From an uncultured Eubacteriales bacterium (GTDB lineage Bacteria; Actinomycetota; Coriobacteriia; Anaerosomatales; CAVRZR01), in NCBI GenBank assembly GCA_964354215.1, contig CAYGYT010000003.1:20272-84271 (forward strand): a DNA stretch of 64,000 nt, written 5' to 3'. This document shows positions 1 through 64,000 of this stretch, one piece after another; position 1 is the first letter of the stretch; each line of letters starts with the position of its first letter. Under the pieces are notes generated by a model. It did no database searches, had not been told where the DNA came from, and saw only the letters and a program-made list of their open reading frames with translations. The position numbers and the translations under genes are program-made.

Positions 1-42
1 GCGCCGTCACTCGCCCCCACGGCGCCCCGGAAGGAGGCCGCC

Positions 43-513
43 ATGTTGAGTCTCTCGTCGCCCGCCTTCGAGAACGGCGGGCTCATCCCGGTCGAGCACG
101 CGAACACCGGCGTCGCGGGAGGTGAGAACATCTCCATCCCGTATGAGTGGCGGGGTGCCCCCGAGGGCACACGATCGTTCGCGCTCGCGCTCGTCGATCG
201 GCATCCCGTCGCGCGCTCGTGGATCCATTGGATGGTGAGCGACATCCCGCCGGACGTTTCGGGCCTCGAACGCGGCGCCTCCGGGAGCTCGATGCCGCCG
301 GGCGCGGTCGAGCACGAGAATACCTTCGGCACGAAAGGGTACGGCGGTCCGCAGCCGCCGCCTGGCAGCGGCAAGCACGAGTACGAGGCCATCGTGTACG
401 CGCTCGACATCGCGTCGGTGGACGCGAACCTTCGTACGCTCGCCGACTTCGACTCGGCGATCGACGGCCACGTGCTCGCATCGGCGAGCTGCTCCGGGCT
501 GTTCGGCAGGTAG
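43..513 (+). CDS. YbhB/YbcL (PEBP, Raf-kinase-inhibitor-like) family protein
   Basis: 156-aa ORF. GGAAGGAGG Shine-Dalgarno lies just upstream of the ATG. PEBP-type stretches are present: HWMVSDIP and GYGGPQPPPGSGKHEYEAIVYALD. Confidence 0.85.
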   Translation: MLSLSSPAFENGGLIPVEHANTGVAGGENISIPYEWRGAPEGTRSFALALVDRHPVARSWIHWMVSDIPPDVSGLERGASGSSMPPGAVEHENTFGTKGYGGPQPPPGSGKHEYEAIVYALDIASVDANLRTLADFDSAIDGHVLASASCSGLFGR

Positions 514-572
514 GGCGCGCCAGCCCGGCCGCGCTCGGCCGCGCCCGGGCTCGCAGTAGGTGGGTGCCAGGC

Positions 573-920
573 CTAGACCGTGACGCTCGCGGCCCACACG
601 CCGTGCAGGTTGCAGCTCTCCATCGCCGTGAGGGTGGTACCCGCGTCCACGCGAACCACGGTGGTCACCTCTGGGTCGACCGCCACCGCCGAGAAGTCGA
701 ACCGCGCGATGGGCACGTCGCCCGCGTAGAGCATGATCCACTCGATGAAGTGGTCCGGCTGGTTCGGGTGCGCGACGTAGTGACCGACCTTCACGGTGAC
801 CTTCACCGTGTCGCCGGTGCGTTCTGCAGCGACGTACGGAGTGTGCTTCTTCTCGAAATCGCCAGCAGCCTCGAGATCTGCTACGCGATTCACAGGGCTC
901 AGTATCGGCGCGTCACTCAT
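573..920 (-). CDS. superoxide reductase, 1Fe neelaredoxin type (no desulforedoxin domain)
   Basis: Ligand motifs HPNQPDHFIEWI and CNLHGVW are present, and KHTPY sits near the N-terminus. The longest ORF starts at 932, but the second ATG at 920 is preceded by GGAGGA with about 5 nt spacing, so 920 is preferred. Confidence 0.85.
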   Translation of the reverse strand: MSDAPILSPVNRVADLEAAGDFEKKHTPYVAAERTGDTVKVTVKVGHYVAHPNQPDHFIEWIMLYAGDVPIARFDFSAVAVDPEVTTVVRVDAGTTLTAMESCNLHGVWAASVTV

Positions 921-1026
921 ATCGTCCTCCATCTCAGCTGGGGCCGGGACTGTGTCCGGTCACGCGGTTTATACCCCTTGGCGCACCTCGGCTAGAATTC
1001 ATGTCACTCTGGAGCGGGAGGTAGTC

Positions 1027-1611
1027 ATGGAAGACCAAGGCGGTACCCTCGCGGCGCGTCAGCACGCAGTCCTCGTCCTCGTGGATCTGCAGGAGCGGCT
1101 CGCGGCTGTCATGCCCGAGCGGGAGCGCGTCCTTGCCGCCGCGGTGCGCCTCGCGCGCACGTTCGCTCTCGTGGGCGCGCCGATCATCATCACGCGTCAG
1201 TACCCCCAGGGATTGGGGCCGACCGAACCCGCGCTCGAGGAAGCCGCGCTTGCGCTCGCGGAGGGTGGCTCGACCGTTCTCGGAGTGGACAAGACCGCCT
1301 TCTGCTGTTGCCGTGAGCCCGGATTCCTCGACGCTCTGAACGCGACCGGGCGCCCTCAGGTCGTTCTGGCGGGTATGGAGACGCACATCTGCATCGCTCA
1401 AACGGCGCTCGACCTCGCGGGACGCGGTATGCAGGTTCAGGTGGTGGCGGATGCCTGTTGCTCCCGAGACCGGATGATGCACGAGGTCGCCCTCGACCGG
1501 CTTCGAGCAGCTGATGTCGTTGTGACGACCTCCGAGTCGGTCATGTACGAGCTTGTCGGCCTCGCCGCGACCGACGAGTTCAAGTCGCTCCTTCGGATCG
1601 TCAAAGGGTAG
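1027..1611 (+). CDS. isochorismatase-family (cysteine) hydrolase
   Basis: The ATG at 1027 is preceded by GGAGCGGGAGG. The sequence VLVLVDLQERL ... GMETHICIAQTALDL ... ADACCSRD fits the isochorismatase fold. The upstream part of the 796 ORF overlaps the SOR gene on the opposite strand and does not look coding. Confidence 0.8.
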   Translation: MEDQGGTLAARQHAVLVLVDLQERLAAVMPERERVLAAAVRLARTFALVGAPIIITRQYPQGLGPTEPALEEAALALAEGGSTVLGVDKTAFCCCREPGFLDALNATGRPQVVLAGMETHICIAQTALDLAGRGMQVQVVADACCSRDRMMHEVALDRLRAADVVVTTSESVMYELVGLAATDEFKSLLRIVKG

Positions 1612-1700
1612 GGCCGCGTTCGACCGTCGTTCGAAGCCGGATCGCCGGACCCGTTCAAGCCCGCTCGAACCGACAGCCGCGGGGCTTCGTCTTCCGCCTG

Positions 1701-1730
1701 TTGCGGGCCCGCGCGCAGGGCAGGTACAAT
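1701..1730 (+). promoter_or_regulatory. candidate sigma-70 type promoter for cspA (TTGCGG - 18 nt - TACAAT), giving a ~150-nt 5' UTR
   Basis: Hexamers read directly at 1701-1706 and 1725-1730. Long 5' UTRs are typical of cold-shock genes. Confidence 0.4.
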
Positions 1731-1885
1731 CTTGCGTCGGCGGGCCAAACGAGGCCCGAGAACCGCGACAGGTTTGTCTGAACGACGGCACGGGGTTCCA
1801 CCATGGGGGGCCACGCGATACCGCAGGGTGACAAGCGCGTCGCACGAGCGTCTCCCCACGCGGTGGGGCGGAAGGATGGTTCGGC

Positions 1886-2089
1886 ATGGCAGAGGGTACC
1901 GTCAAGTGGTTCAACCCGGACAAGGGCTACGGCTTCATCTCCCGTGAGGACGGCGAGGACCTCTTCGTCCACTTCTCGGAGATCCAGGGCGAGGGCTTCA
2001 AGACCCTCGACGAGGGTCAGGCCGTCGAGTTCGAGGTGACCACCGGTCAGAACGGCAAGCTCCAGGCGAGCAACGTCCGTAAGATTTAG
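1886..2089 (+). CDS. cspA: cold-shock protein (CspA family)
   Basis: 67 aa. [12 protein letters not shown] (RNP1) and DLFVHFS (RNP2) motifs are present. Confidence 0.96.
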
Positions 2090-2109
2090 CACGTCCACCA
2101 TGGTGAGGT

Positions 2110-2144
2110 AGAGAAGGGCGGTCCCGGCGGGGCCGCCCTTCTCT
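2110..2144 (+). terminator. GC-rich hairpin terminator after cspA
   Basis: AGAGAAGGGCGG (2110-2121) pairs with CCGCCCTTCTCT (2133-2144). The loop region can pair further. The downstream T-tract is weak (TCGTGC). Confidence 0.6.
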
Positions 2145-2227
2145 TCGTGCAGCGAGTAGATCGTCCGGTAGTCGTGCGGTTCACGGGACCGCGGGCGTGC
2201 GGTACGAGTTCGCCCCAGGCGGCGGTG

Positions 2228-2233
2228 TAGAAT
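2228..2233 (+). promoter_or_regulatory. -10 box TAGAAT placed 6 nt before the queH ATG (probable leaderless transcript)
   Basis: TAGAAT at 2228-2233, ATG at 2240, and no Shine-Dalgarno between them. Confidence 0.3.
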
Positions 2234-2239
2234 CGCCGC

Positions 2240-2833
2240 ATGACGATCGCCCTGCACGCATGCTGCGGTCCGTGCTTGATCGAGCCGCTCGAGAGCCTTG
2301 CCACCGAGGACGAGGTGGTTGTCGTCTACGCCAATCCGAACATCACGCCGCGCGATGAATACGACCGCCGCCGCGACGCGCTGGAGACCTACGCGCGGTC
2401 GATCGGCGCGGAGGTCGTCGAGCTTCCGTACGACCCGGGACTCTGGCGCGACGCGGTCAGGGGCCTCGATGACGATCAGTCCCAGCGCTGCGCGGCGTGC
2501 TATCGGGTTCGCCTCCGCATGACCGCCGAGTGGGCGGCCGCGAACGGCATCGAGCGGATCGCGACCACGCTCACCGTGAGTCCGCACCAAGACGCGGATT
2601 TGATTCGCGAGGCTGGCAAGGAGGTTGCCGCCAGGGTCGGCGTAGGGTACCTCGATCGGGACTTTCGCGATCGGTACCCCTCGGCAATGAGGAGAGCGCG
2701 CGAGATGGACCTCTACCGCCAGAACTACTGCGGTTGCGCCATCTCGAAGCAGGAGGCCGAAGCGGCGCGCGAGGAACGTCGCGCGAGGCGGGCTGTAGCA
2801 CGGCTCGACACACAGAGCGGTAGCGTAGCCTGA
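2240..2833 (+). CDS. queH: epoxyqueuosine reductase QueH (DUF208 family)
   Basis: N-terminal LHACCGPC motif plus CAACY and NYCGC cysteine clusters. The gene lies directly upstream of queA. Confidence 0.85.
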   Translation: MTIALHACCGPCLIEPLESLATEDEVVVVYANPNITPRDEYDRRRDALETYARSIGAEVVELPYDPGLWRDAVRGLDDDQSQRCAACYRVRLRMTAEWAAANGIERIATTLTVSPHQDADLIREAGKEVAARVGVGYLDRDFRDRYPSAMRRAREMDLYRQNYCGCAISKQEAEAAREERRARRAVARLDTQSGSVA

Positions 2834-2834
2834 G

Positions 2835-3884
2835 ATGTCTCTGCCCACGCTTCGTACCGACGACTTCGACTACGACCTGCCGAGTGGCGCGATCGCCCAA
2901 GAGCCCGTCGAGCCTCGGGATTCGTGCCGGCTGCTCGTGCTCGATCGGAGAAGCGGCCAGCTTGACCATCGGCGGTTCAGCGACCTGCCCGAGTACCTGC
3001 GCGCCGGAGACCTCGTCGTCGTGAACGAGACGCGCGTCATACCTGCACGCCTGAAAGGCGAGAAGGCCGAGACGGGCGGGGCCGTGGAAGTCCTGCTACT
3101 CCGGGAGCGCTACGCCGATACCTGGGAGTGCCTCGTCAAACCTGGCCGTCGCCTTCGGCCGGGCGCGCACATCGTCTTTGGAGACGGCGTGCTCACCGGG
3201 TTCGTCGTCGATACGATCGAGGATACGGGCGGGCGGCTGATCAGGTTCACCGCGACGAGGGGGTCCTTCCTCGAGGCGGTGCACCGCCTGGGCGAGATGC
3301 CGCTCCCGCCCTACATATCGCGGCCACTCGCCGACCCGTCGCTCTACCAGACCGTCTACGCGCGAGACGAGCGCAGCGCCGCAGCGCCCACCGCTGGCCT
3401 GCACTTCACCGCCGAACTCATGGATCGCGTGCGCGCCCAGGGGGTGCAGGTCGCCGCGGTCGAGCTGGACGTCGGGCTCGACACCTTCAGGCCGGTTGCG
3501 GAGGACGATCCGCACGTGCACAGCATGCACCAGGAGCACTTCAGGGTTTCGGAGCGAGCTGCCGAGCAGGTCCGTGACGCCCGGGAGGGAGGCGGGCGCG
3601 TCATCGCGGTGGGCACCACATCCGTGCGTGCGCTCGAGAGTGCGTTCGACCCCGATTCGGGTGCCGTGGTCGCGAAAGAAACGATGACGAGCCTGTTCAT
3701 TCTCCCGGGCTACCGATTCGGCGTGGTCGACGGGCTGGTGACCAACTTCCATATGCCTCGCTCGACGCTACTGATGATGGTGTGCGCCTTCGCCGGCCGC
3801 GAAGCGGTCGTGCGCGCGTACCGAACGGCGCTCGACGAGGGGTACCGGTTCCTGTCCTTCGGCGATGCGATGCTCATCACCTAG
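2835..3884 (+). CDS. queA: S-adenosylmethionine:tRNA ribosyltransferase-isomerase
   Basis: 349 aa. FDYDLP near the N-terminus, VVNETRVIPARL internally, and the typical C-terminal YRFLSFGDAMLI. Confidence 0.95.
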   Translation: MSLPTLRTDDFDYDLPSGAIAQEPVEPRDSCRLLVLDRRSGQLDHRRFSDLPEYLRAGDLVVVNETRVIPARLKGEKAETGGAVEVLLLRERYADTWECLVKPGRRLRPGAHIVFGDGVLTGFVVDTIEDTGGRLIRFTATRGSFLEAVHRLGEMPLPPYISRPLADPSLYQTVYARDERSAAAPTAGLHFTAELMDRVRAQGVQVAAVELDVGLDTFRPVAEDDPHVHSMHQEHFRVSERAAEQVRDAREGGGRVIAVGTTSVRALESAFDPDSGAVVAKETMTSLFILPGYRFGVVDGLVTNFHMPRSTLLMMVCAFAGREAVVRAYRTALDEGYRFLSFGDAMLIT

Positions 3885-4966
3885 GGCGAGGGGGTCGCCC
3901 ACCACGTCCAGTTCGGGTTGCCGCCTGCGGGGTCTGAGGCGGGCGTACCGGGGGCGACAGCGAACCCGCTCTCGATCGGTATGCCGGGCCTGCTGTAGAG
4001 CTGTACCCCCAGGTCGTCCGTCTCGGCCAGAACGAACGTGGGTGCCCCACCGGCAGTGGTGGGCTGCGTGAATCCCGCGGGCAGCGACGGCCAGACCCCG
4101 AACGCGGAGATCGGCTGAGAAGTCATAACGTAGTCGCGTCCTTGGAGGCGGCGCTTGACGATGTCGAACGCCAGGGTCTCGCCGCCGACGAGCAGTGCCA
4201 CGCGTCCGGACGTCGGCGTGGCAAACACCGTATACGTGCGAGATGAGCCCGCGCTGTCGAGTGAGGTGGTCGTCGTGCCGGCGGTCGTGAGCTGCGAGCT
4301 GTTGATGGTGACGGTCCCTGCCGACGCGTAAACGACGCCATTCACGGTGATGTCGTTCGGCGCCACCTGGCTGGCTGCCGCTGGCGCTGCGGCCGCGTCT
4401 TCAGCGCTGCTCGTCCCGGCGCTCTCCTCGGTCGGCGAGGCGCCCAGGTTCTTGTCGGCGGTGCTGTCCTGGGTGAGCACCGAACCGCCCCGAGTGGATT
4501 CGGAAGTCGGCGACATGATGCTACGAAGGCCCGAGACAGCGGCGAACCCCGCGATGATCACGAGCGCCGCGGCGGCTCCTATCCAGGCGCCGACTGCCCA
4601 TGGGTTTGCGCGGCGGCGTTGTGCAGCGAGTTCCACGACCTGGGGCGAAGGCGTCTCCTGTGTCGCCTCCACAGACTGCATCTCGGCGGTGTCACCCGTG
4701 AGCGCCGTTGTGGCATCCCGATCTGTCTCCGCTCCCGAAGCGTCCGCGGCGCGTGCGGCGGCAACGGCAGTCATGACCTGGTCGTGCAGAGAGGACGAGG
4801 GCGCGGGTGACTGAGCGCGCTGCATGAGCGCGAGGCCGCGCACGAACCGCGCGCAGTTCGGACAGGTCCGGCAGTGCGCTCTCGCCTCGGCAAGGAGCTC
4901 CGTGGCGACCGGCTCGCGGTCGACCGCCTCGGAGAGGATCTGTTGCGCCTGCGTGCAGTCCATCAC
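3881..4966 (-). CDS. anti-sigma factor with a zf-HC2-like N-terminus, one TM helix and an uncharacterised extracytoplasmic domain
   Basis: N-terminal H...C..C motif (AHCRTCPNCARF). TM segment WAVGAWIGAAAALVIIAGFAAV. The start overlaps the stop of the upstream ECF sigma gene (GTGATG/TGA). Confidence 0.75.
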   Translation of the reverse strand: MMDCTQAQQILSEAVDREPVATELLAEARAHCRTCPNCARFVRGLALMQRAQSPAPSSSLHDQVMTAVAAARAADASGAETDRDATTALTGDTAEMQSVEATQETPSPQVVELAAQRRRANPWAVGAWIGAAAALVIIAGFAAVSGLRSIMSPTSESTRGGSVLTQDSTADKNLGASPTEESAGTSSAEDAAAAPAAASQVAPNDITVNGVVYASAGTVTINSSQLTTAGTTTTSLDSAGSSRTYTVFATPTSGRVALLVGGETLAFDIVKRRLQGRDYVMTSQPISAFGVWPSLPAGFTQPTTAGGAPTFVLAETDDLGVQLYSRPGIPIESGFAVAPGTPASDPAGGNPNWTWWATPSP

Positions 4967-5511
4967 GATCCACCTCCCTCGAGGCCGAGCTGGCTCACGA
5001 GGATCCGGCGCGCTCGGAACACGCGGGACTTCACCGTGCCCACGGGGATGCCGAGAGCCGCGGCGGCTTCGCCGTAGCTCAACCCGAAGAGCGTGATCGC
5101 GTTCAAGGCGTCGCGGTCCTCGGGCGCGAGCGATGCCATGGCGATTTCCATGCTGGCTGAAAGCGCGACCTCGTCGGCAAGGTCCCCTGCACTAGCAAGC
5201 GAGACGGTGGACGGGTCCACGGGAGTCGGGCGGTGCTTGCCGCTGCGGAGCATGTCGAGACATGTGTTTCGCGTGACGCGATACAGCCACGTCGAGAACG
5301 CCGACGTTCCGTCGAACGAGCCGATCGAACGGTAGACCTTGATGAATACCTCTTGCACGACGTCCTCGGCTGGATCGGGGCTGCCAAAGAAACGCACCGC
5401 GTGGCCGTAGACCGCTCGCGTGTGCGCACGGACGAGTTCCTCGAACGCTTGCGTATCGCCTTCGCGGGCACGTGCGACGAGCGCTGTGTCATCGGGCCGC
5501 TGGGCCTGCAT
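4963..5511 (-). CDS. ECF-type RNA polymerase sigma-70 family factor
   Basis: Region 2 (DVVQEVFIKVYRSIGSF ... STWLYRVTRN) and region 4 HTH (LSYGEAAAALGIPVGTVKSRVFRAR) are both present. The ATG at 5511 has an AAGGAA SD. The longest ORF begins with GTG at 5550. Confidence 0.9.
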   Translation of the reverse strand: MQAQRPDDTALVARAREGDTQAFEELVRAHTRAVYGHAVRFFGSPDPAEDVVQEVFIKVYRSIGSFDGTSAFSTWLYRVTRNTCLDMLRSGKHRPTPVDPSTVSLASAGDLADEVALSASMEIAMASLAPEDRDALNAITLFGLSYGEAAAALGIPVGTVKSRVFRARRILVSQLGLEGGGS

Positions 5512-5555
5512 CTCGTTCCTTTGGACGACGGTGCACTCCGATCGGTTCACGCTGA

Positions 5556-6758
<1,203 letters not shown>

Positions 6759-6885
6759 GCGGCATCGAGCCCACTGCCTCGTCGCCCTACCGGGGAGCAC
6801 GGCCAGGCCCCAGAGGTTCCGCTCGGCGCGCGGCAGGTAACGAGCCGGGAACCCTCGCGATTTCATCGGCAAGCAGAATGAAAGT

Positions 6886-6894
6886 TGCTATCAT
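6886..6894 (+). promoter_or_regulatory. extended -10 promoter TGcTATCAT upstream of yajC
   Basis: Read directly. It sits about 62 nt upstream of the yajC ATG, and an ACGCGGCC/GGCCGCGT hairpin lies in the putative leader. Confidence 0.4.
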
Positions 6895-6956
6895 GTTCCG
6901 TCGGGTCGACGCGGCCCTGTGATCGTGGTCGGCCGCGTACTGGTGTGGAGGTAGGT

Positions 6957-7262
6957 ATGAGCGGCTCCCAGACGAATCTCCTTCTGTACTTCGCGCTGCT
7001 AGCAGTCGCGTTCTACCTCCTCATCATCCGGCCGCAGCAGCAGCGCCAGCGACAGCAGCGCGAGCTCATGGCCGCCTTGAAGGCGGGTGACCGGGTGATT
7101 ACGGTGAGCGGCATCTACGGCACCGTCGTCTCCATGGACGCTGAGACCGTGATGCTGCGCATCGCCGAAGGGGTCGAAGTCGAGGTCGCGCGGGGAGCGA
7201 TCTCGCAGATCGTCGAGTCATTCTCGGCGGCTTCATCGCCCGAGGAACCGCCGGATGAATGA
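6957..7262 (+). CDS. yajC: preprotein translocase subunit YajC
   Basis: One TM helix followed by GDRVITVSGIYGTV. GGAGGTAGGT SD precedes the ATG at 6957. The gene sits before secDF. Confidence 0.9.
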   Translation: MSGSQTNLLLYFALLAVAFYLLIIRPQQQRQRQQRELMAALKAGDRVITVSGIYGTVVSMDAETVMLRIAEGVEVEVARGAISQIVESFSAASSPEEPPDE

Positions 7263-7423
7263 ACCGGCTCGCACGTGCCGGCACGCGCCGGTCGCGAGCC
7301 ACACGGTTCGTACGCCGACCGTCGGCGAGGCGCGCTAGCCGAACCGCGCTCGCGCTCTACCGCCCACGGAGCCACGCCCCTCACGGGGCTTCGCAGGACG
7401 CAACACGCTAGGAAGGCCAAGGA

Positions 7424-8740
7424 ATGGACCAGAAGCAGAAGAACGTCATCTCGCTCGTCACGATCGCGGTGCTGGTCATCGGCTCGTGGGCGATCGTGCT
7501 TCCGCCGCAGGAGAAGATTACCCAGGGGCTCGACATCCAGGGCGGGGTGTCCGTGATCCTCACGGCTCAGGAGACCACGTCCACGAAGGTGACTGCAGCG
7601 GTCATGGACCGCGCCGAACTGATCGTGAACAACCGCGTGAACAAGCTCGGCGCATCCGAGGCATCGATTCAGAAGCAGGGCAACGACTCGATCCTCGTGC
7701 AGTTGCCCGGCGTCAAGAATGCCGCGGAAGCGCTCAAGGTGCTCGGGTCGACCGGCCAGCTCGAGTTCGTGGACGTCGAGACGATCACCGACTCCGCGAC
7801 CGTTGCGGCCATCCAGTCAGGCGATGAGAACGTCGAGCTCAAGCCGGGTACCTACACACCGGTCATGACGGGCGAGGTGGTGACGAACTCCTCGGTGGGC
7901 ACTGATTCGACCACCAACAAGATCGTCGTAAACGTCACCATGAACAACAAGGGCCGCCAGGCCTGGGGCGACTACACGACGTCGCACGTCGGAAAGCAGG
8001 TCGCCATCGTACTCGACGGCAAGGTGCAGTCGGCTCCCACGGTCCAGGAGCCGATCACCGACGGGCGTACGCAGATCAGCGGCAGCTTCACTCCCACCGA
8101 CGCCAAGAATCTCAAGACGGTGCTTGAGACGGGCGCCCTGCCGGTCACGCTGGTCTTCTCCGAATCCCGCACGGTCGGCCCGACTCTCGGACAGGACTCC
8201 TTGCGCCAGGGCGTGCTCGCTGCTCTCGCCGGCCTCGCGCTGGTGATGCTCTACATGGCGCTCTTCTACAGGGGACTCGGGGTGATCAGCTGGTTCTCGC
8301 TGCTGATCTTCTCCTCCATCTTCCTCGGGGTGCTCGCGCTGCTCTCCACATTCGGCTGGTTCGCCCTGTCGCTCCCGGGCGTCGCCGGCATCGTGCTAAC
8401 CATCGGCATGGCAGCCGACTCTACTATCCTTCAGCTCGAGCGTTTCAAAGAGGAAATCGGCATGGGCAAGACGCTTCGCAGTGCCGCCAAGTCCGGGACG
8501 ATGCACGCATTCTGGACGAGCGTGGACGCCGACCTCGTGACGTTCGTCTCGGCGCTGGTGCTGTTCCTCGTAGCGGTCGGCCCGATCAAGGGCTTTGCGC
8601 TCACACTCATGATCGGGATTGCGTGCGACCTCACAGTCGCGTTCCTGTTCACGCGTACGGCGATTATGCTCTTTGCCGAATCGGGGCTGACGAAGGTGCC
8701 CTGGCTCTTCGGTCTGAAGGGCGGTGCCTCACGTGCGTAG
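7424..8740 (+). CDS. secD: protein translocase subunit SecD
   Basis: 438 aa. N-terminal TM, periplasmic-type P1 domain (GLDIQGGV...), and a C-terminal 5-TM bundle. Confidence 0.95.
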   Translation: MDQKQKNVISLVTIAVLVIGSWAIVLPPQEKITQGLDIQGGVSVILTAQETTSTKVTAAVMDRAELIVNNRVNKLGASEASIQKQGNDSILVQLPGVKNAAEALKVLGSTGQLEFVDVETITDSATVAAIQSGDENVELKPGTYTPVMTGEVVTNSSVGTDSTTNKIVVNVTMNNKGRQAWGDYTTSHVGKQVAIVLDGKVQSAPTVQEPITDGRTQISGSFTPTDAKNLKTVLETGALPVTLVFSESRTVGPTLGQDSLRQGVLAALAGLALVMLYMALFYRGLGVISWFSLLIFSSIFLGVLALLSTFGWFALSLPGVAGIVLTIGMAADSTILQLERFKEEIGMGKTLRSAAKSGTMHAFWTSVDADLVTFVSALVLFLVAVGPIKGFALTLMIGIACDLTVAFLFTRTAIMLFAESGLTKVPWLFGLKGGASRA

Positions 8741-9629
8741 ATTCAACATTGACTTCATGGGACACAAGTGGGTGTTCTTGGGCTTGTCCGCGGTTCTCAT
8801 CGTGGTCTCGATCGCCGGTCTGCTCGTCAGGGGGCTCAACCTGGGCATCGAATTTGAGGGCGGCACCGCCATCAGCTTCACGAAGGTCACGACTGTTTCG
8901 ATCGGCGAGATGCGTCGCGCCTTCGTGGATGCAGGCATCAAGGAACCGGGTGTCCAGAGCATCCAGGGCGGGGGGTACCTCGTTCGCTTCGCCGAGTCGG
9001 ACCCCGACATAGCCAACACGGCATATGTAGCGGTCGTGAAGAGCCTGGATCTCCCTGACGACGCGGGGGACGTCACCACGATCGGCCCCGGGTGGGGCAA
9101 ACTCATCACCAACCGCGCGCTCCTTGCCGCCACACTCGCGATCGCCGCGATCCTGCTCTACATATCGATCCGGTTCGACTACAAGATGTCGATGACGGCC
9201 GTTCTCGCGCTGGTGCACGATGGCATCATCGTTCTGGGCATATACGCGTGGTCCGGTAGGGAGGTCACACCGAGTACGATCGCGGCGCTTCTAACGATCC
9301 TGGGCTACTCGTTGTACGACACGATCGTCGTGTTCCACCGCATCAAGGAGAACTCGCAACACATCAGCAAGCAGACGTTCTCTCAGATGGCGAACGAGTC
9401 GATCAACCAGGTGCTCGTGCGATCCATGAATACCTCGATCACGTCGCTCATACCGGTGCTGGCCCTGCTCTTCTTCGGCGGTCCTACGCTGCAGGATTTC
9501 GCGTTCGCGCTGTCTGTGGGACTGATATCCGGCGCATACTCGTCGGTAGGTATCGCCGGGATCTTGTACGCGATGTGGAAAGAGACCGAGCCGCGCTATC
9601 AGGCGCTCAAGAAGAAGTACGCCGCCTGA
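8724..9629 (+). CDS. secF: protein translocase subunit SecF
   Basis: FNIDFMGHKWVF start region, LGIEFEGGT, and 6 TM. GTG start at 8724 (or 8733) overlaps the end of secD. Confidence 0.95.
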   Translation: MPHVRRFNIDFMGHKWVFLGLSAVLIVVSIAGLLVRGLNLGIEFEGGTAISFTKVTTVSIGEMRRAFVDAGIKEPGVQSIQGGGYLVRFAESDPDIANTAYVAVVKSLDLPDDAGDVTTIGPGWGKLITNRALLAATLAIAAILLYISIRFDYKMSMTAVLALVHDGIIVLGIYAWSGREVTPSTIAALLTILGYSLYDTIVVFHRIKENSQHISKQTFSQMANESINQVLVRSMNTSITSLIPVLALLFFGGPTLQDFAFALSVGLISGAYSSVGIAGILYAMWKETEPRYQALKKKYAA

Positions 9630-9658
9630 TCACGCGGCGCGCAACGTGTCGAACACCC

Positions 9659-9684
9659 GGGGCCGGCACGCATGTGTCGGCCCC
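9659..9684 (+). terminator. hairpin after secF (GGGGCCGGCAC-GCAT-GTGTCGGCCCC)
   Basis: 11-bp stem with one G-U pair and a 4-nt loop. GTTCGC follows. It lies immediately upstream of the recJ -10 box. Confidence 0.5.
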
Positions 9685-9690
9685 GTTCGC

Positions 9691-9696
9691 TAGGAT
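9691..9696 (+). promoter_or_regulatory. -10 box TAGGAT placed 6 nt before the recJ-fusion ATG (probable leaderless transcript)
   Basis: TAGGAT at 9691-9696, ATG at 9703, no SD between them. Confidence 0.3.
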
Positions 9697-9702
9697 GAGA
9701 CC

Positions 9703-12700
9703 ATGTCGATATCGATGGGTTCCCGTGCGGCGGGCCGGTGGCGGCTTGCGCCGGCCGACGCTGCCGTCGTCCACGAGCTAGCGAGTGCAACCGGCTTGTC
9801 CGAGGTCACGGCGCGCGTTCTCGCGTGCCGAGGCATAGACAGCATTGAGGCAGCCGGGCGCTTCCTCGGCCCTGATCTCGATCGCGACTGGCTCGACCCG
9901 GCTCTGATTCCGGGGATGAGCGATGCCGCGGACCGCGTCACCCAGGCCGTGGGCTCCCGGGGGCGCATCGTGGTCTTCGGCGACTTCGATCTCGACGGTA
10001 TCGCTTCGGCGGCCCTGACGACGATCGGCCTGCGAGCGATGGGTGCCGATGTGCGCGCCGTCGTGCCCCACCGCTTCCGCGAGGGGTACGGGCTGTCGCG
10101 CGCTGCGCTCGAGCGTGTCTTCGCCCTCAAGCCGTCCCTGGTGGTGACGGTCGACTGCGGCGTCTCGGCGGCGTCGGAGGTCGAGGCGCTTAGCGAACGG
10201 GGAGTAGCGTGCGTAGTCACGGACCACCACGAGCCCGGTGCTGGCATGCCTTCGGGCATTCCGGTCGCGAACCCGAAGCTCGACCCGATGTGCTCATCGC
10301 GCGCGCTTGCGGGTGCGGGCGTTGCGCTCAAACTCGTGCAGGCAGTAGGCGAGCGGCTCGGTCGCCCGGACGTCTGGCGCGAACTCGTGGATCTCGCGAC
10401 TTTGGGGACGGTCGCGGATATCGTCCCGCTCGTTGGCGAGAACCGCGCGCTCGTCTACGAGGGCCTTCGTGCGATGCGATCGTCGCCGCGCCTTGGCGTC
10501 GCTGCACTCGCCTCGGCCGCCAGCGTGTCACTCGAGACGCTCGACGCCGAGGGCATCGGTTTCGCACTCGCGCCGCGCCTCAACGCCGCGGGTCGGATGG
10601 GAGACCCGGCCGACGCGCTTCAGCTGCTCGTGACCGATGACCCCGCGCTTGCCGAGCGCCTGGCGATCGGTCTCGACGAGCAGAACCGCGCACGCCAAGC
10701 GGTCGAGCAGGACCTGGCAGAGGCTGCGCTCGCACAGGCGGAACGGGTCTACGCGGGTGAGCGCGCGCTCGTCCTTGCCGGAGACGGCTGGCACGAGGGT
10801 GTGAAGGGGATCGTCGCTTCGCGTATCGCGTCCACGTACGGCGTGCCGACGCTGCTCTTCACCATTGAGGGTGGCGAGGCCCGGGGCTCCGGACGAAGTG
10901 TCGGTACCGTTGACCTCTACCAAGCAGTGTCCGGGGCAAGTGCAAGCTTGACGCGGTTCGGCGGACACGCCGCCGCGGTCGGGTGCGCGCTTCCCGCTGA
11001 CGCACTGCCTGGATTCACTCGCGAGCTGCTCGCGGAGCTCGACGAGCTTCCGGGAGAGGCGTTTGCGGTCGAGACTCTCTACGACGCTGAGATCGCGCTC
11101 GAGGACGTCGGGCTCGAACTGTCAGCCGAGTTCGCGCGGCTTGCACCACATGGGCATGGGAACCCTCGTCCGCTCCTGTCGACTCGTTCGGTCTTCATGA
11201 ACGGGCGACAGCGAGTAGGAAAGAGCGGAAACCACCTGCGCTTCACGGCCTACGACGGCGGAGTGTCGGTGCCGGCGATCGCTTTCAGGTGTCGAGATAT
11301 CGCGGTATTTGCGCTCACGGACGCGCCCGTCGACCTGGCATACGGAATCGAGACGGACCAGTGGCGTGGACGCCACCGCGTGCAGCTCGTGGTGCGCGAC
11401 GTCATGGCGCATGAGGCGCCCGAACTCACTCAGGTGGGCGTACTCATCGAAGACCTCTTCGCGCGTGCCGATGAGATCATCGCTCGTGAGGAATACGCGG
11501 GCATCGGCGATGCCGAGTCCTTCCATACGAAGCTCGCTGGCGTGACGTTCGAGGGGCGCCAAGGGGTTCTGGCACGGATCGAGCCCGGCACCCCACTCAG
11601 GCTCGAGCGGCAGCCCGCGAACGAGTACGACACGAACGCGATCGCGCTCTTCGACCCCTTCGGTGATCAGGTTGGCTTCTTCAACCGTCGGCTTGCGGCG
11701 GCGCTCGCGCCCGTGGTGGACGCAGGCAACGCATACGACGTGGAAGTGACGGACGTAACCGGGGGTGAAGACGGACGGAGTCTCGGCGTGAACGTGCTCG
11801 TCTCGAGGCGGGGGAGCCGCGAGGACGCGGCTTCCTCCGCGGAACGTCAAGCGGAACGAAGAGCCGTGCTCTCCGCGCTCGTCCCAGCCGATCTGGATGC
11901 GGAACTTACCCGCCTCTTCCTCGGTGAGCGCCGTCTCCACGCTGCGCAAGCGCAGGCGCTCGCGCACCTTGCGAACGGCGAGAACACCCTGCTCGTCATG
12001 GCGACCGGGCGGGGGAAGTCGGTCGTGTTCCATCTTCACGCGGCGCGGCTTGCACTACACGAAGCAGCCGCCTCGCTGTTCGTCTACCCGCTTCGCGCGC
12101 TCGTCTCGGATCAGGCGTTCCATCTCGAGACGACCTTCGCCGACGCCGGGCTGGCGGTCCGAACGCTTACGGGCGAGTCAGCCCCCACCGCGCGTGACGA
12201 GGCGTTTGCGGCGCTCGCGGATGGGCTGCTGGACGTCGTGCTCACCACGCCGGAGTTCCTCGACCATCACGCGAGGCGGTTCGCCGAGAGCGGACGCGTG
12301 CGGTTCGTCGTGGTGGATGAGGCGCACCACGTGGGGATGGCCCGCGCGGGCCACCGCCCCGCATATGCGCGGCTCGACCGAGCGCTCGCCACGCTCGGCG
12401 CACCGGTCGTGCTGGCTGCAAGTGCGACCGCGGGCGACGAGACAGCGGATGCCATCCGAACCGTCCTGGGCGTCGAACGCGTCGTGGCTGATCCGACGGT
12501 GCGCGACAACCTGCGCATCGAGGACAAGCGCGACCACGCCGACAAGGACACGTACGTGTGCGCGCTTGCAGCCGGTGGAGACAAGTTCGTCGTGTACGTG
12601 AACTCCCGGGAGCAGTCGGTACGCATCGCACGCACGCTGAGAAAGCGCGTCGGGGGCATCGCTATGCGGACCGCATTCTACAACGGAGGTCTGTCCCGCG

Positions 12701-13341
12701 AGGCGCGTCTCGCGGTGGAGCGCGCGTTCCGTTCGGGCGAGGTGACCGCAGTGGTCGCCACGAGCGCGTTTGGCGAGGGCGTCAACATCCCCGACATCCG
12801 TCACGTGGTTCACTACCATCTACCCTTCGGGGAGGTCGAGTTCAACCAGATGTCGGGCCGGGCGGGCCGCGATGGGGCGGCCGCCTCGGTACACCTTCTG
12901 TTCGGCCGAAAGGATGCGCGCATCAACGAGTCGATCCTGAGCAGCCTCGCCCCCGAGCGCGACGACCTGGCCGCGCTCTACCTCGTTCTGCGCGAAGAGC
13001 ACGCGCAGTCGGGGGAGGGATTCGAGGTCACGAACGCCGAGCTCGCCGAGCGGGCGAGACGGCGCCGCCGGCAGTTCGCCCTCGACGAGCGTGGCGTGTC
13101 CTCGGCGCTCGGCATCCTTCGGGAACTCGGGCTCGTGGATGGCGAGGGGCAGGGGTCGTATCGGCGGCTAACGCTCCTGCCTGCTCCCGCCGAGAAGCTC
13201 GACTTGGCACAGTCGGTCCGCTACGCCGAAGGCCTCGACGAGATCGCTGAGTTCGGCGAGTTTAGAGACTGGGTGCTTTCGGCCGAGCCGCCCGTGTTGC
13301 TCGAGCGGTTCAACCGTCCTATCCTGCCTACACACCTCTGA
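9703..13341 (+). CDS. recJ: single-stranded-DNA-specific exonuclease RecJ fused to a HIRAN domain and a RecQ-like SF2 helicase (1212 aa)
   Basis: RecJ motifs: DFDLDG, VDCG, TDHH, GGHAAAVG. HIRAN-like block: LRLERQPANEYDTNAIALFDPFGDQVGFFNRRLAAALAPVVD. Helicase motifs: MATGRGKS, VVDEAHH, SAT, QMSGRAGRDG. No stop or frameshift occurs between the domains. Confidence 0.9.
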   Translation: MSISMGSRAAGRWRLAPADAAVVHELASATGLSEVTARVLACRGIDSIEAAGRFLGPDLDRDWLDPALIPGMSDAADRVTQAVGSRGRIVVFGDFDLDGIASAALTTIGLRAMGADVRAVVPHRFREGYGLSRAALERVFALKPSLVVTVDCGVSAASEVEALSERGVACVVTDHHEPGAGMPSGIPVANPKLDPMCSSRALAGAGVALKLVQAVGERLGRPDVWRELVDLATLGTVADIVPLVGENRALVYEGLRAMRSSPRLGVAALASAASVSLETLDAEGIGFALAPRLNAAGRMGDPADALQLLVTDDPALAERLAIGLDEQNRARQAVEQDLAEAALAQAERVYAGERALVLAGDGWHEGVKGIVASRIASTYGVPTLLFTIEGGEARGSGRSVGTVDLYQAVSGASASLTRFGGHAAAVGCALPADALPGFTRELLAELDELPGEAFAVETLYDAEIALEDVGLELSAEFARLAPHGHGNPRPLLSTRSVFMNGRQRVGKSGNHLRFTAYDGGVSVPAIAFRCRDIAVFALTDAPVDLAYGIETDQWRGRHRVQLVVRDVMAHEAPELTQVGVLIEDLFARADEIIAREEYAGIGDAESFHTKLAGVTFEGRQGVLARIEPGTPLRLERQPANEYDTNAIALFDPFGDQVGFFNRRLAAALAPVVDAGNAYDVEVTDVTGGEDGRSLGVNVLVSRRGSREDAASSAERQAERRAVLSALVPADLDAELTRLFLGERRLHAAQAQALAHLANGENTLLVMATGRGKSVVFHLHAARLALHEAAASLFVYPLRALVSDQAFHLETTFADAGLAVRTLTGESAPTARDEAFAALADGLLDVVLTTPEFLDHHARRFAESGRVRFVVVDEAHHVGMARAGHRPAYARLDRALATLGAPVVLAASATAGDETADAIRTVLGVERVVADPTVRDNLRIEDKRDHADKDTYVCALAAGGDKFVVYVNSREQSVRIARTLRKRVGGIAMRTAFYNGGLSREARLAVERAFRSGEVTAVVATSAFGEGVNIPDIRHVVHYHLPFGEVEFNQMSGRAGRDGAAASVHLLFGRKDARINESILSSLAPERDDLAALYLVLREEHAQSGEGFEVTNAELAERARRRRRQFALDERGVSSALGILRELGLVDGEGQGSYRRLTLLPAPAEKLDLAQSVRYAEGLDEIAEFGEFRDWVLSAEPPVLLERFNRPILPTHL

Positions 13342-13361
13342 CTCAAGGGACGGCAGGCCCG

Positions 13362-15590
13362 ATGCCCGCAACGCTCGAACAGATAGAGGCGCAGGTCAGG
13401 GAATACAACCCCGGCGCGGATCTGAGCGGGCTTGCCGAGGCGTACGCCTTTGCCGTCGAGGCCCACGAGGGCCAGATGCGCAAGTCGGGGGAACCGTTCG
13501 TCAAGCACCCGGTCGAGGTCTGCCTCATCCTCGCCGAGCTCCACCTCGACAGCGCGACGCTTACGGCTGCCTTGTTGCACGACGTGGTCGAGGACTCGTC
13601 GGTGCCGCTCTCTGAGATTCGCGAGCACTTCGGCGACGAGGTCGCGGATCTTGTGGATGGGGTCACAAAGCTCGGCAAGATCAAGTTCGCGTCACTCGCC
13701 GAGCAGCAGAGCCAGAACCTGCGAAAGATGCTCATCGCGATGGCGAAGGACATCCGGGTCATCCTCATCAAGCTCGCCGACCGCCTGCACAACATGCGCA
13801 CGCTCGCGGCGCTTCCCGAGGACCGGCGTCGCGAGAAGGCCATCGAGACGATGGAGATCTACGCGCCGCTCGCGCACCGCCTCGGCATCTCGAGCATCAA
13901 GTGGGAGCTCGAGGATCTCGCCTTCTACTATCTGGAGCCGCACAAGTTCCACCAGGTGGCGCGGATGGTAGCGGAGAGCCGGGAGGCGCGCGAGGAGTAC
14001 CTCACTCAGGTGGTGGATCAGCTTCAGACCGAGCTTCGGGCTATCGGGGTGGACGCCGATATCAAGGGACGCCCCAAGCACTTGTACAGCATCTACCAGA
14101 AGATGGCTCGCAAAGGTAAGGACTTCAACGAGATCTATGACCTGATCGCGCTTCGCGTGATCGTCGACTCGGTCAAGGACGTCTACGGTGCGCTCGGCAC
14201 CGTTCACTCCATCTGGAAGCCGGTGCCCGGGCGGTTCAAGGACTACGTGGCGATGCCCAAGTTCAACATGTACCAGTCGCTGCACACGACGGTCATCGGT
14301 CCGGCCGGCCGGCCGCTCGAGATCCAAATCCGCACGGAGGAGATGCACCGCACCGCCGAGTATGGTGTGGCGGCGCACTGGCGCTACAAGGAGGACCGTC
14401 GCGGCGACGAATCGTTCGACGAGCGGCTCGCTTGGCTTCGGCAGATGCTCGAATGGCAGACCGAGCTCAAGGATCCGCGCGAGTTCATGGAGGCCTTGAA
14501 GATCGACCTCTTTGAGGACGAGGTCTTCGTCTTCACACCGAAGGGCGACGTCGTCTCGCTCAGGCGCGGCTCGACACCCATCGACTTCGCCTACACCATC
14601 CACACTGAGGTCGGCAACCGGACGGTCGGCGCGAAGGTCAACGGCGCCATCGTTCCGCTCGGCTACGAGCTGCAAATGGGCGACCGCATCGAGATTATGA
14701 CGAACAAGAGCTCCACCCCGTCGCGCGACTGGCTAAACATCGTGCGCACGTCGAGCGCGAGGAGCAAGATCCGGAGCTACTTCTCCAAGGTCAACCGCGT
14801 CGACGACCTGCAGCATGGCCGAGAGGAACTCGGCAAGGTCATGCGCAAGCATGGGATGGGCATCGGGTCCTCGACCGCCGCGAAGGCCCTGGAGGCCGTC
14901 GCAAAGGATATGAACTACGCGTCCGCCGACGACATGCTCGCCGGCATTGGCGGGGGCAAGCTCTCGGCGAAGCAGGTCGGCACCAAGCTCCTGAAACGTA
15001 TGGCCAAGGACGGCCAGAAGGGCGTCGCCGAGAAGCTCCCCGGCGAGTCGCCCGATATGCTGCCGCTCACACAACCGATGCGCCCGCCGCGATCCAAGCG
15101 CCAGAAGCCGGGGGGCGGCGTGAAGGTTGTCGGGATCGATGACGTGCTCGTGCGTCTTGCGCACTGCTGCAACCCGGTACCGGGCGACGGAATCGTCGGC
15201 TTCGTCACACGCGGGCGCGGCGTATCGGTGCATCGGCGAGACTGCCCGAACGCCGTCGAACTGCTCAAGTCACCGGAGCGGATCATCGAGGTCGAGTGGG
15301 ACCGGGCGGCGTCGTCGACCTACCAAGTCGAGATCTACGTCGAAGCGCTCGACCGCATGCGGCTCCTGCAAGACGTGACCGCCGCGCTTGGTGAGTCGGG
15401 CGTCAACATCCTTGCCGCCTCGACGCAGACCCAGCGCGACGGCATCGTGAACATGCGCTTCCTCTTCGAGCTCGGCAACATGGACCAGCTCCAGTCGGTA
15501 CTGCGAACCGTGCACTCGATCGACGGCGTCTTCGAGGCCCGCCGGATGCTACCGGGCGAGAGCAGCGGTCAGCGCAAGGCGGGCGTATAG
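13362..15590 (+). CDS. relA: bifunctional (p)ppGpp synthetase/hydrolase (RelA/SpoT homologue)
   Basis: 742 aa. HD hydrolase domain (HDVVEDS), synthetase domain (YQSLHTTV, RTEEMH), and TGS and ACT C-terminal domains. Confidence 0.96.
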   Translation: MPATLEQIEAQVREYNPGADLSGLAEAYAFAVEAHEGQMRKSGEPFVKHPVEVCLILAELHLDSATLTAALLHDVVEDSSVPLSEIREHFGDEVADLVDGVTKLGKIKFASLAEQQSQNLRKMLIAMAKDIRVILIKLADRLHNMRTLAALPEDRRREKAIETMEIYAPLAHRLGISSIKWELEDLAFYYLEPHKFHQVARMVAESREAREEYLTQVVDQLQTELRAIGVDADIKGRPKHLYSIYQKMARKGKDFNEIYDLIALRVIVDSVKDVYGALGTVHSIWKPVPGRFKDYVAMPKFNMYQSLHTTVIGPAGRPLEIQIRTEEMHRTAEYGVAAHWRYKEDRRGDESFDERLAWLRQMLEWQTELKDPREFMEALKIDLFEDEVFVFTPKGDVVSLRRGSTPIDFAYTIHTEVGNRTVGAKVNGAIVPLGYELQMGDRIEIMTNKSSTPSRDWLNIVRTSSARSKIRSYFSKVNRVDDLQHGREELGKVMRKHGMGIGSSTAAKALEAVAKDMNYASADDMLAGIGGGKLSAKQVGTKLLKRMAKDGQKGVAEKLPGESPDMLPLTQPMRPPRSKRQKPGGGVKVVGIDDVLVRLAHCCNPVPGDGIVGFVTRGRGVSVHRRDCPNAVELLKSPERIIEVEWDRAASSTYQVEIYVEALDRMRLLQDVTAALGESGVNILAASTQTQRDGIVNMRFLFELGNMDQLQSVLRTVHSIDGVFEARRMLPGESSGQRKAGV

Positions 15591-15591
15591 C

Positions 15592-16242
15592 GTGCGTGTG
15601 GAGCGCCTCGTCCTCGGCGAGCTCCAGACGAACTCATGGGTCGTTTCGGACGACCGCGGCGGTCCCGCGGTCGTGATCGACCCGGCCGGGGGTCCGCCGG
15701 ATGCCGGCTTGGTCATCGAGGCGCTCGGCGGTCGTCAGGTCGCACTCGTGATACTCACGCACGCGCACTTCGACCACCTCGGGTCCGCTGGCGCCGTCCT
15801 CGCAGAAACGGGCGCCCCGCTCGTGGCGCACGCGATCGATGCACCGCGGATCACGTCGGCCGCAGCAGACGGGACCGGAGGAGCGCTATTCGGGTTCTCA
15901 GATATCGCGCCGGCCGCCGATCGAGTGGTCCACGATCACCAACACATAGCTATAGGTCGACTTGACCTTGAGGTTATTCATACTCCGGGGCACACCGCGG
16001 GCTCGATTTCGCTGCTGGCCAGCGACGACAGCGGTGGACCTGCCCGCCTGTTCTCTGGTGACACGCTCTTTGCGAATAGCGTTGGGCGCACGGATTTCCC
16101 CGGCGGTGATGCGAGCGCCCTCCGGGCGTCCATTGCGCGCCTCGCTGCGTTGCCAGATGACACTCTGGTTCACCCAGGGCATGGCCCGGACACGACGATC
16201 GGGCGCGAGCGTAGGGTGAACCCGTTCTTTCCGCGTGCATAG
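15592..16242 (+). CDS. MBL-fold metallo-hydrolase (glyoxalase II-like)
   Basis: THAHFDH metal motif, HTPGHTAGS, and the late HPGHG motif. GTG start lies 1 nt after the relA stop. Confidence 0.85.
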   Translation: MRVERLVLGELQTNSWVVSDDRGGPAVVIDPAGGPPDAGLVIEALGGRQVALVILTHAHFDHLGSAGAVLAETGAPLVAHAIDAPRITSAAADGTGGALFGFSDIAPAADRVVHDHQHIAIGRLDLEVIHTPGHTAGSISLLASDDSGGPARLFSGDTLFANSVGRTDFPGGDASALRASIARLAALPDDTLVHPGHGPDTTIGRERRVNPFFPRA

Positions 16243-16326
16243 CAGCGGGTCAGACAACCTGACGGACTGGTACGCCGCGCTGGCCCCATGCGAGCCGAGC
16301 AAGGCAGATAGGGTGGTGACTGCCGC

Positions 16327-16713
16327 ATGACCACGCACACCAGGGACATCCTTTTCGTTGCGTTCGGCGGGGCGGTGGGTTCGGTGCTTCGCTACGGCGT
16401 AGGCAAGCTCATGGGTCCAATGGCCGACGCACACGTGCCGTGGCACACGTTCGCAGTGAACGTATCCGGTTCTTTCGTTCTCGGGATGCTCATCGCACTC
16501 GCCGCGCGCCAGGGGTGGCCCGGCTGGTGGCGGCCGCTGCTCGCCATCGGGCTTCTCGGCGGGTACACGACGTTCTCGACCTTCTCGCTCGAATCCATGG
16601 AACTCGTCTTGCGTGGTTCCCAGGTCACTGGAGTGCTCTACGCAGCGGCGTCCGTGTTGGCGGGAGTGCTCGCAGCCTACGGAGGCCTGCTCGCAGGACG
16701 CGCAGTGGCCTAG
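16327..16713 (+). CDS. crcB: fluoride ion channel CrcB/FluC
   Basis: 128 aa, 4 TM. GGAVGSVLRY and GLLGGYTTFSTF motifs. Confidence 0.9.
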   Translation: MTTHTRDILFVAFGGAVGSVLRYGVGKLMGPMADAHVPWHTFAVNVSGSFVLGMLIALAARQGWPGWWRPLLAIGLLGGYTTFSTFSLESMELVLRGSQVTGVLYAAASVLAGVLAAYGGLLAGRAVA

Positions 16714-16907
16714 CAGGACCGCGACGCCCTCACCACGACGACAACTGCTACACGTTCGACCTCGGCGACCTCGGGCCGGATCCCCAGCGCATCAAGCTCG
16801 TGCTCATCGGCTGGACCCCGTACCCGTCAACCGAGGAGCGCAACGACATGTTCGCGCGCGTGCGCTAGAGTAGGGAGCCGCACGCGCCGCCTGCATGGAG
16901 CTCTCGT

Positions 16908-18176
16908 ATGAACGCACGCGCGCCCAAAGGCACATCCGACATGCTTCCCGACGTGGCTCGTGCGTGGGAGTACTTGCTGCGCGTGGGTCAGGACCTCTTC
17001 GCACGGTACGGCTACGAGCCCATCTACTCGCCGCTGTTCGAGCACACCGATGTCTTCACGCGTGGTATCGGCGAAGCCACCGACATCGTCTCCAAAGAGA
17101 TGTATACGTTTGAGGACCGAGCCGGCCGAAGCCTCACCCTCAGGCCGGAGGGCACCGCGAGCGTGGTACGTGCCGCGCTCGAGCACACGCTCGTGCCACA
17201 AGGGTCGTTCGCGAAGCTCTACTATGCCGGCCCTATGTTTCGCTACGAGCGACCGCAGAAGGGCCGCACGCGGCAGTTCTGGCAGATCGGCGTCGAGACG
17301 CTCGGCGCCGCCGAGCCGAGCGTCGACGCCGAGACGATCGCGCTGCTCGTGCGCTATTTCGAGGCGGTCGGCATCCCGCGCGAGCGCATGCGGCTGCTCG
17401 TGAACTCGATGGGCGACGAGGTGTGCCGCCCCACGTATCGGGAGTCCGTAGCGACGTTCATCCGCGAGCACTCGACGGAGCTGTGCGAGGAGTGCAATCG
17501 CCGAGCGGAGACAAATCCCCTCCGGGCCTTCGACTGCAAGGTGCCCGGGTGTGCCGAGATCATGGCTGGCGCGCCGCTCTTGCGTGATCAGCTCTGCGAC
17601 GCGTGCGCAGCGCACTACTCGGCGGTCAAGCGGTGCCTCACCGACATCGGCATCTCCTACGAAGAGGAGCCCAGGCTTGTCCGGGGACTCGACTACTACA
17701 CGCGTACGGTCTTCGAGATCCAAGCCGAGGGGCTCGGGGCGCAGAACGCCATCGGCGGGGGTGGGCGCTACGACCGCCTTATGGAGGAGTACGGCGGACC
17801 GCCGACGCCAGGGCTCGGCTGGGCGCTCGGCTTTGAGCGTACGCTCCTCGCGCTCGAGGCCGCCGGCGTCGCGATCCCGGCGTCGCCGCTCGCACAGGTG
17901 TACGTTGCGTGTGCCGACCAGAGCGTGGGCTACGAGGCGTTTCGACTCACGCAGCTGCTCCGCGACGCTGGGATCGCGACCGAGATGGACCACCAAGGCC
18001 GCAGCCTCAAGAGCCAGTTCAAGCAGGCCGACCGGCTGCGCGCGCGGTACGTCCTGATCGTCGGTCCTGACGAGATCGCCGAGGGCGACATCGTGCTTCG
18101 CGACATGCAGACCAAAGAGCAGACCCGCGTGAAGACGGCCGAGGCTGCCACTCACGTGTCGTCGCTGCTCTCCTGA
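16908..18176 (+). CDS. hisS: histidine--tRNA ligase
   Basis: Class II motifs LRPEGTASVVRA, YYAGPMFRYERPQKGRTRQFWQ and GGGRYD, plus a C-terminal anticodon-binding domain. Confidence 0.97.
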   Translation: MNARAPKGTSDMLPDVARAWEYLLRVGQDLFARYGYEPIYSPLFEHTDVFTRGIGEATDIVSKEMYTFEDRAGRSLTLRPEGTASVVRAALEHTLVPQGSFAKLYYAGPMFRYERPQKGRTRQFWQIGVETLGAAEPSVDAETIALLVRYFEAVGIPRERMRLLVNSMGDEVCRPTYRESVATFIREHSTELCEECNRRAETNPLRAFDCKVPGCAEIMAGAPLLRDQLCDACAAHYSAVKRCLTDIGISYEEEPRLVRGLDYYTRTVFEIQAEGLGAQNAIGGGGRYDRLMEEYGGPPTPGLGWALGFERTLLALEAAGVAIPASPLAQVYVACADQSVGYEAFRLTQLLRDAGIATEMDHQGRSLKSQFKQADRLRARYVLIVGPDEIAEGDIVLRDMQTKEQTRVKTAEAATHVSSLLS

Positions 18177-18214
18177 CCACACGACTGACCCGTCGCCGAG
18201 GAAAGGCCTCATTC

Positions 18215-19984
18215 ATGTTCGATGCCCGCTATTCCATCCGCACCCGTGTCGCCGGTGCGCTTCGTGCGGCCGACGTCGGCGAGACGGTGACGCTCGCCGG
18301 CTGGGTGGCCAAACGCCGCGACCATGGCGGGCTCATCTTCGTAGACCTCCGGGACCGGAGCGGCATCGTGCAGTGCACGTTCGACCCCGACAGTGGCGCG
18401 GAGGCCTTCGCGCTCGCCGAGCGCGTGCGACCCGAGTGGGTCATCGAGCTCAGCGGCGATGTGCGGCACCGACCGGTCGGCACCGTGAACGCGGCGATGC
18501 CCACCGGCGAGGTCGAGATCGCAGTCACCTCCGTTCGCGTGCTCAACACGAGCGAGACGCCGCCCTTCGAGATCGAGACCGGGATCGACACCGACGAGCT
18601 CACGCGAATGCGCTGGCGCTACCTCGACATCCGTCGACCGGAGGTCTTCTGGGCGCTGCAGCTTCGCGACCGGGTCACGCAGCGCTTCCGCAAGTCGCTC
18701 GAGGCTCGAGGCTTCATGGAGGTCGAGACGCCGATCCTCACGAAGTCAACGCCCGAGGGCGCGCGCGACTTCATCGTTCCGAGCCGCATGAGCGCGGGCA
18801 AGTTCTACGCGCTGCCTCAGTCACCGCAGCTGTTCAAGCAGTTGCTCATGGTCGCCGGCGTCGAGCGGTACTACCAGATCGCGCGGTGCTTCCGCGACGA
18901 GGATCTGCGTGCCGACCGGCAGCCCGAGTTCACGCAGGTGGACATCGAGATGTCGTTCGCCACCCAAGAGGACATCATCGCACTGATGGAGGACGTCATG
19001 CGGGAGGTCATGGCCGAGGCAGGCGCTGACCTCGAGACGCCCCTTCGGCGGATTTCCCACGCCGATGCGATGGACCGTTTTGGCTCCGACCGCCCGGATA
19101 CCCGCGTCGGCATGGAACTCGTCGATGTGAGCGGGGTCTTCTCGGCGAGCGAATTCAAGGTCTTCTCAGGTGCGCTTGCCTCCGGGGGCGTCATCAAGGG
19201 GCTGAGCGCACGCGGTGCGGGCGACTTCGCCCGCAGCCGCATAGATGCGATCAACCAGGTCGCGATCGACGCGGGTGCGAAAGGGCTCGCGTGGGTCGCG
19301 TTCACGAGTGAGAGCGAGGTGCGCTCGCCCATCGCCAAGTTCTTCAGCGACGAGGAGATGACCGGGCTGCGCGCGGCCTTCGGCGTTGAACCGGGCGATC
19401 TCGTCTTGATGCTTGCGGATGCGCGGGATGTCTCCAACGAGGTCCTCGGCGTGCTGCGGCTCAAGATGGCTGACGAGCTCGAGGTCGAGCGCAGTGGTTT
19501 CGATACGCTCTGGGTCGTCGACTTCCCGATGTTCAAGTGGGATGCCGAGGACGAGCGCTACGCCGCCAATCATCACCCCTTCACGCAGCCCTTCGCGGAA
19601 CAGGTCGACAAGATCGAGTCTGAGCCCCTCGAAGTGCTCTCGCACAGCTACGACCTCGTCATGAACGGCCTAGAGATTGGTGGCGGAACCCTGCGTATCT
19701 TCGATCCGGCGCTTCAGCGGCGGGTTCTCGCACGCCTCGGGCACTCCGAGACCGAGGCCGAGGAGAAGTTCGGGTTCCTGCTCGAGGCGCTCTCGATGGG
19801 AGCACCGCCGCATGGCGGCATCGCGCTCGGTCTCGACCGCCTCGTCATGATCCTCGCGGGTGCTCAGTCGATTCGCGACGTCATCGCGTTTCCGAAGACC
19901 TCATCGGGTGCGGATCCCATGACCGGTGCGCCTGAGGCCGTCTCGGCGCGGCAGCTCAAGGAAGCTCACCTGCGCGCCGATTGA
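18215..19984 (+). CDS. aspS: aspartate--tRNA ligase
   Basis: 589 aa. OB fold (GLIFVDLRDRSG), QSPQLFKQLLM, FRDEDLRADRQPEFTQ, and the C-terminal GLDRLVM motif. Confidence 0.97.
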   Translation: MFDARYSIRTRVAGALRAADVGETVTLAGWVAKRRDHGGLIFVDLRDRSGIVQCTFDPDSGAEAFALAERVRPEWVIELSGDVRHRPVGTVNAAMPTGEVEIAVTSVRVLNTSETPPFEIETGIDTDELTRMRWRYLDIRRPEVFWALQLRDRVTQRFRKSLEARGFMEVETPILTKSTPEGARDFIVPSRMSAGKFYALPQSPQLFKQLLMVAGVERYYQIARCFRDEDLRADRQPEFTQVDIEMSFATQEDIIALMEDVMREVMAEAGADLETPLRRISHADAMDRFGSDRPDTRVGMELVDVSGVFSASEFKVFSGALASGGVIKGLSARGAGDFARSRIDAINQVAIDAGAKGLAWVAFTSESEVRSPIAKFFSDEEMTGLRAAFGVEPGDLVLMLADARDVSNEVLGVLRLKMADELEVERSGFDTLWVVDFPMFKWDAEDERYAANHHPFTQPFAEQVDKIESEPLEVLSHSYDLVMNGLEIGGGTLRIFDPALQRRVLARLGHSETEAEEKFGFLLEALSMGAPPHGGIALGLDRLVMILAGAQSIRDVIAFPKTSSGADPMTGAPEAVSARQLKEAHLRAD

Positions 19985-20283
19985 TGTGGTATGCGACTAC
20001 GCGCGCAACGAGCACGCGTGGCGTATCCTCCCGGCGCGGGACGCGTTGTGAGGGTCCAGGAGAGGGAGTAAACTCGATACGGCTTCGCCTTGCTGGTGAC
20101 TTCGACAGATACGGTCGAACCAACACTTCTGAAACGGGAGCCTCATCATTCCGCGGCGGACAGGAATCCCGGAGCGGGAAGCTGGAAGCCGATGGTGCGG
20201 GCACCCACCTGCTGAGGCAGGTTCACCGTGTCGAAGACACAGCAAGGCGGGGCACACCTATCCACAGTAGTGGAGGCAGCACG

Positions 20284-20904
20284 ATGCGCAGCAGAATCGT
20301 AGCAGTGATCCTTGCACTCGCTCTTGCACTCACGGCGGCACTCCTCGTTGGCTGCGGTGGCGGCGATGACGGCGTGGAGCAGCCCACCACGACAGGTCAG
20401 GCTCCGGTGACACCGCCCGCTCCCGCGGGGACGGAGGCTGCTGCACCGGCTGATCGGTCTCCGACCGAGACCGTCGTGTACGAGCCATTTCCCACAGACC
20501 CCGCGATTACACCAGAGCCGGTTCTGCAGCTGCTCCAAGCCAAGCAGCCGATGATGGTGTACTTCTACGACTCGACTCAGAAGACCACGAACGACGAGGC
20601 CAAGGGCATCGATGACAAGGGCGGGATCGAGGAGATCATGTCCCAGTACCGCGGGGCCATCGATCTCGTGTCGTTCGACATCGGTCGCTTCATCACAACG
20701 AAGCCCGACGGCTCGATCACGGTCGATCCGGCATTCGCCGAGGACGCCGCGGCGCAGCAAGCCGCCGCACTTACGGCGGAGCTCGGCGTCAAGTTCACGC
20801 CGTACGTTGTCATCGTCGACGGCGAAGGCTACATCATCGCCCGCTTCCGCGGCTGGGACGACTACAAGGATCTCGAGCGCGAGGTGCTGCGCGCCACGAG
20901 CTAG
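20284..20904 (+). CDS. lipoprotein with a thioredoxin-like C-terminal region (no CxxC)
   Basis: Signal peptide plus lipobox LLVGC. A Pro/Thr/Ala linker follows, then MMVYFYDS ... VVIVDGEGYIIARFRG. Start set at the ATG at 20284, because the upstream 100 codons of the ORF do not look coding. Confidence 0.6.
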   Translation: MRSRIVAVILALALALTAALLVGCGGGDDGVEQPTTTGQAPVTPPAPAGTEAAAPADRSPTETVVYEPFPTDPAITPEPVLQLLQAKQPMMVYFYDSTQKTTNDEAKGIDDKGGIEEIMSQYRGAIDLVSFDIGRFITTKPDGSITVDPAFAEDAAAQQAAALTAELGVKFTPYVVIVDGEGYIIARFRGWDDYKDLEREVLRATS

Positions 20905-20913
20905 GCGTGCCCT

Positions 20914-22278
20914 ATGGACAGCCTCTTTGACGAGCAGGCCGATGCAGCACGCGCGGCGGTCGCCCCGCTTGCTGTGCGGATGCGGCCGCAGAGCCTCTCG
21001 CAGTTCGTCGGACAGACCGACGTCGTCGGACCCGGCACGTGGCTTCGGCGTGCGATCGAGGACGACTCCCTCTCCTCACTGATCCTCTACGGCCCTGCAG
21101 GCACCGGGAAGACCAGCCTCGCACGTGTCATCGCTGCGGAGACAACTGCGCACTTCGAGGAGGTCTCCGCCGTGTCCTCCGGGGTCGCCGAACTCCGCCG
21201 CTTGATCGAGGCCGCGGCCGACCGTCTCGCTCTGTCGGGTCGGCGCACCATCCTGTTCGTCGACGAGATCCACCGCTTCTCGAAATCCCAGCAGGATGCA
21301 CTGCTCCACGCCGTCGAAGACCGGCTCGTCGTGCTCATCGGCGCCACCACCGAGAACCCGTTCTTCGAGGTGAACGCGCCACTCATCAGCCGCTCGCGCA
21401 TCGTCCAGCTCGAGCTGCTGTCCGACGACGAGATCCGTCTCATCGTCCGACGCGCGCTCCAAGATGAACGCGGACTCGCGGGGGCGGTGATACTCGACCC
21501 AGATGCCGAGGACCAGGTTGTGCTTACCGCGGGTGGAGACGCGCGCGTCGCGCTCACCACGCTCGAGATCGGGGCGGCACTCGCCAGCCCGGCCGAGGAC
21601 GGCGTGCGCCACGTGATCCTCGGGCAGGTACGCGAGGCCACGCGGACGCGACAGCTTCCGTACGACAAGACCGGCGACGTCCACTACGACGTCATCTCCG
21701 CCTTCATCAAGTCGATGCGCGGCAGCGACCCCGATGCGGCGGTCTACTGGCTCGCGCGGATGATCGAAGGCGGCGAGGACCCGAAGTTCATCGCGCGTCG
21801 CATCCTCGTATTCGCCTCCGAGGACGTGGGCAACGCCGATCCACACGCGGTGCTCATCGCGCATGCGGCATTCAAGTCCGCAGAGGCGATCGGCTGGCCG
21901 GAGTGCCGCATCAACCTCTCACAAGCTGCCGTGTACATGGCGCTTGCCCCGAAGAGCAACGCGTCGTATCGAGCAATCGACGCGGCGCTCGCAGAGGTGC
22001 GGGGTGGTCCGGCGCGCGCTGTGCCCAGCCATCTGCGGGATCGGCATCGTCCCGGCGCCGAGAGCTACGGCCCGTACCGATACCCGCACGACTACCCCGG
22101 AGCGCAGGTCAAACAACAGTACCTCCCGGACGGTCTGCCCGGTGGGGCCTTCTGGCGTCCGTCGGACAGGGGCTGGGAGGCCGCGCGCTCCTCGGCGGCG
22201 GGGGTCTTGGAAGGCACCGGACACGATGGCTTCGAGCCGGTCGATCCGGCCTCGGGCGACGTCCCGCCGGGGGAGTAG
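20914..22278 (+). CDS. rarA: replication-associated recombination protein A (RarA/MgsA AAA+ ATPase)
   Basis: Walker A GPAGTGKTSLA, Walker B LFVDEIHRF, and the MgsA C-terminal block YDVISAFIKSMRGSDPDAAVYWLARM. Confidence 0.93.
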   Translation: MDSLFDEQADAARAAVAPLAVRMRPQSLSQFVGQTDVVGPGTWLRRAIEDDSLSSLILYGPAGTGKTSLARVIAAETTAHFEEVSAVSSGVAELRRLIEAAADRLALSGRRTILFVDEIHRFSKSQQDALLHAVEDRLVVLIGATTENPFFEVNAPLISRSRIVQLELLSDDEIRLIVRRALQDERGLAGAVILDPDAEDQVVLTAGGDARVALTTLEIGAALASPAEDGVRHVILGQVREATRTRQLPYDKTGDVHYDVISAFIKSMRGSDPDAAVYWLARMIEGGEDPKFIARRILVFASEDVGNADPHAVLIAHAAFKSAEAIGWPECRINLSQAAVYMALAPKSNASYRAIDAALAEVRGGPARAVPSHLRDRHRPGAESYGPYRYPHDYPGAQVKQQYLPDGLPGGAFWRPSDRGWEAARSSAAGVLEGTGHDGFEPVDPASGDVPPGE

Positions 22279-22291
22279 CTCGGGAGGCCTC

Positions 22292-22300
22292 TGCTACACT
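22292..22300 (+). promoter_or_regulatory. extended -10 promoter TGcTACACT upstream of the DUF948 gene
   Basis: Read directly. It sits about 35 nt upstream of the GTG at 22336, which has an AAGGAAG SD. Confidence 0.3.
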
Positions 22301-22335
22301 GGTCGGGTCGAAACGGGCGGACCCAAGGAAGCGCC

Positions 22336-22692
22336 GTGAACTCGGTCCTAACCGCCGCGCTCCTGCTCACAGCCATCGCGTTGTGCGCGACCGGGATTTG
22401 GGCCCTCGTCCGTGTCGGCGCTGCCTCGCGCTCAGTCCAGATCCTGGCCGACGACCTCGAGGAGAGGCTCGTCCCGCTTCTGGACAAGGCTGACGTAACG
22501 GTCGACGCGATGAATGCGGAGTTGCTTCGAGTCGACATGATCGTCACGCAGGTCGAGGACGTGTCCGAACGGGTTGCGTCCGCCTCCAACGCCGTGCATA
22601 CGATCGTCAACGCGCCGGTTGGAGCGGTGAACGAGCTCAGCGAGCGACTTCGCAAGGCGATGTCGTCGGCGAAGAAGGCGCGCGAGCACTAG
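22336..22692 (+). CDS. DUF948-like membrane-anchored coiled-coil protein
   Basis: N-terminal TM helix followed by a helical region (LVPLLDKADVTVDAMNAELLRVD ...). Family assignment is from memory of the architecture. Confidence 0.65.
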   Translation: MNSVLTAALLLTAIALCATGIWALVRVGAASRSVQILADDLEERLVPLLDKADVTVDAMNAELLRVDMIVTQVEDVSERVASASNAVHTIVNAPVGAVNELSERLRKAMSSAKKAREH

Positions 22693-22730
22693 GTCGGCCG
22701 CGGCAAGCAGGGCCACGCTCGGAGGGAACC

Positions 22731-23132
22731 ATGTCTAGAGACCGCATCACCCTCACCGTTCCGGCAAAGGGAGAGTACGCCAAGACCGTCAGGATGACGG
22801 CGGCTGCTCTCGCGAGCCGCATGGACCTGTCATACGACGACGTCGACGATGTGCGCATCGCTGCCGAGGAGGCCTTTGTCTACGCGTGCGACGCCGAGCC
22901 CGAATCGGGTGAGGTCGTGATGCACTTCCTCATTGGCGAGGGCGTCATCGAGATCGAGGTCCCCGTCGCCGCAGGCTCGCGCTCTTCGAGCGAGGATGCA
23001 GAGCGCCGGAGCGCGTACGCCACGTTCATCCTCGAGTCGGTGTGCGACCGCTATGAGCTTTCCTCCGACGAGACGGGGGCGTGGCTTCGGCTCGCCAAGC
23101 ATGCCAGCCCTGTGAGCGCGGATGCCGGTTAG
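22731..23132 (+). CDS. anti-sigma regulatory factor-like protein (degenerate HATPase/RsbW-type fold)
   Basis: 133 aa, overlapping the start of the downstream SigB-type sigma gene. It shows an RsbW-like layout (TLTVPAKGEYAKTVRMTAAAL ... IAAEEAFVYA), but the N-box Asn and the DxGxG box are not recognisable. Confidence 0.55.
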   Translation: MSRDRITLTVPAKGEYAKTVRMTAAALASRMDLSYDDVDDVRIAAEEAFVYACDAEPESGEVVMHFLIGEGVIEIEVPVAAGSRSSSEDAERRSAYATFILESVCDRYELSSDETGAWLRLAKHASPVSADAG

Positions 23133-23904
23133 AGGACGACAGCCCCAGACTCGCAAGCTCTCCTGGGACAAGGCCTACACCCGAGAGCTGTTCCGTCGCT
23201 ACCGTCTCGACGACGACGAGGCAGCGCGCGACGAGCTCATCACGATGTACTTGAACCTCGTGAAGTACCTCGCGAGCCGCTTCCGCAACCGCGGCGAGCC
23301 TATCGACGACCTGGTGCAAGTCGGAACCATCGGGCTCATCAAGGCAATCGACCGGTTCGACACCGACCGGCAGGTCGAATTCACTACGTATGCGACGCCG
23401 ACCATCGTGGGCGAGCTCAAACGCTACTTCCGCGACAAGGGGTGGGCCATCAAAGTCCCGCGTCGCCTCCAGGAGCTCTCCTTCAAAGTGAACCAGGCGG
23501 TCGACGCGCTCACACAGAGGAACCAGCGATCCCCAAGCATCGGCGAGATCGCCGAGTACCTCGGCGTGACCACAGAAGAAGTCCTCGAGGCCATGGAAAC
23601 CTCGGAGGCATACAACTTCGTGTCGCTCGAGAGCGATCGCGGCATGGACGGTTCGGACACCTTCAGCATTCTTGAGTACATCGGCAAGGACGACGCGCTG
23701 ATGTCGGTCGTCGACGACCGCACGACGCTCGCGTTCGCGCTCAAGCAGCTCACGCCGCAGGAGCAGCGCGTCTTGTATCTGCGCTTCTTCGAGGGCCTCA
23801 CGCAGACCGAGATCGCGCACCAGCTCGAGATCTCCCAGATGCAGGTGTCCCGGCTGCTCAGGCGCACGCTCCGCATCCTGCGCGAGAACGTCGTGAAGGA
23901 CTGA
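23122..23904 (+). CDS. RNA polymerase sigma factor, SigB/SigF/SigG subfamily
   Basis: Regions 2.x (DDLVQVGTIGLIKAIDRFD), 3 and 4.2 (LTQTEIAHQLEISQMQVSRLLRR) are present. About 260 aa. Confidence 0.9.
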   Translation: MPVRGRQPQTRKLSWDKAYTRELFRRYRLDDDEAARDELITMYLNLVKYLASRFRNRGEPIDDLVQVGTIGLIKAIDRFDTDRQVEFTTYATPTIVGELKRYFRDKGWAIKVPRRLQELSFKVNQAVDALTQRNQRSPSIGEIAEYLGVTTEEVLEAMETSEAYNFVSLESDRGMDGSDTFSILEYIGKDDALMSVVDDRTTLAFALKQLTPQEQRVLYLRFFEGLTQTEIAHQLEISQMQVSRLLRRTLRILRENVVKD

Positions 23905-23909
23905 GCGGG

Positions 23910-25094
23910 ATGGCCGACGAAACCAGCCGGGCGGCGCGGGTGCGCACGACCGCGTTCGCGGTGTGGACCGCGATCGGCGTCATCGTGCTCATCGCGGTCG
24001 GCGGCTGGATCATCGGGCGAATCGCCGCGGCGCTGGCGCCGTTCATCATCGCCGGCATCATCGCGTTCTTGCTGCACTCCCCGGTTAACTGGCTCGAGCT
24101 GCGCGGCACGTCGCGGGGCTGGGCGGTCATCCTGTGCTTCGTCGTCGCCCTGGTAGTTCTTGTCATCGCCGCTATCTTCCTCTTCCCGCCGATCGCGCAG
24201 CAGGTGCAGGAGTTCTCCCTGGCGGTTCCGGACTACCTCGCACAGGCGCAGCGCATCCTCGACGAACTACAGCGGCAATACAGCGCAGTCGTCATACCCA
24301 CCTGGATCCGCAACATCGTGAGCACGGCCGCTTCCGATATCGGCACGTTCATGACGCGGATTGCGGAGAGCGCCGGCAGTATCATCCTAGCCGCAGGAAC
24401 CGGCGTCGTTGCCGGTCTGCTCGACATCTTCCTCGCCTTGGTTCTGGCGTTCTGGCTGCTCAAGGACCTGCCAACCATCCGGCGGGAGCTCGAGAACCTG
24501 GCCGGTCCGCGATTCGAAGACGACGCTGAGATACTCGTCTCGACGGTCGATCGGGTCGTCGGCGGATACCTCAAAGGGCAGACCATCGCATCGTTCGTGA
24601 CCGGAACGATGGCGACGATCGGCCTTGCGCTCATCGGCGTCCCCTATGCCCTCGTGCTCGGCATCTTCACGTTCTTCTTGAACTACATCCCGTACGCTGG
24701 GCCGCTCATGGCCGCGATCATTGCGGGTACGGTCGGGCTCTTCGTGAGTCCCTTGACGGCGCTCCTCGCCGTAGCGGTCATCATCGCGGCTCAGAACCTG
24801 ACCGACAGCCTCGTCACGCCGAAGGTCATGTCGCGCCAGGTGAACCTGCATCCCACCCTCGTCATCTTCTCGCTCCTGGTGGGCGCTACTCTCTGGGGCA
24901 TCGTCGGCATGATCTTCGCCATACCACTGGCCGCGCTCGTGCAGGGCCTGTTCGTCTACTATTACGAACGTCGCACGCGGCGACAGCTGTCGAGTGAGAG
25001 CGGGGCTCTATTCAAGAGCCAGTGTCCGCCCGAGGACGAGCCGTGTGACGATGATGCCGACTCCCCGGCGGATGACGCATCGCCAGGTGAGTGA
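23910..25094 (+). CDS. AI-2E family (PerM/YhhT-like) transporter
   Basis: 394 aa, about 8 TM. FLNYIPYAGP and LTDSLVTPKVM motifs are typical of the family. Confidence 0.85.
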   Translation: MADETSRAARVRTTAFAVWTAIGVIVLIAVGGWIIGRIAAALAPFIIAGIIAFLLHSPVNWLELRGTSRGWAVILCFVVALVVLVIAAIFLFPPIAQQVQEFSLAVPDYLAQAQRILDELQRQYSAVVIPTWIRNIVSTAASDIGTFMTRIAESAGSIILAAGTGVVAGLLDIFLALVLAFWLLKDLPTIRRELENLAGPRFEDDAEILVSTVDRVVGGYLKGQTIASFVTGTMATIGLALIGVPYALVLGIFTFFLNYIPYAGPLMAAIIAGTVGLFVSPLTALLAVAVIIAAQNLTDSLVTPKVMSRQVNLHPTLVIFSLLVGATLWGIVGMIFAIPLAALVQGLFVYYYERRTRRQLSSESGALFKSQCPPEDEPCDDDADSPADDASPGE

Positions 25095-25153
25095 AGCGCC
25101 CGAGCGGGCACGCAGGCCGCAGGCAGGTACATGACCCCCGAAGGAGTCGGCAC

Positions 25154-27781
25154 GTGAAGTCCGCCGAGATTCGCGAGAGCTTCCTCTCGTACTTCGAGAG
25201 CAAGGGCTGCACGCGACAGCCGTCGTCCTCCCTCATACCGGACGACCCGTCACTGCTGCTCACAACCGCCGGCATGGTGCAGTTCAAGCCCGTGTTCCTC
25301 GGCACCAAGACGCTCGGCTTCACACGCGCGACGACCGTGCAGAAGTGCGTACGCACGACCGACATCGACATCATCGGCACGACGGGCCGGCACCACTCGT
25401 TCTTCGAGATGCTGGGCAACTTCAGCTTCGGCGACTACTTCAAGAGCGAGGCGTGCGCCTGGGCGTACGAGTACTCAACCGACGTTCTCGGACTCGATCC
25501 GGAGCGGCTGTGGTACTCGATCTTCGAGGACGACGACGAGGCCGAGACGATATGGGCAGAGGAAGTCGGTGTTCCGCGCGAGCGCATCGTTCGCATGGGT
25601 GCGAAGGACAACTTCTGGTCGGCGGGTCCCACCGGTCCGTGCGGTCCGTGCTCGGAGCTCTACTACGACCAAGGTCCTGAGCTCGGGTGCGATTCCCCCG
25701 ACTGCGCGCCCGGGTGCGACTGCGATCGCTACCTCGAGTACTGGAACCTCGTATTCATGCAGTACGACCGCCAGGAGGACGGCTCGCTCGTTCCCCTGCC
25801 CAAACAGAACATCGACACAGGCATGGGCCTCGAGCGTGTCGCCGCTATCTTGCAGCACGTGAGCTCGAACTTCGAGACAGACGTGCTGCGGTCGATCATG
25901 TCCGAGGCCGAGGCGATCACGGGCGCCACGTATGGTGTCGGCGAGAAGACCGACACGAGCCTGCGCATCCTCGCCGACCACAGCCGCGCGGTGGCGTTCC
26001 TTATCGCCGACGGCGTGCTGCCCTCCAACGAGGGGCGAGGTTACGTACTTCGCCGCCTCTTGAGACGAGCGGTCCGTCACGGGCGACTTCTCGGCGTGAC
26101 GGACCCGTTTCTCGGCAGGCTCACGCGCCTTGTGATCGAGCTCATGGGTCCCGCGTATCCAGAGGTCGTCGAGCACCGCGAGCTCATCAGCGGCATCGTG
26201 CAGGCTGAGGAGCAGCGCTTCGGCGCGACGCTCCGGCAGGGGATGGCATTCCTCGAAGACGAGCTTGGACTGCTCTCCGAGTCCGGCGGTGGGGTACTCG
26301 ACGGGCGCACTGCCTTCGCGCTTCACGACACGTACGGATTCCCCGTCGAGCTCACCGCCGAGATCGCCGCCGAGGCGGGCGTGTCCGTTGACATGGACGC
26401 GTTCGCGAGCGAGATGGAAGCGCAGCGCGAGCGTGGCCGGGCGGGCGTCAAGGACGAGTCGTGGTCGACCTTCGGCGGCGTGTGGTCCGAGATAGCCGAC
26501 TCGACAGGTCCGGGCGAGTTCGTGGGGTACTCCGTCGACGACACGGATGCCACGGTTGCTGCGATCGTCTCTGAAGGCAGTCTCGTGTCCGAGCTCGCAC
26601 CTGGCCATCACGCGGAGGTCGTGTTGGACCGAACGCCGTTCTACGGCGAACAGGGTGGGCAGGTCGGCGACACCGGCACTATCCGGGGTGAGCGCGCGCT
26701 CTTCCGCGTCGACGACACGAAGGTCCCGTTGCCCGGCATCGTGGCCCAGGTCGGTGAGCTCACTGAAGGCACGCTGCGCGTCGGCGATACCGTGCACGCA
26801 GCGATAGACGTCATGCGGCGCGAACGCATTCGGCGCAATCACACCGCCACCCACCTGCTTCACTGGGCCCTGAGGCTCATCCTCGGCGAGCATGTGAAGC
26901 AGTCGGGCAGCTACGTTGCGCCCGATCGCCTGCGATTCGACTTCACTCACTTCGAGGCGATGACACCTGAGCAGCTCGCGAAAGTCGAGCGGCTTGCGAA
27001 CGCCAAGGTGATGGAGAACCACGTCGTGCGAGCCTACGAGACATCGCTTGCGACGGCGCGCGAGTCAGGCGTCACCGCGCTGTTCGGCGAGAAGTACGGC
27101 GACTTCGTACGCGTGCTCGAGGTCGGCAACTTCTCGAAAGAGCTCTGCGGCGGGACTCACGTCGCGCGTACGAGCGAGATCGGCCTGCTGAAGGTCATCG
27201 CCGAGGGGAGCGTGGGCGCGAATCTTCGACGAATCGAGGCGGTGACGTCGTTCGACGCGCTCGAGTACCTGCGGACCGAAGAGCAGGAGCTTGCCGAGGC
27301 TGCCGCGGCGCTCAAGGTGCAGCGCTTCGACGTCGCCGAGAGGACCGTAACGCTCGTCAAGCGTGTGAAAGAGCTCGAGACGCAGCAGTCACGCACGAAG
27401 GAAGCACTTTCGCAGGCCGAGATCTCGGATCTCACCGATGTGGCTGTCGATGTGGGCTACCCGCTCGTGATCGCCAGAGTGCCGTCGGTTGAGGCTGCCG
27501 GGCTCCGGGCGCTCTGGGACATCGTGCGCGCGCGCATGGGAGGCGGTGCGGTCGTGCTCGCGACGGTGACGCCCGAGGGCAACGCGCCGCTCCTTCTGGC
27601 GGCAGGGTCGAAGGAGGCCGTCTCGGCCGGGTTCGACGCTGGTGCCGTGATCCGCACGATCGCTCCGTCGGTCAGAGGCGGCGGCGGCGGCAAGCCTGAG
27701 ATGGCCCAGGCCGGCGGCAAGGACGCCTCGGGCATCGACGAGGCGCTGCGACTCGCTCGCGAGACGTTCGGCGTCGGGTAG
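25154..27781 (+). CDS. alaS: alanine--tRNA ligase
   Basis: GTG at 25154 with an AAGGAG SD 8 nt upstream. FESKGC, HHSFFEMLGNFSFGDYFK, editing-domain HTATHLLH, and a C-terminal DHHA1-like GGGGGKPEMAQAGG. Confidence 0.97.
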   Translation: MKSAEIRESFLSYFESKGCTRQPSSSLIPDDPSLLLTTAGMVQFKPVFLGTKTLGFTRATTVQKCVRTTDIDIIGTTGRHHSFFEMLGNFSFGDYFKSEACAWAYEYSTDVLGLDPERLWYSIFEDDDEAETIWAEEVGVPRERIVRMGAKDNFWSAGPTGPCGPCSELYYDQGPELGCDSPDCAPGCDCDRYLEYWNLVFMQYDRQEDGSLVPLPKQNIDTGMGLERVAAILQHVSSNFETDVLRSIMSEAEAITGATYGVGEKTDTSLRILADHSRAVAFLIADGVLPSNEGRGYVLRRLLRRAVRHGRLLGVTDPFLGRLTRLVIELMGPAYPEVVEHRELISGIVQAEEQRFGATLRQGMAFLEDELGLLSESGGGVLDGRTAFALHDTYGFPVELTAEIAAEAGVSVDMDAFASEMEAQRERGRAGVKDESWSTFGGVWSEIADSTGPGEFVGYSVDDTDATVAAIVSEGSLVSELAPGHHAEVVLDRTPFYGEQGGQVGDTGTIRGERALFRVDDTKVPLPGIVAQVGELTEGTLRVGDTVHAAIDVMRRERIRRNHTATHLLHWALRLILGEHVKQSGSYVAPDRLRFDFTHFEAMTPEQLAKVERLANAKVMENHVVRAYETSLATARESGVTALFGEKYGDFVRVLEVGNFSKELCGGTHVARTSEIGLLKVIAEGSVGANLRRIEAVTSFDALEYLRTEEQELAEAAAALKVQRFDVAERTVTLVKRVKELETQQSRTKEALSQAEISDLTDVAVDVGYPLVIARVPSVEAAGLRALWDIVRARMGGGAVVLATVTPEGNAPLLLAAGSKEAVSAGFDAGAVIRTIAPSVRGGGGGKPEMAQAGGKDASGIDEALRLARETFGVG

Positions 27782-27787
27782 CCGCCC

Positions 27788-28255
27788 GTGCGGGTGCTCG
27801 GCCTCGACATAGGCGAGAGGCGCATCGGTGTGGCGGTCTCCGACCCCGGGCAGAGAGTCGCCTCTCCCGTCGCGGTTCTTGACGCCACGGTGCTGTACGA
27901 TCCAGGCCCGCTCCTCCGGCTCGTTTCCGACTACGAGGTCGGGCTCGTGGTGATCGGGCTTCCCCTGTCCCTCAATGGCACCGAGGGCGAACAGGCGCGA
28001 CGCACTCGTGAGACGGGCGCGCGTATTGCTGAGATACTCGGCGTGCCCGTGACGTATGCCGACGAACGGCTGTCGAGCGTGGAGGCGTCTCGCGCGATGA
28101 AAGCCGCCGGGCTGTCCGACCGCGAGAAGCGCGGGCGAATCGATATGGTAGCCGCGTCTCTGTTGCTGCAGAGCTACCTGGACCGGCGAATCGGATCGGA
28201 GGGCACGCCATCAGCGGATTCGGGCGAGATCGAGGACGGCACGCGCGATGAATGA
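27788..28255 (+). CDS. ruvX: Holliday junction resolvase-like RuvX/YqgF
   Basis: VLGLDIGERRIGVAVSD N-terminus and DERLSS motif. The position after alaS is conserved. Confidence 0.9.
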   Translation: MRVLGLDIGERRIGVAVSDPGQRVASPVAVLDATVLYDPGPLLRLVSDYEVGLVVIGLPLSLNGTEGEQARRTRETGARIAEILGVPVTYADERLSSVEASRAMKAAGLSDREKRGRIDMVAASLLLQSYLDRRIGSEGTPSADSGEIEDGTRDE

Positions 28256-29354
28256 TCACGTCGTCGAGGGCGAAGGGCCGGAGGATCACTCCGAGTCGGT
28301 GAGCCGACGCGGCTCCTCGCGCGCCCTCATTGCGGTGGTAGGCCTTCTCCTCATTGTCGTGGCGGTGTCCGGTGTGGGGTACTACGCGTGGTCGACCGCT
28401 CTTCGACGCCCGCTGGTAGACGTCGAGGCCGGGAGTGCGGTGACGATCATCGTGCCGCAGGGTGCCACCGCCGCCGAGGTTGGTCTGCTGCTCGCGAACA
28501 AGGGCATCGTTGCCAATCCCCGCGTCTTCCGCACGCGCGTGCGGGAAGCGGGCGCGGATGGGACGCTGCGTGCGGGCACCTACGAGCTTCGGACGGGGAT
28601 GGGATACGAGGCGGCCATCACGTCGCTCGCGGCGGGACCGGCCGTCCCGTACGTGACGGTGACAATACCCGAGGGTTTCACCGTCGAGCAGATCGCCGCT
28701 CGCATGGAGAAGCGAGCGGGTATCTCGCGCTCGGAGTTCCTCGCTCTCGCCGACAAAGGAGCCGCGGAGTTCGCGGCTGATCACCCCTACCTTGAGGGCG
28801 CGTATCGAGGGTCGCTCGAGGGATTCCTGTTTCCCAAGACCTATCGCATCGAAGACGGCGCAACCGCCCGCGACGTGATCGAGATGATGCTCGACCAGTT
28901 CGACAAGGAGATTGCGTCGGTGGACCTCAAGCGCCTCACGGCGCACGGCTTTGACGTGCCGCAGCTCGTCACGATGGGCTCTATCGTCGAAAGGGAGACG
29001 AAGGTCGCCAAGGAGCGACGCATCGTGTCTTCGGTCATCTACAATCGGCTCGCCCAACGCATGAGACTCGATATGTGCTCGACCATCGAATACGTGATCA
29101 AGGAGCACAAGCTTCGTCTGACGTACGCCGACTTGAACGTCAGGAGTCCGTACAACACGTACCGGCACGCGGGTCTTCCGCCGGGTCCCATCGCAAGCCC
29201 CGGTCTCGCATCGCTCAAAGCGGCGGCGGCTCCAGCCGATACTAGGTACCTGTACTACGTGCTCACGGGGCGTGATGGTTCACACACCTTCGCGCGCACT
29301 GCCGATGAGTTCGCGCGAGCCAAAGCGAAGTCGAAGGAGGTCTTCGGCAAGTGA
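28248..29354 (+). CDS. mltG: endolytic murein transglycosylase MltG (YceG-like)
   Basis: N-terminal TM, LysM-like lobe, and the catalytic region SIVERET ... YNTYRHAGLPPGPIASPG. Confidence 0.9.
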   Translation: MNDHVVEGEGPEDHSESVSRRGSSRALIAVVGLLLIVVAVSGVGYYAWSTALRRPLVDVEAGSAVTIIVPQGATAAEVGLLLANKGIVANPRVFRTRVREAGADGTLRAGTYELRTGMGYEAAITSLAAGPAVPYVTVTIPEGFTVEQIAARMEKRAGISRSEFLALADKGAAEFAADHPYLEGAYRGSLEGFLFPKTYRIEDGATARDVIEMMLDQFDKEIASVDLKRLTAHGFDVPQLVTMGSIVERETKVAKERRIVSSVIYNRLAQRMRLDMCSTIEYVIKEHKLRLTYADLNVRSPYNTYRHAGLPPGPIASPGLASLKAAAAPADTRYLYYVLTGRDGSHTFARTADEFARAKAKSKEVFGK

Positions 29355-30322
29355 ACGCGGGTGCCGATACGCCGACGGCCATCAGCATCAGAAGCGCCCG
29401 GAAGGTCTTCGCGAGCCTGAGAGGCGGGGACAAGGTCGCCGTTCACGATGTGAGCTTCGACGTGAACTCAGGGGCGATTCACGGGCTTCTGGGCCCGAAC
29501 GGTGCAGGGAAGACCACCACGCTCAAGATGCTCCTCGGGCTCGTGCGGCCGAGCGGGGGAACCTTCGAGATCCTTGGCGTGCCTGCGCATCGCCCTGGCG
29601 CCAAGCGGCAGCTCGGGTTCCTGCCCGAGCAGCCGTACTTCTCCCCGCAGCTCACCGCGTCGCAGGCGATGCTCCTGTACGGACGCCTGTCGGGTCTGCC
29701 GAAGCACGCCATCAACGCTGAGATGGCCGATCGCCTCGCGCGCGTCGGCCTCGAGGGCCGCGAGACCATGTTGCTCTCGAAGTTCTCGCGCGGCATGCTC
29801 CAGCGCCTCGGGATAGCCCAGGCGCTCATCGCTGATCCGGCGGTCGCGATCCTGGACGAGCCGGCTTCGGGGCTCGACCCCGTCGGGCAGCGCGACATCC
29901 GCAACCTCATGCTCGAGCTCAGATCCTCGGGCACCACGGTGCTCCTTTCTTCCCACCAGCTCTCGGAGGTCGAGGTGGTCTGCGACGAGGTCACGATCCT
30001 CAACCGGGGAAAGGTGGCAGCGAAGGGCCACATCGACGACCTGCTCAATGTCTCAGGTCAGACGTCCGTGAGGGCGCGAGGCGACGGTGACTCGTTGCCC
30101 GGCACTATCGCGACGCTCGTCTCGGACGTGGCCGCCAAGGGCGGCATGTGGATCTTCTCGGTGTCCGATGTGCATGCTCGGGCCGTCGTCGATGCCATTG
30201 ACGACGCGGGCTGGCAGCTCATCTCGCTCACGCCCAAGCGGGACTCCCTCGAGGACTACTTCTCGCGGCTTCTCGAGGCGGATGCTGACTCAGATAGCGC
30301 GCCTGCGGGGGAGGCCTCATGA
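29351..30322 (+). CDS. ABC transporter ATP-binding protein
   Basis: Walker A GPNGAGKTT, signature-like FSRGMLQRLG, Walker B AILDEPASGLD, and the H-loop SSHQL. Confidence 0.9.
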   Translation: MNAGADTPTAISIRSARKVFASLRGGDKVAVHDVSFDVNSGAIHGLLGPNGAGKTTTLKMLLGLVRPSGGTFEILGVPAHRPGAKRQLGFLPEQPYFSPQLTASQAMLLYGRLSGLPKHAINAEMADRLARVGLEGRETMLLSKFSRGMLQRLGIAQALIADPAVAILDEPASGLDPVGQRDIRNLMLELRSSGTTVLLSSHQLSEVEVVCDEVTILNRGKVAAKGHIDDLLNVSGQTSVRARGDGDSLPGTIATLVSDVAAKGGMWIFSVSDVHARAVVDAIDDAGWQLISLTPKRDSLEDYFSRLLEADADSDSAPAGEAS

Positions 30323-31053
30323 GAGCTGTTCTCGCCATCGCGGGCTCGGTCGTCGCCGATGCGCTGCGCCGCAAGGTCGTCTACATCGTTCTCGCGTTTG
30401 CGGCCTTCATGGCCATCGCTATCCCGCGCTTGCCGAGCTACGGCGTCGGAGTGGTCGAAGCCGTGTTCCGCGAAGTCGCACTCGCGCTCATGTACGTCGT
30501 GGCGATGGTGGTGGCGCTGTCGCTTTCCGCGAATCGCGTTCCGTCCGAGGTCGAACGCCGCACCGTCTACAACATTCTGGGGCGCGACGTCCGCCGCTGG
30601 CAGTACCTGCTCGGCTCGTGGCTCGGGGTGTTCGCGGTGATGGCCGGGGTAGTCGCTTCGTTCACCCTCGTGAGCATCGGCGTGGGCGGGTACACGTACC
30701 ACGTCCTCATGTGGCGGTTGTGGCAGGGCGCGCTCGCGATGTGGCTCGAGACGGGTGTAGTCTCTGCGTTCGCCATCATGATCTCGACCGTGACCGGACC
30801 CGTGCCCGTCACCGTCGTGTCACTCGGTTTCCTGTTCGTGGCTCATCTGGGCGGAGGACTCACGCAGGCTGAGTCTGCGGGCGGATCGAACACGTTCTAC
30901 CCGACCATGGAGACCTTCAACATCATCAACCCGGTCGCTCATGGGACGGGGATCTCGTTTGGGTACACCGCGCTCATGCTGGTAGTTGCAGCAGCTTGGG
31001 TGGGGGCGCTTCTCGGCGTGGGGGCCCTCTTGTTCGAGCGGAAGGATCTCTGA
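30319..31053 (+). CDS. ABC-2 type transporter permease
   Basis: 244 aa, about 6 TM. Translationally coupled to the ATPase by an ATGA overlap. Confidence 0.7.
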   Translation: MRAVLAIAGSVVADALRRKVVYIVLAFAAFMAIAIPRLPSYGVGVVEAVFREVALALMYVVAMVVALSLSANRVPSEVERRTVYNILGRDVRRWQYLLGSWLGVFAVMAGVVASFTLVSIGVGGYTYHVLMWRLWQGALAMWLETGVVSAFAIMISTVTGPVPVTVVSLGFLFVAHLGGGLTQAESAGGSNTFYPTMETFNIINPVAHGTGISFGYTALMLVVAAAWVGALLGVGALLFERKDL

Positions 31054-31055
31054 TC

Positions 31056-31751
31056 GTGGCGGTGCTGCAACGGACACCAGTGCGGGTCGGCATCTTCTTC
31101 GCGCTTCTGCTCGTCGTCGTGGTCGCACAGAATGCAGCCGCGTCACTCGCGCCCACGGGCACGTCCGCGCAGACGGGCCGGATGATCGGGCGCGCCGGTT
31201 TCGCGTACCTCTCGGGAATCCGCACCTTCGCCGCTGCGGTACTCTGGAACCGGCTCGATCCCCAGTTCGACGCGTACTACCATGACAAGCAGCTCTCCGA
31301 GAATACCCAGCTGCTCCCGGCGTTCCGGCTGATCCAGGCGCTCGATCCTCAGTTCATCCAACCGTACTACGACGGCGCGTGGATCATCGCGCGTCACGGA
31401 GACCGCAAGACGGCCTTCGACCTGGCACGAGAGGGCATCGCTGAGAACCCCGAGTCGGGGCTCTTGCGGTCGAGCTACATACAGCTCATGTTCCTCGACG
31501 ACAAAGAGCGCCACCGTGATGAGGCGGTGGCTCAGGCCGATGCCGGTACGAACGAATCGATGTTCTGGAACGACGACGCCGAGAAGCTCGAGGGATACGC
31601 TGTGTTTGCCGCGGCGTATCGGGTTGCCGGCCTGAGGGACAAGGCGGATGCGGCTCGTGCGGTCGTCACGAGCCTGGCGGGCGCCGCCGCGGAGGAGAGC
31701 ATCGGTGGCGCAGGCCACGACCACGATGGGGACGGGACGCCCGACCACTAG
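31056..31751 (+). CDS. membrane-anchored helical-repeat (TPR-like) protein with a His/Asp-rich tail
   Basis: GTG at 31056 lies 2 nt after the permease stop. N-terminal TM (VGIFFALLLVVVVA), helical-repeat body, and C-terminal GHDHDGDGTPDH. No family recognised. Confidence 0.5.
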   Translation: MAVLQRTPVRVGIFFALLLVVVVAQNAAASLAPTGTSAQTGRMIGRAGFAYLSGIRTFAAAVLWNRLDPQFDAYYHDKQLSENTQLLPAFRLIQALDPQFIQPYYDGAWIIARHGDRKTAFDLAREGIAENPESGLLRSSYIQLMFLDDKERHRDEAVAQADAGTNESMFWNDDAEKLEGYAVFAAAYRVAGLRDKADAARAVVTSLAGAAAEESIGGAGHDHDGDGTPDH

Positions 31752-31758
31752 GGATGCG

Positions 31759-32283
31759 ATGTCGCTTCTCAGCCCGGATCTGTACTATCGCTCGGTGGCC
31801 GACATCGACTTGGACGAACTCCAGCGGCGCGGCATACGAGTGTTGCTGCTCGACCTCGACAACACGCTTGTCTTGAGGAACACCACGGAGGCCTCAGAGA
31901 GGGTGCGGAACTGGGTGGAGGCGGCCAAGCGGCGCGGCATGCAGGTGACGATCGTCTCCAACAACTGGCACGAGCGAGTACAGCAGGCCGCCGATGACCT
32001 TGACGTCGCGATCGTGGGCAAGGCGACAAAGCCGCTGCCATCGGGTTTCCGCCGGGCACTGGGGGGTACGGATGCAGCGCCTTCGGAGTGCGCCGTCGTC
32101 GGCGATCAGGTGTTCACGGACATTCTCGGCGGTAGCCTGTTCGGTTCCACTACGGTTCTCGTCACGCCGCTCGCGGGTGGTTCCGACCTGCCGCACACGC
32201 GCCTCCTGCGGACACTGGAGCGCCGCATCCTGCGCGGCAGGACGCCCCAGCGTGCACCACGCGGCGATTCATCAGGAAAGTGA
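31759..32283 (+). CDS. YqeG-family HAD-IIIA phosphatase
   Basis: The ATG at 31759 gives MSLLSPDLYY...VLLLDLDNTLV (HAD motif I). A late GDQVFTDILGG motif is present. The position before aroE matches Bacillus yqeG. Confidence 0.8.
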   Translation: MSLLSPDLYYRSVADIDLDELQRRGIRVLLLDLDNTLVLRNTTEASERVRNWVEAAKRRGMQVTIVSNNWHERVQQAADDLDVAIVGKATKPLPSGFRRALGGTDAAPSECAVVGDQVFTDILGGSLFGSTTVLVTPLAGGSDLPHTRLLRTLERRILRGRTPQRAPRGDSSGK

Positions 32284-32289
32284 GGGCGG

Positions 32290-33168
32290 ATGCGTCGTAT
32301 CGATGGCATGACGCGGCTGGCTGGCATCATCGGACATCCGCTCGACCACACCCTGTCGCCGGCGATGCACAACGCGGCATACGAGGCCATGGGTCTAGAT
32401 TGGGTCTATGTCCCCTTGCACGTGCGAGAGGAGCGCGACCTTGCGCGCGTCCTCTCCGCAGTCCGCTCGCTCTTGTTCGTGGGCGTGAACGTCACCATGC
32501 CCTACAAGCAGGCGATGGTGGGACTGTGCGATGAGGTGGCGGAGATCGCGTTGCTCGCTGGGGCGGTCAATACCATCCAGTGTGTGGACGGGCGGCTCAT
32601 CGGCTACAACACCGACGGACGCGGGCTGCTCGAGGCGCTTTCGAGCGAGGCGGACTTCGACCCGGCCGGTCGTGACATAGCCCTTGTGGGTGCGGGTGGC
32701 GCCGCCGGAGGCGCGCTCGTCGCGCTCGCTCTTGCACGGGCGAAGCGCATCACGGTAGTGAACCGCGATGAAGTCCGGGCGCACTCCCTTGTGGAGCGCG
32801 TCCAGCGACGACTGGGTGGGGTGGAACTCGTGGCCCTCCCGTTCGGCGCCGAGGCTGAGAGCGCCGTGGGTGCCGCCGACCTCGTCGTCAACGGCACGCC
32901 GTTGGGGATGGCAGAGGACGATCCCAGTCCGGTACCCGCCTCGTGGCTTCGGTCAGGGCAGGTTGTTGCCGATATGGTTTATCGGGCGCAACCTACCTCC
33001 CTCGTGTGTGCCGCGCGCGACGCGGGAGCGGTCGCCCTCGACGGGTTCGGGATGCTCGTGTGCCAGGGTGCGACGGCCATCGACATCTGGCATGGCGATG
33101 CGGACGTGCGAGCCCCTCGGGATGTGATGCGTGCGGCGGCGGCTGAGGTGCTGGGCCGCGAAGCGTAG
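32290..33168 (+). CDS. aroE: shikimate dehydrogenase
   Basis: GIIGHPLDHTLSPAMHN, NVTMPYK, GYNTDG, and GAGGAAGG NADP-binding motifs. Confidence 0.92.
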   Translation: MRRIDGMTRLAGIIGHPLDHTLSPAMHNAAYEAMGLDWVYVPLHVREERDLARVLSAVRSLLFVGVNVTMPYKQAMVGLCDEVAEIALLAGAVNTIQCVDGRLIGYNTDGRGLLEALSSEADFDPAGRDIALVGAGGAAGGALVALALARAKRITVVNRDEVRAHSLVERVQRRLGGVELVALPFGAEAESAVGAADLVVNGTPLGMAEDDPSPVPASWLRSGQVVADMVYRAQPTSLVCAARDAGAVALDGFGMLVCQGATAIDIWHGDADVRAPRDVMRAAAAEVLGREA

Positions 33169-33191
33169 GTCCGAGGAAGAGCGCAGAGCAT

Positions 33192-34862
33192 ATGACCGCG
33201 AGTAGCAATCGGCTTGGAAGGATCCTCGTCCAGTCCGGCGTCATCACGGATTCACAATTCGAAGAGGCGCTCGCGCAGGTGGACGGGCGCTCGATAGCGT
33301 CCGTGATCTCGGATCTTGGCTACGCCGACGAGGCTCTCATCGCTCGCACCGTTGCGGACTCGATGGGACTTACATACGTGGATCTCGCGGCCACGGAAGT
33401 CGATGCCCACGCAGCGACGCTCATCTCTTCCGACCTCGCCCGCCGCTACATCGTGCTGCCGATCCAGCTCCAGGACGACGAGCTCGTCGTAGCCATGTCG
33501 GATCCCGCGAACATATTCGCCATCGATGACCTTCGCATCGTGACGGGCTACACCGTTCGCCCCGTTGTCGCCGCAGAGAGCGATCTGGTGAGCGCCATCG
33601 AGAAGCTTTCGACAGCTCAGACGAGCGTCGAGGACATGATGGGCGATCTGGAAGAGGCGCTCAGCGTAGGCGCCGACGACGAGGACGAGGACAGCGGAGA
33701 CGCGGAAGCCCCCGTGGCCAAGCTCATGAATCTCGTCATCACGGAGGGAATCCGGCAAGGAGCGGGAGACATCTATCTCGAGCCCCACGAGCACGAGATG
33801 CGTGTCCGCTTCCGGATCGACGGCGTGTGCCAGGAGGTCTTCCGCAGCCCCAAGAAGATGCACCGGCAGGTCATCAGCCGGCTCAAGATCAACGCCGGCA
33901 TGGACATCGCCGAGAAGCGCGTGCCCCAGGACGGACGCTTCAGCGTGGTGCTCGACGGCAAGGCGGTGGACTTCAGAGTCGCCGTACTCCCGCTCGTCCA
34001 CGGCGAGCTTGCAGTTCTGCGCCTGCTGCGCCGGGACTCGATCATGATGTCGCTCAAGGACCTCGGCTTTCTCCAGCAGCCGATGGACCGTCTACGCGAG
34101 GCGCTCTCGCTTCCCTACGGTGCCATCCTCGTCACCGGCCCGACGGGGTCGGGCAAGTCCACGACGCTGTACGCGGCGATCAACGAGACCAACGACCCCA
34201 AGACGAACCTCATCACCGTCGAAGATCCGGTCGAGTACCGCCTCGCCGGCCTCTCGCAAGTCCAGGTGCACGAGAAGGCTGGACTGAGCTTCGCGGCGGC
34301 ACTTCGCTCGATCCTGAGGCAGGACCCCGACACCGTGATGATCGGTGAGATTCGCGACAAGGAAACCGGGACGATCGCGATCGAAGCCGCCCTCACGGGC
34401 CACCTCGTCCTCTCAACGCTGCACACGAACGACGCTCCCTCGGCACTCACGAGGCTGACTGAGATGGGTATCGAGCCGTTCCTGTCGGCCTCGGCGGTCA
34501 CCTGCGTGCTGGCACAGCGGCTTGCACGGCGACTCTGTCCGGAGTGTAAGCAGGAGTACGTGCCGGAAGAAGAAGCTCTCGTGCGCGTCGAGTTTCCGTT
34601 TGAGCCGGGCAATCCGCCCAAGCTCTACCGCGCGGTTGGGTGCAAGAAATGCAACGGGATCGGCTACCGGGGGAGGATGGGCGTCCACGAGGTGCTCACC
34701 ATGTCAGAGCCCCTCGAACGCCTGGCCGTCTCGAATGCCTCGGCCGACGACATCAAGCGTCAGGCGGTTGCCGAGGGGATGCGGACCCTGCGCGAGGACG
34801 GCTTCGAGAAGGTCAAGGCGGGCGTCACGTCAATCGAGGAGATCATGCGCGTCGTTGTGTGA
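33192..34862 (+). CDS. GspE/PilB-family type II/IV secretion ATPase (first of two paralogues)
   Basis: N-terminal T2SSE_N-type domain (RLGRILVQSGVITDSQFEEAL), Walker A GPTGSGKST, Walker B DPDTVMIGEIRD, and the tetracysteine CPECK...CKKCNGIGYRGR. Confidence 0.9.
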   Translation: MTASSNRLGRILVQSGVITDSQFEEALAQVDGRSIASVISDLGYADEALIARTVADSMGLTYVDLAATEVDAHAATLISSDLARRYIVLPIQLQDDELVVAMSDPANIFAIDDLRIVTGYTVRPVVAAESDLVSAIEKLSTAQTSVEDMMGDLEEALSVGADDEDEDSGDAEAPVAKLMNLVITEGIRQGAGDIYLEPHEHEMRVRFRIDGVCQEVFRSPKKMHRQVISRLKINAGMDIAEKRVPQDGRFSVVLDGKAVDFRVAVLPLVHGELAVLRLLRRDSIMMSLKDLGFLQQPMDRLREALSLPYGAILVTGPTGSGKSTTLYAAINETNDPKTNLITVEDPVEYRLAGLSQVQVHEKAGLSFAAALRSILRQDPDTVMIGEIRDKETGTIAIEAALTGHLVLSTLHTNDAPSALTRLTEMGIEPFLSASAVTCVLAQRLARRLCPECKQEYVPEEEALVRVEFPFEPGNPPKLYRAVGCKKCNGIGYRGRMGVHEVLTMSEPLERLAVSNASADDIKRQAVAEGMRTLREDGFEKVKAGVTSIEEIMRVVV

Positions 34863-34944
34863 TGCGTGGCCCCTTGACCCTCGTTGTGCCTGACTGACCA
34901 TCGTGAGAGTATGAATCCACTGTGGCGTTCGGCTGGGGAGAGCC

Positions 34945-35763
34945 GTGCGACCCTTTGTTGCCGCACCATATGACGTGGAGGTGCTCGGATCAGTGACGGA
35001 GAACGGACTCGGTGACTTCTTCATCGCGGACACCGGTGATGAGCTTCCCGGATTCGCGCCGACCCCTGTTGTGATCCCGCCGTCTCCGAGCTCGCCGCCT
35101 GTGGTGCCAGCGGGGCCGTGGGACGCGCAGGAGGAGCGATCCGATGCGGGGCGAGCGGACACGGTGCAGCCCGGAGCCCCCGCTTCTCCCGCGGCTGCAC
35201 CGGAACCGGTGTTCGCTCCGTACGTCGAGCCGGCGATCGCGTCGCCCGCTATCCCGGCCCCCGTCTTTGCACCTGCGCCTGCGTCACCCCTGGTGCCCGT
35301 AGCATCCCCGGAGGCGCTCACGGAGGATTCGACGGCAGCCCCGGCCCCAGCGTCTGGAGCTGCTGCCTCCCCGGCGGCTCCTTCCGCGGCGAGCCCGACG
35401 CGTGAACAGCAGCTCGCTGCCGCGCTCAATACCTTCATGCGCATGTCGGACGACGTAGAGGCCGCTGCACTGGTGAGTCTCGACGGCTTCACGATGGCCT
35501 CGGCCCTGCCCGAGGGCATGCACGAGGACCGCGTTGGTGCGATGTCGGCGGCCATCCTCGGGTTGGGGGAACGTGCGGCCGCCGAGCTCGGTCGGGGCAA
35601 GCTTTCGCAGGTCTTCATTGAGGGCGATGCCGGCTACGTGCTGCTGATGGCAGCGGGCGATAGGGCCGTGCTCACGGCGCTTGCGAACCTCGATGCGAAG
35701 CTCGGTCTGCTCCTGTACGACATGCGAGACGTCGCCGACGCCATCGCCGACATTCTCGGCTAG
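34945..35763 (+). CDS. Roadblock/LC7 (MglB/CvnB-like) domain protein with a ~165-aa Pro/Ala-rich N-terminal extension
   Basis: The C-terminal ~105 aa (VEAAALVSLDGFTMASALPEG...AMSAAILGLGERAAAELGRGKLSQVFIEGDAGYVLLMAAGDRAVLTAL) fit the Robl/LC7 pattern. Confidence 0.75.
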   Translation: MRPFVAAPYDVEVLGSVTENGLGDFFIADTGDELPGFAPTPVVIPPSPSSPPVVPAGPWDAQEERSDAGRADTVQPGAPASPAAAPEPVFAPYVEPAIASPAIPAPVFAPAPASPLVPVASPEALTEDSTAAPAPASGAAASPAAPSAASPTREQQLAAALNTFMRMSDDVEAAALVSLDGFTMASALPEGMHEDRVGAMSAAILGLGERAAAELGRGKLSQVFIEGDAGYVLLMAAGDRAVLTALANLDAKLGLLLYDMRDVADAIADILG

Positions 35764-35795
35764 CGAATCGGATCCGAAAGCGAATGACGTAGCCG

Positions 35796-37790
35796 ATGGC
35801 TCTGAGAGGCAACCTCAAGGACTTCACCCTCCCGGACGTCTTCCAGCTCATCAGCTTGAGCAAGAAGACAGGCATCCTTCGTATGCGCCGTCCCGACGAC
35901 GCCGAGGGCAGCGTCTGGTTCCGCGAGGGAGAGGTGTTCTTCGCCCAGTCGAACTGGCATAGGGAGCGTCTCGGTGAGCGGCTCGTCGCTGCGCAGAAGA
36001 TCACGCCGAGCGCTCTTGGGCGTGTTCTGCAGGTTCGTGCTGCGGAACCCGAAGGGCGTCGCCTCGGCACCATCCTCGTCGACGAGGGCTACATAACCGA
36101 GACCGTCTTGGAGGCGTTCGTCCAGGAGCAGATTCAGGACACGATCTTCGATTTGATGCGCTGGGACGATGGCGAGTTCGACTTCGAGTTGCTTCCCCAG
36201 ATCGTCGAGGAGGATATCGGCCTCACGGTCTCGATAGAGAACATCGTGATGGAGGGCAGCAGGCGGCTCGAAGAGTGGGCGCGGATCAAGAAGAAGGTCC
36301 CCTCGATGGACATCGTGTTCAAGATGGCCACCGCTCCCGGCGAGGGCACGTTCGAGATCTCCCTCAAACCGGTCGAATGGAACCTTCTGCTGCTGGTCGA
36401 CGGCACTCGCAGCGTCGCCGAGCTTGCACGTACCGCTCGCCGCACTGATTTCGACGTGGCGCGGGTCGTCTACGGACTGTTCTCCGCGGGGCTGCTCGAA
36501 GTCGTCAGCGATGAGGAAGTAGCGCGGCTCCGTGCCGCGCGCGCCGCGCGAGAGACCGAGCTGGCCGAGGAGGCTTCTTCAATCGCCGCAACGACACCCG
36601 TTGCGGCAGCGGTCATTGAGGAGACGACCGAGCCGCCGGCCGGTACCGCCGTCGAGACGACTCCAGCTCCCTCGGTGCCAGCGGTGCAGGCGGCTCCTGC
36701 CCAGCTCGAGGTCATGGCGGCCGCCGAATCGGCGCCGCGTGCGGCTCCGACCGACCTGCCGCGGTTCCTCGCCGGGGACGTGCCGGCGGCGGGCCCCGGC
36801 ATCACCGAGCTCGAGGAGCGGTACGGGCGACTGCGCGAGGCCGCCGCATCGGTCTCCTCGGCGCCGGAGCAGGTGCCTCCGCGACAAGCTGCGCCATCAC
36901 AACCGCTCGCACCACCGGAGGAGTCGCCGACGCCAGAGCCAGTGGTTCTCGGGCCCGAGGCGTCGATGGAACCCGAGCTCCCCGTGCCGCCGATGCCCGA
37001 AGAAGCACAACCGCCGTTCGTCGAATCCCGCGAGGATTCCGAGCTGCAGCCATTCGTTGAGCCGTCAGCGCATCCATCCCGCCTGACCTCCGACGTGCCG
37101 CCTGCTCAGACGGAGGTCCTTTCATTCGCGGAGGAGACGTTCGTCGGGACCGTCGAGGTTGAGGCACCTTTGGAATCGACCGAGCCGGTGGTCTACCTCG
37201 GTGGGGATGAGACCATCGAGGAGGCCGAGGTTCCTGCGTCAGATGGGGTTTCGCCACAGCTGGAGTCGGAGCTCCTCGCGCTCGGTCTTGCCGCAGCGCC
37301 GCCACAGGCGCCCGAACCGGACGTTGGCGTCAACGAGCCACACGGCGTCATTCCGAGTGAACCGGAGCTCGAGGAGTCTGTGTCGGCCGTCAGCGGGCCC
37401 GAGTCCCCGGAAGAGCGGGCTGCCGCCGATGAGGCGGCCACATCCGACCTCGACGAGCTGATCGGTGCTTTGGGCGAGAGCGCCGGCGACGCGGCCGTTT
37501 CGGATCGAGTGCTCTCCACCGACGCGTATCTCCTGGATGTCTCAATCGGCGAAGCCGCCCCGGAACCGCCTGCCCTCGAGACCACGCCGGCGGCCGACGC
37601 CCGCGTGGACGCTGGGCTGAGTGGAGCGATAAACGACGAGATCAACGCGCTCACGGGGGTCGAGCGCGGCGGCCGGCCGGTCACGAGGATCACCGACCTT
37701 CCCGAACCAGGATCGGCCGTACCCCAACGCGACAGGAGTGTGGACCGAGAGACGCTGCTCAGGATCATCGATGGTATCAAGAGACTCTAG
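35796..37790 (+). CDS. DUF4388 domain protein with a ~400-aa acidic/Pro-rich low-complexity region
   Basis: The N-terminus LRGNLKDFTLPDVFQLISLSKKTGILRM...GSVWFREGEVFFA matches the DUF4388 signature as I remember it. The rest is E/P/A/S-rich. Confidence 0.7.
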   Translation: MALRGNLKDFTLPDVFQLISLSKKTGILRMRRPDDAEGSVWFREGEVFFAQSNWHRERLGERLVAAQKITPSALGRVLQVRAAEPEGRRLGTILVDEGYITETVLEAFVQEQIQDTIFDLMRWDDGEFDFELLPQIVEEDIGLTVSIENIVMEGSRRLEEWARIKKKVPSMDIVFKMATAPGEGTFEISLKPVEWNLLLLVDGTRSVAELARTARRTDFDVARVVYGLFSAGLLEVVSDEEVARLRAARAARETELAEEASSIAATTPVAAAVIEETTEPPAGTAVETTPAPSVPAVQAAPAQLEVMAAAESAPRAAPTDLPRFLAGDVPAAGPGITELEERYGRLREAAASVSSAPEQVPPRQAAPSQPLAPPEESPTPEPVVLGPEASMEPELPVPPMPEEAQPPFVESREDSELQPFVEPSAHPSRLTSDVPPAQTEVLSFAEETFVGTVEVEAPLESTEPVVYLGGDETIEEAEVPASDGVSPQLESELLALGLAAAPPQAPEPDVGVNEPHGVIPSEPELEESVSAVSGPESPEERAAADEAATSDLDELIGALGESAGDAAVSDRVLSTDAYLLDVSIGEAAPEPPALETTPAADARVDAGLSGAINDEINALTGVERGGRPVTRITDLPEPGSAVPQRDRSVDRETLLRIIDGIKRL

Positions 37791-37802
37791 GAGCGGGATG
37801 GC

Positions 37803-38330
37803 ATGCAGTCCGTGAAAGTCGTCATCACCGGTCCCTTCAACGCCGGCAAGACCACGTTCATCAAGGCGGTGAGCGAGATTACCGTGCTCTCGACGGAGCG
37901 CCAGGTGAGCGATATCTCAGGCGAAGGGGGCGGCGAGACGACGGTCGCAATGGATTTCGGTCGCATCACGGTGTCTGACGACGTCGTGTTGTACCTGTTC
38001 GGCACACCCGGCCAAGAGCGCTTCTCGTTCATGTGGGACACGCTCTCCGAGGGGATGCTCGGCTTCGTCGTGCTGGCCGACGGGACCAACCGGGAGTCCC
38101 TTTCCGACGCGCGCGCGATGATCGACTACTTCACGAAGCTCTCCGATGTCTCGTTCGTGGTCGCCGCGAATCGCATGGATGCAGGTGATGCAGAGGGGCT
38201 CTCTCATGTCCGTTCCGATCTCGGATTGGACGAGAGCGTCCCGCTGCTCTCGGTCGACGCGCGAGACCGGGAGTCAGTGAAGTCGGTCCTGCTGGGTCTG
38301 CTCTACCGCATTCTGGAGAGCGTCGGCTAG
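37803..38330 (+). CDS. small Ras-like GTPase of the CvnD/MglA-like (COG2229-type ATP/GTP-binding protein) family
   Basis: P-loop GPFNAGKT, TTVAMDFGRI, G3-like LYLFGTPGQERF, and G4-like AANRMD. AGGAGCGGG SD is present. Confidence 0.8.
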   Translation: MQSVKVVITGPFNAGKTTFIKAVSEITVLSTERQVSDISGEGGGETTVAMDFGRITVSDDVVLYLFGTPGQERFSFMWDTLSEGMLGFVVLADGTNRESLSDARAMIDYFTKLSDVSFVVAANRMDAGDAEGLSHVRSDLGLDESVPLLSVDARDRESVKSVLLGLLYRILESVG

Positions 38331-38331
38331 G

Positions 38332-38745
38332 TTGATGCGGCTTCTACCGGGTATCCTCATTGGCTCGGTGGTGCTGATCGTGCTCTCGGTCGTCGCCGTT
38401 CGTGTGATGATGCGAGCGCAGAAGCGCCGCGATCTTGGTTCACGCGCCCGACGGCGCGGTGCGGCACCACCCGCGATGCCCTCAACGCCGGAACCGCGCC
38501 TCAACGCCGGGAACGTCGTGGCCGATACCATCGCCCCACGAGGGGCTCCGAGCCTCGCGATCGACACGGCACGCGTTCCCGCGCGCCGTTTGGTTGCGCC
38601 GGTTGAGCTCTGGTTCGGCACCACCTGTGTGGGGGTCGTGCGGGGGAGCGATACGCATGAGCGCTTCAGCCGCTACGCGAACGGACTGCTCGCGGAGCTT
38701 GCCGCGGGCTCGGACTCGCGTGAGGGCGGCTCTCCCAGGGTGTAG
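38332..38745 (+). CDS. hypothetical single-pass membrane protein
   Basis: N-terminal TM (LPGILIGSVVLIVLSVVAV), a basic/Pro-rich linker, and a short C-terminal segment. It starts 1 nt after the GTPase stop. No family recognised. Confidence 0.4.
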   Translation: MMRLLPGILIGSVVLIVLSVVAVRVMMRAQKRRDLGSRARRRGAAPPAMPSTPEPRLNAGNVVADTIAPRGAPSLAIDTARVPARRLVAPVELWFGTTCVGVVRGSDTHERFSRYANGLLAELAAGSDSREGGSPRV

Positions 38746-38909
38746 CGCGCGATCGTGCGGTTGCTGACCGCAGTACCCTTCGGCGACGGCCTGCCGTTTC
38801 GCTCCTCGGTTGCGCCGAGCCCGACCGTAATGCTCCCTGCTCCGAACGCCGATGAAAGACGTGTCGCAGTCGCGTCCTCGCGCGGCGGGTTCGCCTGCGG
38901 CACGGGCGC

Positions 38910-40598
38910 GTGCAGAAGGGGCAGCGGGTGGCGGAAACGGGAAAGAGGCTCGGGCAGCTCCTCGTCCGGGCCGGCGTCATAAGCGAAGCGCAGTTCAACG
39001 ACGCCCTCGAGGCGCACCGGGGTACCGGAGCGCCGCTCGGCCGCGTGCTCGTCGATCTCGGTTACGCGTCGCAGGCTTCGGTGCTTGCCGTGATGGCACG
39101 CCAGATCGGCATCGACTACGTCGACTTCTCGGAGCGCAAGCCGGAGCCGAACGCCATCGCCGTCGTTCCGCGTGAACTCGCTGTGCGCTACGTGCTCATG
39201 CCCGTGGAGATCGCCGAGGACATACTCGTGGTCGCGATGGCCGATCCGCAGAACGTCCTCGCCCTTGACGACCTGCGGATCATCACCGGGTTCGACGTGC
39301 GGGCCTGCATCTCGACGAAGGACGATATCCTCGGCGCGATCGAGGAGTACTACAAGGTCGCCGAGCAGTCCGAGGCCGACGAGTTCATCGGCAGTGCCGA
39401 GATCGACGACATCGACCTCGCGGAGCTTACGGACGTGACCTCCGAAGCGCCCACGGTCAAGCTCGTCAACTTCATCATCCACAAGGCGGTCACCGAACGC
39501 GCCTCGGACATACACATCGAACCCCAGGAGAAGGACCTACGCGTCCGCTTCCGCATCGATGGCGTGCTCCACGAGGTGGTGCGCAGTCCCAAGTCGACAC
39601 AGGCGGCGATCATCAGTCGGTTCAAGATCATGGCGGAGATGGACATCGCCGAATCGCGAAAGCCTCAGGACGGGCACTGCGCGGTGACCGTGGCGGGACA
39701 CAAGCTCGACTTCCGCGTCTCGACGCTTCCGACCGTCTACGGCGAGCGTGTTGTGCTCCGCATCCTGCGCAAGGACTCCATTCTGCTGCAGCTCAAGGAC
39801 CTAGGCTTCCTGCCGAACGCCCTTGGCCGTTTCGAATCGTCGTTCACCAAGCCGTACGGCGCCATTCTCGTCACCGGTCCGACGGGTTCGGGCAAGTCGA
39901 CGTCGCTCTATGCAGCGATAAACGTACTCAACTCGCCGACGAAGCACATCCTCACCGCCGAGGACCCGGTCGAATACCGTCTCGAGGGCGTCAACCAGTG
40001 CCAGACGAACAACCGCGTTGGCCTGACCTTCGCGCGCGCGCTCCGGTCGTTCCTGCGCTGCTCGCCCGACATCATCCTCGTCGGCGAGATTCGCGACCAT
40101 GAGACCGCCAAGATCGCGATCGAGTCGGCGCTCACCGGGCATCTCGTGCTCACAACGCTCCACACGAACGATTCGTCCGGAGCCGTGACCCGACTCGTCG
40201 AGATGGGCGTCGAGCCGTTCCTCGTGTCCTCGGCCGTGGATTGCGTGCTTGCGCAGCGCCTCGCCCGGCGCCTGTGCCCCGACTGCAAGACCGAGTACCG
40301 CCCTGCGGAAGAAGTGCTCATCGAGGCGGGCTACTCGCCCGATAACCTACCTGAGGTCGTCTACCGGCCAGTTGGCTGCAAGAAATGCGGCGGGACGGGA
40401 TACCGGGGGCGCCTCGGCGTTCACGAGGTACTGCTCATGTCCGAAGAGATTCGCAGGTTGTGCGTGGCCGAGGCCACGTCGGAGCAGATCAAGCAAGTAG
40501 CGATCGAAGAGGGAATGCTGACACTCCGTCAGGACGGGTTGGAGAAGGTGCGGGACGGCTCAACGTCAATCGAGGAGATCTGCCGGGTCATCGTCTAG
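38910..40598 (+). CDS. pilB: type IV pilus assembly ATPase PilB (GspE family)
   Basis: T2SSE_N/MshEN-like N-terminus (KRLGQLLVRAGVISEAQFNDALEAH...PLGRVLVDLGY), Walker A GPTGSGKST, and CPDCK...CKKCGGTGYRGR. An alternative GTG start at 38928 has a better SD. Confidence 0.9.
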   Translation: MQKGQRVAETGKRLGQLLVRAGVISEAQFNDALEAHRGTGAPLGRVLVDLGYASQASVLAVMARQIGIDYVDFSERKPEPNAIAVVPRELAVRYVLMPVEIAEDILVVAMADPQNVLALDDLRIITGFDVRACISTKDDILGAIEEYYKVAEQSEADEFIGSAEIDDIDLAELTDVTSEAPTVKLVNFIIHKAVTERASDIHIEPQEKDLRVRFRIDGVLHEVVRSPKSTQAAIISRFKIMAEMDIAESRKPQDGHCAVTVAGHKLDFRVSTLPTVYGERVVLRILRKDSILLQLKDLGFLPNALGRFESSFTKPYGAILVTGPTGSGKSTSLYAAINVLNSPTKHILTAEDPVEYRLEGVNQCQTNNRVGLTFARALRSFLRCSPDIILVGEIRDHETAKIAIESALTGHLVLTTLHTNDSSGAVTRLVEMGVEPFLVSSAVDCVLAQRLARRLCPDCKTEYRPAEEVLIEAGYSPDNLPEVVYRPVGCKKCGGTGYRGRLGVHEVLLMSEEIRRLCVAEATSEQIKQVAIEEGMLTLRQDGLEKVRDGSTSIEEICRVIV

Positions 40599-40640
40599 CG
40601 CGGCGCGCGACTGGGCGAATGAAACAAGGAGTGTAGTGAG

Positions 40641-41852
40641 ATGGCGGTTTTCAACTACGCGGTTCGCGACAAAGCGGGCAAGGTCGTCAAGGGCCAGCTC
40701 GAGGGCGACAGCAAGGAGGTCGTCAGGGCGAAGCTCATGCAGATGGGCTACATCATCCTCGACCTCGAGCCGCAGAGCGCGATGGCCGCGCTCGGCAAGA
40801 TCAGTCTCGGCTCGCGCGTGAAGTCGAAAGACATCACGATCTTCGCGCGTCAGTTCGCGACGATGATCAACGCGGGCCTGTCGCTCACCAAGTGCCTCTC
40901 CATCTTGGGTTCGCAGACCGAGAGCGCACCGTTGCGAGACGTCATCGGGCAGATCGCGCGCGACGTGGAAGCGGGCCAATCGCTCTCTGACTCCATGTCG
41001 AAGCATCCCCGCATATTCCCGCCGATCTTCGTGAACATGGTGCGAGCCGGCGAGACGGGCGGTGTGCTCGACGAGGTCCTGCTTCGTGTCGCCGACCATT
41101 TCGAGCGGGACGCTGCACTCAAGGGACGCATCAAGTCCGCCATGACGTACCCCATCGCGATGGGCTCGCTCGTCGTGATCATCCTCATTGCAATGATGGT
41201 CTTCGTGGTGCCGACGTTCGAGAAGATGTTCAACGACATGGGCGGCGAGCTTCCCCTCATGACTCAGATGCTCGTCGGCGTCTCGAACACCGTGGCGAGC
41301 TTCTGGGGCATCGTGATCGCCGGGGCGATCGTCGGAATGGTCATGGGGTTCCGTTGGTGGAAGCGCACGCCCTCGGGCAAGCTCATCTGGGACGGGATCA
41401 CCTTGCGCATGCCGGTCTTCGGGTCGCTCGTGCGAAAGCTCGCGCTCGCGAAGTTCACCCGTACGTTCGGCACGCTCGTGTCGGCAGGCGTCCCGATCCT
41501 CTCCGCACTCGACATCGTGGCGGACACGTCCGGCAACGAAGTCGTCGCCCAGGCGGTCAAGAAGACTCGCTCCGCGATCAAAGAAGGCGAGACGATCGCC
41601 AAGCCACTCGGCGAGTCGCCGGTCTTTCCGTCGATGCTCGTTCAGATGATCGCGGTGGGCGAGGAGACGGGTGCTCTCGACGCCATGCTGACCAAGATCG
41701 CCGACTTCTACGACGAGGAAGTAGGGGCGGCTGTCGAGGGACTCACGTCGCTCATCGAGCCGCTCATGATGGCCTCGCTCGGCGCGGTCGTCGGCGTCAT
41801 GGTCATCGCTCTCTACATGCCGATGTTCACCGTCATCTCGCTCGTGAAGTAG
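40641..41852 (+). CDS. pilC: type IV pilus platform protein PilC (T2SS F family)
   Basis: 403 aa with two GspF-type repeats and TM segments. AAGGAG SD is present. Confidence 0.93.
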   Translation: MAVFNYAVRDKAGKVVKGQLEGDSKEVVRAKLMQMGYIILDLEPQSAMAALGKISLGSRVKSKDITIFARQFATMINAGLSLTKCLSILGSQTESAPLRDVIGQIARDVEAGQSLSDSMSKHPRIFPPIFVNMVRAGETGGVLDEVLLRVADHFERDAALKGRIKSAMTYPIAMGSLVVIILIAMMVFVVPTFEKMFNDMGGELPLMTQMLVGVSNTVASFWGIVIAGAIVGMVMGFRWWKRTPSGKLIWDGITLRMPVFGSLVRKLALAKFTRTFGTLVSAGVPILSALDIVADTSGNEVVAQAVKKTRSAIKEGETIAKPLGESPVFPSMLVQMIAVGEETGALDAMLTKIADFYDEEVGAAVEGLTSLIEPLMMASLGAVVGVMVIALYMPMFTVISLVK

Positions 41853-41879
41853 TCGCGAGCTCGCCATTCCGCAACGCCT

Positions 41880-41912
41880 GCGCCCCCGCAGCCATGTCGC
41901 TCGCGGGGGCGC
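41880..41912 (+). terminator. hairpin after pilC (GCGCCCCCGC ... GCGGGGGCGC), possible attenuator or terminator
   Basis: Perfect 10-bp inverted repeat at 41880-41889 and 41903-41912 with a 13-nt loop. No T-tract follows. Confidence 0.4.
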
Positions 41913-42113
41913 TTGCCGTCTCGGCTGGGATGCCTTCGCCGAGCGTAGCTGCAGGTCCGCTCGTCGCTCTTGTGTGATGACCGGCACCAAATCGGACGAT
42001 TTAGAAGAGAAATGCGCGGCGAACGCTAAAGTGCCGGCCTGCGGCTCCGATACCACTGGTGTCAGTAAGGGCGGAGAAGAACCGCCCGCGAGTCCCCCAA
42101 GGGGGAGAAGGAG

Positions 42114-42515
42114 GTGCTAGCCGTGAGGCTGTACCGCAGGGACGAGGGTTTCACCCTCATCGAGCTCATGGTCGTCGTTCTTATTATCGGTATCCTTGTT
42201 GCCATCGCCATCCCGGTCTTCAACACCGCGAAGGCCAACGCGCAGAAGAAGGCGTGCTTCGCCAACCAGCGCACGATCGAGGGTTCGGCCAACACGTACG
42301 AGGCCGAGAAGGGTGGCCCCCCGCCCACGCTGGCGACCCTGGTCACGACGAACTACCTCAAGACCATGCCGGACTGCCCGTCCAATGGTCCGCTCGCCGC
42401 TGGCGGCGCCGACTACTCGTGTAACAACACCACCACGGTTGACGGCGCCGCCGCTGGCGGTACCGGCTGCACGTTCGGTACCCCGGCCCACGGCTACTAC
42501 CAGGTCGATCCATAG
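42114..42515 (+). CDS. pilA: prepilin-type N-terminal cleavage/methylation domain pilin (ComGC/PulG-like)
   Basis: Leader ...RRDEG|FTLIELMVVVLIIGILVAIAIP. GAAGGAGG SD sits at 42106-42113. The GTG at 42123 is the more likely start; the longest ORF starts at 42114. Confidence 0.9.
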   Translation: MLAVRLYRRDEGFTLIELMVVVLIIGILVAIAIPVFNTAKANAQKKACFANQRTIEGSANTYEAEKGGPPPTLATLVTTNYLKTMPDCPSNGPLAAGGADYSCNNTTTVDGAAAGGTGCTFGTPAHGYYQVDP

Positions 42516-42554
42516 GTCGATCCGAACTAGTACGACTCTCACTGAGCTCGCAAG

Positions 42555-42580
42555 GAAGGCCCGCCCACCGGCGGGCCTTC
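42555..42580 (+). terminator. intrinsic terminator after the pilin gene
   Basis: GAAGGCCCGCC-CACC-GGCGGGCCTTC, a perfect 11-bp stem, followed by TCCTTC. Confidence 0.7.
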
Positions 42581-42656
42581 TCCTTCGGGGGGTGGGCGAT
42601 CACGGCCGTGCGGCGGTCCCAATGTGCCCTGCACCAGCGGGCGCCCTGCCGCGCTT

Positions 42657-42665
42657 TGGTATCAT
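42657..42665 (+). promoter_or_regulatory. extended -10 promoter TGgTATCAT upstream of pilD
   Basis: Read directly, about 69 nt before the pilD ATG. The identical 9-mer recurs upstream of pilM. Confidence 0.45.
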
Positions 42666-42734
42666 CGCGTCGCCCAGCGACCATTCGCGTAGCTCGGCCA
42701 TCACACGGCGTTCCCGAGGGGGCTCTGGCCTTCG

Positions 42735-43559
42735 ATGCAGGTGTTCTCGCTCGTGATACTCGGCGTTTTCGGTCTGGCGTTCGGCAGTTTCGCGAACGTC
42801 GTGATCTGGCGCTTTCCGCGCGGGGAGTCGCTCTCACACCCTGCGTCGCACTGTCCGTTGTGCGAGCACCCGATCCGCTGGTACGACAACATCCCCATCG
42901 CGTCGTGGATCGCGCTCAGGGCGCGGTGTCGCGACTGTGGGGCTCCCATCGCGATTCGCTACCCGCTCGTGGAGCTCGCCTCCGGCGCGCTCTGGGTGCT
43001 CGCGGGTCTGCTCTACGGTACTTCGGCTCGCACGGTGAGCGCGATCGTGCTCTTCTACCTGCTGCTCATCCTGTCGCTCATCGATCTCGACACCATGCGG
43101 CTGCCCAATCCGATCGTCGGGTTGCTCGCAGCTACGGGATTCGTCGGCCTGCTGCTGGCTCAATTCACCGGCGTTGATGCCGCACCCATCACCTGGACGG
43201 GTAGTCTGCCGCCCGCACGGCCGCTCGTGCTCGGAGTGACGGGCGCGCTCGTGGGAGCCGGCGTGAGTCTGGCCATTGCGAGCATCTACGCCGGGATCAG
43301 GAAGAGCTCAGGCTTCGGGATGGGGGACGTGAAGCTCCTCGGGGCGCTGGGATTGTTCTTCGGGCCCTACGTGCTCATGGTGCTCTTCTTCGGAAGCCTT
43401 GTGGGAGCGGTCGTGGGGCTGGCATCCGTTCGCGAGCGCGGGCAACTGCGCACGCGCAAGTTGCCATTCGGCCCGATGCTCGCGGTGGGCGCGCTTGTGA
43501 CGGCCATCGCAGGGCCGGCGCTCTGGACGTGGTACACGACGCTCGTAGGGCTCCTCTAG
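42735..43559 (+). CDS. pilD: prepilin peptidase (A24 family, PilD)
   Basis: N-terminal Cys motif CPLCEH...CRDCG, aspartate motifs LIDLD and GMGDVKLLGALG, and about 7 TM. Confidence 0.92.
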   Translation: MQVFSLVILGVFGLAFGSFANVVIWRFPRGESLSHPASHCPLCEHPIRWYDNIPIASWIALRARCRDCGAPIAIRYPLVELASGALWVLAGLLYGTSARTVSAIVLFYLLLILSLIDLDTMRLPNPIVGLLAATGFVGLLLAQFTGVDAAPITWTGSLPPARPLVLGVTGALVGAGVSLAIASIYAGIRKSSGFGMGDVKLLGALGLFFGPYVLMVLFFGSLVGAVVGLASVRERGQLRTRKLPFGPMLAVGALVTAIAGPALWTWYTTLVGLL

Positions 43560-43741
43560 GCAGCGAGTGCTCGCGGTCACGCACGGGACGCCGTTCGTCG
43601 GACGGTGAAGCTCTGCCGCACGCATGCATCTCAAGAGCCTTTGCACCTCTGCCTATGCCGCATGTGCACGCGGATAGTCGTCGCATGCGCCGGTGCGGCA
43701 TTCGGCGGAAATTGGAGCCGACTCTAAAGACTTCGGCCCAA

Positions 43742-43769
43742 TTGCCGAGACTAGTAGGTGTGGTATCAT
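43742..43769 (+). promoter_or_regulatory. promoter for pilMNO: TTGCCG - 16 nt - (TGg)TATCAT
   Basis: -35 at 43742-43747, TG at 43761-43762, -10 at 43764-43769. Confidence 0.5.
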
Positions 43770-43820
43770 CCGCCACGGGAGCAACACCTAGCAACGAACG
43801 AAGCCTAATCGCAGCAGTAC

Positions 43821-44966
43821 TTGAAGGGGGACCTCTTGGCTCCTGTCTCCTTCTCGTCGGGGGCGCCCATCGTCGGTCTTGATATAGGGACCGACCATGT
43901 ACGGGCCGCACAAGTCAAACCGACGGGCTCGGGCTTCTCACTGACCGCTTACGGCCGTGTCAACATGCCGCTCGGCGCAGTCGTCGAGGGCGAGATCGTC
44001 GACACGGACGCGGTTGCTGCTGCCATTCGCGAACTCTGGAAGCGCTCCGGCGTGAAGGGCCGCGAGGTTGCTGTCGGCGTTTCGAACCAGAAGGTCGTCG
44101 TTCGCCTCATCGACCTGCCATTCATGGAGCGTGCCGAGCTCGAAGGCGCCATCCAGTACCAGGCGCAGGACTACATCCCGATCCCGGTCGAAGACGCGAT
44201 CCTGGACTTCCACATCCTCGGCGACTACATGACTCCCGCCGACGAGCACATGATGGAGGTCCTTCTGGTCGCCGCGCAGCGGGATATGGTCGGTGCCGCC
44301 GTGGCCGCCGTCGAGTCGGCCGGTCTCAAGCTCATGCAGATCGACGTGACCGCCTTCGCGCTCGTCAGAGGGCTCTTCGGCCCGATTGCCCAGGTGCTCC
44401 CCGATGAGGTGGCCGAACCCGGAGAGGCTGTCGGCGTCATCCACATCTCGTCGGGCATCACGAACATCGCCGTCGTGGAACGCGATGTCCCGCGCTTCAC
44501 ACGCGTCTCCTCGCTCGCGGGAAACCAGTTCACGCAGGCCATCGCGAACGTGCTGAACGTGACGTTCGACGAAGCTGAGGAGCTGAAGATCCGAATCGGA
44601 CTCCCCGGCCTCGATGCGGTTCCTGCCACCATCGCCGCGGGCGTCGACCCACAAACGGTCCAGATGGCGCAGGAGGCACTCGAGCGCGAGGTGAACAAGT
44701 TCATCGCCGAAGTGCGTCGTTCGCTTGACTACTACCTCACGCAGGCGACGCAGGTCCGCACCATCAAGCGGATCTACATGACTGGCAGCGGGGCGCTGCT
44801 CACAAACCTCGTGAGCTACCTCGAGCGCGGACTGCAGGCGCAGGTGCTCCTCGCCGACCCGCTCTCACGCGTGCAGGCCACGACTCCGGCGATCGAGCAG
44901 GCAGTAGCTGCGGACCGGCTTGGCTGCACCGCCGCCATCGGGCTCGCCATGGGCGGTGCGACGTAG
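43821..44966 (+). CDS. pilM: type IV pilus assembly protein PilM (actin-like ATPase fold)
   Basis: IVGLDIGTDHVRAAQV phosphate-1 motif. About 380 aa. TTG start at 43821 or at in-frame 43836. Confidence 0.9.
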   Translation: MKGDLLAPVSFSSGAPIVGLDIGTDHVRAAQVKPTGSGFSLTAYGRVNMPLGAVVEGEIVDTDAVAAAIRELWKRSGVKGREVAVGVSNQKVVVRLIDLPFMERAELEGAIQYQAQDYIPIPVEDAILDFHILGDYMTPADEHMMEVLLVAAQRDMVGAAVAAVESAGLKLMQIDVTAFALVRGLFGPIAQVLPDEVAEPGEAVGVIHISSGITNIAVVERDVPRFTRVSSLAGNQFTQAIANVLNVTFDEAEELKIRIGLPGLDAVPATIAAGVDPQTVQMAQEALEREVNKFIAEVRRSLDYYLTQATQVRTIKRIYMTGSGALLTNLVSYLERGLQAQVLLADPLSRVQATTPAIEQAVAADRLGCTAAIGLAMGGAT

Positions 44967-45605
44967 ATGGTACGCATCAACCTTCTGCCACGGGACATTC
45001 TCGAGAAGCGTCGCTACGAGCGCTACTTCGTGTGGGTCTATGTCGCGGCAGCGATCCTCGCAGTGCTGCTGCTCGGTATCTGGCTATTCCTTGGGCTGCA
45101 AGTGCAGCAGAAGAACAAGGATTTGCAGAGCCGCCAGGAACTCGCAAACAAGCTTCGCGCGGAGGCGGACGCGTTCGCGGTCTTCGAGCAGAAGCAGGCC
45201 GACCTCACCGCGCGACAGGAAATCGCCCAGCAGGCCCTTGCCGGTCGCATCAACTGGGCAAAGATAAACAACGAGATCTCGCTCGTGCTCCCGTCAGATG
45301 TCTGGGCCCAGAGTATGACCGCGAACCAGGACACGGGAATGCAGTTCACTCTGACCTCGCTCGACGCGGTGGACTCACCTGACGTTGGCCAGAAAGCGGT
45401 TGCGCGCACGATGGTTCGCCTGAACGATCTTGCCTCCTTGACGGACGTGTGGTTGATCGCGTCGTCAAAAACTGTGGTCGCGGAGGGCGAATCCAAGACC
45501 CCTATCATCCAGTTCCAGCTCACGTCTCAAGTCGTCAAGCCGGCCACGGCGAGTGCGACGGCAAGCCCGAGCGTGCCCGCCCCGCCTGCCTCGAACGGTC
45601 CGTAG
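44967..45605 (+). CDS. pilN: type IV pilus assembly protein PilN
   Basis: N-terminal INLLP motif, one TM, and a coiled coil. The ATG directly follows the pilM stop. Confidence 0.8.
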   Translation: MVRINLLPRDILEKRRYERYFVWVYVAAAILAVLLLGIWLFLGLQVQQKNKDLQSRQELANKLRAEADAFAVFEQKQADLTARQEIAQQALAGRINWAKINNEISLVLPSDVWAQSMTANQDTGMQFTLTSLDAVDSPDVGQKAVARTMVRLNDLASLTDVWLIASSKTVVAEGESKTPIIQFQLTSQVVKPATASATASPSVPAPPASNGP

Positions 45606-45619
45606 AGGTTGAGGACGCG

Positions 45620-46219
45620 ATGAAGCTGTCACCACGCAACCGACTCATCCTCACGATCGCCCTGGTCGTCGTTGTCGCGCTTGCCCTCGCCGGTTTCCTG
45701 ATCTACCCGCAGTTCGGCAAGCTTGCTGATCTGGACAAGCAGATCGAACAGGCGCAAAGCCAGATCGACCAGGCGAAAGTGCTGCTGGAACAGCGCCAGG
45801 CTGTGAAGGGCCGCGCGGCGCAGACCGATGCCGAGCTGCTCAGGCTCTCCAACGAACTCCCTGAAAGCCCCGAGCTCGCCTCGTTCATCATCGAACTGCA
45901 GGACACGGCGAACGAGGCCGGCGTCGAGTTCGTCACGCTCACGCCGGACACTCCAGCGCAGAACACCGGGTACTCGTCCATCAAGATGAAGATGGACATT
46001 CGAGGCGGATGGGCCGACACCATCGACTTCCTGCACCGCGTGGCCGAACTCACTCGGCAGGTGCGGGTCATAGGGTATGCGGCGGTGCCGTACACCGAGC
46101 AGAGCACGGGGAGCTCCGACACCGCACAGAAGGTGCTGGTGTCGGTAGACCTCGAAGTCTATACGCTAGCAGCAGCCCAGTCCGCGACAGGCGCAGCCGC
46201 GCCGGCGCCGGCTCAGTAG
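45620..46219 (+). CDS. pilO: type IV pilus assembly protein PilO
   Basis: The ATG at 45620 gives a TM, a coiled coil (QIEQAQSQIDQAKVLLEQ) and a ferredoxin-like C-terminus (IKMKMDIRGGWADTIDFLHRV). The upstream part of the 45449 ORF overlaps pilN. Confidence 0.8.
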   Translation: MKLSPRNRLILTIALVVVVALALAGFLIYPQFGKLADLDKQIEQAQSQIDQAKVLLEQRQAVKGRAAQTDAELLRLSNELPESPELASFIIELQDTANEAGVEFVTLTPDTPAQNTGYSSIKMKMDIRGGWADTIDFLHRVAELTRQVRVIGYAAVPYTEQSTGSSDTAQKVLVSVDLEVYTLAAAQSATGAAAPAPAQ

Positions 46220-46234
46220 GACGGTGACGAGTCA

Positions 46235-46885
46235 GTGGACGACGATCTGACACCGATGGAGCAGGCTCCGGAACTCGATACCTATGCTGCGACGCCAAAG
46301 CGATCGCGGACGGTGGCGTCATCGAAGCGCGGTAGGCTCGTCGTGGGTGCGCTGCTGTTCGTCTTCGTCGTTGCGGCGGCGGCGGTCCTCTTCCTGCTGT
46401 TCAGCCAGTCGTCGTCCGCACCATCGGGAAGTGACGTCGCTGCAGCCCCTGCAGCGCCAGGTGGCGAGCTGGCCCAGGCAACGACTCCCGCGCCCGAAGC
46501 GGCGGCTGTGCCCGCCGAGCCTGCCCAGGTTCCGCTGACCGAGGTGTTCACGTTCCGTGACATCTTCGAATCGCTCGTGACGCCGGTCTCGACAACGGGA
46601 AGCTCAGGCGATGCCGGCACTACGACGACGCCCGGTGGCGACGGCGGCACGGACGGAAACGGCTCAGGCGCTTCGGCGAACAGCATCCTGCTTCAGGACA
46701 TCACCGTCGAGAACGGCGAGCCGACTGCGGTCATCGTGTGGGAAGGCCAGACCTACAACGCGCAGGAGGGCGACCAGATCGGCGACTCTCCGTGGCAAGT
46801 GCTCGATATCCGGGAGAGCTCCGTCGTCATGCTGTATGGCGATACTCAGGTCGTTCTGAGCGTGGGACAGCAGGTCTCGAAGTAG
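46235..46885 (+). CDS. membrane-anchored protein with a PilP/GspC-HR-like C-terminal beta domain
   Basis: One TM (LVVGALLFVFVVAAAAVLFLL), an Ala/Pro/Thr/Gly linker, and a C-terminus ILLQDITVENGEPTAVIVWEGQTYNAQEGDQIGDSPWQVLDIRESSVVMLYGD. The family call is by pattern only. Confidence 0.5.
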   Translation: MDDDLTPMEQAPELDTYAATPKRSRTVASSKRGRLVVGALLFVFVVAAAAVLFLLFSQSSSAPSGSDVAAAPAAPGGELAQATTPAPEAAAVPAEPAQVPLTEVFTFRDIFESLVTPVSTTGSSGDAGTTTTPGGDGGTDGNGSGASANSILLQDITVENGEPTAVIVWEGQTYNAQEGDQIGDSPWQVLDIRESSVVMLYGDTQVVLSVGQQVSK

Positions 46886-46905
46886 GACTTCTCGGCGCGT
46901 GACCC

Positions 46906-46940
46906 CCGAACCGGTGGTAGAATCTGCGCACCGGGTTCGG
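46906..46940 (+). promoter_or_regulatory. extended -10 promoter TGgTAGAAT for aroC, flanked by the inverted repeat CCGAACCGGTG / CACCGGGTTCGG (possible operator or RNA hairpin)
   Basis: TAGAAT at 46918-46923. Repeat arms at 46906-46916 and 46929-46940. Confidence 0.35.
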
Positions 46941-46957
46941 CAGGAAGGCCGCAGGTC

Positions 46958-48109
46958 ATGCGCTACATCACCGCCGGCGAATCTCATGGACGGGTGCTCA
47001 CGGCTATCGTCTCGGGCGTCCCCGCCGGGTTGAGCCTCGACGCTGCCCTCATCGATGGCGATCTCGCTCGCAGACAGAGAGGCTACGGTCGCGGGGGTCG
47101 TCAGGCCATCGAGACCGATCGCGCCCTCGTGCTCTCGGGCGTGCGCTTCGGGCGCACCATCGGAAGCCCCATCGCCCTCTCGATCGCCAATCGGGACTGG
47201 GACAACTGGCTCGACGTCATGGCGGTATCGGGCGCGAGGCCCGAAGGTGCGCGGGTGACCGCGCCGCGACCCGGCCACGCCGACCTCGCCGGCGTGCAGA
47301 AGACCGCGAGCGACGACGTGCGGGACATCCTGGAGCGCGCGAGTGCGCGCGAAACGGCGGCGCGAGTCGCCGCGGGCGCGGTCGGAAAGGCGGTGCTTGC
47401 GGAGCTGGGAGTCGTGGTGCGGTCGTTCGTGGCGTCCATCGGCACGGTTTCGATGCCGATGCCCGATGCGGCGTGGGAACTGGATGCCGACGCCGTCGAA
47501 GCGAGTGACGTGCGGTGCCCCGATCCCGAGGTCTCCGAGCGCATGCACCGTGCGATCGACGAGGCTCGGGCGGATGGAGAGAGCCTCGGGGGCACGTTCG
47601 TCGTGACCGCCACTGGGCTCGTGCCCGGCGTGGGCGGGTACGCCGAGGCGTGTCAACGACTCGATGCTCGGCTGGCGGCGGCCGTCGTCTCGATCCCTGC
47701 GATCAAGGGCGTGGAGTTCGGCGACGGTTTCGCGCTCGCAGGTCGCCTGGGTTCGCTCGCTCATGACGAGATTCTCCACGAGGCGGGACGCGGCATCCTG
47801 CGGCCGACCAACCGCGCAGGTGGGTTGGAGGGCGGCATGACGAACGGCGAGCCTCTCGTGCTTCGTGCCGCGATGAAGCCGATTCCCACGCTGATGCGCC
47901 CACTCGCGAGCATCGACATCGACACGCGCGAGCCTGTCGACGCCTCTCGCGAGCGTTCCGACGTGTGTGCGGTCCCGTCGGCGGCGGTTGTGGCCGAAGC
48001 CGAAGTGGCTCTCGTCCTTGCGGACGCCTATCTGGCGAAGTTCGGCGGTGACGCGATCGTTGATACCAGAGCGGCGCTCGACGCCTACCGCGCGAGGATT
48101 GCCGGATGA
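46958..48109 (+). CDS. aroC: chorismate synthase
   Basis: MRYITAGESHG start, RQRGYGRGGRQ, and RPGHADL motifs. Confidence 0.97.
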   Translation: MRYITAGESHGRVLTAIVSGVPAGLSLDAALIDGDLARRQRGYGRGGRQAIETDRALVLSGVRFGRTIGSPIALSIANRDWDNWLDVMAVSGARPEGARVTAPRPGHADLAGVQKTASDDVRDILERASARETAARVAAGAVGKAVLAELGVVVRSFVASIGTVSMPMPDAAWELDADAVEASDVRCPDPEVSERMHRAIDEARADGESLGGTFVVTATGLVPGVGGYAEACQRLDARLAAAVVSIPAIKGVEFGDGFALAGRLGSLAHDEILHEAGRGILRPTNRAGGLEGGMTNGEPLVLRAAMKPIPTLMRPLASIDIDTREPVDASRERSDVCAVPSAAVVAEAEVALVLADAYLAKFGGDAIVDTRAALDAYRARIAG

Positions 48110-48642
48110 CTCGGGAGACGCCGGGGCGCCACGTCTTCTTGGTGGGCTTCATGGGCGCTGGAAAGTCCACGGTCGGCAGGATGCTCGCCGACCTTCTGAA
48201 GCGTCCGTTCGTGGACCTTGACGCGCGTGTGGAGGAGCAGACCGGCAGATCGGTGGCCGAGGTCTTTGTCGAAGCGGGCGAGGAGGCATTCCGGGCGATC
48301 GAATCCGAGACGCTCGCGCTGCTTCGGGGGGCTGAGCCGTCCGTCGTCGCGTGCGGCGGAGGTATCGTGCTGCTGCCCGAGAACCGTCACGTCCTTCGGG
48401 AGCTCGGTACGGTCGTGTACCTGAAGGTGACGGCGGGAGAGGCCCTCGCCCGCATCGGCGACGTAGAGGGGCGACCGCTGCTCGCGACCGGCGACCCGTC
48501 AGCTGCGACCACCCTGCTCACTGCGCGTGAGGGGCTCTACCGTGCGGTGGCGGACCTCGCCTTCGACACGGCCGGGCAGGACCCGGGGGCGATCGCAGCC
48601 CGCATTGCGGACGAACTCACGATCGGTGGTGTAGTGCGATGA
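48106..48642 (+). CDS. aroK: shikimate kinase
   Basis: P-loop GFMGAGKSTVG and GGGIV motif. Overlaps the aroC stop. Confidence 0.93.
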   Translation: MTRETPGRHVFLVGFMGAGKSTVGRMLADLLKRPFVDLDARVEEQTGRSVAEVFVEAGEEAFRAIESETLALLRGAEPSVVACGGGIVLLPENRHVLRELGTVVYLKVTAGEALARIGDVEGRPLLATGDPSAATTLLTAREGLYRAVADLAFDTAGQDPGAIAARIADELTIGGVVR

Positions 48643-49769
48643 GCACGCCCGTTCAGGTGCGGGTCCCGCTTGCCGCCGAGCCATACAACGTGTACATCGG
48701 CTCCGGAGTGCTGGCATCGGCGGGGGACCGGATTCGCGCGGTCACGCGCGCCCATCGGGCGGCAGTCGTGACGGACACCAACGTCGCCGGACGATTCGCA
48801 CATGTCGTGAGAGAGTCGCTCGAGTCCGCTGGTTTCGCCGTGGTCGATGTGACGGTCCCAGCGGGCGAGGCCTCGAAGTGCTGGGAGGCGGCCGGCAGGC
48901 TGCTCGAGTCACTCGCCGAAGCCGGTCTCGACCGGACCGATCTCGTGGTGGCGCTCGGCGGCGGCGTGGTGGGCGACCTCGCGGGGTTTGTCGCAGCATC
49001 GTTCCTGCGCGGGGTGGACTTCGTCCAACTCCCTACGACGCTGCTCGCGCAGGTGGACTCCTCGGTCGGCGGCAAGACCGGCGTCGACCTTCGTGCCGGC
49101 AAGAACCTCGCGGGAGCCTTCAAGCAGCCGCGCGTGGTGCTTGCCGACACGGATACGCTCGCGACACTGCCTGAGAGCGAGTGGCAGAGCGGTCTGGCCG
49201 AGGTGGTGAAGGTGGCGGTGCTCGAAAGCGAGGAGTTCCTCGGCTGGATGGAGACATCTGTAGTGCGGCTTGTCCAGCGAGAGCCCGACACGGTGGCAGA
49301 GGCTGTTCGGCGCGCTGTTGGTTTCAAGGCGCGCATCGTGACCGCCGACGAACGCGAGGCGGACCTGCGCGAGTGCCTCAACTACGGGCACACGTTCGGC
49401 CACGCGCTCGAGAAGGTGGCCGGGTACGGCACTCTGCCGCACGGGGTCGCCGTCGCCGAGGGCATGCGCTTCGCCTCGCTTCTGGCGGTCGAAGCGATCG
49501 GCGCGTCGACCGCCTTCGCCGGGCGCCAGCACCGTCTCTTGGACCTGCTCGGCATCCCGCGTGCGACCGGTGACTTCGAGGCGAGGGATCTCAGGGCGGC
49601 GATGTCGTCGGACAAGAAGGCCCGCGACGGCACGCCGCGTTTCGTGCTCGCGGACGGGCCGGGATCCTGGCGTGTTGCTCCCGTGCCTGACGCGCTCGTG
49701 GATCGACATGTCGAGGCATTCGTGGCCCGGTTGGCCGGAATCGGGTCGCGAGATGAGGAGGGGCTGTGA
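48639..49769 (+). CDS. aroB: 3-dehydroquinate synthase
   Basis: GGGVVGDLAGF, KTGVDL, and HTFGHALE metal-binding motifs. Confidence 0.95.
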   Translation: MSTPVQVRVPLAAEPYNVYIGSGVLASAGDRIRAVTRAHRAAVVTDTNVAGRFAHVVRESLESAGFAVVDVTVPAGEASKCWEAAGRLLESLAEAGLDRTDLVVALGGGVVGDLAGFVAASFLRGVDFVQLPTTLLAQVDSSVGGKTGVDLRAGKNLAGAFKQPRVVLADTDTLATLPESEWQSGLAEVVKVAVLESEEFLGWMETSVVRLVQREPDTVAEAVRRAVGFKARIVTADEREADLRECLNYGHTFGHALEKVAGYGTLPHGVAVAEGMRFASLLAVEAIGASTAFAGRQHRLLDLLGIPRATGDFEARDLRAAMSSDKKARDGTPRFVLADGPGSWRVAPVPDALVDRHVEAFVARLAGIGSRDEEGL

Positions 49770-50212
49770 CACGAGTCCTGGTTCTCAGCGGACCCAACTT
49801 GAATCTGCTCGGCACGCGGGAGCCCGAAGTCTACGGCTCGATGACGCTCGGCGACATCGAGAACCTCGTCAGGTCACGTGCGGCCGAACGGGGCGTGCAG
49901 GTCGAGTTCCTCCAGTACAATCACGAGGGAGAACTCGTCGATGCGGTGCACGCATCATCTGGGAAGTTCGACGCCATCGTGTTCAACCCGGGTGCGTTCA
50001 CGCACTACTCGTACGCGCTGCGTGATGCGGTTTCCGCCGTGGACGTCCCAGTCGTTGAGGTCCACTTGAGCAACATCGCCGCGCGCGAGCCGTTCCGGCG
50101 CGAGAGCGTGATCGCTCCGGCGTGCGCGGGGCAGATCGCCGGCTTCGGCGCGCAGTCGTACGTGCTCGGACTCGAGGCGGCGCTCACGGTCGCCGAGGGC
50201 ACCGCCCGATGA
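49766..50212 (+). CDS. aroQ: type II 3-dehydroquinate dehydratase
   Basis: VLSGPNLNLLGTREPEVYG, NPGAFTHYS, and EVHLSNI motifs. Confidence 0.95.
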   Translation: MTRVLVLSGPNLNLLGTREPEVYGSMTLGDIENLVRSRAAERGVQVEFLQYNHEGELVDAVHASSGKFDAIVFNPGAFTHYSYALRDAVSAVDVPVVEVHLSNIAAREPFRRESVIAPACAGQIAGFGAQSYVLGLEAALTVAEGTAR

Positions 50213-51297
50213 ATCCGGCCCGACGCCTGGCTGCGATCCGCCAGACCATGGTCTCTGAGTCCGTGGACGCGCTCCTTCTCGCCACTCCGGCCAATGTCGC
50301 GTACCTCACGGGGTTCGAGAGTGTGTTTGACGAGGAGCCCTCGGCGGTGTGCGTGATCACCCAGAGTGCTGCTCGCGTCTACGTTGACTCTCGCTACGAT
50401 GAGGGCACGCGTGCCGCTGCGGAGGGCGGCGCATGGTCGGTCGTTGGACCCGAGTCCGACGTGTGGGAGCGAGCGCTCGGGGACCTGGCGCCCGATGGCG
50501 CCTCGTCAGTCGCACTAGAGGCCTCCGTGTCGCACAAGCGATACATGAAGGTCGCCGCAGTCCGCGGCGGGGAGCTTCGCGAGGCCGATGCTTGGGTCGA
50601 GCAGATCCGCATCGTCAAGGAGGACGAGGAGATCGAGCGTATCGCTTCTGCCGCGGCGCTCGCTGATGCCGCATTCGACCATGTTCTCGGCATCATCGCG
50701 CCGGGCGTGACCGAGATCGACATCGCGCTGGACCTCGAGCTGTTCATGCGACGCCACGGCTCGGAGGGCGTTGCGTTCCCGTCCATCGTTGCGAGCGGTC
50801 CGAACGGCTCCCGGCCTCACGCGAAGGTGACCGGTCGGGCTCTCGAGCGCGGCGATCTCGTGACGATGGACTTCGGCGCGAGGGTCGGGGGCTACTGCTC
50901 GGACATGACGCGGACGGTCGGAGTGGGGGAGATCGACGCCGAGCGTCGGAGGATCTATGAGACCGTGCGTGCCGCGAACGAAGCAGGACTCGCGGCGGTG
51001 CGCGGCGGGCGAGCGGGAAGGGAGATCGATGCGGCTGGCCGGTGCGTGATCGATGCCGCGGGATTCGGCGATCGATTCGGCCACGGTCTCGGCCACGGGG
51101 TCGGACTCGAGGTGCACGAAGCTCCGAGCGTGGGCCCACGAGGAGTCAAACCCGTGCCCGCTCACTCGGTGATCACCGTGGAGCCCGGTGTCTACGTGCC
51201 CGGTGTGGGCGGTGCTAGAATCGAGGACTTGGTGGTCGTGGGCGAGGACGGGCCGACCGTGTTGAGCCACTCGCCGAAGGACCTCATCGAGCTGTAA
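50209..51297 (+). CDS. pepP: M24-family Xaa-Pro aminopeptidase
   Basis: The ATG at 50209 overlaps the aroQ stop (ATGA). Metal ligands appear in MDFGARVGGYCSDMTRT, HGLGHGVGLEVHE and EPGVY. Confidence 0.9.
   Translation: MNPARRLAAIRQTMVSESVDALLLATPANVAYLTGFESVFDEEPSAVCVITQSAARVYVDSRYDEGTRAAAEGGAWSVVGPESDVWERALGDLAPDGASSVALEASVSHKRYMKVAAVRGGELREADAWVEQIRIVKEDEEIERIASAAALADAAFDHVLGIIAPGVTEIDIALDLELFMRRHGSEGVAFPSIVASGPNGSRPHAKVTGRALERGDLVTMDFGARVGGYCSDMTRTVGVGEIDAERRRIYETVRAANEAGLAAVRGGRAGREIDAAGRCVIDAAGFGDRFGHGLGHGVGLEVHEAPSVGPRGVKPVPAHSVITVEPGVYVPGVGGARIEDLVVVGEDGPTVLSHSPKDLIEL
51213..51221 (+). promoter_or_regulatory. extended -10 element TGcTAGAAT inside the 3' end of pepP, a possible efp promoter
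   Basis: Read directly, about 125 nt upstream of the efp ATG. Confidence 0.3.
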
Positions 51298-51345
51298 GAC
51301 GCCTGGCCCAGGCCGATCGCAGGGTGACACGAGAGGACGCGCAGC

Positions 51346-51906
51346 ATGGCTGTAACCACGAACAACTTCAAGAACGGCATGTGCATCATCTACGACGGCA
51401 AGCGCTGGATCATCGTCGAGTTCCAGCACGTCAAACCCGGCAAGGGCGGCGCGTTCGTACGTACCAAGCTGAAGGAGCTCTCGACCGGCCGCGTCGTGGA
51501 TGTGACATTTCGCGCGGGCGAGAAGCTCGATGACGTCCGCATCGAGACGAAGCGCATGCAGTACCTCTACCACGATGGCCCTACCTACCACTTTATGGAC
51601 ACGTCGAGCTACGAGCAGGTCGAGCTCGACTCCGGGTTCGTCGGCGAAGCGGCGAGATGGCTGAAAGAGAACGACGAGATCGAGATGATGACCGCCGACG
51701 GCGACTACCTCGGTGTCGAGCCGCCGATGTTCGTCGAGCTCGCGGTGGTCGAGACAGACCCGGGCTTCAAAGGCGACACCGTGCAGGGCGGCACGAAGGC
51801 GGCGACGCTCGAAACCGGCGCGGTCGTGCAGGTCCCGATGTTCGTCGAGGCAGGCGACACGCTCAGGATCGACACGCGCGATGGCCGCTACGTGACACGC
51901 GTCTAG
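51346..51906 (+). CDS. efp: elongation factor P
   Basis: FKNGMCIIYDGKRWIIVEFQHVKPGKGGAFVRTKLK. 186 aa. Confidence 0.97.
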   Translation: MAVTTNNFKNGMCIIYDGKRWIIVEFQHVKPGKGGAFVRTKLKELSTGRVVDVTFRAGEKLDDVRIETKRMQYLYHDGPTYHFMDTSSYEQVELDSGFVGEAARWLKENDEIEMMTADGDYLGVEPPMFVELAVVETDPGFKGDTVQGGTKAATLETGAVVQVPMFVEAGDTLRIDTRDGRYVTRV

Positions 51907-52070
51907 CACCGTCCCGCGCATCGCGCGCGCGGACGACTGCCGCTCTCGGAACCACGTCCGCCGCCGTACTCGGCATCCTGCATCGCCCTGCGACCGTCGT
52001 CTATACTGTACGTTCCAGCAGTCGGCAGCCGGCACGTCCGGCGCTCAGACGCGCACGCAAGGGGTAGGCG

Positions 52071-53936
52071 ATGCGTCCAGTACACATCACGGACACGACG
52101 CTCCGCGACGCACACCAGTCGCTCTGGGCGACGCGCATGCAGGTTGGCGATATGCTGCCGATCTTGCCCAAGATGGACGCCGTGGGGTACTGGTCACTCG
52201 AGGTCTGGGGTGGAGCGACGTTCGACGCCGCACTCAGGTTCCTCGACGAGAACCCATGGGAGCGCCTGCGGGTCATCAAGCAGCACTGCCCGCGAACGCC
52301 CCTGCAGATGTTGCTGCGCGGCCAGAACCTGGTCGGCTATCACCACTACAGCGACGACATCGTCCGACGGTTCGTGCACGCGGCCAAGCGCAATGGTATC
52401 GATGTCTTTCGTGTCTTCGACGCCTTGAACGACATCCGCAACGTTGAGGTTTCGGCCGAGGCGATCAAGGAGTGCGGCGGCCACTTCGAAGGTGCGATCT
52501 CCTACACGGTGAGCCCCGTGCACACCCTCGACAGCTTCATCGATTACGCGGTACAGCTCAAAGAACTCGGCGCCGACACGATCTGCATCAAGGACATGGC
52601 GGGCATGCTGACGCCGTTCCGAACCGAGAAGATGGTGCGGGCGCTTGTCGAGAATGTCGGGCTACCCATCCACGTGCATTGTCACTACATCGGCGGCATG
52701 GCACCGATGAACTACATCAAGGCCGCCGAGGCGGGCGCGGAGATCGTCGACACAGCGGTCGTGGCCCTTGCCTTCGGCAACAGCCAGCCAGCGGTCGAGA
52801 CCATCGTCGCTGCGCTCAAGGAATCCCCGTACGACACCGGTATCGACCTCGACCTGCTCTTCGAGATCGCCGAGTACTGGGAGGCGGTGCGCGAGAAGAA
52901 GAAGCTCAAGCGAGGCATTACGACATTGCTGTCGATGGAGGTCTTCTCGCACCAGGTGCCGGGCGGCATGATGAGCAACCTCGTGAGCCAACTCGAGGAG
53001 CAGAAGGCGAGCGAACGCCTTCCCGACGTGCTCGCCGAGATTCCGAAAGTCCGCGCCGAAGTCGGCTATCCGCCGCTCGTCACGCCGCTCTCCCAGATTG
53101 TGGGCACGCAGGCTGTCATCAACGTGCTCACGGGCAAGCGCTGGGCGGTTGTTCCTCAGGAGATGAAGGACTATATCAAGGGCCTCTACGGCAAGGCACC
53201 CGGCCCTATGGACAAGGAGATCGTGACCAAGGTCCTTGCCGGAGACTCGCCGCTGCCGCTCGACGTGCGGCCCGGATCGCTCGTGACGATGGCGTACGAC
53301 GAAGTCGCCGCGGACATCGGCGATCTGGCGAAGAGCGAGGAAGACGTGCTCATGTACGCGCTCTTCCCGAACGAGGCCCGACAGTACCTCACCCAGCACC
53401 AGGAGGGCGCCGAGAAGGCAGTGTTCATGGTCGCCGAGGAGATCAACACCTACAAGGAGGACGAGTACGTGGACGTGAACCAGATCCGCGAGCTCATCAA
53501 GATCGTCGAACTCTCGGACATCGCCGAAGTGGTGGTTGAGGAGGCTGGCACCAAGGTCATTGTGCGCAAGAGCGGAGCCGGGCCTACCCCGGTGGTTGCC
53601 GCCGCAGTGTCAGCTACTGGGCCCGAGGCTCAGGGACCTGCGTCCACCGCTCCGGCCGCAGCACCGGTAGCGGCCGAAGCCGAGCGCCCCACCACGTGGC
53701 GGACGGTCATCGCACCCATGGTCGGCACCTACTATGAGTCTCCGGCTCCGGGTGCCGACCCATTCGTTCGCGTTGGGGACTCGGTCTCGGAGGGCCAGCC
53801 GCTCTGTATCCTCGAGGCGATGAAGCTCATGAACGAGATCGTCGCCGAAGAAGCGGGCATCATCCGGGAAGTCGCGCTCGGCAATGCGTCCGCCGTCGAG
53901 TATGGCAGCGTCCTGTTCTACTACGAGCCGCTGTAG
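52071..53936 (+). CDS. pycB: carboxyltransferase (5S/OadA-type) + C-terminal biotinyl carrier domain protein; probable pyruvate carboxylase subunit B
   Basis: N-terminal ITDTTLRDAHQS TIM-barrel carboxyltransferase. An Ala/Pro linker precedes the biotinylation motif CILEAMKLMNEI. The next gene is a biotin carboxylase. Confidence 0.85.
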   Translation: MRPVHITDTTLRDAHQSLWATRMQVGDMLPILPKMDAVGYWSLEVWGGATFDAALRFLDENPWERLRVIKQHCPRTPLQMLLRGQNLVGYHHYSDDIVRRFVHAAKRNGIDVFRVFDALNDIRNVEVSAEAIKECGGHFEGAISYTVSPVHTLDSFIDYAVQLKELGADTICIKDMAGMLTPFRTEKMVRALVENVGLPIHVHCHYIGGMAPMNYIKAAEAGAEIVDTAVVALAFGNSQPAVETIVAALKESPYDTGIDLDLLFEIAEYWEAVREKKKLKRGITTLLSMEVFSHQVPGGMMSNLVSQLEEQKASERLPDVLAEIPKVRAEVGYPPLVTPLSQIVGTQAVINVLTGKRWAVVPQEMKDYIKGLYGKAPGPMDKEIVTKVLAGDSPLPLDVRPGSLVTMAYDEVAADIGDLAKSEEDVLMYALFPNEARQYLTQHQEGAEKAVFMVAEEINTYKEDEYVDVNQIRELIKIVELSDIAEVVVEEAGTKVIVRKSGAGPTPVVAAAVSATGPEAQGPASTAPAAAPVAAEAERPTTWRTVIAPMVGTYYESPAPGADPFVRVGDSVSEGQPLCILEAMKLMNEIVAEEAGIIREVALGNASAVEYGSVLFYYEPL

Positions 53937-53946
53937 GGGCGCCCGG

Positions 53947-55302
53947 ATGTTCGATCGCATCCTCATCGCCAACCGCGGCGAAGTTGCGCTGCGGGTCATA
54001 CGCGCGTGCAAGGAAATGGGCGTTGAGACAGTCGCCGTGTACTCCGACATCGACCGTGATTCCCTGCACGCCCGCATGGCGGATCGGGCTGTCTGCATCG
54101 GTCCCGCACCCTCGGTGCAGAGCTACCTCAATATGCCCAACATCATCTCCGCGGCGCTCACGAGCGGCGCTCAAGCCGTGCACCCCGGCTACGGGTTCCT
54201 CGCAGAGAACGCGGCGTTCGCGCGCGCCGTCGCCGACTCGGGTCTCACGTTCATCGGCCCCAGCCCCGACGCTATCGAGCGGATGGGCGACAAGGCGGTC
54301 GCCAAGGAGACGATGGCGCGAGCCGGCGTTCCTGTGGTGCCGGGATCTGACGGTCCCGTCGATACCGTAGAGGAGGCGGAACGCTTCGCCGCGGAGATCG
54401 GGTACCCCGTGCTCATAAAGGCCACCGCGGGTGGGGGCGGCAAGGGCATGCGGGTCGCGGAGGGCGAGGAACAGCTCGCGGCGAATTTCACCGCCGCGAA
54501 GACCGAGGCGGCAGCAGCCTTCGGCAACGACGTGGTCTACATCGAGAAGTACCTGTCGCGTCCCCGCCACGTGGAGATGCAGGTGCTCGCCGACACACAC
54601 GGAAACGCCGTCCACCTGTTCGAACGCGACTGCTCGATCCAGCGGCGGCATCAGAAGCTCGTGGAGGAGGCGCCCTCGCCGGCTCTCACGCCTGAGATCC
54701 GCGCCAAGATGGGCGAAGCCGCGTTGCTCGCGGTCCGCGCCGTCGGCTACGTCAATGCCGGCACCGTCGAGTTCCTGCTCGACACCGACGGGCGGTTCTA
54801 CTTCATGGAGATGAACACACGCGTGCAAGTCGAGCATCCGGTGACCGAGCAGGTCACCGGCGTGGACATCATCAAGGAACAGATTCGGATCGCCGCTGGG
54901 CTCGAGATGAGGCACAAATCGCAGGCGGACATCGAGCTTCGGGGTCACGCGATCGAGTTCAGGATCAACGCCGAGGACCCGACTCACGGCTTCAGGCCCC
55001 ACCCCGGGCTCGTCGAGGTGTTCAACCCGCCGGGCGGATTCGGCGTGAGAGTCGACAGCCATCTATACTCGGGCTATCGCGTCCCGCCGACCTATGACTC
55101 GCTCCTCGGAAAGCTGATCGTCTGGGGCGAAACGCGCGGCGAGGCCGTCAACCGGGCGCGCCGCGCGCTCGACGAGTTCATCGTCACCGGTATCCCGACC
55201 ACCATAGCGTTCCACCAGGCGGTCATCGAGGTACCCGCCTTCAAGCAGGGCGATGTCTATACTGACTTCGTCGAGCGGTACATGGGCGACTGGAACGGCT
55301 GA
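53947..55302 (+). CDS. accC: biotin carboxylase (AccC/PycA type)
   Basis: The ATG at 53947 gives MFDRILIANRGEVALRVIRACKEMG. ATP-grasp GGGGKGMR and EMNTRVQVEHPVTE are present. Confidence 0.95.
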   Translation: MFDRILIANRGEVALRVIRACKEMGVETVAVYSDIDRDSLHARMADRAVCIGPAPSVQSYLNMPNIISAALTSGAQAVHPGYGFLAENAAFARAVADSGLTFIGPSPDAIERMGDKAVAKETMARAGVPVVPGSDGPVDTVEEAERFAAEIGYPVLIKATAGGGGKGMRVAEGEEQLAANFTAAKTEAAAAFGNDVVYIEKYLSRPRHVEMQVLADTHGNAVHLFERDCSIQRRHQKLVEEAPSPALTPEIRAKMGEAALLAVRAVGYVNAGTVEFLLDTDGRFYFMEMNTRVQVEHPVTEQVTGVDIIKEQIRIAAGLEMRHKSQADIELRGHAIEFRINAEDPTHGFRPHPGLVEVFNPPGGFGVRVDSHLYSGYRVPPTYDSLLGKLIVWGETRGEAVNRARRALDEFIVTGIPTTIAFHQAVIEVPAFKQGDVYTDFVERYMGDWNG

Positions 55303-55314
55303 TCGGAGCGGGCG

Positions 55315-55665
55315 ATGTCTGACGAGATCAAACTAGAAGGACTGGGCGTTGCGCCTAGCGTCGTGGACACAATCGTCACCCTCGCGGCGGAGGCCGTCGA
55401 AGGGGTCGCGGCCGTCGGCGCTCCCGGGCTTGCGGGGCTCGTCCAGAAGGGCGTGGCCAAGGGCGCGAGTCGCGCGGTCGAGGTTACGGCGGGCGAGGAC
55501 GGTTCGGTGGCGGTGAACGTCCACATCCACGCGGTGTACGGGCATCAGCTCCTCGAGGTCGGTCGAAACGTGCAGGCTGCTGTCGCCGATGCCATGGCGA
55601 GCCAGGTCGGCGTTACCGTCACGGCGGTCGACGTGTACATCGACGGCATCGTCTTCGAGAAGTAG
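55315..55665 (+). CDS. Asp23/Gls24 family envelope-stress (alkaline shock) protein
   Basis: 116 aa. VAPSVVDTIVTLAAEAVEGV and VAVNVHI...VYG pattern. The position between accC and nusB is conserved. Confidence 0.85.
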   Translation: MSDEIKLEGLGVAPSVVDTIVTLAAEAVEGVAAVGAPGLAGLVQKGVAKGASRAVEVTAGEDGSVAVNVHIHAVYGHQLLEVGRNVQAAVADAMASQVGVTVTAVDVYIDGIVFEK

Positions 55666-55677
55666 CGGCATGCACTG

Positions 55678-56133
55678 ATGCTTGAACGCCGCAGAGCGAG
55701 ACGCCAGGCTCTACAGATCCTCTATCAGCGAGAAGTGAGCACGCAGTCGGTCAGTCGCATCCTCGCCGATCGCTCGTTCGTGGCCGATGAGGTTGAACTG
55801 GACGAGCCGAGCGAGTTCTGCCGGCTGCTCGCGCTCGGAACCGAGCAACACATGGAAGAGATTGATGAGCTCATCGGAAAGGTCTCGGAACACTGGGTTG
55901 TGTCGCGGATGCCGCTCGTGGATCGCAACATCCTCCGCGTCGCAGTCTTCGAGCTGCTCTATCTCGATGAAGTACCCGCCTCGGTGACCATCAACGAGGC
56001 CGTAGAGCTCGGCAAGACCTACGGCGGCGAGGACTCGTCGAAGTTCATCAACGGCGTGCTCGGACGCATCGCCGATCAACAGGCTGCGGCGCACCCGGCG
56101 CCCTTGACGACTTCGGAGAGTGCCGATGGGTGA
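55678..56133 (+). CDS. nusB: transcription antitermination factor NusB
   Basis: RRRARRQALQILYQ start and the NILRVAVFELLY...INEAVELGK pattern. Confidence 0.92.
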   Translation: MLERRRARRQALQILYQREVSTQSVSRILADRSFVADEVELDEPSEFCRLLALGTEQHMEEIDELIGKVSEHWVVSRMPLVDRNILRVAVFELLYLDEVPASVTINEAVELGKTYGGEDSSKFINGVLGRIADQQAAAHPAPLTTSESADG

Positions 56134-56440
56134 GGCGGAATACACATTCGCGCAGGCGCGCGCGCGGTTGGAGGATATCGTCGGTCAGGTGCGCAAGAAG
56201 GACCTGTCACTGGAGCGCAGCCTCGACCTGCTTGAAGAGGGCGTGCGTCTCGCGAACGTGTGTACGGAGCAGATCGACCAGTCCGAGTGGCGCGCCGTTG
56301 CCGAGGAGCTGCAGGCCGAGGCCGACACCACCGAGAGCGCGCTGTCCGACGAATCGGAGGACCGCACGGATTCGGCTGGCCGCCTAGACGCGGACCTCGG
56401 CGATGACGACGGCGAACTGGAACCGGTCGCAGAGCAGTAA
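56120..56440 (+). CDS. xseB: exodeoxyribonuclease VII small subunit, with an extended acidic tail
   Basis: FAQARARLEDIVGQVRKKDLSLERSLDLLEEGVRLANVC matches the XseB helical hairpin. Overlaps nusB by 14 nt. Confidence 0.85.
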   Translation: MPMGEAEYTFAQARARLEDIVGQVRKKDLSLERSLDLLEEGVRLANVCTEQIDQSEWRAVAEELQAEADTTESALSDESEDRTDSAGRLDADLGDDDGELEPVAEQ

Positions 56441-56564
56441 CGCGGCGATGACGCGCAGCGGCGTTCGATTGTGGCCCCGAGCGGCCCGTACTATCGTTTG
56501 TGTACCGAATGCGGTGTTCGTACGAGCTGCATGACGTGACGAGGACCCTGGAGATGAACGTCCG

Positions 56565-58511
56565 GTGGACGAAGAGCGCATTCTCGATCGCATAGAGTCG
56601 CCGGCGGACCTCGGGCCGCTCGGTGACGCAGAGCTCAAGCAGCTCTGCGCTGAGATTCGGGACGAGCTCGTCGCCACCGTGTCGCAGACCGGGGGGCATC
56701 TTGCCCCGAACCTCGGCGTAGTTGAACTCACTATCGGCATCCACCGCGCCCTGGACTGTCCTCGCGACAAGATCATTTGGGACGTCGGTCACCAGTCCTA
56801 CGTGCACAAGTTGCTCACCGGACGCCGGGAGAGATTCGGTACGCTCAGGCAGTACGGGGGCGTGTGCGGATTCCCCAAGCGCGCTGAGTCTACCTGTGAC
56901 GTGTTCGACACGGGTCACGCGTCCGACTCGCTGTCTGTGGCCCTCGGTCTCGCCGAGGCGCGAGACCGCGTCGGAGGCGATGAGACTGTCCTTGCCGTCA
57001 TCGGGGACGGATCGCTCACCGGCGGCATGGCCTTCGAGGCTCTGAATCAAATCGGGCACTTGGGCTCGCGCCTCGTGATCGTGCTCAACGACAACGAGAT
57101 GTCCATCGCTGAGAATGTCGGCGCGCTCGCACACTATCTTGCTCGCGTTCGCCTCGATCCCCGCTACAACCGTCTGCGTGACGACGTCGAGTCCCGCCTT
57201 GCGCGAACGAAGCTCGGCGCCGTGATGGTAGGCGCCGGCGAGGCCGTCAAGGAGTCGGTGAAGCAGCTGCTGGTTCCGGGCATGTTGTTCGAGGAGCTGG
57301 GGCTGAAGTACGTCGGCCCGATCGACGGGCACGACATCGAGGCCGTGCAGTCCTCCGTGCGGTGGGCTGCGAATGCCGGAGGGCCGGTCATCATTCACGC
57401 GGTCACGCGCAAGGGCGCTGGGTACGTCCATGCCGAGAACGAGCCCGAGTCGTTCCACGGCATCAGTCCGTTCTCGATTGACACCGGTCGCCCGAATGGC
57501 TCAGGCGGCCCCCTCTCGTTCACCGAGACGTTCAGTCGCGCGCTCGTCGCCGAGGCCGAGCACGACGAGCACGTCGTCGCCATCACCGCAGCGATGCCGT
57601 CCGGCACCGGGCTTGACGCCTTCGCCGAGCGGTTCCCGCAGCGCTTCTACGACGTGGGCATCGCGGAGCAGCACGCGGTCGGCCTGGCTGCGGGACTGGC
57701 GCTCGGCGGGCTCACGCCCGTTGTCGCCATCTACTCGACCTTCCTGCAGCGTGGCTACGACCAGCTCATCATGGACGTCGCGCTGCAGAACCTCCATGTC
57801 GTCTTCTGCTTGGACCGGGCGGGTTTGGTGGGGGAGGACGGGCCGACGCACCACGGGGTGTTCGACCTCACCTACCTCAGGTCCATCCCAAACATGATGG
57901 TTCTGGCTCCAGCAGACGAGGCCGAGCTCGTGAACGCGCTGCACACTGCGCTCGCCGCCGACGGCCCCGTTGCGATCCGCTACCCGCGTGGCGCCGGAGT
58001 CGGCGTCCCGCTTCCCGAGAAGCCCGTGATCTACGAGGCCGGCCGCGGCCAAGTGCGGCGCGAAGGCACCGACGTGGCGATTCTCGCGGTCGGCAGGATG
58101 GTGCCGGTCGTCGAGAAGGCGGCGGACTTGCTTGCGGCCGGCGGTGTGTCGGCCGAGGTCGTGAATATGCGGTGGGTAAAACCCCTTGACCTCGGGCTGC
58201 TCTCCGAGGCCGCCACGGCATACCCGCTCGTGGTCACCGTTGAGGAGAACACCGGGGTCGGGGGATTCGGCGCGGCTGTGTGCGAGTCCTTGTCCGACCT
58301 GGGGCTGACAACTCCCGTGCTTCGTCTCGCGATACCCGACTGTTTCGTGACCCACGGTGCCATGTCGAAGCTTCTCGCAGATGTCGGCCTCACGCCCGAG
58401 GGTGTACATGATGCCGTCATCGGCAGGCTCCGAGAGCTTCGCGATGCGGCGGTGCCTTCCCCCGAGTCCGGATCCCATGGCGCGGCGACGAGCAGACGTC
58501 GTCCTCGTTGA
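56565..58511 (+). CDS. dxs: 1-deoxy-D-xylulose-5-phosphate synthase
   Basis: GGHLAPNLGVVELT, the TPP motif GDGSLTGGMAFEALN...NDN, and GIAEQHAV. GTG start. Confidence 0.96.
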   Translation: MDEERILDRIESPADLGPLGDAELKQLCAEIRDELVATVSQTGGHLAPNLGVVELTIGIHRALDCPRDKIIWDVGHQSYVHKLLTGRRERFGTLRQYGGVCGFPKRAESTCDVFDTGHASDSLSVALGLAEARDRVGGDETVLAVIGDGSLTGGMAFEALNQIGHLGSRLVIVLNDNEMSIAENVGALAHYLARVRLDPRYNRLRDDVESRLARTKLGAVMVGAGEAVKESVKQLLVPGMLFEELGLKYVGPIDGHDIEAVQSSVRWAANAGGPVIIHAVTRKGAGYVHAENEPESFHGISPFSIDTGRPNGSGGPLSFTETFSRALVAEAEHDEHVVAITAAMPSGTGLDAFAERFPQRFYDVGIAEQHAVGLAAGLALGGLTPVVAIYSTFLQRGYDQLIMDVALQNLHVVFCLDRAGLVGEDGPTHHGVFDLTYLRSIPNMMVLAPADEAELVNALHTALAADGPVAIRYPRGAGVGVPLPEKPVIYEAGRGQVRREGTDVAILAVGRMVPVVEKAADLLAAGGVSAEVVNMRWVKPLDLGLLSEAATAYPLVVTVEENTGVGGFGAAVCESLSDLGLTTPVLRLAIPDCFVTHGAMSKLLADVGLTPEGVHDAVIGRLRELRDAAVPSPESGSHGAATSRRRPR

Positions 58512-59271
58512 GCGAGGGCTTTTCGAGTCCCGCGAGCAGGCTCGCGCCGCCATCCTCGCTGGGGAAGTGCGCATCGGCGACTCCCCGATCGCGAAAGCAG
58601 GCGAGCTGATCGATCCGGACAGCGCCCTTGTGGTGGCCGAGCGTCCACGGTTCGTGTCTCGGGGCGGCGACAAACTGCTCGGAGCGCTCGAGGCGTTCTC
58701 GCTCGACGTCGCCGGCATGCGTGCGGTTGACGTCGGGGCATCCACTGGCGGGTTCACGGACTGTCTGCTCAAGGCTGGTGCGTGCTCCGTGTGCGCGATC
58801 GACGTCGGCTACGGTCAACTCGCCTGGGCGCTCCGCACCGATCCGCGCGTGCACGTGGTCGAACGGACCAACATCCGGGCCGTGGACCCCGCCGCGGTGG
58901 GCGCGCCGTTCGATCTCGCCGTCGTGGATGTGTCGTTCATCAGCCTTGGGCTCGTTCTGCCGCAGCTCTCGGCACTCATCGGCTCGTCGGGGCAGCTGCT
59001 CGCGCTGGTAAAGCCCCAGTTCGAGGCGGGTAAGGGGCGTGTGGGAAAACGAGGCGTCGTTCGAGACCCGGCGGTCCACAGGGACGTACTGGCGCAGGTC
59101 GTGGAGGCGGTGACGAGCGCGGGCCTCCGCGCACGTGGGCTGACGTGGTCGCCCATAACCGGACCCGAGGGTAACATTGAGTTCTGGATCTGGGCGGCGG
59201 CTGCCGGAGAGCCGACCGCGGTGGACATCGACCACGTGGTGGCCGAAGCGCACACGAGGCTGGGAGGATAG
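58477..59271 (+). CDS. tlyA: TlyA-family rRNA 2'-O-ribose methyltransferase (S4 + FtsJ domains)
   Basis: The ATG at 58477 gives MARRRADVVLVERGL (S4). SAM motif VDVGASTGGFTDCLL is present. Confidence 0.9.
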   Translation: MARRRADVVLVERGLFESREQARAAILAGEVRIGDSPIAKAGELIDPDSALVVAERPRFVSRGGDKLLGALEAFSLDVAGMRAVDVGASTGGFTDCLLKAGACSVCAIDVGYGQLAWALRTDPRVHVVERTNIRAVDPAAVGAPFDLAVVDVSFISLGLVLPQLSALIGSSGQLLALVKPQFEAGKGRVGKRGVVRDPAVHRDVLAQVVEAVTSAGLRARGLTWSPITGPEGNIEFWIWAAAAGEPTAVDIDHVVAEAHTRLGG

Positions 59272-60120
59272 GTGCGAGTACTGCTCGTCCCCAACACGGC
59301 GAATCCGCCTGCCCTGGCCGCGGCCACCGAGATCGCCGCGTGGCTCGTCGGACTCGGTTTCGAGCCCGCTCTGACGGCCGAGGATGCGGACGCTGCGGGC
59401 CTAGCCGGGTTCGCAGTTTCACCCTCCGACCTTGGGGAGCCCGCGCTCGTCGTCGCCCTCGGTGGCGACGGCACCATTCTCAAGGCGGTACACATCCTGG
59501 GGGAGATAGAGGCGCCGATCCTCGGAGTGAACTTCGGCAGGCTCGGGTTCCTCTCCGGTGCGCGAGCGGAGCACGCGCGCGAGGCTATCGAAAGTGCGCT
59601 CGCGGGCGAGGCGCGGATCGAACGTCGCGTCACGCTTCGTGTCGATCTCGTGATGGAGGGCCGATCGGTCGGGACGTACCGGGCACTGAACGAGGTGTTC
59701 TTCGGTCGAGGAGTCTCCGGTCGTGTGGTGACGATGGAGATCTTCGTGGACGGAGGACGCGTGATGCGGTTCAACGGAGACGGGGTGGTGGTCGCAACCT
59801 CAACCGGTTCGACCGCGTACGCGCTTTCTGCCGGTGGCCCCATCGTTGCGCCCGACGTCGCCGGTCTCGTGGTGGTGCCAGTCGCGCCCCACACGCTTAC
59901 GGCCCGTCCCCTCGTCGTCGGGCCCTCGGCGGTCGTCGAGATCGAGCTGCCGGACCCCGCACGCTCGGATGCGTGTCTCACCATCGACGGTGACCACGTT
60001 CCGTGCCGCCAGCGGATCGATCGCGTGACCGTCACTCAGGGAGCCAACGACGTCACGCTCGTCCGGCTCGACGGGCGGGAGTTCTTCGATGTTGTCGCCG
60101 AGGAGTTCTTCGGAGGCTGA
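59272..60120 (+). CDS. nadK: NAD kinase
   Basis: GGDGTILKA and NEVFFGR motifs and a TGSTAYALSAGGP block. Confidence 0.93.
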   Translation: MRVLLVPNTANPPALAAATEIAAWLVGLGFEPALTAEDADAAGLAGFAVSPSDLGEPALVVALGGDGTILKAVHILGEIEAPILGVNFGRLGFLSGARAEHAREAIESALAGEARIERRVTLRVDLVMEGRSVGTYRALNEVFFGRGVSGRVVTMEIFVDGGRVMRFNGDGVVVATSTGSTAYALSAGGPIVAPDVAGLVVVPVAPHTLTARPLVVGPSAVVEIELPDPARSDACLTIDGDHVPCRQRIDRVTVTQGANDVTLVRLDGREFFDVVAEEFFGG

Positions 60121-60121
60121 T

Positions 60122-61771
60122 GTGCTCGAGGAACTCCACGTTCGCGATCTTGCCCTCATAGATGACGTCTGGCTCGAATTCGGCCCCGGCATGACCGTGC
60201 TGACCGGCGAGACGGGTGCCGGCAAGACAGCGCTCGTCGGCGCGCTCAAGCTGCTCGTCGGCGAGCGCGCGGACTCCATGCTCGTGCGGTCCGGTGCGAG
60301 CGAGGCGCTGGTTGAAGGCCGCTTTGCAATCGAAGACACGGAGATCGTCGCGCGGCGCCGCGTGAGCGTCGACGGCCGCTCGCGCTGCACGCTCGACGAC
60401 GAGATGACCACCGTGTCAGCCCTCGCCGCGCGCCTCGGGCCGCTCATCGACCTGCACGGGCAACACGACCACCAAGCGCTCCTTGTTCCGGCCTCGCACG
60501 TGCTCTATCTGGATCGTCACGCTGGCCCGCCCCTCCCCGAGGCGCTCGGGCTGTACCGGGAGGCGCACGATCGCTTTGGTCATGCGGTTGCCGTGCATGC
60601 GGAGCGTGCGAGGGCGCTGTCGGAATCCGAACGCCAGGCGGACTACCTGCGATTCGTGGTCGCCGAGATCACCGATGCCGGGGTGCGTGCCGACGAAGAC
60701 GCCGAGCTTGAGGCGCGATTGCCGGGGCTCAGGCACGCAGAGCGCCTCATGGAGGCGGCTGCCCAGTCGGCGTCCGCTCTGCGCGCGGAGGGGGGCGCGT
60801 CGGATGTCGTTGGGACGGCGACAGCCCTGCTTGCCAAGGCCGCGGGACTCGACCCCACACTCGACTCTCTCGCCGAGCGTCTCGCCGACGTCCACGCTAC
60901 GCTCGATGACGTAGCGGTGTCGATCCGGTCGTACGGCGAGTCGCTCGAGCACGATCCCGCGGCGCTTGACGAGATCGAGGGGCGCTTGGCCACGCTGGGC
61001 GCGCTCAAGAAGAAGTACGGTCCGGCGCTCGGCGACGTTCTGCGGACCCAATCTGACGCGGCGGAGCAGCTCGAGGTGCTCGCTGCCGGCGAGGATGGAC
61101 TCATGGCCGCACAAGAAACGGTTGCCGTCGCCGAAGGTGAGCTCCGCGAGCGAGCATCGGTGCTCGAGCGCCTTCGGCGTGACGCAGCCCCGGGGTTCGT
61201 CGACGCGCTTGTGGATGCGAGCGCCGACCTAGCCATGGAATCCGCACGGTTCGAGGTCTCCTTCACGGATCTGCCGTTCGAGACCTGGACGATCACGGGT
61301 CCGCACCGGGTGGAGTTCCTGTTTGCGGCCGCGCCGTCCGAGCCCGCCCGCCCGCTCGCTCGCATAGCATCCGGCGGGGAAATCTCGCGCGTCATGCTCG
61401 CGCTCAAAAGCGTCCTCGGGAGTGCCGATGACGTTCCGATACTGGTGTTCGACGAGATCGATGCAGGAATCGGCGGTGCGACCGCTCATGCCGTCGGTAG
61501 GCGGCTTGCCTCTCTCGCTCGTGGCCGTCAGGTGATCGTCGTGACCCATCTCGCGCAGGTCGCTGCGTTCGCCGACCGCCAGCTCGTCGTCGTGCGCTCT
61601 ACCGAGGACGGGAGAGCAGCCACGCGTGTCAGCGCCGTCGAGGGCGGCGAGCGCTTGGTCGAGCTGGCGCGGATGCTGTCGGGCACGGACTCGGACGCGA
61701 GTCTTGCCCATGCCAACCAGCTCCTCGAAAGCGCGCAGGTTGAGGCGTCAAGAGTCGCTGCGCCGAACTAG
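60122..61771 (+). CDS. recN: DNA repair protein RecN
   Basis: The GTG at 60122 gives VLEELHVRDLALID. Walker A GETGAGKT, a coiled-coil middle, and the C-terminal LVFDEIDAGIGG. Confidence 0.95.
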   Translation: MLEELHVRDLALIDDVWLEFGPGMTVLTGETGAGKTALVGALKLLVGERADSMLVRSGASEALVEGRFAIEDTEIVARRRVSVDGRSRCTLDDEMTTVSALAARLGPLIDLHGQHDHQALLVPASHVLYLDRHAGPPLPEALGLYREAHDRFGHAVAVHAERARALSESERQADYLRFVVAEITDAGVRADEDAELEARLPGLRHAERLMEAAAQSASALRAEGGASDVVGTATALLAKAAGLDPTLDSLAERLADVHATLDDVAVSIRSYGESLEHDPAALDEIEGRLATLGALKKKYGPALGDVLRTQSDAAEQLEVLAAGEDGLMAAQETVAVAEGELRERASVLERLRRDAAPGFVDALVDASADLAMESARFEVSFTDLPFETWTITGPHRVEFLFAAAPSEPARPLARIASGGEISRVMLALKSVLGSADDVPILVFDEIDAGIGGATAHAVGRRLASLARGRQVIVVTHLAQVAAFADRQLVVVRSTEDGRAATRVSAVEGGERLVELARMLSGTDSDASLAHANQLLESAQVEASRVAAPN

Positions 61772-61846
61772 CCGGCGTTCGCTTTGGAGTCGCGCAGTTG
61801 ACAGCTCGAAGCGTCGGCTGCGGCAACCGTTCGGAGCGGGGGCGTG

Positions 61847-61855
61847 TGCTACGAT
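61847..61855 (+). promoter_or_regulatory. extended -10 promoter TGcTACGAT upstream of steA
   Basis: Read directly. It would place the transcription start near 61862, which favours the ATG at 61904 over the GTG at 61844. Confidence 0.35.
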
Positions 61856-61903
61856 AGCCGCTCGTCGGACGGCCCTGTCGTCCGAGTCGATCCGGGAGCG
61901 TTC

Positions 61904-63025
61904 ATGCGTCACCAGGGCGTCGCCAAGCTCGACAAGCGAACGAAAGACCTCGTCAAGCGGCTCAACCCCGACAGCGTCGCCATCATCGATCACATCGATA
62001 TGGATCGGGTCAGCGCCGAGTCGCTCGTTTCGACCGGCGTCGAGGTCGTGGTCAACGCATCGGAGTCGATTTCCGGCGTCTACCCGAACCTTGGACCCCT
62101 CATCCTTACTCGGAGTGGCATCACGCTACTCGACAACGTCGGGACAGCGGTGTTCGACCTCGTCCGAGAGGGCGACCACATCGAGGTGGTGGGGGACGAC
62201 GTCATCCGGCAGGGCGAGATCGTGGCGAGCGGTACGCGTCTGTCGGTCACATCGATCGAAGCTGCCATGGAGCAGGCCAAGGCCGGGCTCTCCACGCAAC
62301 TCGACAAGTTCGCTCGGAACACGATCGAGTACCTCGAGCAGGAGCAGGCGCTTCTCACGGACCCCACGTGGGTTCCGCGCACTCGAGTGCACCTGAGCGG
62401 GAGGCACGTGCTGGTTGTGGTGAGAGGCTACGACTACAAGGAGGACCTCGGTGCACTGAGGCCCTACATCCGCGAGATGCGGCCCGTGTTGGTGGGCGTT
62501 GACGGCGGTGCGGACGCGATCATGGACGCCGGATTCGCCCCCGACATCATTGTCGGCGACATGGACTCGGTCTCGGACGGCGCGCTTCGCAGCGGAGCCG
62601 AACTCATCGTGCACGCCTATGCGGACGGCCGATGCCCCGGGATGGAGCGGCTCGACTCGCTGGGGCTTCCGGGAACATCGTGGCCGCTGGGGGCAACGAG
62701 CGAGGACCTTGCGTTGTTGCTTGCCTACGAGTCGGGAGCCGATCTCATCGTGGCCGTTGGCACGCATGCCAACCTTGTCGAGTACCTGGACAAGGGCAGG
62801 AAGGGCATGGCGTCAAGCTTCCTCGTCCGGCTCAAGGTCGGCCCGAAGCTCGTGGACGCAAAAGGCGTGAACAAGCTCTACCGCACGTCGGTCGGCCCGG
62901 CCGATCTCCTCTTGCTCGTCGGGGCGGCTCTCATCGCGGTCACTGCGATCGTGTTCGTCTCGCCAGTGGCCCGCTCCATGATGGAACTCATCGTGCTCAA
63001 GATGCGCACCTGGCTCGGCGTGTAG
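61904..63025 (+). CDS. steA: SteA-like putative cytokinetic-ring protein (thiamine-pyrophosphokinase-like domain + C-terminal TM)
   Basis: GVAKLDKRTKDLVKRL start. The GVDGGAD...IVGDMDS motif resembles the TPK catalytic domain. The position after recN matches other actinobacteria. GGGAG SD precedes 61904. Confidence 0.8.
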   Translation: MRHQGVAKLDKRTKDLVKRLNPDSVAIIDHIDMDRVSAESLVSTGVEVVVNASESISGVYPNLGPLILTRSGITLLDNVGTAVFDLVREGDHIEVVGDDVIRQGEIVASGTRLSVTSIEAAMEQAKAGLSTQLDKFARNTIEYLEQEQALLTDPTWVPRTRVHLSGRHVLVVVRGYDYKEDLGALRPYIREMRPVLVGVDGGADAIMDAGFAPDIIVGDMDSVSDGALRSGAELIVHAYADGRCPGMERLDSLGLPGTSWPLGATSEDLALLLAYESGADLIVAVGTHANLVEYLDKGRKGMASSFLVRLKVGPKLVDAKGVNKLYRTSVGPADLLLLVGAALIAVTAIVFVSPVARSMMELIVLKMRTWLGV

Positions 63026-63074
63026 CGGCGGTCTGGCGCATACTGGCGCCTGACGCGGCCAAAGGAGTTGTGGC

Positions 63075-63935
63075 ATGTACAACCTGCGCTACCACATTGC
63101 CTCTCTTGTCGCGGTGTTCCTCGCGCTTTCGGTGGGACTCGTTCTCGGCAGCATCGTCGTCGAGCGTGGAACCATCGACCGACAGCAGGCAGCGCTCGTC
63201 CGGAGCCTGCAGAAGGACTTCGTGCGCATCAACGCCGAGAACAGGGTGCTCGGTGCTCAGGTGAGCGCGAGCGAGGAATTCGCCAACGCGCTCGTCCCAC
63301 AGACAACGCAGGGTCTCCTCGAGGGGCGGACCATTCTCGTCCTCACGAACGCGGGACGCACCGACGGGCTGTCTTCGGCGGTCAACGCGATCGAAGACGC
63401 GGGAGGGCGTGCTGCCATCGCGATGCTGCAAGAGCAGGGGCTGAGCCTCGACAAACCGTCAGTCTCCTCGGCCGCAACCGCCGTGCTGGGCGACACTGTG
63501 AGTACGAACGAACTCGACGAATCCGTCGCGGCATCGCTCACCGCCGAGTGGACCGGGACCGGCCCCCGTCAGCTCGTGGACGCCCTTGTCGAAGCTCAAG
63601 CGATACGCATGGAGAACATGCCGTCTGACACCCCCGCTGATGGGTTCGTGGTGCTCGCCTCGTGGGACAGCGAGGCCGATCCTCTGACCCTCAAACTGGC
63701 GGCGCTCGCACGAGATCGCGGCCGCGCTGTCGTGGGGGCTCAGGCGTTCGCTTCTTCCACGCGCGTGGCGGCGACGTTCGCTGACGAGGGATTCGATTCG
63801 GTGAACGACCTCGGGACGCCGAGAGGGGAGTACTCGCTCGCGCTGCTGCTCGCCGGTCGTGCCACGGGATCCTACGGCGTGGGGCCCGCCGTCGACGGTC
63901 CGTTCCCTCCCGTCCCCGCCCAACCGTCGAAGTAG
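63075..63935 (+). CDS. steB: SteB / MctB-type 'copper transporter' family membrane protein
   Basis: The N-terminus MYNLRYHIASLVAVFLALSVGLVLG is typical of the family. AAGGAG SD is present. The gene follows steA. Confidence 0.75.
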   Translation: MYNLRYHIASLVAVFLALSVGLVLGSIVVERGTIDRQQAALVRSLQKDFVRINAENRVLGAQVSASEEFANALVPQTTQGLLEGRTILVLTNAGRTDGLSSAVNAIEDAGGRAAIAMLQEQGLSLDKPSVSSAATAVLGDTVSTNELDESVAASLTAEWTGTGPRQLVDALVEAQAIRMENMPSDTPADGFVVLASWDSEADPLTLKLAALARDRGRAVVGAQAFASSTRVAATFADEGFDSVNDLGTPRGEYSLALLLAGRATGSYGVGPAVDGPFPPVPAQPSK

Positions 63936-64000
63936 GGTCCTGGGGCGGGCAAGATCGGTTCCGCCCTCTGCGGGTTGGCCGGCTGGCACTAGGGTCGTTC

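Follow-up and report, generated by a model that had tools for sequence, protein, structure and literature searches.

An uncultured bacterium, recorded as Eubacteriales and of Coriobacteriia type, codes, in a single open reading frame, for a RecJ exonuclease, a HIRAN domain, a RecQ-like helicase and a tail predicted to be a winged helix. The gene lies in a window (the whole stretch of DNA analysed) of 64,000 nucleotides, where it is best explained as the housekeeping recJ of the organism, and its product is probably a single-chain helicase-nuclease for resection or gap widening. The frame opens with ATG and runs for 1212 amino acids plus the stop codon with no internal stop, bearing out the uninterrupted frame claimed by a sequence-only reading of this DNA (Table 1). 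GC3 is uniform along it (0.78-0.83) and its base composition is that of the neighbouring genes. The RecJ, HIRAN and helicase domains proposed in that reading were recovered by profile search, with DHH, DHHA1, RecJ_OB, HIRAN, DEAD and Helicase_C all above their gathering scores, and every motif it listed, from DFDLDG to QMSGRAGRDG, sits at the residues given for it.

Table 1. Coordinates of the fusion gene, its parts and its neighbours in the window
Feature	Position	Strand	Basis
Whole fusion gene: RecJ, HIRAN, RecQ-like helicase, winged-helix tail	9703..13341	+	single ORF
RecJ core, predicted 5'-3' ssDNA exonuclease, aa 33-566	9799..11400	+	TIGR00644, Pfam, structure relatives
Helical linker between RecJ OB fold and HIRAN, aa 567-605, '..LIEDLFARADEIIAREEYAGIGDAESF'	11401..11517	+	predicted helices, conservation
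HIRAN, aa 606-702, putative pocket for a 3'-OH DNA end	11518..11808	+	Pfam, phmmer, model
Helical linker and RecQ 'motif 0'-like segment, aa 703-747, '..LTRLFLGERRLHAAQAQAL..'	11809..11943	+	RecQ profiles, model
Helicase lobe 1 (RecA-like domain 1), aa 748-915	11944..12447	+	Pfam DEAD (748-915) and ResIII
Helicase lobe 2 (RecA-like domain 2), aa 952-1058	12556..12876	+	Pfam Helicase_C 952-1058, 75 bits
C-terminal domain, aa 1064-1212	12892..13338	+	model; fold and Pfam comparison
secD (7424-8740) and secF (8724-9629), upstream neighbours	7424..9629	+	Pfam; synteny in related loci
relA/spoT-type (p)ppGpp synthetase-hydrolase	13362..15590	+	Pfam HD_4, RelA_SpoT, TGS, ACT; synteny

Anatomy of the chain

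The N-terminal part is a complete RecJ that retains all the catalytic motifs. It scores 429.2 bits with the NCBIfam equivalog profile TIGR00644 (recJ; curated cut-off 396.9 bits), residues 33-566 aligning with profile positions 2-545 of 546, and within it Pfam places DHH at 88-236, DHHA1 at 355-444 and RecJ_OB at 460-566 (80 bits). The motifs are DFDLDG (94-99), VDCG (150-153), TDHH (173-176) and GGHAAAVG (420-427); across 40 diverse family members D94/D96/D98, D151, D174-H175-H176 and G420-G421-H422 are invariant. The best solved relatives of this part are RecJ structures (8y30, 5f54 and 2zxo). The linker that follows, with helices placed by the model at residues 577-587 and 589-598, keeps its sequence in close relatives.

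The next domain matches Pfam HIRAN (PF08797) over residues 606-677, with a score of 43.2 bits (gathering score 24.7), and 37 of 40 diverse family members match it as well. The string LAGVTFEGRQ, quoted for this domain in the sequence-only reading, is indeed present, but it occupies residues 611-620 where the domain had been said to start at about 607. The HIRAN structures of human HLTF (2mzn, 4xzf, 5bnh, 4s0n) align with this part (phmmer, E = 6e-5), LERQPANEYDTNAI facing LQRDPNNPYDKNAI of HLTF, and N640, Y642 and D643 fall on N91, Y93 and D94. In the HLTF HIRAN structures of 2015, D94 reportedly contacts the 3'-OH. Of the counterparts of the HLTF residues lining the 3'-end pocket (Y72, N91, Y93, D94), N640 and D643 reach a conservation of 90% or more across the family, as does A646; F616 may correspond to Y72, according to an alignment of our own rather than tool output. 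The model of the domain is rich in beta structure (pLDDT about 77-90). In HLTF itself, Y72 and Y93 flank the short single-stranded stretch that HIRAN holds (PMC4666394), and by analogy we infer a putative binder of a free 3'-OH DNA end.

A segment modelled as helical, where most members keep a glutamine resembling that of RecQ motif 0, leads to the motor; RecQ profile alignments begin within it, at residues 740-741. All SF2 motifs are present: in lobe 1, motif I (MATGRGKS, 766-773), Ia (PLRALVSDQ), II (of the DExH type; VVDEAHH, 870-876) and III (SAT, 907-909); in lobe 2, IV, V (TSAFGEGVNIP) and VI (QMSGRAGRDG, 1049-1058). For residues ~735-1085 the best matches, both in sequence and in fold, are RecQ enzymes: lobe 1 aligns by sequence to RECQ4 (5lst) and RecQ (4tmu), and a fold search retrieves the catalytic cores of RecQ, RECQL5, WRN and BLM with E = 1e-22 to 1e-18. 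Judged by these motifs, this is a RecQ-like SF2 motor with all its ATPase and helicase motifs intact. The earlier assignment to the RecQ type holds to that extent, but RecQ-family thresholds are missed, with 159 bits for TIGR00614 (cut-off 219.8) and 160.9 bits for TIGR01389 (cut-off 640.2) in alignments limited to profile positions ~8-345. The aromatic-rich loop also appears weakened: where E. coli RecQ has HCISQWGHDFRPEY, between its motifs II and III, the fusion has HHVGMARAGHRPAY, a reduced RecQ-type loop ending ...GHRPAY, in which RP.Y is kept and W and F are gone.

Past the core, the model (pLDDT 86.7) arranges the tail as a helical hairpin, a winged-helix-like fold and two terminal helices, and the chain ends in the family signature ..RFNRPILP. 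Fold matches of the tail are weak, all of them to winged-helix regulators (best E = 0.02); among 30 family tails, seven have a match in Pfam PF10141 (ssDNA-exonuc_C), the strongest at E = 7.9e-7, and a profile of the tail recovered no solved RecJ. There is no cysteine after residue 953 in the 1212-aa chain, and therefore a RecQ-type zinc-binding module is absent; a Pfam search of the chain at E <= 0.01 found neither RecQ_Zn_bind nor RQC, and HRDC has no Pfam match, the chain stopping 150 residues past motif VI. Profile and fold searches thus support the four-part anatomy proposed at the outset, including a tail deprived of zinc-binding cysteines, RQC and HRDC. Because these RecQ modules are absent, the RecQ threshold is missed and the aromatic residues of the loop are replaced, 3'-to-5' polarity and unwinding are only assumed for this motor.

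A candidate resection enzyme and its relatives

RecJ and RecQ are textbook partners of the RecFOR pathway, in which the coordination of their activities is debated, and the fusion of genes coding for known partners is a classic 'Rosetta stone' signature. In the mechanism that we favour, the RecQ-like motor would move 3'-to-5' on one strand and open the duplex, and the displaced complementary strand, with its 5' end, would be fed into the hole of RecJ and degraded 5'-to-3'. Unwinding and degradation, which E. coli and B. subtilis assign to distinct partner proteins, would then be physically coupled. The product would be either a break with a single-stranded 3' tail or a gap widened on its 5' side, prepared for RecFOR/RecA. 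HIRAN, by analogy with HLTF, would hold a free 3'-OH end and so load and orient the enzyme; the candidate ends are the primer terminus of a gap, the end of the nascent leading strand where a fork has stalled, and the 3' end of a break. The winged-helix tail would stand in for the C-terminal DNA-binding module of RecQ. A 'self-contained fork or gap-processing machine', as the sequence-only reading had put it, is a reasonable hypothesis to draw from these parts. In B. subtilis, RecJ and a RecQ-like helicase carry out long-range end resection (PMC12448304).

The same parts would also suit an HLTF-like fork remodeller, capturing the 3' end of the nascent leading strand and driving fork regression or branch remodelling, with RecJ trimming the 5' end of the nascent lagging strand. 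HLTF, the sole characterised protein with HIRAN and an SF2 motor, works in this way (PMC4666394), among PHROGs the helicase half matches phrog_6819 best, a 'Holliday junction branch migration helicase', and the gene belongs to a housekeeping neighbourhood rich in replication and repair functions (rarA, 20914-22278). However, the motor has its best matches in RecQ, not in SNF2 or RecG-type double-strand translocases, with a weak SNF2 match in 6 of 40 members only, and a large sister group dispenses with HIRAN (e.g. Olsenella uli, 1117 aa). We hold remodelling to be rather unlikely as the main role; it overlaps with resection, RecQ itself being active at forks.

The best 120 database relatives all carry the same seven Pfam domains, and the full fusion is found in at least 51 clusters at 50% identity. 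Among these are cultured Atopobiaceae (Olsenella porci, Parafannyhessea umbonata and Atopobium fossor) as well as Clostridia, Halanaerobiales and Armatimonadota, and every named member is annotated "RecJ". Going by this distribution, the fusion is the standard 'RecJ' in a large part of the Coriobacteriia, and it extends to Bacillota and Armatimonadota. The sequence-only reading knew of no characterised protein with this architecture, and full-text literature searches found neither a paper describing a RecJ-HIRAN-helicase fusion nor biochemical or genetic data on any member; among sequences, however, the architecture is common across Gram-positive anaerobes.

All parts look to be under selection: across 20 relatives with 62-86% identity, there is little or no variation in the RecJ motifs, in the HIRAN signature N..D.NA or in helicase motifs I, Ia, II, III, V and VI, and motifs I, II and VI are jointly kept in 42 of the 51 representatives with full architecture. 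The wider family displays a reduction series, with members that have no HIRAN, members with dead helicase motifs and members left with a vestigial lobe 2 and the tail; the ATPase motifs are lost in 9 of the 51 full-length and in all 26 'RecJ + lobe 2 + tail' representatives. The C-terminal region can therefore persist without motor activity, and there are hints here of a second, non-catalytic role for it. Some genes code for a HIRAN-helicase-tail module without RecJ (homologues L055, L136 and L137), so that this module is not obligatorily coupled to RecJ.

These lineages, which retain the extension after loss of all ATPase motifs, are consistent with an ordinary RecJ bearing a C-terminal regulatory appendage that binds DNA or protein, where ATP binding would be a switch (for loading, SSB clearance or processivity) and not the fuel of processive unwinding. 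The tail is, moreover, akin to PF10141, the domain at the C-terminus of long RecJ proteins devoid of helicase. Yet every helicase motif is intact and invariant in the fusion and all its close relatives, as would scarcely be expected if catalysis were not selected for, and an appendage is distinctly unlikely as the account of the window protein.

We submit a further reading as a tentative possibility. A bacterial processor of stalled forks and gaps would sense the nascent 3' end as HLTF does, and unwind and digest the opposing 5'-ended strand. The fusion may, in addition, be ancient, in which case the hitherto unexplained C-terminal domains of 'long' Bacillota RecJ proteins (PF10141 and the motif-less Helicase_C remnants) would be vestiges of its helicase. 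If this were true, much of Gram-positive RecJ biology would descend from a helicase-nuclease.

A housekeeping locus

The gene is preceded by tgt, yajC, secD and secF; relA/spoT starts 20 nt past its stop codon and is followed by genes for an MBL-fold hydrolase, crcB and hisS. The order tgt-yajC-secDF-fusion-relA-MBL-hisS, with the parts of the fusion in one frame, recurs in about 50 of 52 related loci, including that of the cultured Olsenella porci. The canonical secDF-recJ-relA placement recognized from the window is therefore conserved in about 50 related genomes, and this argues for a housekeeping gene over a mobile defence gene, as had been proposed. The gene rarA (20914-22278) is part of the same neighbourhood, rich in replication and repair functions, and aspS is also nearby.

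A mobile anti-phage or conflict-system gene that fortuitously adjoins secDF is very improbable. Among PADLOC models, DpdF does match the helicase core with 189 bits and PsyrT with 174 bits, and one stand-alone HIRAN-helicase homologue (L055) is found within a phage-like gene array. However, the PADLOC matches are confined to the generic RecQ-like core, the NCBIfam DpdF model gives 134 bits where 550 are required, partner genes of Dpd or PsyrA do not occur nearby (secDF, relA, hisS, aspS and the like surround the gene), and the composition is like that of the neighbours; the gene keeps one housekeeping position in about 50 genomes, a synteny that effectively refutes the anti-phage reading. An assembly or sequencing artefact fusing separate recJ and helicase genes, for which no evidence was found, has practically no chance, as about 50 independent assemblies, together with RefSeq genomes from cultured species, show the identical single frame, and its recurrence at the same locus in about 50 of 52 related loci excludes a sequencing frameshift.

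Relation to known systems

A natural covalent fusion of RecJ with a RecQ-like motor is independent evolutionary evidence for their partnership, and offers a simple one-protein system for the study of coupled unwinding and 5' resection. It would also be the first HIRAN in a clear bacterial housekeeping repair context, making 3'-end sensing testable outside eukaryotes, and the presence of the family in cultured Atopobiaceae associated with humans and animals (Olsenella, Parafannyhessea, Atopobium) makes experiments feasible. Thousands of such proteins are tagged 'RecJ', a label that masks a probable helicase-nuclease as well as its progressively degenerate forms.

To our knowledge, no characterised system joins a DHH-family RecJ to an SF2 motor in one chain, and the full-text searches agree. 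With the bacterial RecJ enzymes (E. coli; Thermus thermophilus 2ZXO; Deinococcus radiodurans 5F54; the 757-aa 8Y30) the fusion shares DHH, DHHA1, the OB fold, all catalytic motifs and the secDF-recJ-relA locus, and its RecJ part lies above the TIGR00644 equivalog cut-off; it differs by some 645 additional C-terminal residues that comprise HIRAN, a two-lobed SF2 motor and a winged helix. Long Bacillota RecJ proteins with ssDNA-exonuc_C (PF10141) and 'RecJ + Helicase_C remnant' proteins of 850-900 aa (e.g. Pelosinus MCE5284916.1) have the RecJ core and, varying from one protein to another, the winged-helix tail and a recognizable, motif-less lobe 2, but they are devoid of HIRAN, lobe 1 and all ATPase motifs. 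Compared with them, the window protein is the complete and apparently active form.

The RecQ helicases (E. coli 1OYW, Cronobacter 4TMU, RECQ4 5LST, RECQL5, WRN, BLM) have in common with the fusion motifs 0-like, I, Ia, II (DEAH) and III-VI, the RecQ-specific ...RP.Y segment past motif II and a winged helix at an equivalent position after the core. In contrast, the fusion has no zinc-binding cysteines, no RQC or HRDC detected by Pfam and an aromatic-rich loop deprived of W and F, scores below the RecQ-family threshold, and is joined to HIRAN and RecJ. WRN (entry 'Bifunctional 3'-5' exonuclease/ATP-dependent helicase WRN') also carries a RecQ-family helicase and an exonuclease in the same chain, but its nuclease is an N-terminal 3'-5' exonuclease of the DnaQ type. 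HLTF and Rad5 place HIRAN on the N-terminal side of an SF2 ATPase in one chain, and HLTF shares the HIRAN signature, positions Y93-D94 included; HLTF, however, has a motor of the SNF2 type that translocates on double strands, carries a RING domain and is devoid of nuclease, whereas the motor of the fusion is RecQ-like and has a RecJ nuclease attached. Dna2, RecBCD, AddAB and AdnAB likewise unite motor and nuclease in one polypeptide or complex, with coupled unwinding and degradation, but RecBCD, AddAB and AdnAB use SF1 motors and PD-(D/E)XK nucleases. Finally, in a comparable pairing, the RecJ-like DHH nuclease HAN acts with the SF2 helicase-nuclease Hef in stalled-fork repair of Thermococcus kodakarensis (PMC5717133); Hef and HAN, however, are separate interacting proteins, without HIRAN, and belong to other helicase and RecJ subfamilies.

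Domains of the RecJ fusion

The gene is a single uninterrupted open reading frame, as the sequence-only reading had claimed, and all the motifs named there lie exactly at the residues assigned to them. Profile HMMs, proposed at that stage as a check on the domain borders, confirm the domain order, with every Pfam domain scoring above its gathering score. The RecJ part also exceeds the cut-off of the NCBI equivalog model TIGR00644, and its closest solved structures are those of RecJ (8y30, 5f54 and 2zxo).

Coordinates of the fusion gene, its domains and related features (nucleotides of the window or of the named locus in another genome; residues of the window protein)
Feature	Nucleotides	Residues	Remark
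Fusion gene	9703-13341 (+)	1212 residues	ATG start
TIGR00644 (RecJ)		33-566	429.2 bits vs cut-off 396.9
DHH		88-236	Pfam
DHHA1		355-444	Pfam
RecJ_OB		460-566	Pfam
HIRAN		606-677	Pfam, 43.2 bits vs 24.7 cut-off
DEAD/ResIII		748-915	Pfam
Helicase core	11914-12951	738-1083	PADLOC models: DpdF 189 bits, PsyrT 174 bits
Helicase_C		952-1058	Pfam
Region to compare with P0121-P0270	12556-13338		lobe 2 + tail
RarA/MgsA-type gene	20914-22278 (+)		AAA+ recombination factor
Type IV pilus cluster	33192-44966 (+)
PilB/GspE-type ATPases	33192-34862; 38910-40598		pilus cluster
MshE-type protein	35796-37790		pilus cluster, 664 aa, c-di-GMP-binding motif
pilC	40641-41852		pilus cluster
pilM	43821-44966		pilus cluster
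L016, RecJ segment	6266-7483
L016, HIRAN, helicase, tail	8034-9872		other frame than RecJ segment
L023, insert before relA	9881-12880		999-aa protein
L055, phage-family neighbour	5003-5983		phrog_10048
L055, HIRAN-helicase-tail gene	6001-7974		P0242, 657 aa
L137, HIRAN-helicase-tail gene	632-2533		P0251, 633 aa; also in L138

The HIRAN domain is bona fide. With phmmer, residues 631-676 align with the solved human HLTF HIRAN domains 2mzn, 4xzf, 5bnh and 4s0n (E = 6e-5), LERQPANEYDTNAI of the window protein standing opposite LQRDPNNPYDKNAI of HLTF; in this alignment, N91, Y93 and D94 of HLTF correspond to N640, Y642 and D643. N640, D643 and A646 reach 90% conservation or more over the diverse family, and D94 of HLTF reportedly contacts the 3'-OH in the 2015 structures. 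The terminal dinucleotide is sandwiched in HLTF by Y72 and Y93 (PMC4666394). A manual reading of the first strand suggests that F616 of the window protein takes the position of Y72.

For residues 570-1212 the closest solved sequence match is human RECQ4 (5lst, E = 3e-31), with further matches to bacterial RecQ cores (4tmu, 1oyw, 4q47) and to WRN, RECQL5 and BLM. Modelled with AlphaFold2 (pLDDT 83.7, pTM 0.76), this half retrieves RecQ catalytic cores with Foldseek (E = 1e-22 to 1e-18), in alignments of about 510-530 columns that cover the entire 511-516-residue cores, including their Zn and WH parts. The RecQ-family profile TIGR00614 stays below threshold (159 bits vs 219.8), RecQ_Zn_bind, RQC and HRDC have no Pfam match in the window protein, and no cysteine lies beyond residue 953. 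The segment specific to RecQ that follows motif II can be recognised (…GHRPAY vs …GHDFRPEY in E. coli), its aromatic residues being lost. To judge from its sequence, the motor is RecQ-like and lies outside the RecQ family definition.

The last 149 residues are modelled confidently (pLDDT 86.7): a helical hairpin leads into a winged-helix-like unit of three strands, and two helices close the chain. Fold matches to this tail are weak (best E 0.02), all of them to winged-helix regulators of the ArsR/SmtB, MarR and CodY types, and a 30-sequence tail profile found nothing significant in the PDB, the 757-aa RecJ 8y30 included. The sole reproducible sequence link is to Pfam PF10141 ('ssDNA-exonuc_C'), the uncharacterised C-terminal domain of long RecJ proteins; it is matched by 7 of the 30 tails (best E = 7.9e-7). 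The earlier description, a winged helix without zinc site, RQC or HRDC, is borne out by the modelled fold, the missing Pfam matches and the lack of late cysteines. To it should be added that the tail is a RecJ-family-specific module.

A probable helicase-nuclease in one chain

RecJ degrades single-stranded DNA as a 5'-3' exonuclease, and RecQ unwinds DNA as a 3'-5' helicase; acting jointly, they widen single-strand gaps at their 5' end ahead of RecA loading by RecFOR. We favour, with moderate confidence, the reading that the fusion gene is the housekeeping recJ of this lineage, upgraded to a single-chain helicase-nuclease. The polarities of the RecJ and RecQ types fit a coupled machine: a 3'-5' motor on one strand would enter the duplex heading the same way as an exonuclease that eats the displaced 5'-ended strand. 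HIRAN would dock a 3'-OH end, thereby loading or orienting the enzyme, and candidates for the docked end are a gap's primer terminus, the 3' end at a break and, at a stalled fork, the nascent end of the leading strand. The domain composition, the intact motifs, the purifying conservation and the housekeeping locus are shown; for the window protein we infer ATPase and unwinding activity, the polarity of the latter, binding of 3' ends and physical coupling of motor to nuclease. One of the two main rival accounts is fork remodelling in the manner of HLTF, with RecJ trimming, which, set beside a motor of RecQ-like type, we regard as unlikely.

Spread and reduction of the family

The fusion belongs to a large, mis-labelled and probably old family and is not a rarity. 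The 120 best clusters (90% identity) from a collection of 5.8 billion proteins all share one set of seven Pfam domains in 1178-1252 aa, and their source name, where given, is always 'single-stranded-DNA-specific exonuclease RecJ'. From 1.84 billion representatives (50% identity), an exhaustive HMMER search listed the best 150 matches, assigned to classes by the query parts covered. Among the named members with the full architecture are proteins from a Clostridia MAG (MDD2401180.1), a Bacillota MAG (MEW6308947.1), Natroniella sp. ANB-PHB2 (WP_408954824.1) and an Armatimonadota MAG (MBI4279602.1).

Architecture classes among the best 150 representatives, with the regex census of helicase motifs
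Class	Representatives	Identity or length	Motifs I, II and VI retained together
Full architecture	51	28-53% identity, end to end	42/51
No HIRAN	25	about 1020-1140 aa	16/25
RecJ + second helicase lobe + tail	26	about 850-900 aa	0/26
RecJ + tail	4	about 810-870 aa
HIRAN-helicase-tail without RecJ (N-truncated fragments and stand-alone genes mixed)	10	589-952 aa; stand-alone genes about 630-670 aa
RecJ-only proteins, fragments, partial classes	34

A second homologue search, started from the Olsenella porci protein, led to RefSeq entries of cultured Atopobiaceae, with homologues of 1229 aa in Parafannyhessea umbonata and 1227 aa in Atopobium fossor. The RecJ of Olsenella uli (P0376, with 107 member sequences) has 1117 aa and no recorded HIRAN. 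Close Atopobiaceae relatives of about 1100 aa, such as this one, keep RecJ and helicase without HIRAN; HIRAN has therefore been lost or gained inside one bacterial family.

Conservation of the fusion is purifying. Twenty relatives (62-86% identity) show little or no variation in the RecJ motifs, the HIRAN N..D.NA signature and the full set of helicase motifs. In 40 diverse full-length members, D94, D96, D98, D151, D174, H175, H176, G420, G421 and H422 of RecJ never vary; about three quarters of these members have intact helicase motifs, whereas in the most distant ones the motifs are clearly degenerate. Helicase motifs I, II and VI are lost in nine of the 51 full-length representatives, 'dead-helicase' versions that keep every RecJ motif and the whole architecture; examples are P0217 (the Natroniella protein), P0221 and P0243. 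In the class reduced to RecJ, second lobe and tail, motifs V and VI are gone and the tail motifs persist, Pfam Helicase_C being still detected in 6 of the 10 proteins tested.

A C-terminal extension that is mostly structural or regulatory would explain why some lineages retain the region after loss of the ATPase motifs; the window protein is, by its motifs, among the fully intact group, and we consider this account quite improbable. The RecJ proteins P0121-P0270 form a reduction series, from the full fusion through loss of HIRAN and a motif-less lobe 2 with tail (as in Pelosinus RecJ MCE5284916.1) to RecJ with tail. Together with the relation of the tail to PF10141, the series suggests that the C-terminal domains of long Bacillota RecJ proteins may be vestiges of a helicase.

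Genomic setting and known counterparts

The fusion gene is preceded by tgt, yajC, secD and secF and followed by relA/spoT, an MBL-fold hydrolase gene, crcB, hisS and aspS, the classical Gram-positive recJ neighbourhood. Third-position G+C is even over the frame (0.78-0.83) in a window of 66% G+C, and no second recJ or recQ occurs within these 64 kb. The gene of a RarA/MgsA-type factor lies 7.5 kb downstream, beyond hisS and aspS, and further on there is a type IV pilus gene cluster.

Three genes consist of the HIRAN-helicase-tail module alone (38-41% identity to the window protein by tblastn). The one at L055 (40% identity by HMMER search, 38% by tblastn) lies among small ORFs arrayed behind divergent HTH_3 genes, next to a gene of a phage family, a context that looks like a prophage or mobile element. 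At L137, and also at L138, the gene directly follows a secF-like 3' end, precedes an alpha/beta hydrolase gene at L137, and appears to be a derivative that lacks RecJ and occupies the chromosomal position of the fusion gene. A phage origin of the module was rejected. Beyond L055, the one phage-like context, the collections searched gave no clear phage homologues: tblastn against 50,697 GenBank phage records gave generic RecQ-core matches only (25-31% identity), 80 loci from an IMG/VR scan matched the generic helicase core alone (21-34%), and a BFVD fold search returned giant-virus RecQ-like helicases in which the HIRAN fusion is not evident.

The PADLOC matches of the helicase core are to DpdF and PsyrT, RecQ-like helicases that belong, respectively, to Dpd, a DNA-modification system, and PsyrTA, a toxin-antitoxin system; this shows how close in sequence housekeeping and defence motors of RecQ-like type are. 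Against a role in defence, prompted only by these generic matches, stand a housekeeping synteny that is fixed and a lack of partner genes; the earlier view of a housekeeping rather than a mobile defence gene is upheld by the conserved locus.

A scan of one genome per species with residues 585-866 gave 52 related loci, at 61-82% identity in Coriobacteriia, Anaerosomatales and other Actinomycetota MAGs and 53% in cultured Olsenella porci, on which neighbour proteins and the four fusion parts were placed by tblastn. Frameshift or mis-assembly as the source of the fusion is excluded, because the RecJ, HIRAN, helicase and tail segments, flanked by secF and relA, share one frame in practically every locus of sufficient length, and form one ORF, with relA directly after, in Olsenella porci. 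The fusion is real and had been read correctly.

At the MAG locus L016 the RecJ segment maps only partly, and in another frame than the remaining segments; this could be a frameshift, pseudogene or assembly error in that single genome. Nine related loci (L023, L016, L027, L029, L034, L039, L040, L049 and L051) have some 2.4-3 kb of additional DNA separating the fusion gene from relA; the insert of L023, the only one examined, encodes a NIDO and fibronectin type III (fn3) protein, probably secreted and unrelated to repair.

The earlier reading knew of no characterised protein with this architecture. This stands, in that no description of a RecJ-HIRAN-helicase fusion was found in open-access papers and preprints, though subscription journals could hold one. 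As far as the literature was searched, the family is functionally unexplored, and its reduction series is informative. To our knowledge, none of WRN, Dna2, RecBCD, AddAB, AdnAB and Hef-HAN combines a DHH-family RecJ with HIRAN and an SF2 motor. The window protein is itself a member of RecJ; it is alike in concept to WRN, a RecQ helicase and exonuclease in one chain, and to Dna2, RecBCD, AddAB and AdnAB, which combine motor and nuclease. A further parallel is archaeal Hef-HAN, in which a helicase of SF2 is paired with a nuclease resembling RecJ (PMC5717133).

Follow-up and report, generated by a model that had tools for sequence, protein, structure and literature searches.

The window analysed here is a 64-kb stretch of DNA from an uncultured actinobacterium, in which genes for a type IV pilus (T4P) follow a set of small-GTPase genes, in the order aroE, PilB1, Roadblock, PATAN, GTPase, small membrane protein, PilB2, PilC, pilin, PilD, PilM/O and aroC-aroK-aroB-aroQ (Table 1). 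The five ORFs 3' of aroE all lie on the + strand, have coding-type GC3 and agree in coordinates, strand and flanks with the tightly spaced, co-directional genes of the initial annotation, although two of its gene starts have to be moved. The Roadblock gene most likely begins at GTG 34993 (256 aa) and not at 34945, because a GGAGG stands some 10 nt upstream of this GTG and it is there that the homologues' conserved N-terminal motif (GDFFI.D..DEL) sets in; for the small ORF, ATG 38335 is the probable start. Between aroE and the small ORF most genes are only 1-32 nt apart (gaps of 23, 32, 12 and 1-4 nt), 164 nt separate the small ORF from PilB2, and no convincing terminators were found in the locus; the spacing suggests co-transcription. 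The T2SSE, Robl_LC7, DUF4388/PATAN and Ras-like GTPase assignments all hold in Pfam searches. Further downstream, PilM scores 229 bits with TIGR01175 (cut-off 133), the ORF at 44967-45605 had no family match in the profile search, and the putative PilN takes its name solely from its position.

Table 1. Features of the locus, with positions in the window
Feature	Position	Strand	Evidence
aroE, shikimate dehydrogenase, upstream anchor of locus	32290..33168	+	Pfam Shikimate_dh_N, Shikimate_DH, SDH_C
PilB1, extra PilB/GspE-type hexameric ATPase, 556 aa	33192..34862	+	T2SSE 3e-136, MshEN 1e-22
Roadblock/LC7 (MglB/CvnB-type) protein	34993..35763 (longest ORF from 34945)	+	Robl_LC7 9e-15, aa 169-247
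PATAN (DUF4388/PatA_N) adaptor, 664 aa	35796..37790	+	PF14332 7.5e-33, aa 4-162
MshEN-type tandem c-di-GMP motif in PATAN (putative site), aa 56-112	35961..36131	+	NF053729 42.3 bits
Winged-helix domain of PATAN protein, about aa 185-240	36348..36515	+	Model secondary structure, Foldseek
C-terminal amphipathic helix, PATAN protein	37728..37787	+	Conservation among homologues
Small Ras-like GTPase, MglA family (groups 2-5 type), 175 aa	37803..38330	+	Pfam ATP_bind_1, Ras, Arf
Small bitopic membrane protein	38335..38745 (ORF from 38332)	+	TM segment, C-terminal motif; no Pfam family
PilB2, canonical T4P extension ATPase	38910..40598	+	T2SSE 2.6e-139
PilC platform protein	40641..41852	+	T2SSF 4.6e-68; PilC NCBIfam models matched
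Type IV pilin	42114..42515	+	N_methyl motif 2.8e-9
Prepilin peptidase PilD	42735..43559	+	A24_N_bact, Peptidase_A24
PilM, putative PilN, PilO	43821..46219	+	TIGR01175 pilM; PilO PF04350 5e-13

The GTPase is matched by the Pfam families ATP_bind_1 (1e-16), Ras (4.5e-8) and Arf. The motifs initially read from it (GPFNAGKT, TTVAMDFG, GTPGQ and NRMD) are all present in the translation, as G1, G2 (ETTVAMDF), G3 and G4, together with G5 DAR; NRMD is a rare variant of G4, most close relatives having NKVx. Its closest characterised relative is CvnD, the GTPase of canonical CvnA-B-C-D conservons, with 44-49% identity, and to this extent the earlier description as a CvnD-type GTPase is borne out. Conservon membership was nevertheless rejected, as the PATAN-linked GTPases, with their upstream PATAN gene, are monophyletic in an NJ tree (81/81) and separate from CvnD (8/8), and differ from it in G1 (GPFxAGKT vs GGFGxGKT) and G4 (N[KR]xx vs NxF); the PATAN-coupled clade is sister to CvnD. 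The best PDB match of the GTPase model is the MglA-GppNHp-MglB structure 3T1Q (E 1.5e-10), with Rab and Ras chains within a factor of 2-4 of its score, and hence matched about as well as MglA-MglB. The Roadblock protein is composed of an N-terminal acidic motif, a P/A-rich linker and a C-terminal Roadblock domain, and its sequence matches in the PDB are 7F8M (3e-26), Rv3364c (5e-8) and CvnB5 (8e-7); the matches to the solved CvnB5 and Rv3364c/MfpD structures support its assignment as a CvnB/MglB-type protein. It also contains the 'LDG' pair, which is typical for MglB partners of group 2-5 GTPases (PMC4316618).

The DUF4388 protein with a large disordered region noted between the Roadblock and GTPase genes is a PATAN protein, made up of a PATAN core with an alpha-clip, a winged helix, a disordered linker of about 380 aa and a C-terminal helix. 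An AlphaFold model of aa 1-262 has a pLDDT of 91 and, taken as a whole, matches no PDB structure significantly. The PATAN insertion scores above the cut-off of the NCBIfam model NF053729 (42.3 vs 38 bits) and aligns to both 24-residue motifs of the V. cholerae MshE N-domain (5HTL; E 3e-4, z = 15), but the putative motif lies here inside a PATAN domain and not, as in MshE/PilB ATPases, at the ATPase N-terminus. Of the two half-sites, the second, RLGTILVDEGYITETVLEAFVQEQ, agrees with the strict c-di-GMP motif that Wang et al. 2016 (PMC5013675) defined, as do those of 19/21 Coriobacteriia-like homologues, whereas the first is off the consensus at two positions (with Q and K at 10-11 and R at 24); the whole motif is degenerate in homologues from Actinomycetes and Chloroflexota. 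The winged helix (H192-200, H207-213, H218-230 and E234-236 in the model) yielded winged-helix and MarR matches in Foldseek (2yu3, prob 0.99) and occupies the position held by CvnC/DUF742 in conservons. The DUF742 match of the PATAN protein (E 0.076) falls short of the Pfam threshold, and hhalign of the winged helix against 7 DUF742 proteins gave a probability of 64% over 54 columns, a weak similarity that is no more than suggestive of homology with CvnC/DUF742. The initial statement that CvnA and CvnC are both missing is thus correct for CvnA and for DUF742 at Pfam level, but a winged helix sits where CvnC would be. The C-terminal helix (RDrsVdretLLRIIdGIKRL-COOH) has a hydrophobic moment of 1.13 per residue, and its I-x-G-[IV]-[KR]-x-L-COOH end is kept in Coriobacteriia-like, Geothermocultor-like, Solincola-like, Actinomycetes and Chloroflexota homologues, among which the linker measures about 50 to 900 aa.

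The small membrane protein has an N-terminal TM helix, a variable linker and the C-terminal motif PVELWFG..VGV..G..T...F...A..LL..L, and matches no Pfam family. Homologues of 84-533 aa with a conserved C-terminal motif occupy the same gene position, and a related motif occurs in a small ORF 3' of the GTPase gene at Actinomycetes loci. Since it has a TM helix and a C-terminal motif that is kept in relatives, we regard the small ORF as a real gene.

We surveyed the gene neighbourhood in 80 species-level genomes, counting loci with enough flank. The PATAN gene lies directly 5' of the GTPase gene in 69/69 testable loci, and reading of the ORFs showed the same at four Solincola-like loci. In most cases the two genes are no more than 20 nt apart or overlap slightly, and they are probably translationally coupled. 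The Roadblock-PATAN-GTPase trio adjoins aroE in every testable Actinomycetota locus; aroE is upstream in all 43 of the 43 Coriobacteriia-like, Geothermocultor-like and Actinomycetes loci, and the Roadblock gene is found within 5 kb upstream in 47 of 48 Actinomycetota loci. Linkage to pil genes, on whose conservation the initial annotation had made its reading depend, is conserved, with PilB no more than 3 kb downstream at all 19 Coriobacteriia-like loci, the one Geothermocultor-like locus, all four Solincola-like loci and 17 of the 21 Actinomycetes loci. At the Solincola-like loci aroE stands between GTPase and PilB, so that the linkage survives local rearrangement. For the remaining four of the 21 Actinomycetes loci, PilB-like matches lie about 9.5 kb downstream at two (L072 and L077) and no PilB was found within 10 kb at the other two (L055 and L074). 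Independent gene calls with precomputed Pfam gave aroE-PilB1-Robl-(697 aa, no Pfam hit recorded)-GTPase-(415 aa)-PilB-PilC at one locus (L001) and aroE-Robl-PatA_N-GTPase-PilB-T2SSE-PilC at another (L091). Within flanks of at most 10 kb, no pil genes were found near PATAN-GTPase(-Roadblock) in 17 Chloroflexota loci or near the PATAN-GTPase-Roadblock locus of a Thermus plasmid, where DUF4388-GTPase-Roadblock stands beside EAL, HD-GYP and GGDEF/EAL genes; therefore, the module is not intrinsically pilus-specific.

PilB1 is 53% identical to PilB2 and has an intact Walker A motif (GPTGSGKST), GEIRD box, His box (LSTLHTND) and two CxxC pairs. NF053729 (cut-off 38 bits) scores 26 bits on PilB1, the second half-site of which is degenerate, and 57.9 bits on PilB2, which has a full MshEN c-di-GMP motif. 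PilB1 sequences form their own clade (20/20), confined to the Coriobacteriia-like and Geothermocultor-like lineages, while PilB2 falls together with the one PilB present at Actinomycetes and Solincola-like loci (36/36). PilB1 is an old, distinct paralogue outside the ancestral module. The extra PilB that had been described as the GTPase's own ATPase is therefore present, but it is not ancestral to the module and is limited to these two lineages.

We think it rather probable that the locus is a T4P operon which carries its own small-GTPase switch module, and the module most likely works on the motor of pilus extension, as an adaptor under GTPase control that may also be sensitive to c-di-GMP. 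Its conserved core in Actinomycetota would comprise, in order, the Roadblock protein, the PATAN adaptor, the MglA-family GTPase and a small tail protein, membrane-anchored here. The GTPase would alternate between GTP and GDP states, because the G1-G5 motifs and the catalytic Gln are intact, and a Roadblock dimer would serve as its GAP, on the model of MglB and of MfpD, the Roadblock GAP that acts with the GEF MfpC on the CvnD-type GTPase MfpB (PMC9769811; PMC11343762). The PATAN protein would be GTPase partner and output in one; its gene abuts the GTPase gene, its winged helix stands in the position of the conservon GEF CvnC and its C-terminal helix is conserved. In Synechocystis, PATAN binds PilB1 as well as PilC's N-terminal domain, and alone reverses phototaxis (bioRxiv 10.1101/2021.06.11.447907). 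Like such cyanobacterial domains, the PATAN domain here would touch the PilB N-terminal domain and/or the PilC cytoplasmic domain, a contact that would set the time or place at which the extension motor couples to the platform and could thereby affect piliation, and c-di-GMP may gate the adaptor through the MshEN-type motif of the alpha-clip. The EAL, HD-GYP and GGDEF/EAL genes beside the Thermus trio also speak for a link with c-di-GMP. PilB1, which is catalytically intact with a half-degenerate c-di-GMP site, heads the module and may be the motor acted on.

The presence of the trio in Chloroflexota and on the Thermus plasmid, in both cases with no pil genes in the flanks, its persistence beside aroE in two Frankiales loci with no pil genes within 10 kb, and the possibility of non-pilus roles for orphan PatA-type proteins would all fit a general polarity or cell-cycle switch, which has pil neighbours only through a shared aroE-aroC site inherited from an actinobacterial ancestor. 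We consider this unlikely, as four deep actinobacterial lineages have retained pilB-pilC adjacency through rearrangements, the insertion of a Wzy_C gene and the gain of PilB1, the spacing from aroE to PilB2 suggests one transcript, and experiments have defined no PATAN partners other than PilB1 and PilC. It is far less credible still that the module is a degenerate conservon which has lost its kinase and signals to gene expression or translation like the Cvn and Mfp systems. The conservon (CvnA-CvnB-CvnC-CvnD; AGPS, including Mfp) does contain the closest characterised relatives of the GTPase and shares with the module the order Roadblock, middle protein, GTPase and the motifs G2 TT, G3 GTPGQ and G5 DAR, and the winged helix of the middle protein here has a weak DUF742 resemblance. 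However, no CvnA-type kinase was found in or near the locus, nor at any of the 80 loci surveyed, the GTPase belongs to a different clade, DUF742 is undetected at the Pfam threshold, the middle position of a DUF742 protein of roughly 120 aa is taken by the PATAN protein with its 664 aa, and the module is embedded in structural pilus genes, not regulators.

The part of PilB1 can be doubted separately, for it might work independently of the GTPase module, as a second motor for another filament function (e.g. for DNA uptake or secretion, or as a PilT substitute) that stands upstream by chance. The ancestral module of Actinomycetes, Solincola-like lineages and Chloroflexota does without it, it forms a separate old clade, no PilT was found in the 64-kb window, and two PilB paralogues are known from Gram-positive pilus loci in Clostridium. 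Against such independence, which we consider somewhat unlikely, PilB1 is fixed directly 5' of the Roadblock gene in 21/21 Coriobacteriia-like and Geothermocultor-like loci (two of them fragmented matches), the locus offers a single PilC, a single PilM and a single pilin set to work with, and the degenerate c-di-GMP site of PilB1 has a counterpart in the c-di-GMP motif of the PATAN protein next to it.

Besides the conservon and the MshEN domain of MshE/PilB ATPases, two further known systems come close to the preferred reading, a switch module within a T4P operon. The polarity module MglA/MglB (with SofG, SgmX and RomR/RomX; Myxococcus xanthus, Thermus thermophilus) likewise pairs an MglA-family GTPase with a Roadblock protein, and in Myxococcus MglA and SofG control the formation of T4P and the placement of PilB/PilT (PMC4316618). 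In contrast to group 1 MglA, the GTPase here is without the intrinsic arginine finger (G2 TT instead of RT) and has GTPGQ instead of TVPGQ at G3; the module is encoded within the pil operon, its coupling to a PATAN protein is obligatory, and no RomR, RomX or SgmX homologues were seen. The cyanobacterial T4P regulators PixG, PixE, LsiR, TaxP and PatA also have a PATAN domain, with an alpha-clip insertion like the PilB N-terminus, as the output that binds PilB1 and PilC, but the protein here has no receiver (REC) domain or chemosensory input, its input presumably being the adjacent GTPase, and its PATAN domain is followed by a winged helix, the long disordered linker and the conserved C-terminal helix.

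The earlier interpretation was sound in its domains, CvnD kinship and pil linkage, and needs to be corrected on conservon membership, the GTPase's own ATPase and novelty. To call the arrangement undescribed was too strong, since there are earlier reports of PATAN beside MglA/MglB homologues (Makarova 2006; Wuichet and Sogaard-Andersen 2015, PMC4316618), and PATAN binding to PilB1/PilC is also published; for the actinobacterial version embedded in the pil operon, or for its extra PilB, we found no description in the searchable literature. With the module present across the phylum, the locus suggests a putative hard-wired controller of the pilus motor, made of known parts.

The five ORFs that the initial annotation placed behind aroE are all present as described, on the + strand and with high GC3, and Pfam and NCBIfam profile searches uphold its T2SSE, Roadblock, DUF4388 and GTPase assignments. 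Two starts change. The Roadblock ORF stands, but its start at GTG 34945 gives way to GTG 34993, which judging from the sequence is probably the true start, with GGAGG ~10 nt 5' of it and the conserved N-terminal motif of the homologues beginning there. The gene for the tail protein, the small membrane protein of the fifth ORF, probably starts at ATG 38335. Intergenic gaps in the module are 1-32 nt, with two exceptions: the Roadblock gene is preceded by ~80-130 nt, and PilB2, the canonical extension ATPase that follows the tail protein, by 164 nt. Upstream lie alaS-ruvX-mltG-...-aroE; downstream follow genes for PilB, PilC, pilin, PilD, PilM, a putative PilN, PilO and one unknown gene, and then aroC-aroK-aroB-aroQ. 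Since the pilus genes are bracketed by aroE and aroC-aroK-aroB-aroQ, the whole pilus cluster lies within the actinobacterial shikimate locus. The placement of the pilus cluster and the GTPase module between these aro genes (window 32290-50212) is common to all Actinomycetota relatives examined. A scan of 32000-47200 for promoters and terminators gave counts not above those of shuffled sequences and no convincing terminator, and is silent on a single transcript. The Rfam scan of the window returned no match, and so no c-di-GMP riboswitch. The 64-kb window holds no PilT-like retraction ATPase, only the two PilB paralogues matching. Two other ORFs are without a Pfam family, one of 216 aa between PilO and aroC (46235-46885, +) and one of 506 aa (50515-52035, -). 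A 1212-aa ORF (9703-13341, +) joins a complete RecJ exonuclease (DHH, DHHA1, RecJ_OB) to HIRAN and a DEAD/Helicase_C helicase, an unusual architecture.

Genes of the module in the window and gene orders of related loci
Feature	Position	Strand	Matches or gene order
PilB1, PilB/GspE-type ATPase	33192-34862	+	T2SSE 3e-136, MshEN
Roadblock/LC7 protein, domain C-terminal	34945-35763 (longest ORF)	+	Robl_LC7 9e-15
PATAN protein, DUF4388/PATAN domain N-terminal	35796-37790	+	Pfam 7.5e-33
Small GTPase	37803-38330	+	ATP_bind_1 1e-16, Ras, Arf
Tail protein	38332-38745	+	no family match; N-terminal transmembrane helix
Coriobacteriia-like (27 loci) and Geothermocultor-like (2 loci)			aroE-PilB1-Roadblock-PATAN-GTPase-tail protein-PilB2-(PilT)-PilC-PilD-PilM
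Actinomycetes, 31 loci (Frankiales, Acidothermaceae, Mycobacteriales, Nanopelagicales MAGs)			aroE-Roadblock-PATAN-GTPase-small ORF-PilB-PilT-like-PilC; without PilB1
Solincola-like MAGs (loci L043, L046, L054, L071)	about 5200-10000		2-3 tandem Roadblock genes-PATAN-GTPase-aroE-PilB-PilT-PilC-PilM
Chloroflexota, 17 loci			PATAN-GTPase, Roadblock in some
Thermus brockianus plasmid pTB1 (locus L083)	5354-11848		DUF4388-GTPase-protoglobin-hypothetical-Roadblock-protoglobin-EAL-HD-GYP; GGDEF/EAL gene nearby

We scanned 80 loci from species-representative genomes with the window's proteins, and the parts list, gene order and conservation reported here are direct observations. An automated count placed the PATAN gene directly 5' of the GTPase gene in 69/69 testable loci, mostly within 20 nt or with a slight overlap, and reading of the ORFs gave the same order in the four Solincola-like loci, at gaps of 3-15 nt. 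Databases contain over 8000 relatives of the GTPase. Those nearest to it, at 73-80% identity, belong to MAGs with the labels Coriobacteriia, Anaerosomatales or Actinomycetota, so the host is taken to be an uncultured actinobacterium of Coriobacteriia-like (OPB41/Anaerosomatales-type) affiliation, in keeping with its earlier description as a probable monoderm actinobacterium. PilB1, the extra ATPase paralogue, occurs in all 21 Coriobacteriia-like and Geothermocultor-like loci with enough upstream flank, fragmented in two of them. In the Actinomycetes, PilB lies no more than 3 kb away in 17 of 21 testable loci; PilB-like matches are ~9.5 kb off in two others (L072, L077), and two (L055, L074) have no PilB within 10 kb. 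Called genes with precomputed Pfam matches agree independently with the Coriobacteriia-type and Actinomycetes-type orders. The survey of gene neighbourhoods thus found the pil linkage phylum-wide in Actinomycetota, and the concern that linkage to pil genes might not be conserved can therefore be set aside. The Roadblock-PATAN-GTPase trio is nevertheless older than its pilus link and is not always pilus-linked; pilB, pilC and pilM are absent from the available flank of the 17 Chloroflexota loci. A search seeded with an Acidothermus-type homologue gave no cultured carrier among its best 120 matches, only MAG or metagenome proteins.

Several neighbourhoods show further variation. Solincola-like loci have aroE between the GTPase and PilB, and in several related loci a PilT-like gene separates PilB2 from PilC. 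Some Actinomycetes loci (L030, 10583-12058; L034, 10586-12070; L078, 10771-12654) have, between the GTPase and PilB, a gene for a membrane protein of Wzy_C type (O-antigen-ligase-like), which may be a pilin glycosylation enzyme. On the T. brockianus plasmid the trio is wired not to pili but to haem sensors and to enzymes of c-di-GMP turnover.

The GTPase has the motifs GPFNAGKT (G1), ETTVAMDF (G2), LFGTPGQE (G3), AANRMD (G4) and VDARD (G5). The MglA family has been defined as single-domain Ras-like GTPases, 150-240 aa long, whose genes lie no more than four genes away from that of an MglB (Roadblock) homologue (PMC4316618), and the protein belongs to it, with 175 aa and the Roadblock gene two genes upstream. 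MglA/SofG proper (group 1) have an intrinsic arginine finger beside the G2 Thr and TVPGQ in G3, whereas groups 2-5 have Thr replacing the arginine finger and GTPGQ (PMC4316618); the GTPase here, lacking both group 1 traits and having TT and GTPGQ, therefore falls in groups 2-5. The best structural match of its AlphaFold model (pLDDT 80, switch I region low) is the complex of T. thermophilus MglA-GppNHp with MglB (3T1Q, E 1.5e-10), with Rab and Ras chains close behind. For comparison with conservons (CvnA-B-C-D operons), we used CvnA-Roadblock-DUF742-GTPase operons verified on Streptomyces, Micromonospora, Nocardia and Kitasatospora plasmids. Their GTPases are the nearest characterised relatives, at 44-49% identity, and to this extent the earlier label CvnD-like is apt, but it does not extend to clade membership. 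An NJ tree, distance-based and without bootstrap values, separates all 81 PATAN-linked GTPases from the 8 CvnD proteins, each set being monophyletic. PATAN-linked proteins have GPF[NSA]AGKT in G1 and N[KR]xx or T[KR]xx in G4, against GGFG[VT]GKT and N[CSY]F in CvnD, and the GPFNAGKT and NRMD of the window GTPase depart from the CvnD-clade signature (G1 GGFGxGKT, G4 NxF[DA]).

The module shares with conservons an adjacent Roadblock/LC7 protein of CvnB type, its domain matching the solved CvnB5 (3LEQ) and M. tuberculosis Rv3364c/MfpD. This protein has the D-G pair typical of the MglB partners of group 2-5 GTPases. Coriobacteriia-like versions begin with an acidic motif, GD[YF]F[IL]SDVDDEL...APVVVP, followed by a P/A-rich linker and then the Roadblock domain; in Actinomycetes the protein starts with the domain and carries its extension at the C-terminus. 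Because MfpD has been shown by experiment to act as a GAP on MfpB, a GTPase of CvnD type (PMC9769811), it is a reasonable inference by analogy that the Roadblock protein would be a GAP for the adjoining GTPase. In all canonical conservons compared, a CvnA-type sensor histidine kinase lies directly 5' of the Roadblock gene; instead, PilB1 or aroE holds this slot here, and no such kinase was found in the window locus or in 80 related loci. The initial annotation was thus right that CvnA is missing. For CvnC the case is less clear-cut. The whole PATAN protein has no match to DUF742 at E <= 0.01, but a winged helix sits in the position of CvnC/DUF742, and aa 161-265 give a sub-threshold likeness (E 0.076, 13 bits, cut-off 27) that hhalign places at 64% probability over the winged helix only. 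As both hmmscan and hhalign cover only the generic winged helix, these sequence comparisons are suggestive of homology to CvnC, which in the Mfp system, the conservon system of MfpB, acts as a GEF (PMC11343762). The 2026 AGPS survey of conservons was anchored on CvnA synteny, so the PATAN-GTPase module would escape detection there.

The PATAN protein matches PF14332 over aa 4-162 (113.6 bits, cut-off 25). Its AlphaFold model (aa 1-262, pLDDT 91) has three parts: a beta-alpha-beta3 core, broken by an insertion and closed by strand five together with a long helix; a winged helix spanning roughly aa 185-240; and another long helix. The insertion, the alpha-clip, consists of four helices at about aa 56-121. 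When this model was compared with the PDB by Foldseek, nothing matched it significantly as a whole; the top matches were weak (SEA/GATOR1 subunits and winged-helix proteins, E >= 0.04), and we do not claim a longin or roadblock fold. PatA-type response regulators have a C-terminal receiver (REC), whereas the protein here has no Response_reg match, its winged helix being followed by a disordered linker and a short helix. Every homologue ends in this conserved amphipathic helix, best conserved in its terminal I-x-G-[IV]-[KR]-x-L-COOH, after a linker of highly variable length; whole proteins range from ~275 aa for Chloroflexota up to 1270 aa for Solincola-like MAGs, whose giant proteins have 1081-1273 aa. 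Long Pro/Ala-rich low-complexity linkers occur in the Roadblock, PATAN and tail proteins (35000-35420, 36590-37700 and 38440-38560), varying several-fold in length between species while the short terminal motifs are conserved. The tail protein is a fourth conserved component of the module. It and its homologues (84-533 aa) have no family in Pfam or NCBIfam searches and share an N-terminal TM helix and a C-terminal motif, PVE[LM]WFG..VGV..G..T...F...A..LL.DL; the small ORF at this position in Actinomycetes has a related motif.

PilB1 has the features of a PilB: T2SSE core, Walker A/B, Asp and His boxes, tetracysteine motif and MshEN/GspE_N N-domain. It is 53% identical to PilB2, with catalytic and zinc-binding motifs all kept in both, and the two score 623 and 635 bits with TIGR02538, whose equivalog cut-off (675.65) neither reaches. 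A midpoint-rooted NJ tree sets the PilB1 sequences apart as a clade (20/20) and joins PilB2 to the single PilB found in other Actinomycetota (36/36), which makes PilB1 an old paralogue specific to its lineage and outside the ancestral module. The proposed pairing of the GTPase switch with its own ATPase paralogue could hold for the Coriobacteriia- and Geothermocultor-like modules, which PilB1 heads, but not the ancestral state, as PilB1 is a separate clade missing in Actinomycetes.

Both ATPases and the PATAN protein can be compared at their c-di-GMP motifs. The alpha-clip can be aligned to the N-domain with which V. cholerae MshE binds c-di-GMP (5HTL; z = 15). MshEN consists of tandem 24-residue motifs, RLGxx(L/V/I)(L/V/I)xxG(L/V/I)(L/V/I)xxxxLxxxLxxQ (PMC5013675). 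The predicted second half-site of the PATAN protein, RLGTILVDEGYITETVLEAFVQEQ, agrees with the strict motif (PMC5013675), and such a half-site recurs in 19/21 Coriobacteriia-like homologues. In its first half-site RLG, LV and both Leu are intact, but positions 10-11 and 24 differ from the motif, and at 10-11 not even the relaxed pattern is satisfied. The published patterns are harsh, as the first half-site of PilB2 fails at its last residue only, and we therefore gave more weight to the NCBIfam HMM scores. With NF053729 (cut-off 38), the PATAN protein scores 42.3 bits and PilB2, with a full site, 57.9 bits, both passing, and PilB1 fails at 26 bits. The first half-site of PilB1 in the window looks intact and the second fits neither pattern, as in the Coriobacteriia-like homologues inspected. 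In PATAN homologues of Actinomycetes and Chloroflexota the motif is degenerate.

We propose a mechanism in which every interaction and activity is taken from homologues. The GTPase would act as a nucleotide switch with the Roadblock protein as its GAP, and the PATAN protein would be its coupled partner and output, whose winged helix and/or C-terminal helix may serve nucleotide exchange or effector binding. The PATAN domain would engage PilB and/or PilC, and pilus extension would thereby be licensed or positioned. In this lineage, c-di-GMP at the alpha-clip may supply a further input, and the module may be dedicated to PilB1 as its target. The tail protein, anchored in the membrane, may hold the complex at the pilus machine. 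A more elaborate version, which we consider improbable, makes the PATAN protein a c-di-GMP-gated, GTPase-controlled adaptor that selects which of the two PilB proteins docks on the single PilC. Given a good first half-site in PilB1, a strict second one in the PATAN protein and a full site in PilB2, the module could switch the machine between two modes, which could be, for instance, extension and a PilT-independent reverse or alternative function, and a composite c-di-GMP site might form between PATAN and PilB1. A corollary, if true, would be that the conservon CvnB-CvnC-CvnD core descends from a PATAN-linked pilus regulator that lost PATAN and gained a kinase.

Previous work has already established parts of this connection. 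PATAN genes near MglB and MglA homologues were noted by Makarova et al. (2006) and by Wuichet and Sogaard-Andersen (2015; PMC4316618). In Synechocystis, Han et al. reported that PATAN domains, the output of PatA-type regulators, bind that organism's PilB1 and also PilC's N-terminal domain, that the alpha-clip is common to PATAN and PilB N-termini and that MglA/MglB neighbourhoods occur, and asked whether the PATAN role in T4P regulation is conserved (10.1101/2021.06.11.447907). The initial claim of an undescribed form of pilus control is accordingly narrowed: PATAN-MglA/MglB adjacency and PATAN-PilB/PilC binding are published, but among open-access papers and bioRxiv we found no description of the pil-operon-embedded Actinomycetota trio, its tail protein or the associated PilB paralogue. 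The feature is real and strongly conserved, made of known kinds of parts in an arrangement that, as far as we found, is apparently undescribed.

The mode of action of PATAN and its frequent MglA/MglB-like neighbours have been an open question since 2006. Here PATAN, GTPase and Roadblock share an operon with the PilB-PilC motor, their presumed target, phylum-wide, and the module is of interest because the PATAN-MglA-pilus question becomes directly testable, the locus being a clean genetic and biochemical system for this connection. The PATAN alpha-clip is suggested as a candidate new class of c-di-GMP receptor. Conservon GTPases gain a pilus-linked sister clade, which bears on how the G protein systems of actinobacteria arose, and the module points to spatial or temporal control of T4P in monoderm Actinomycetota, whose pili have barely been studied.
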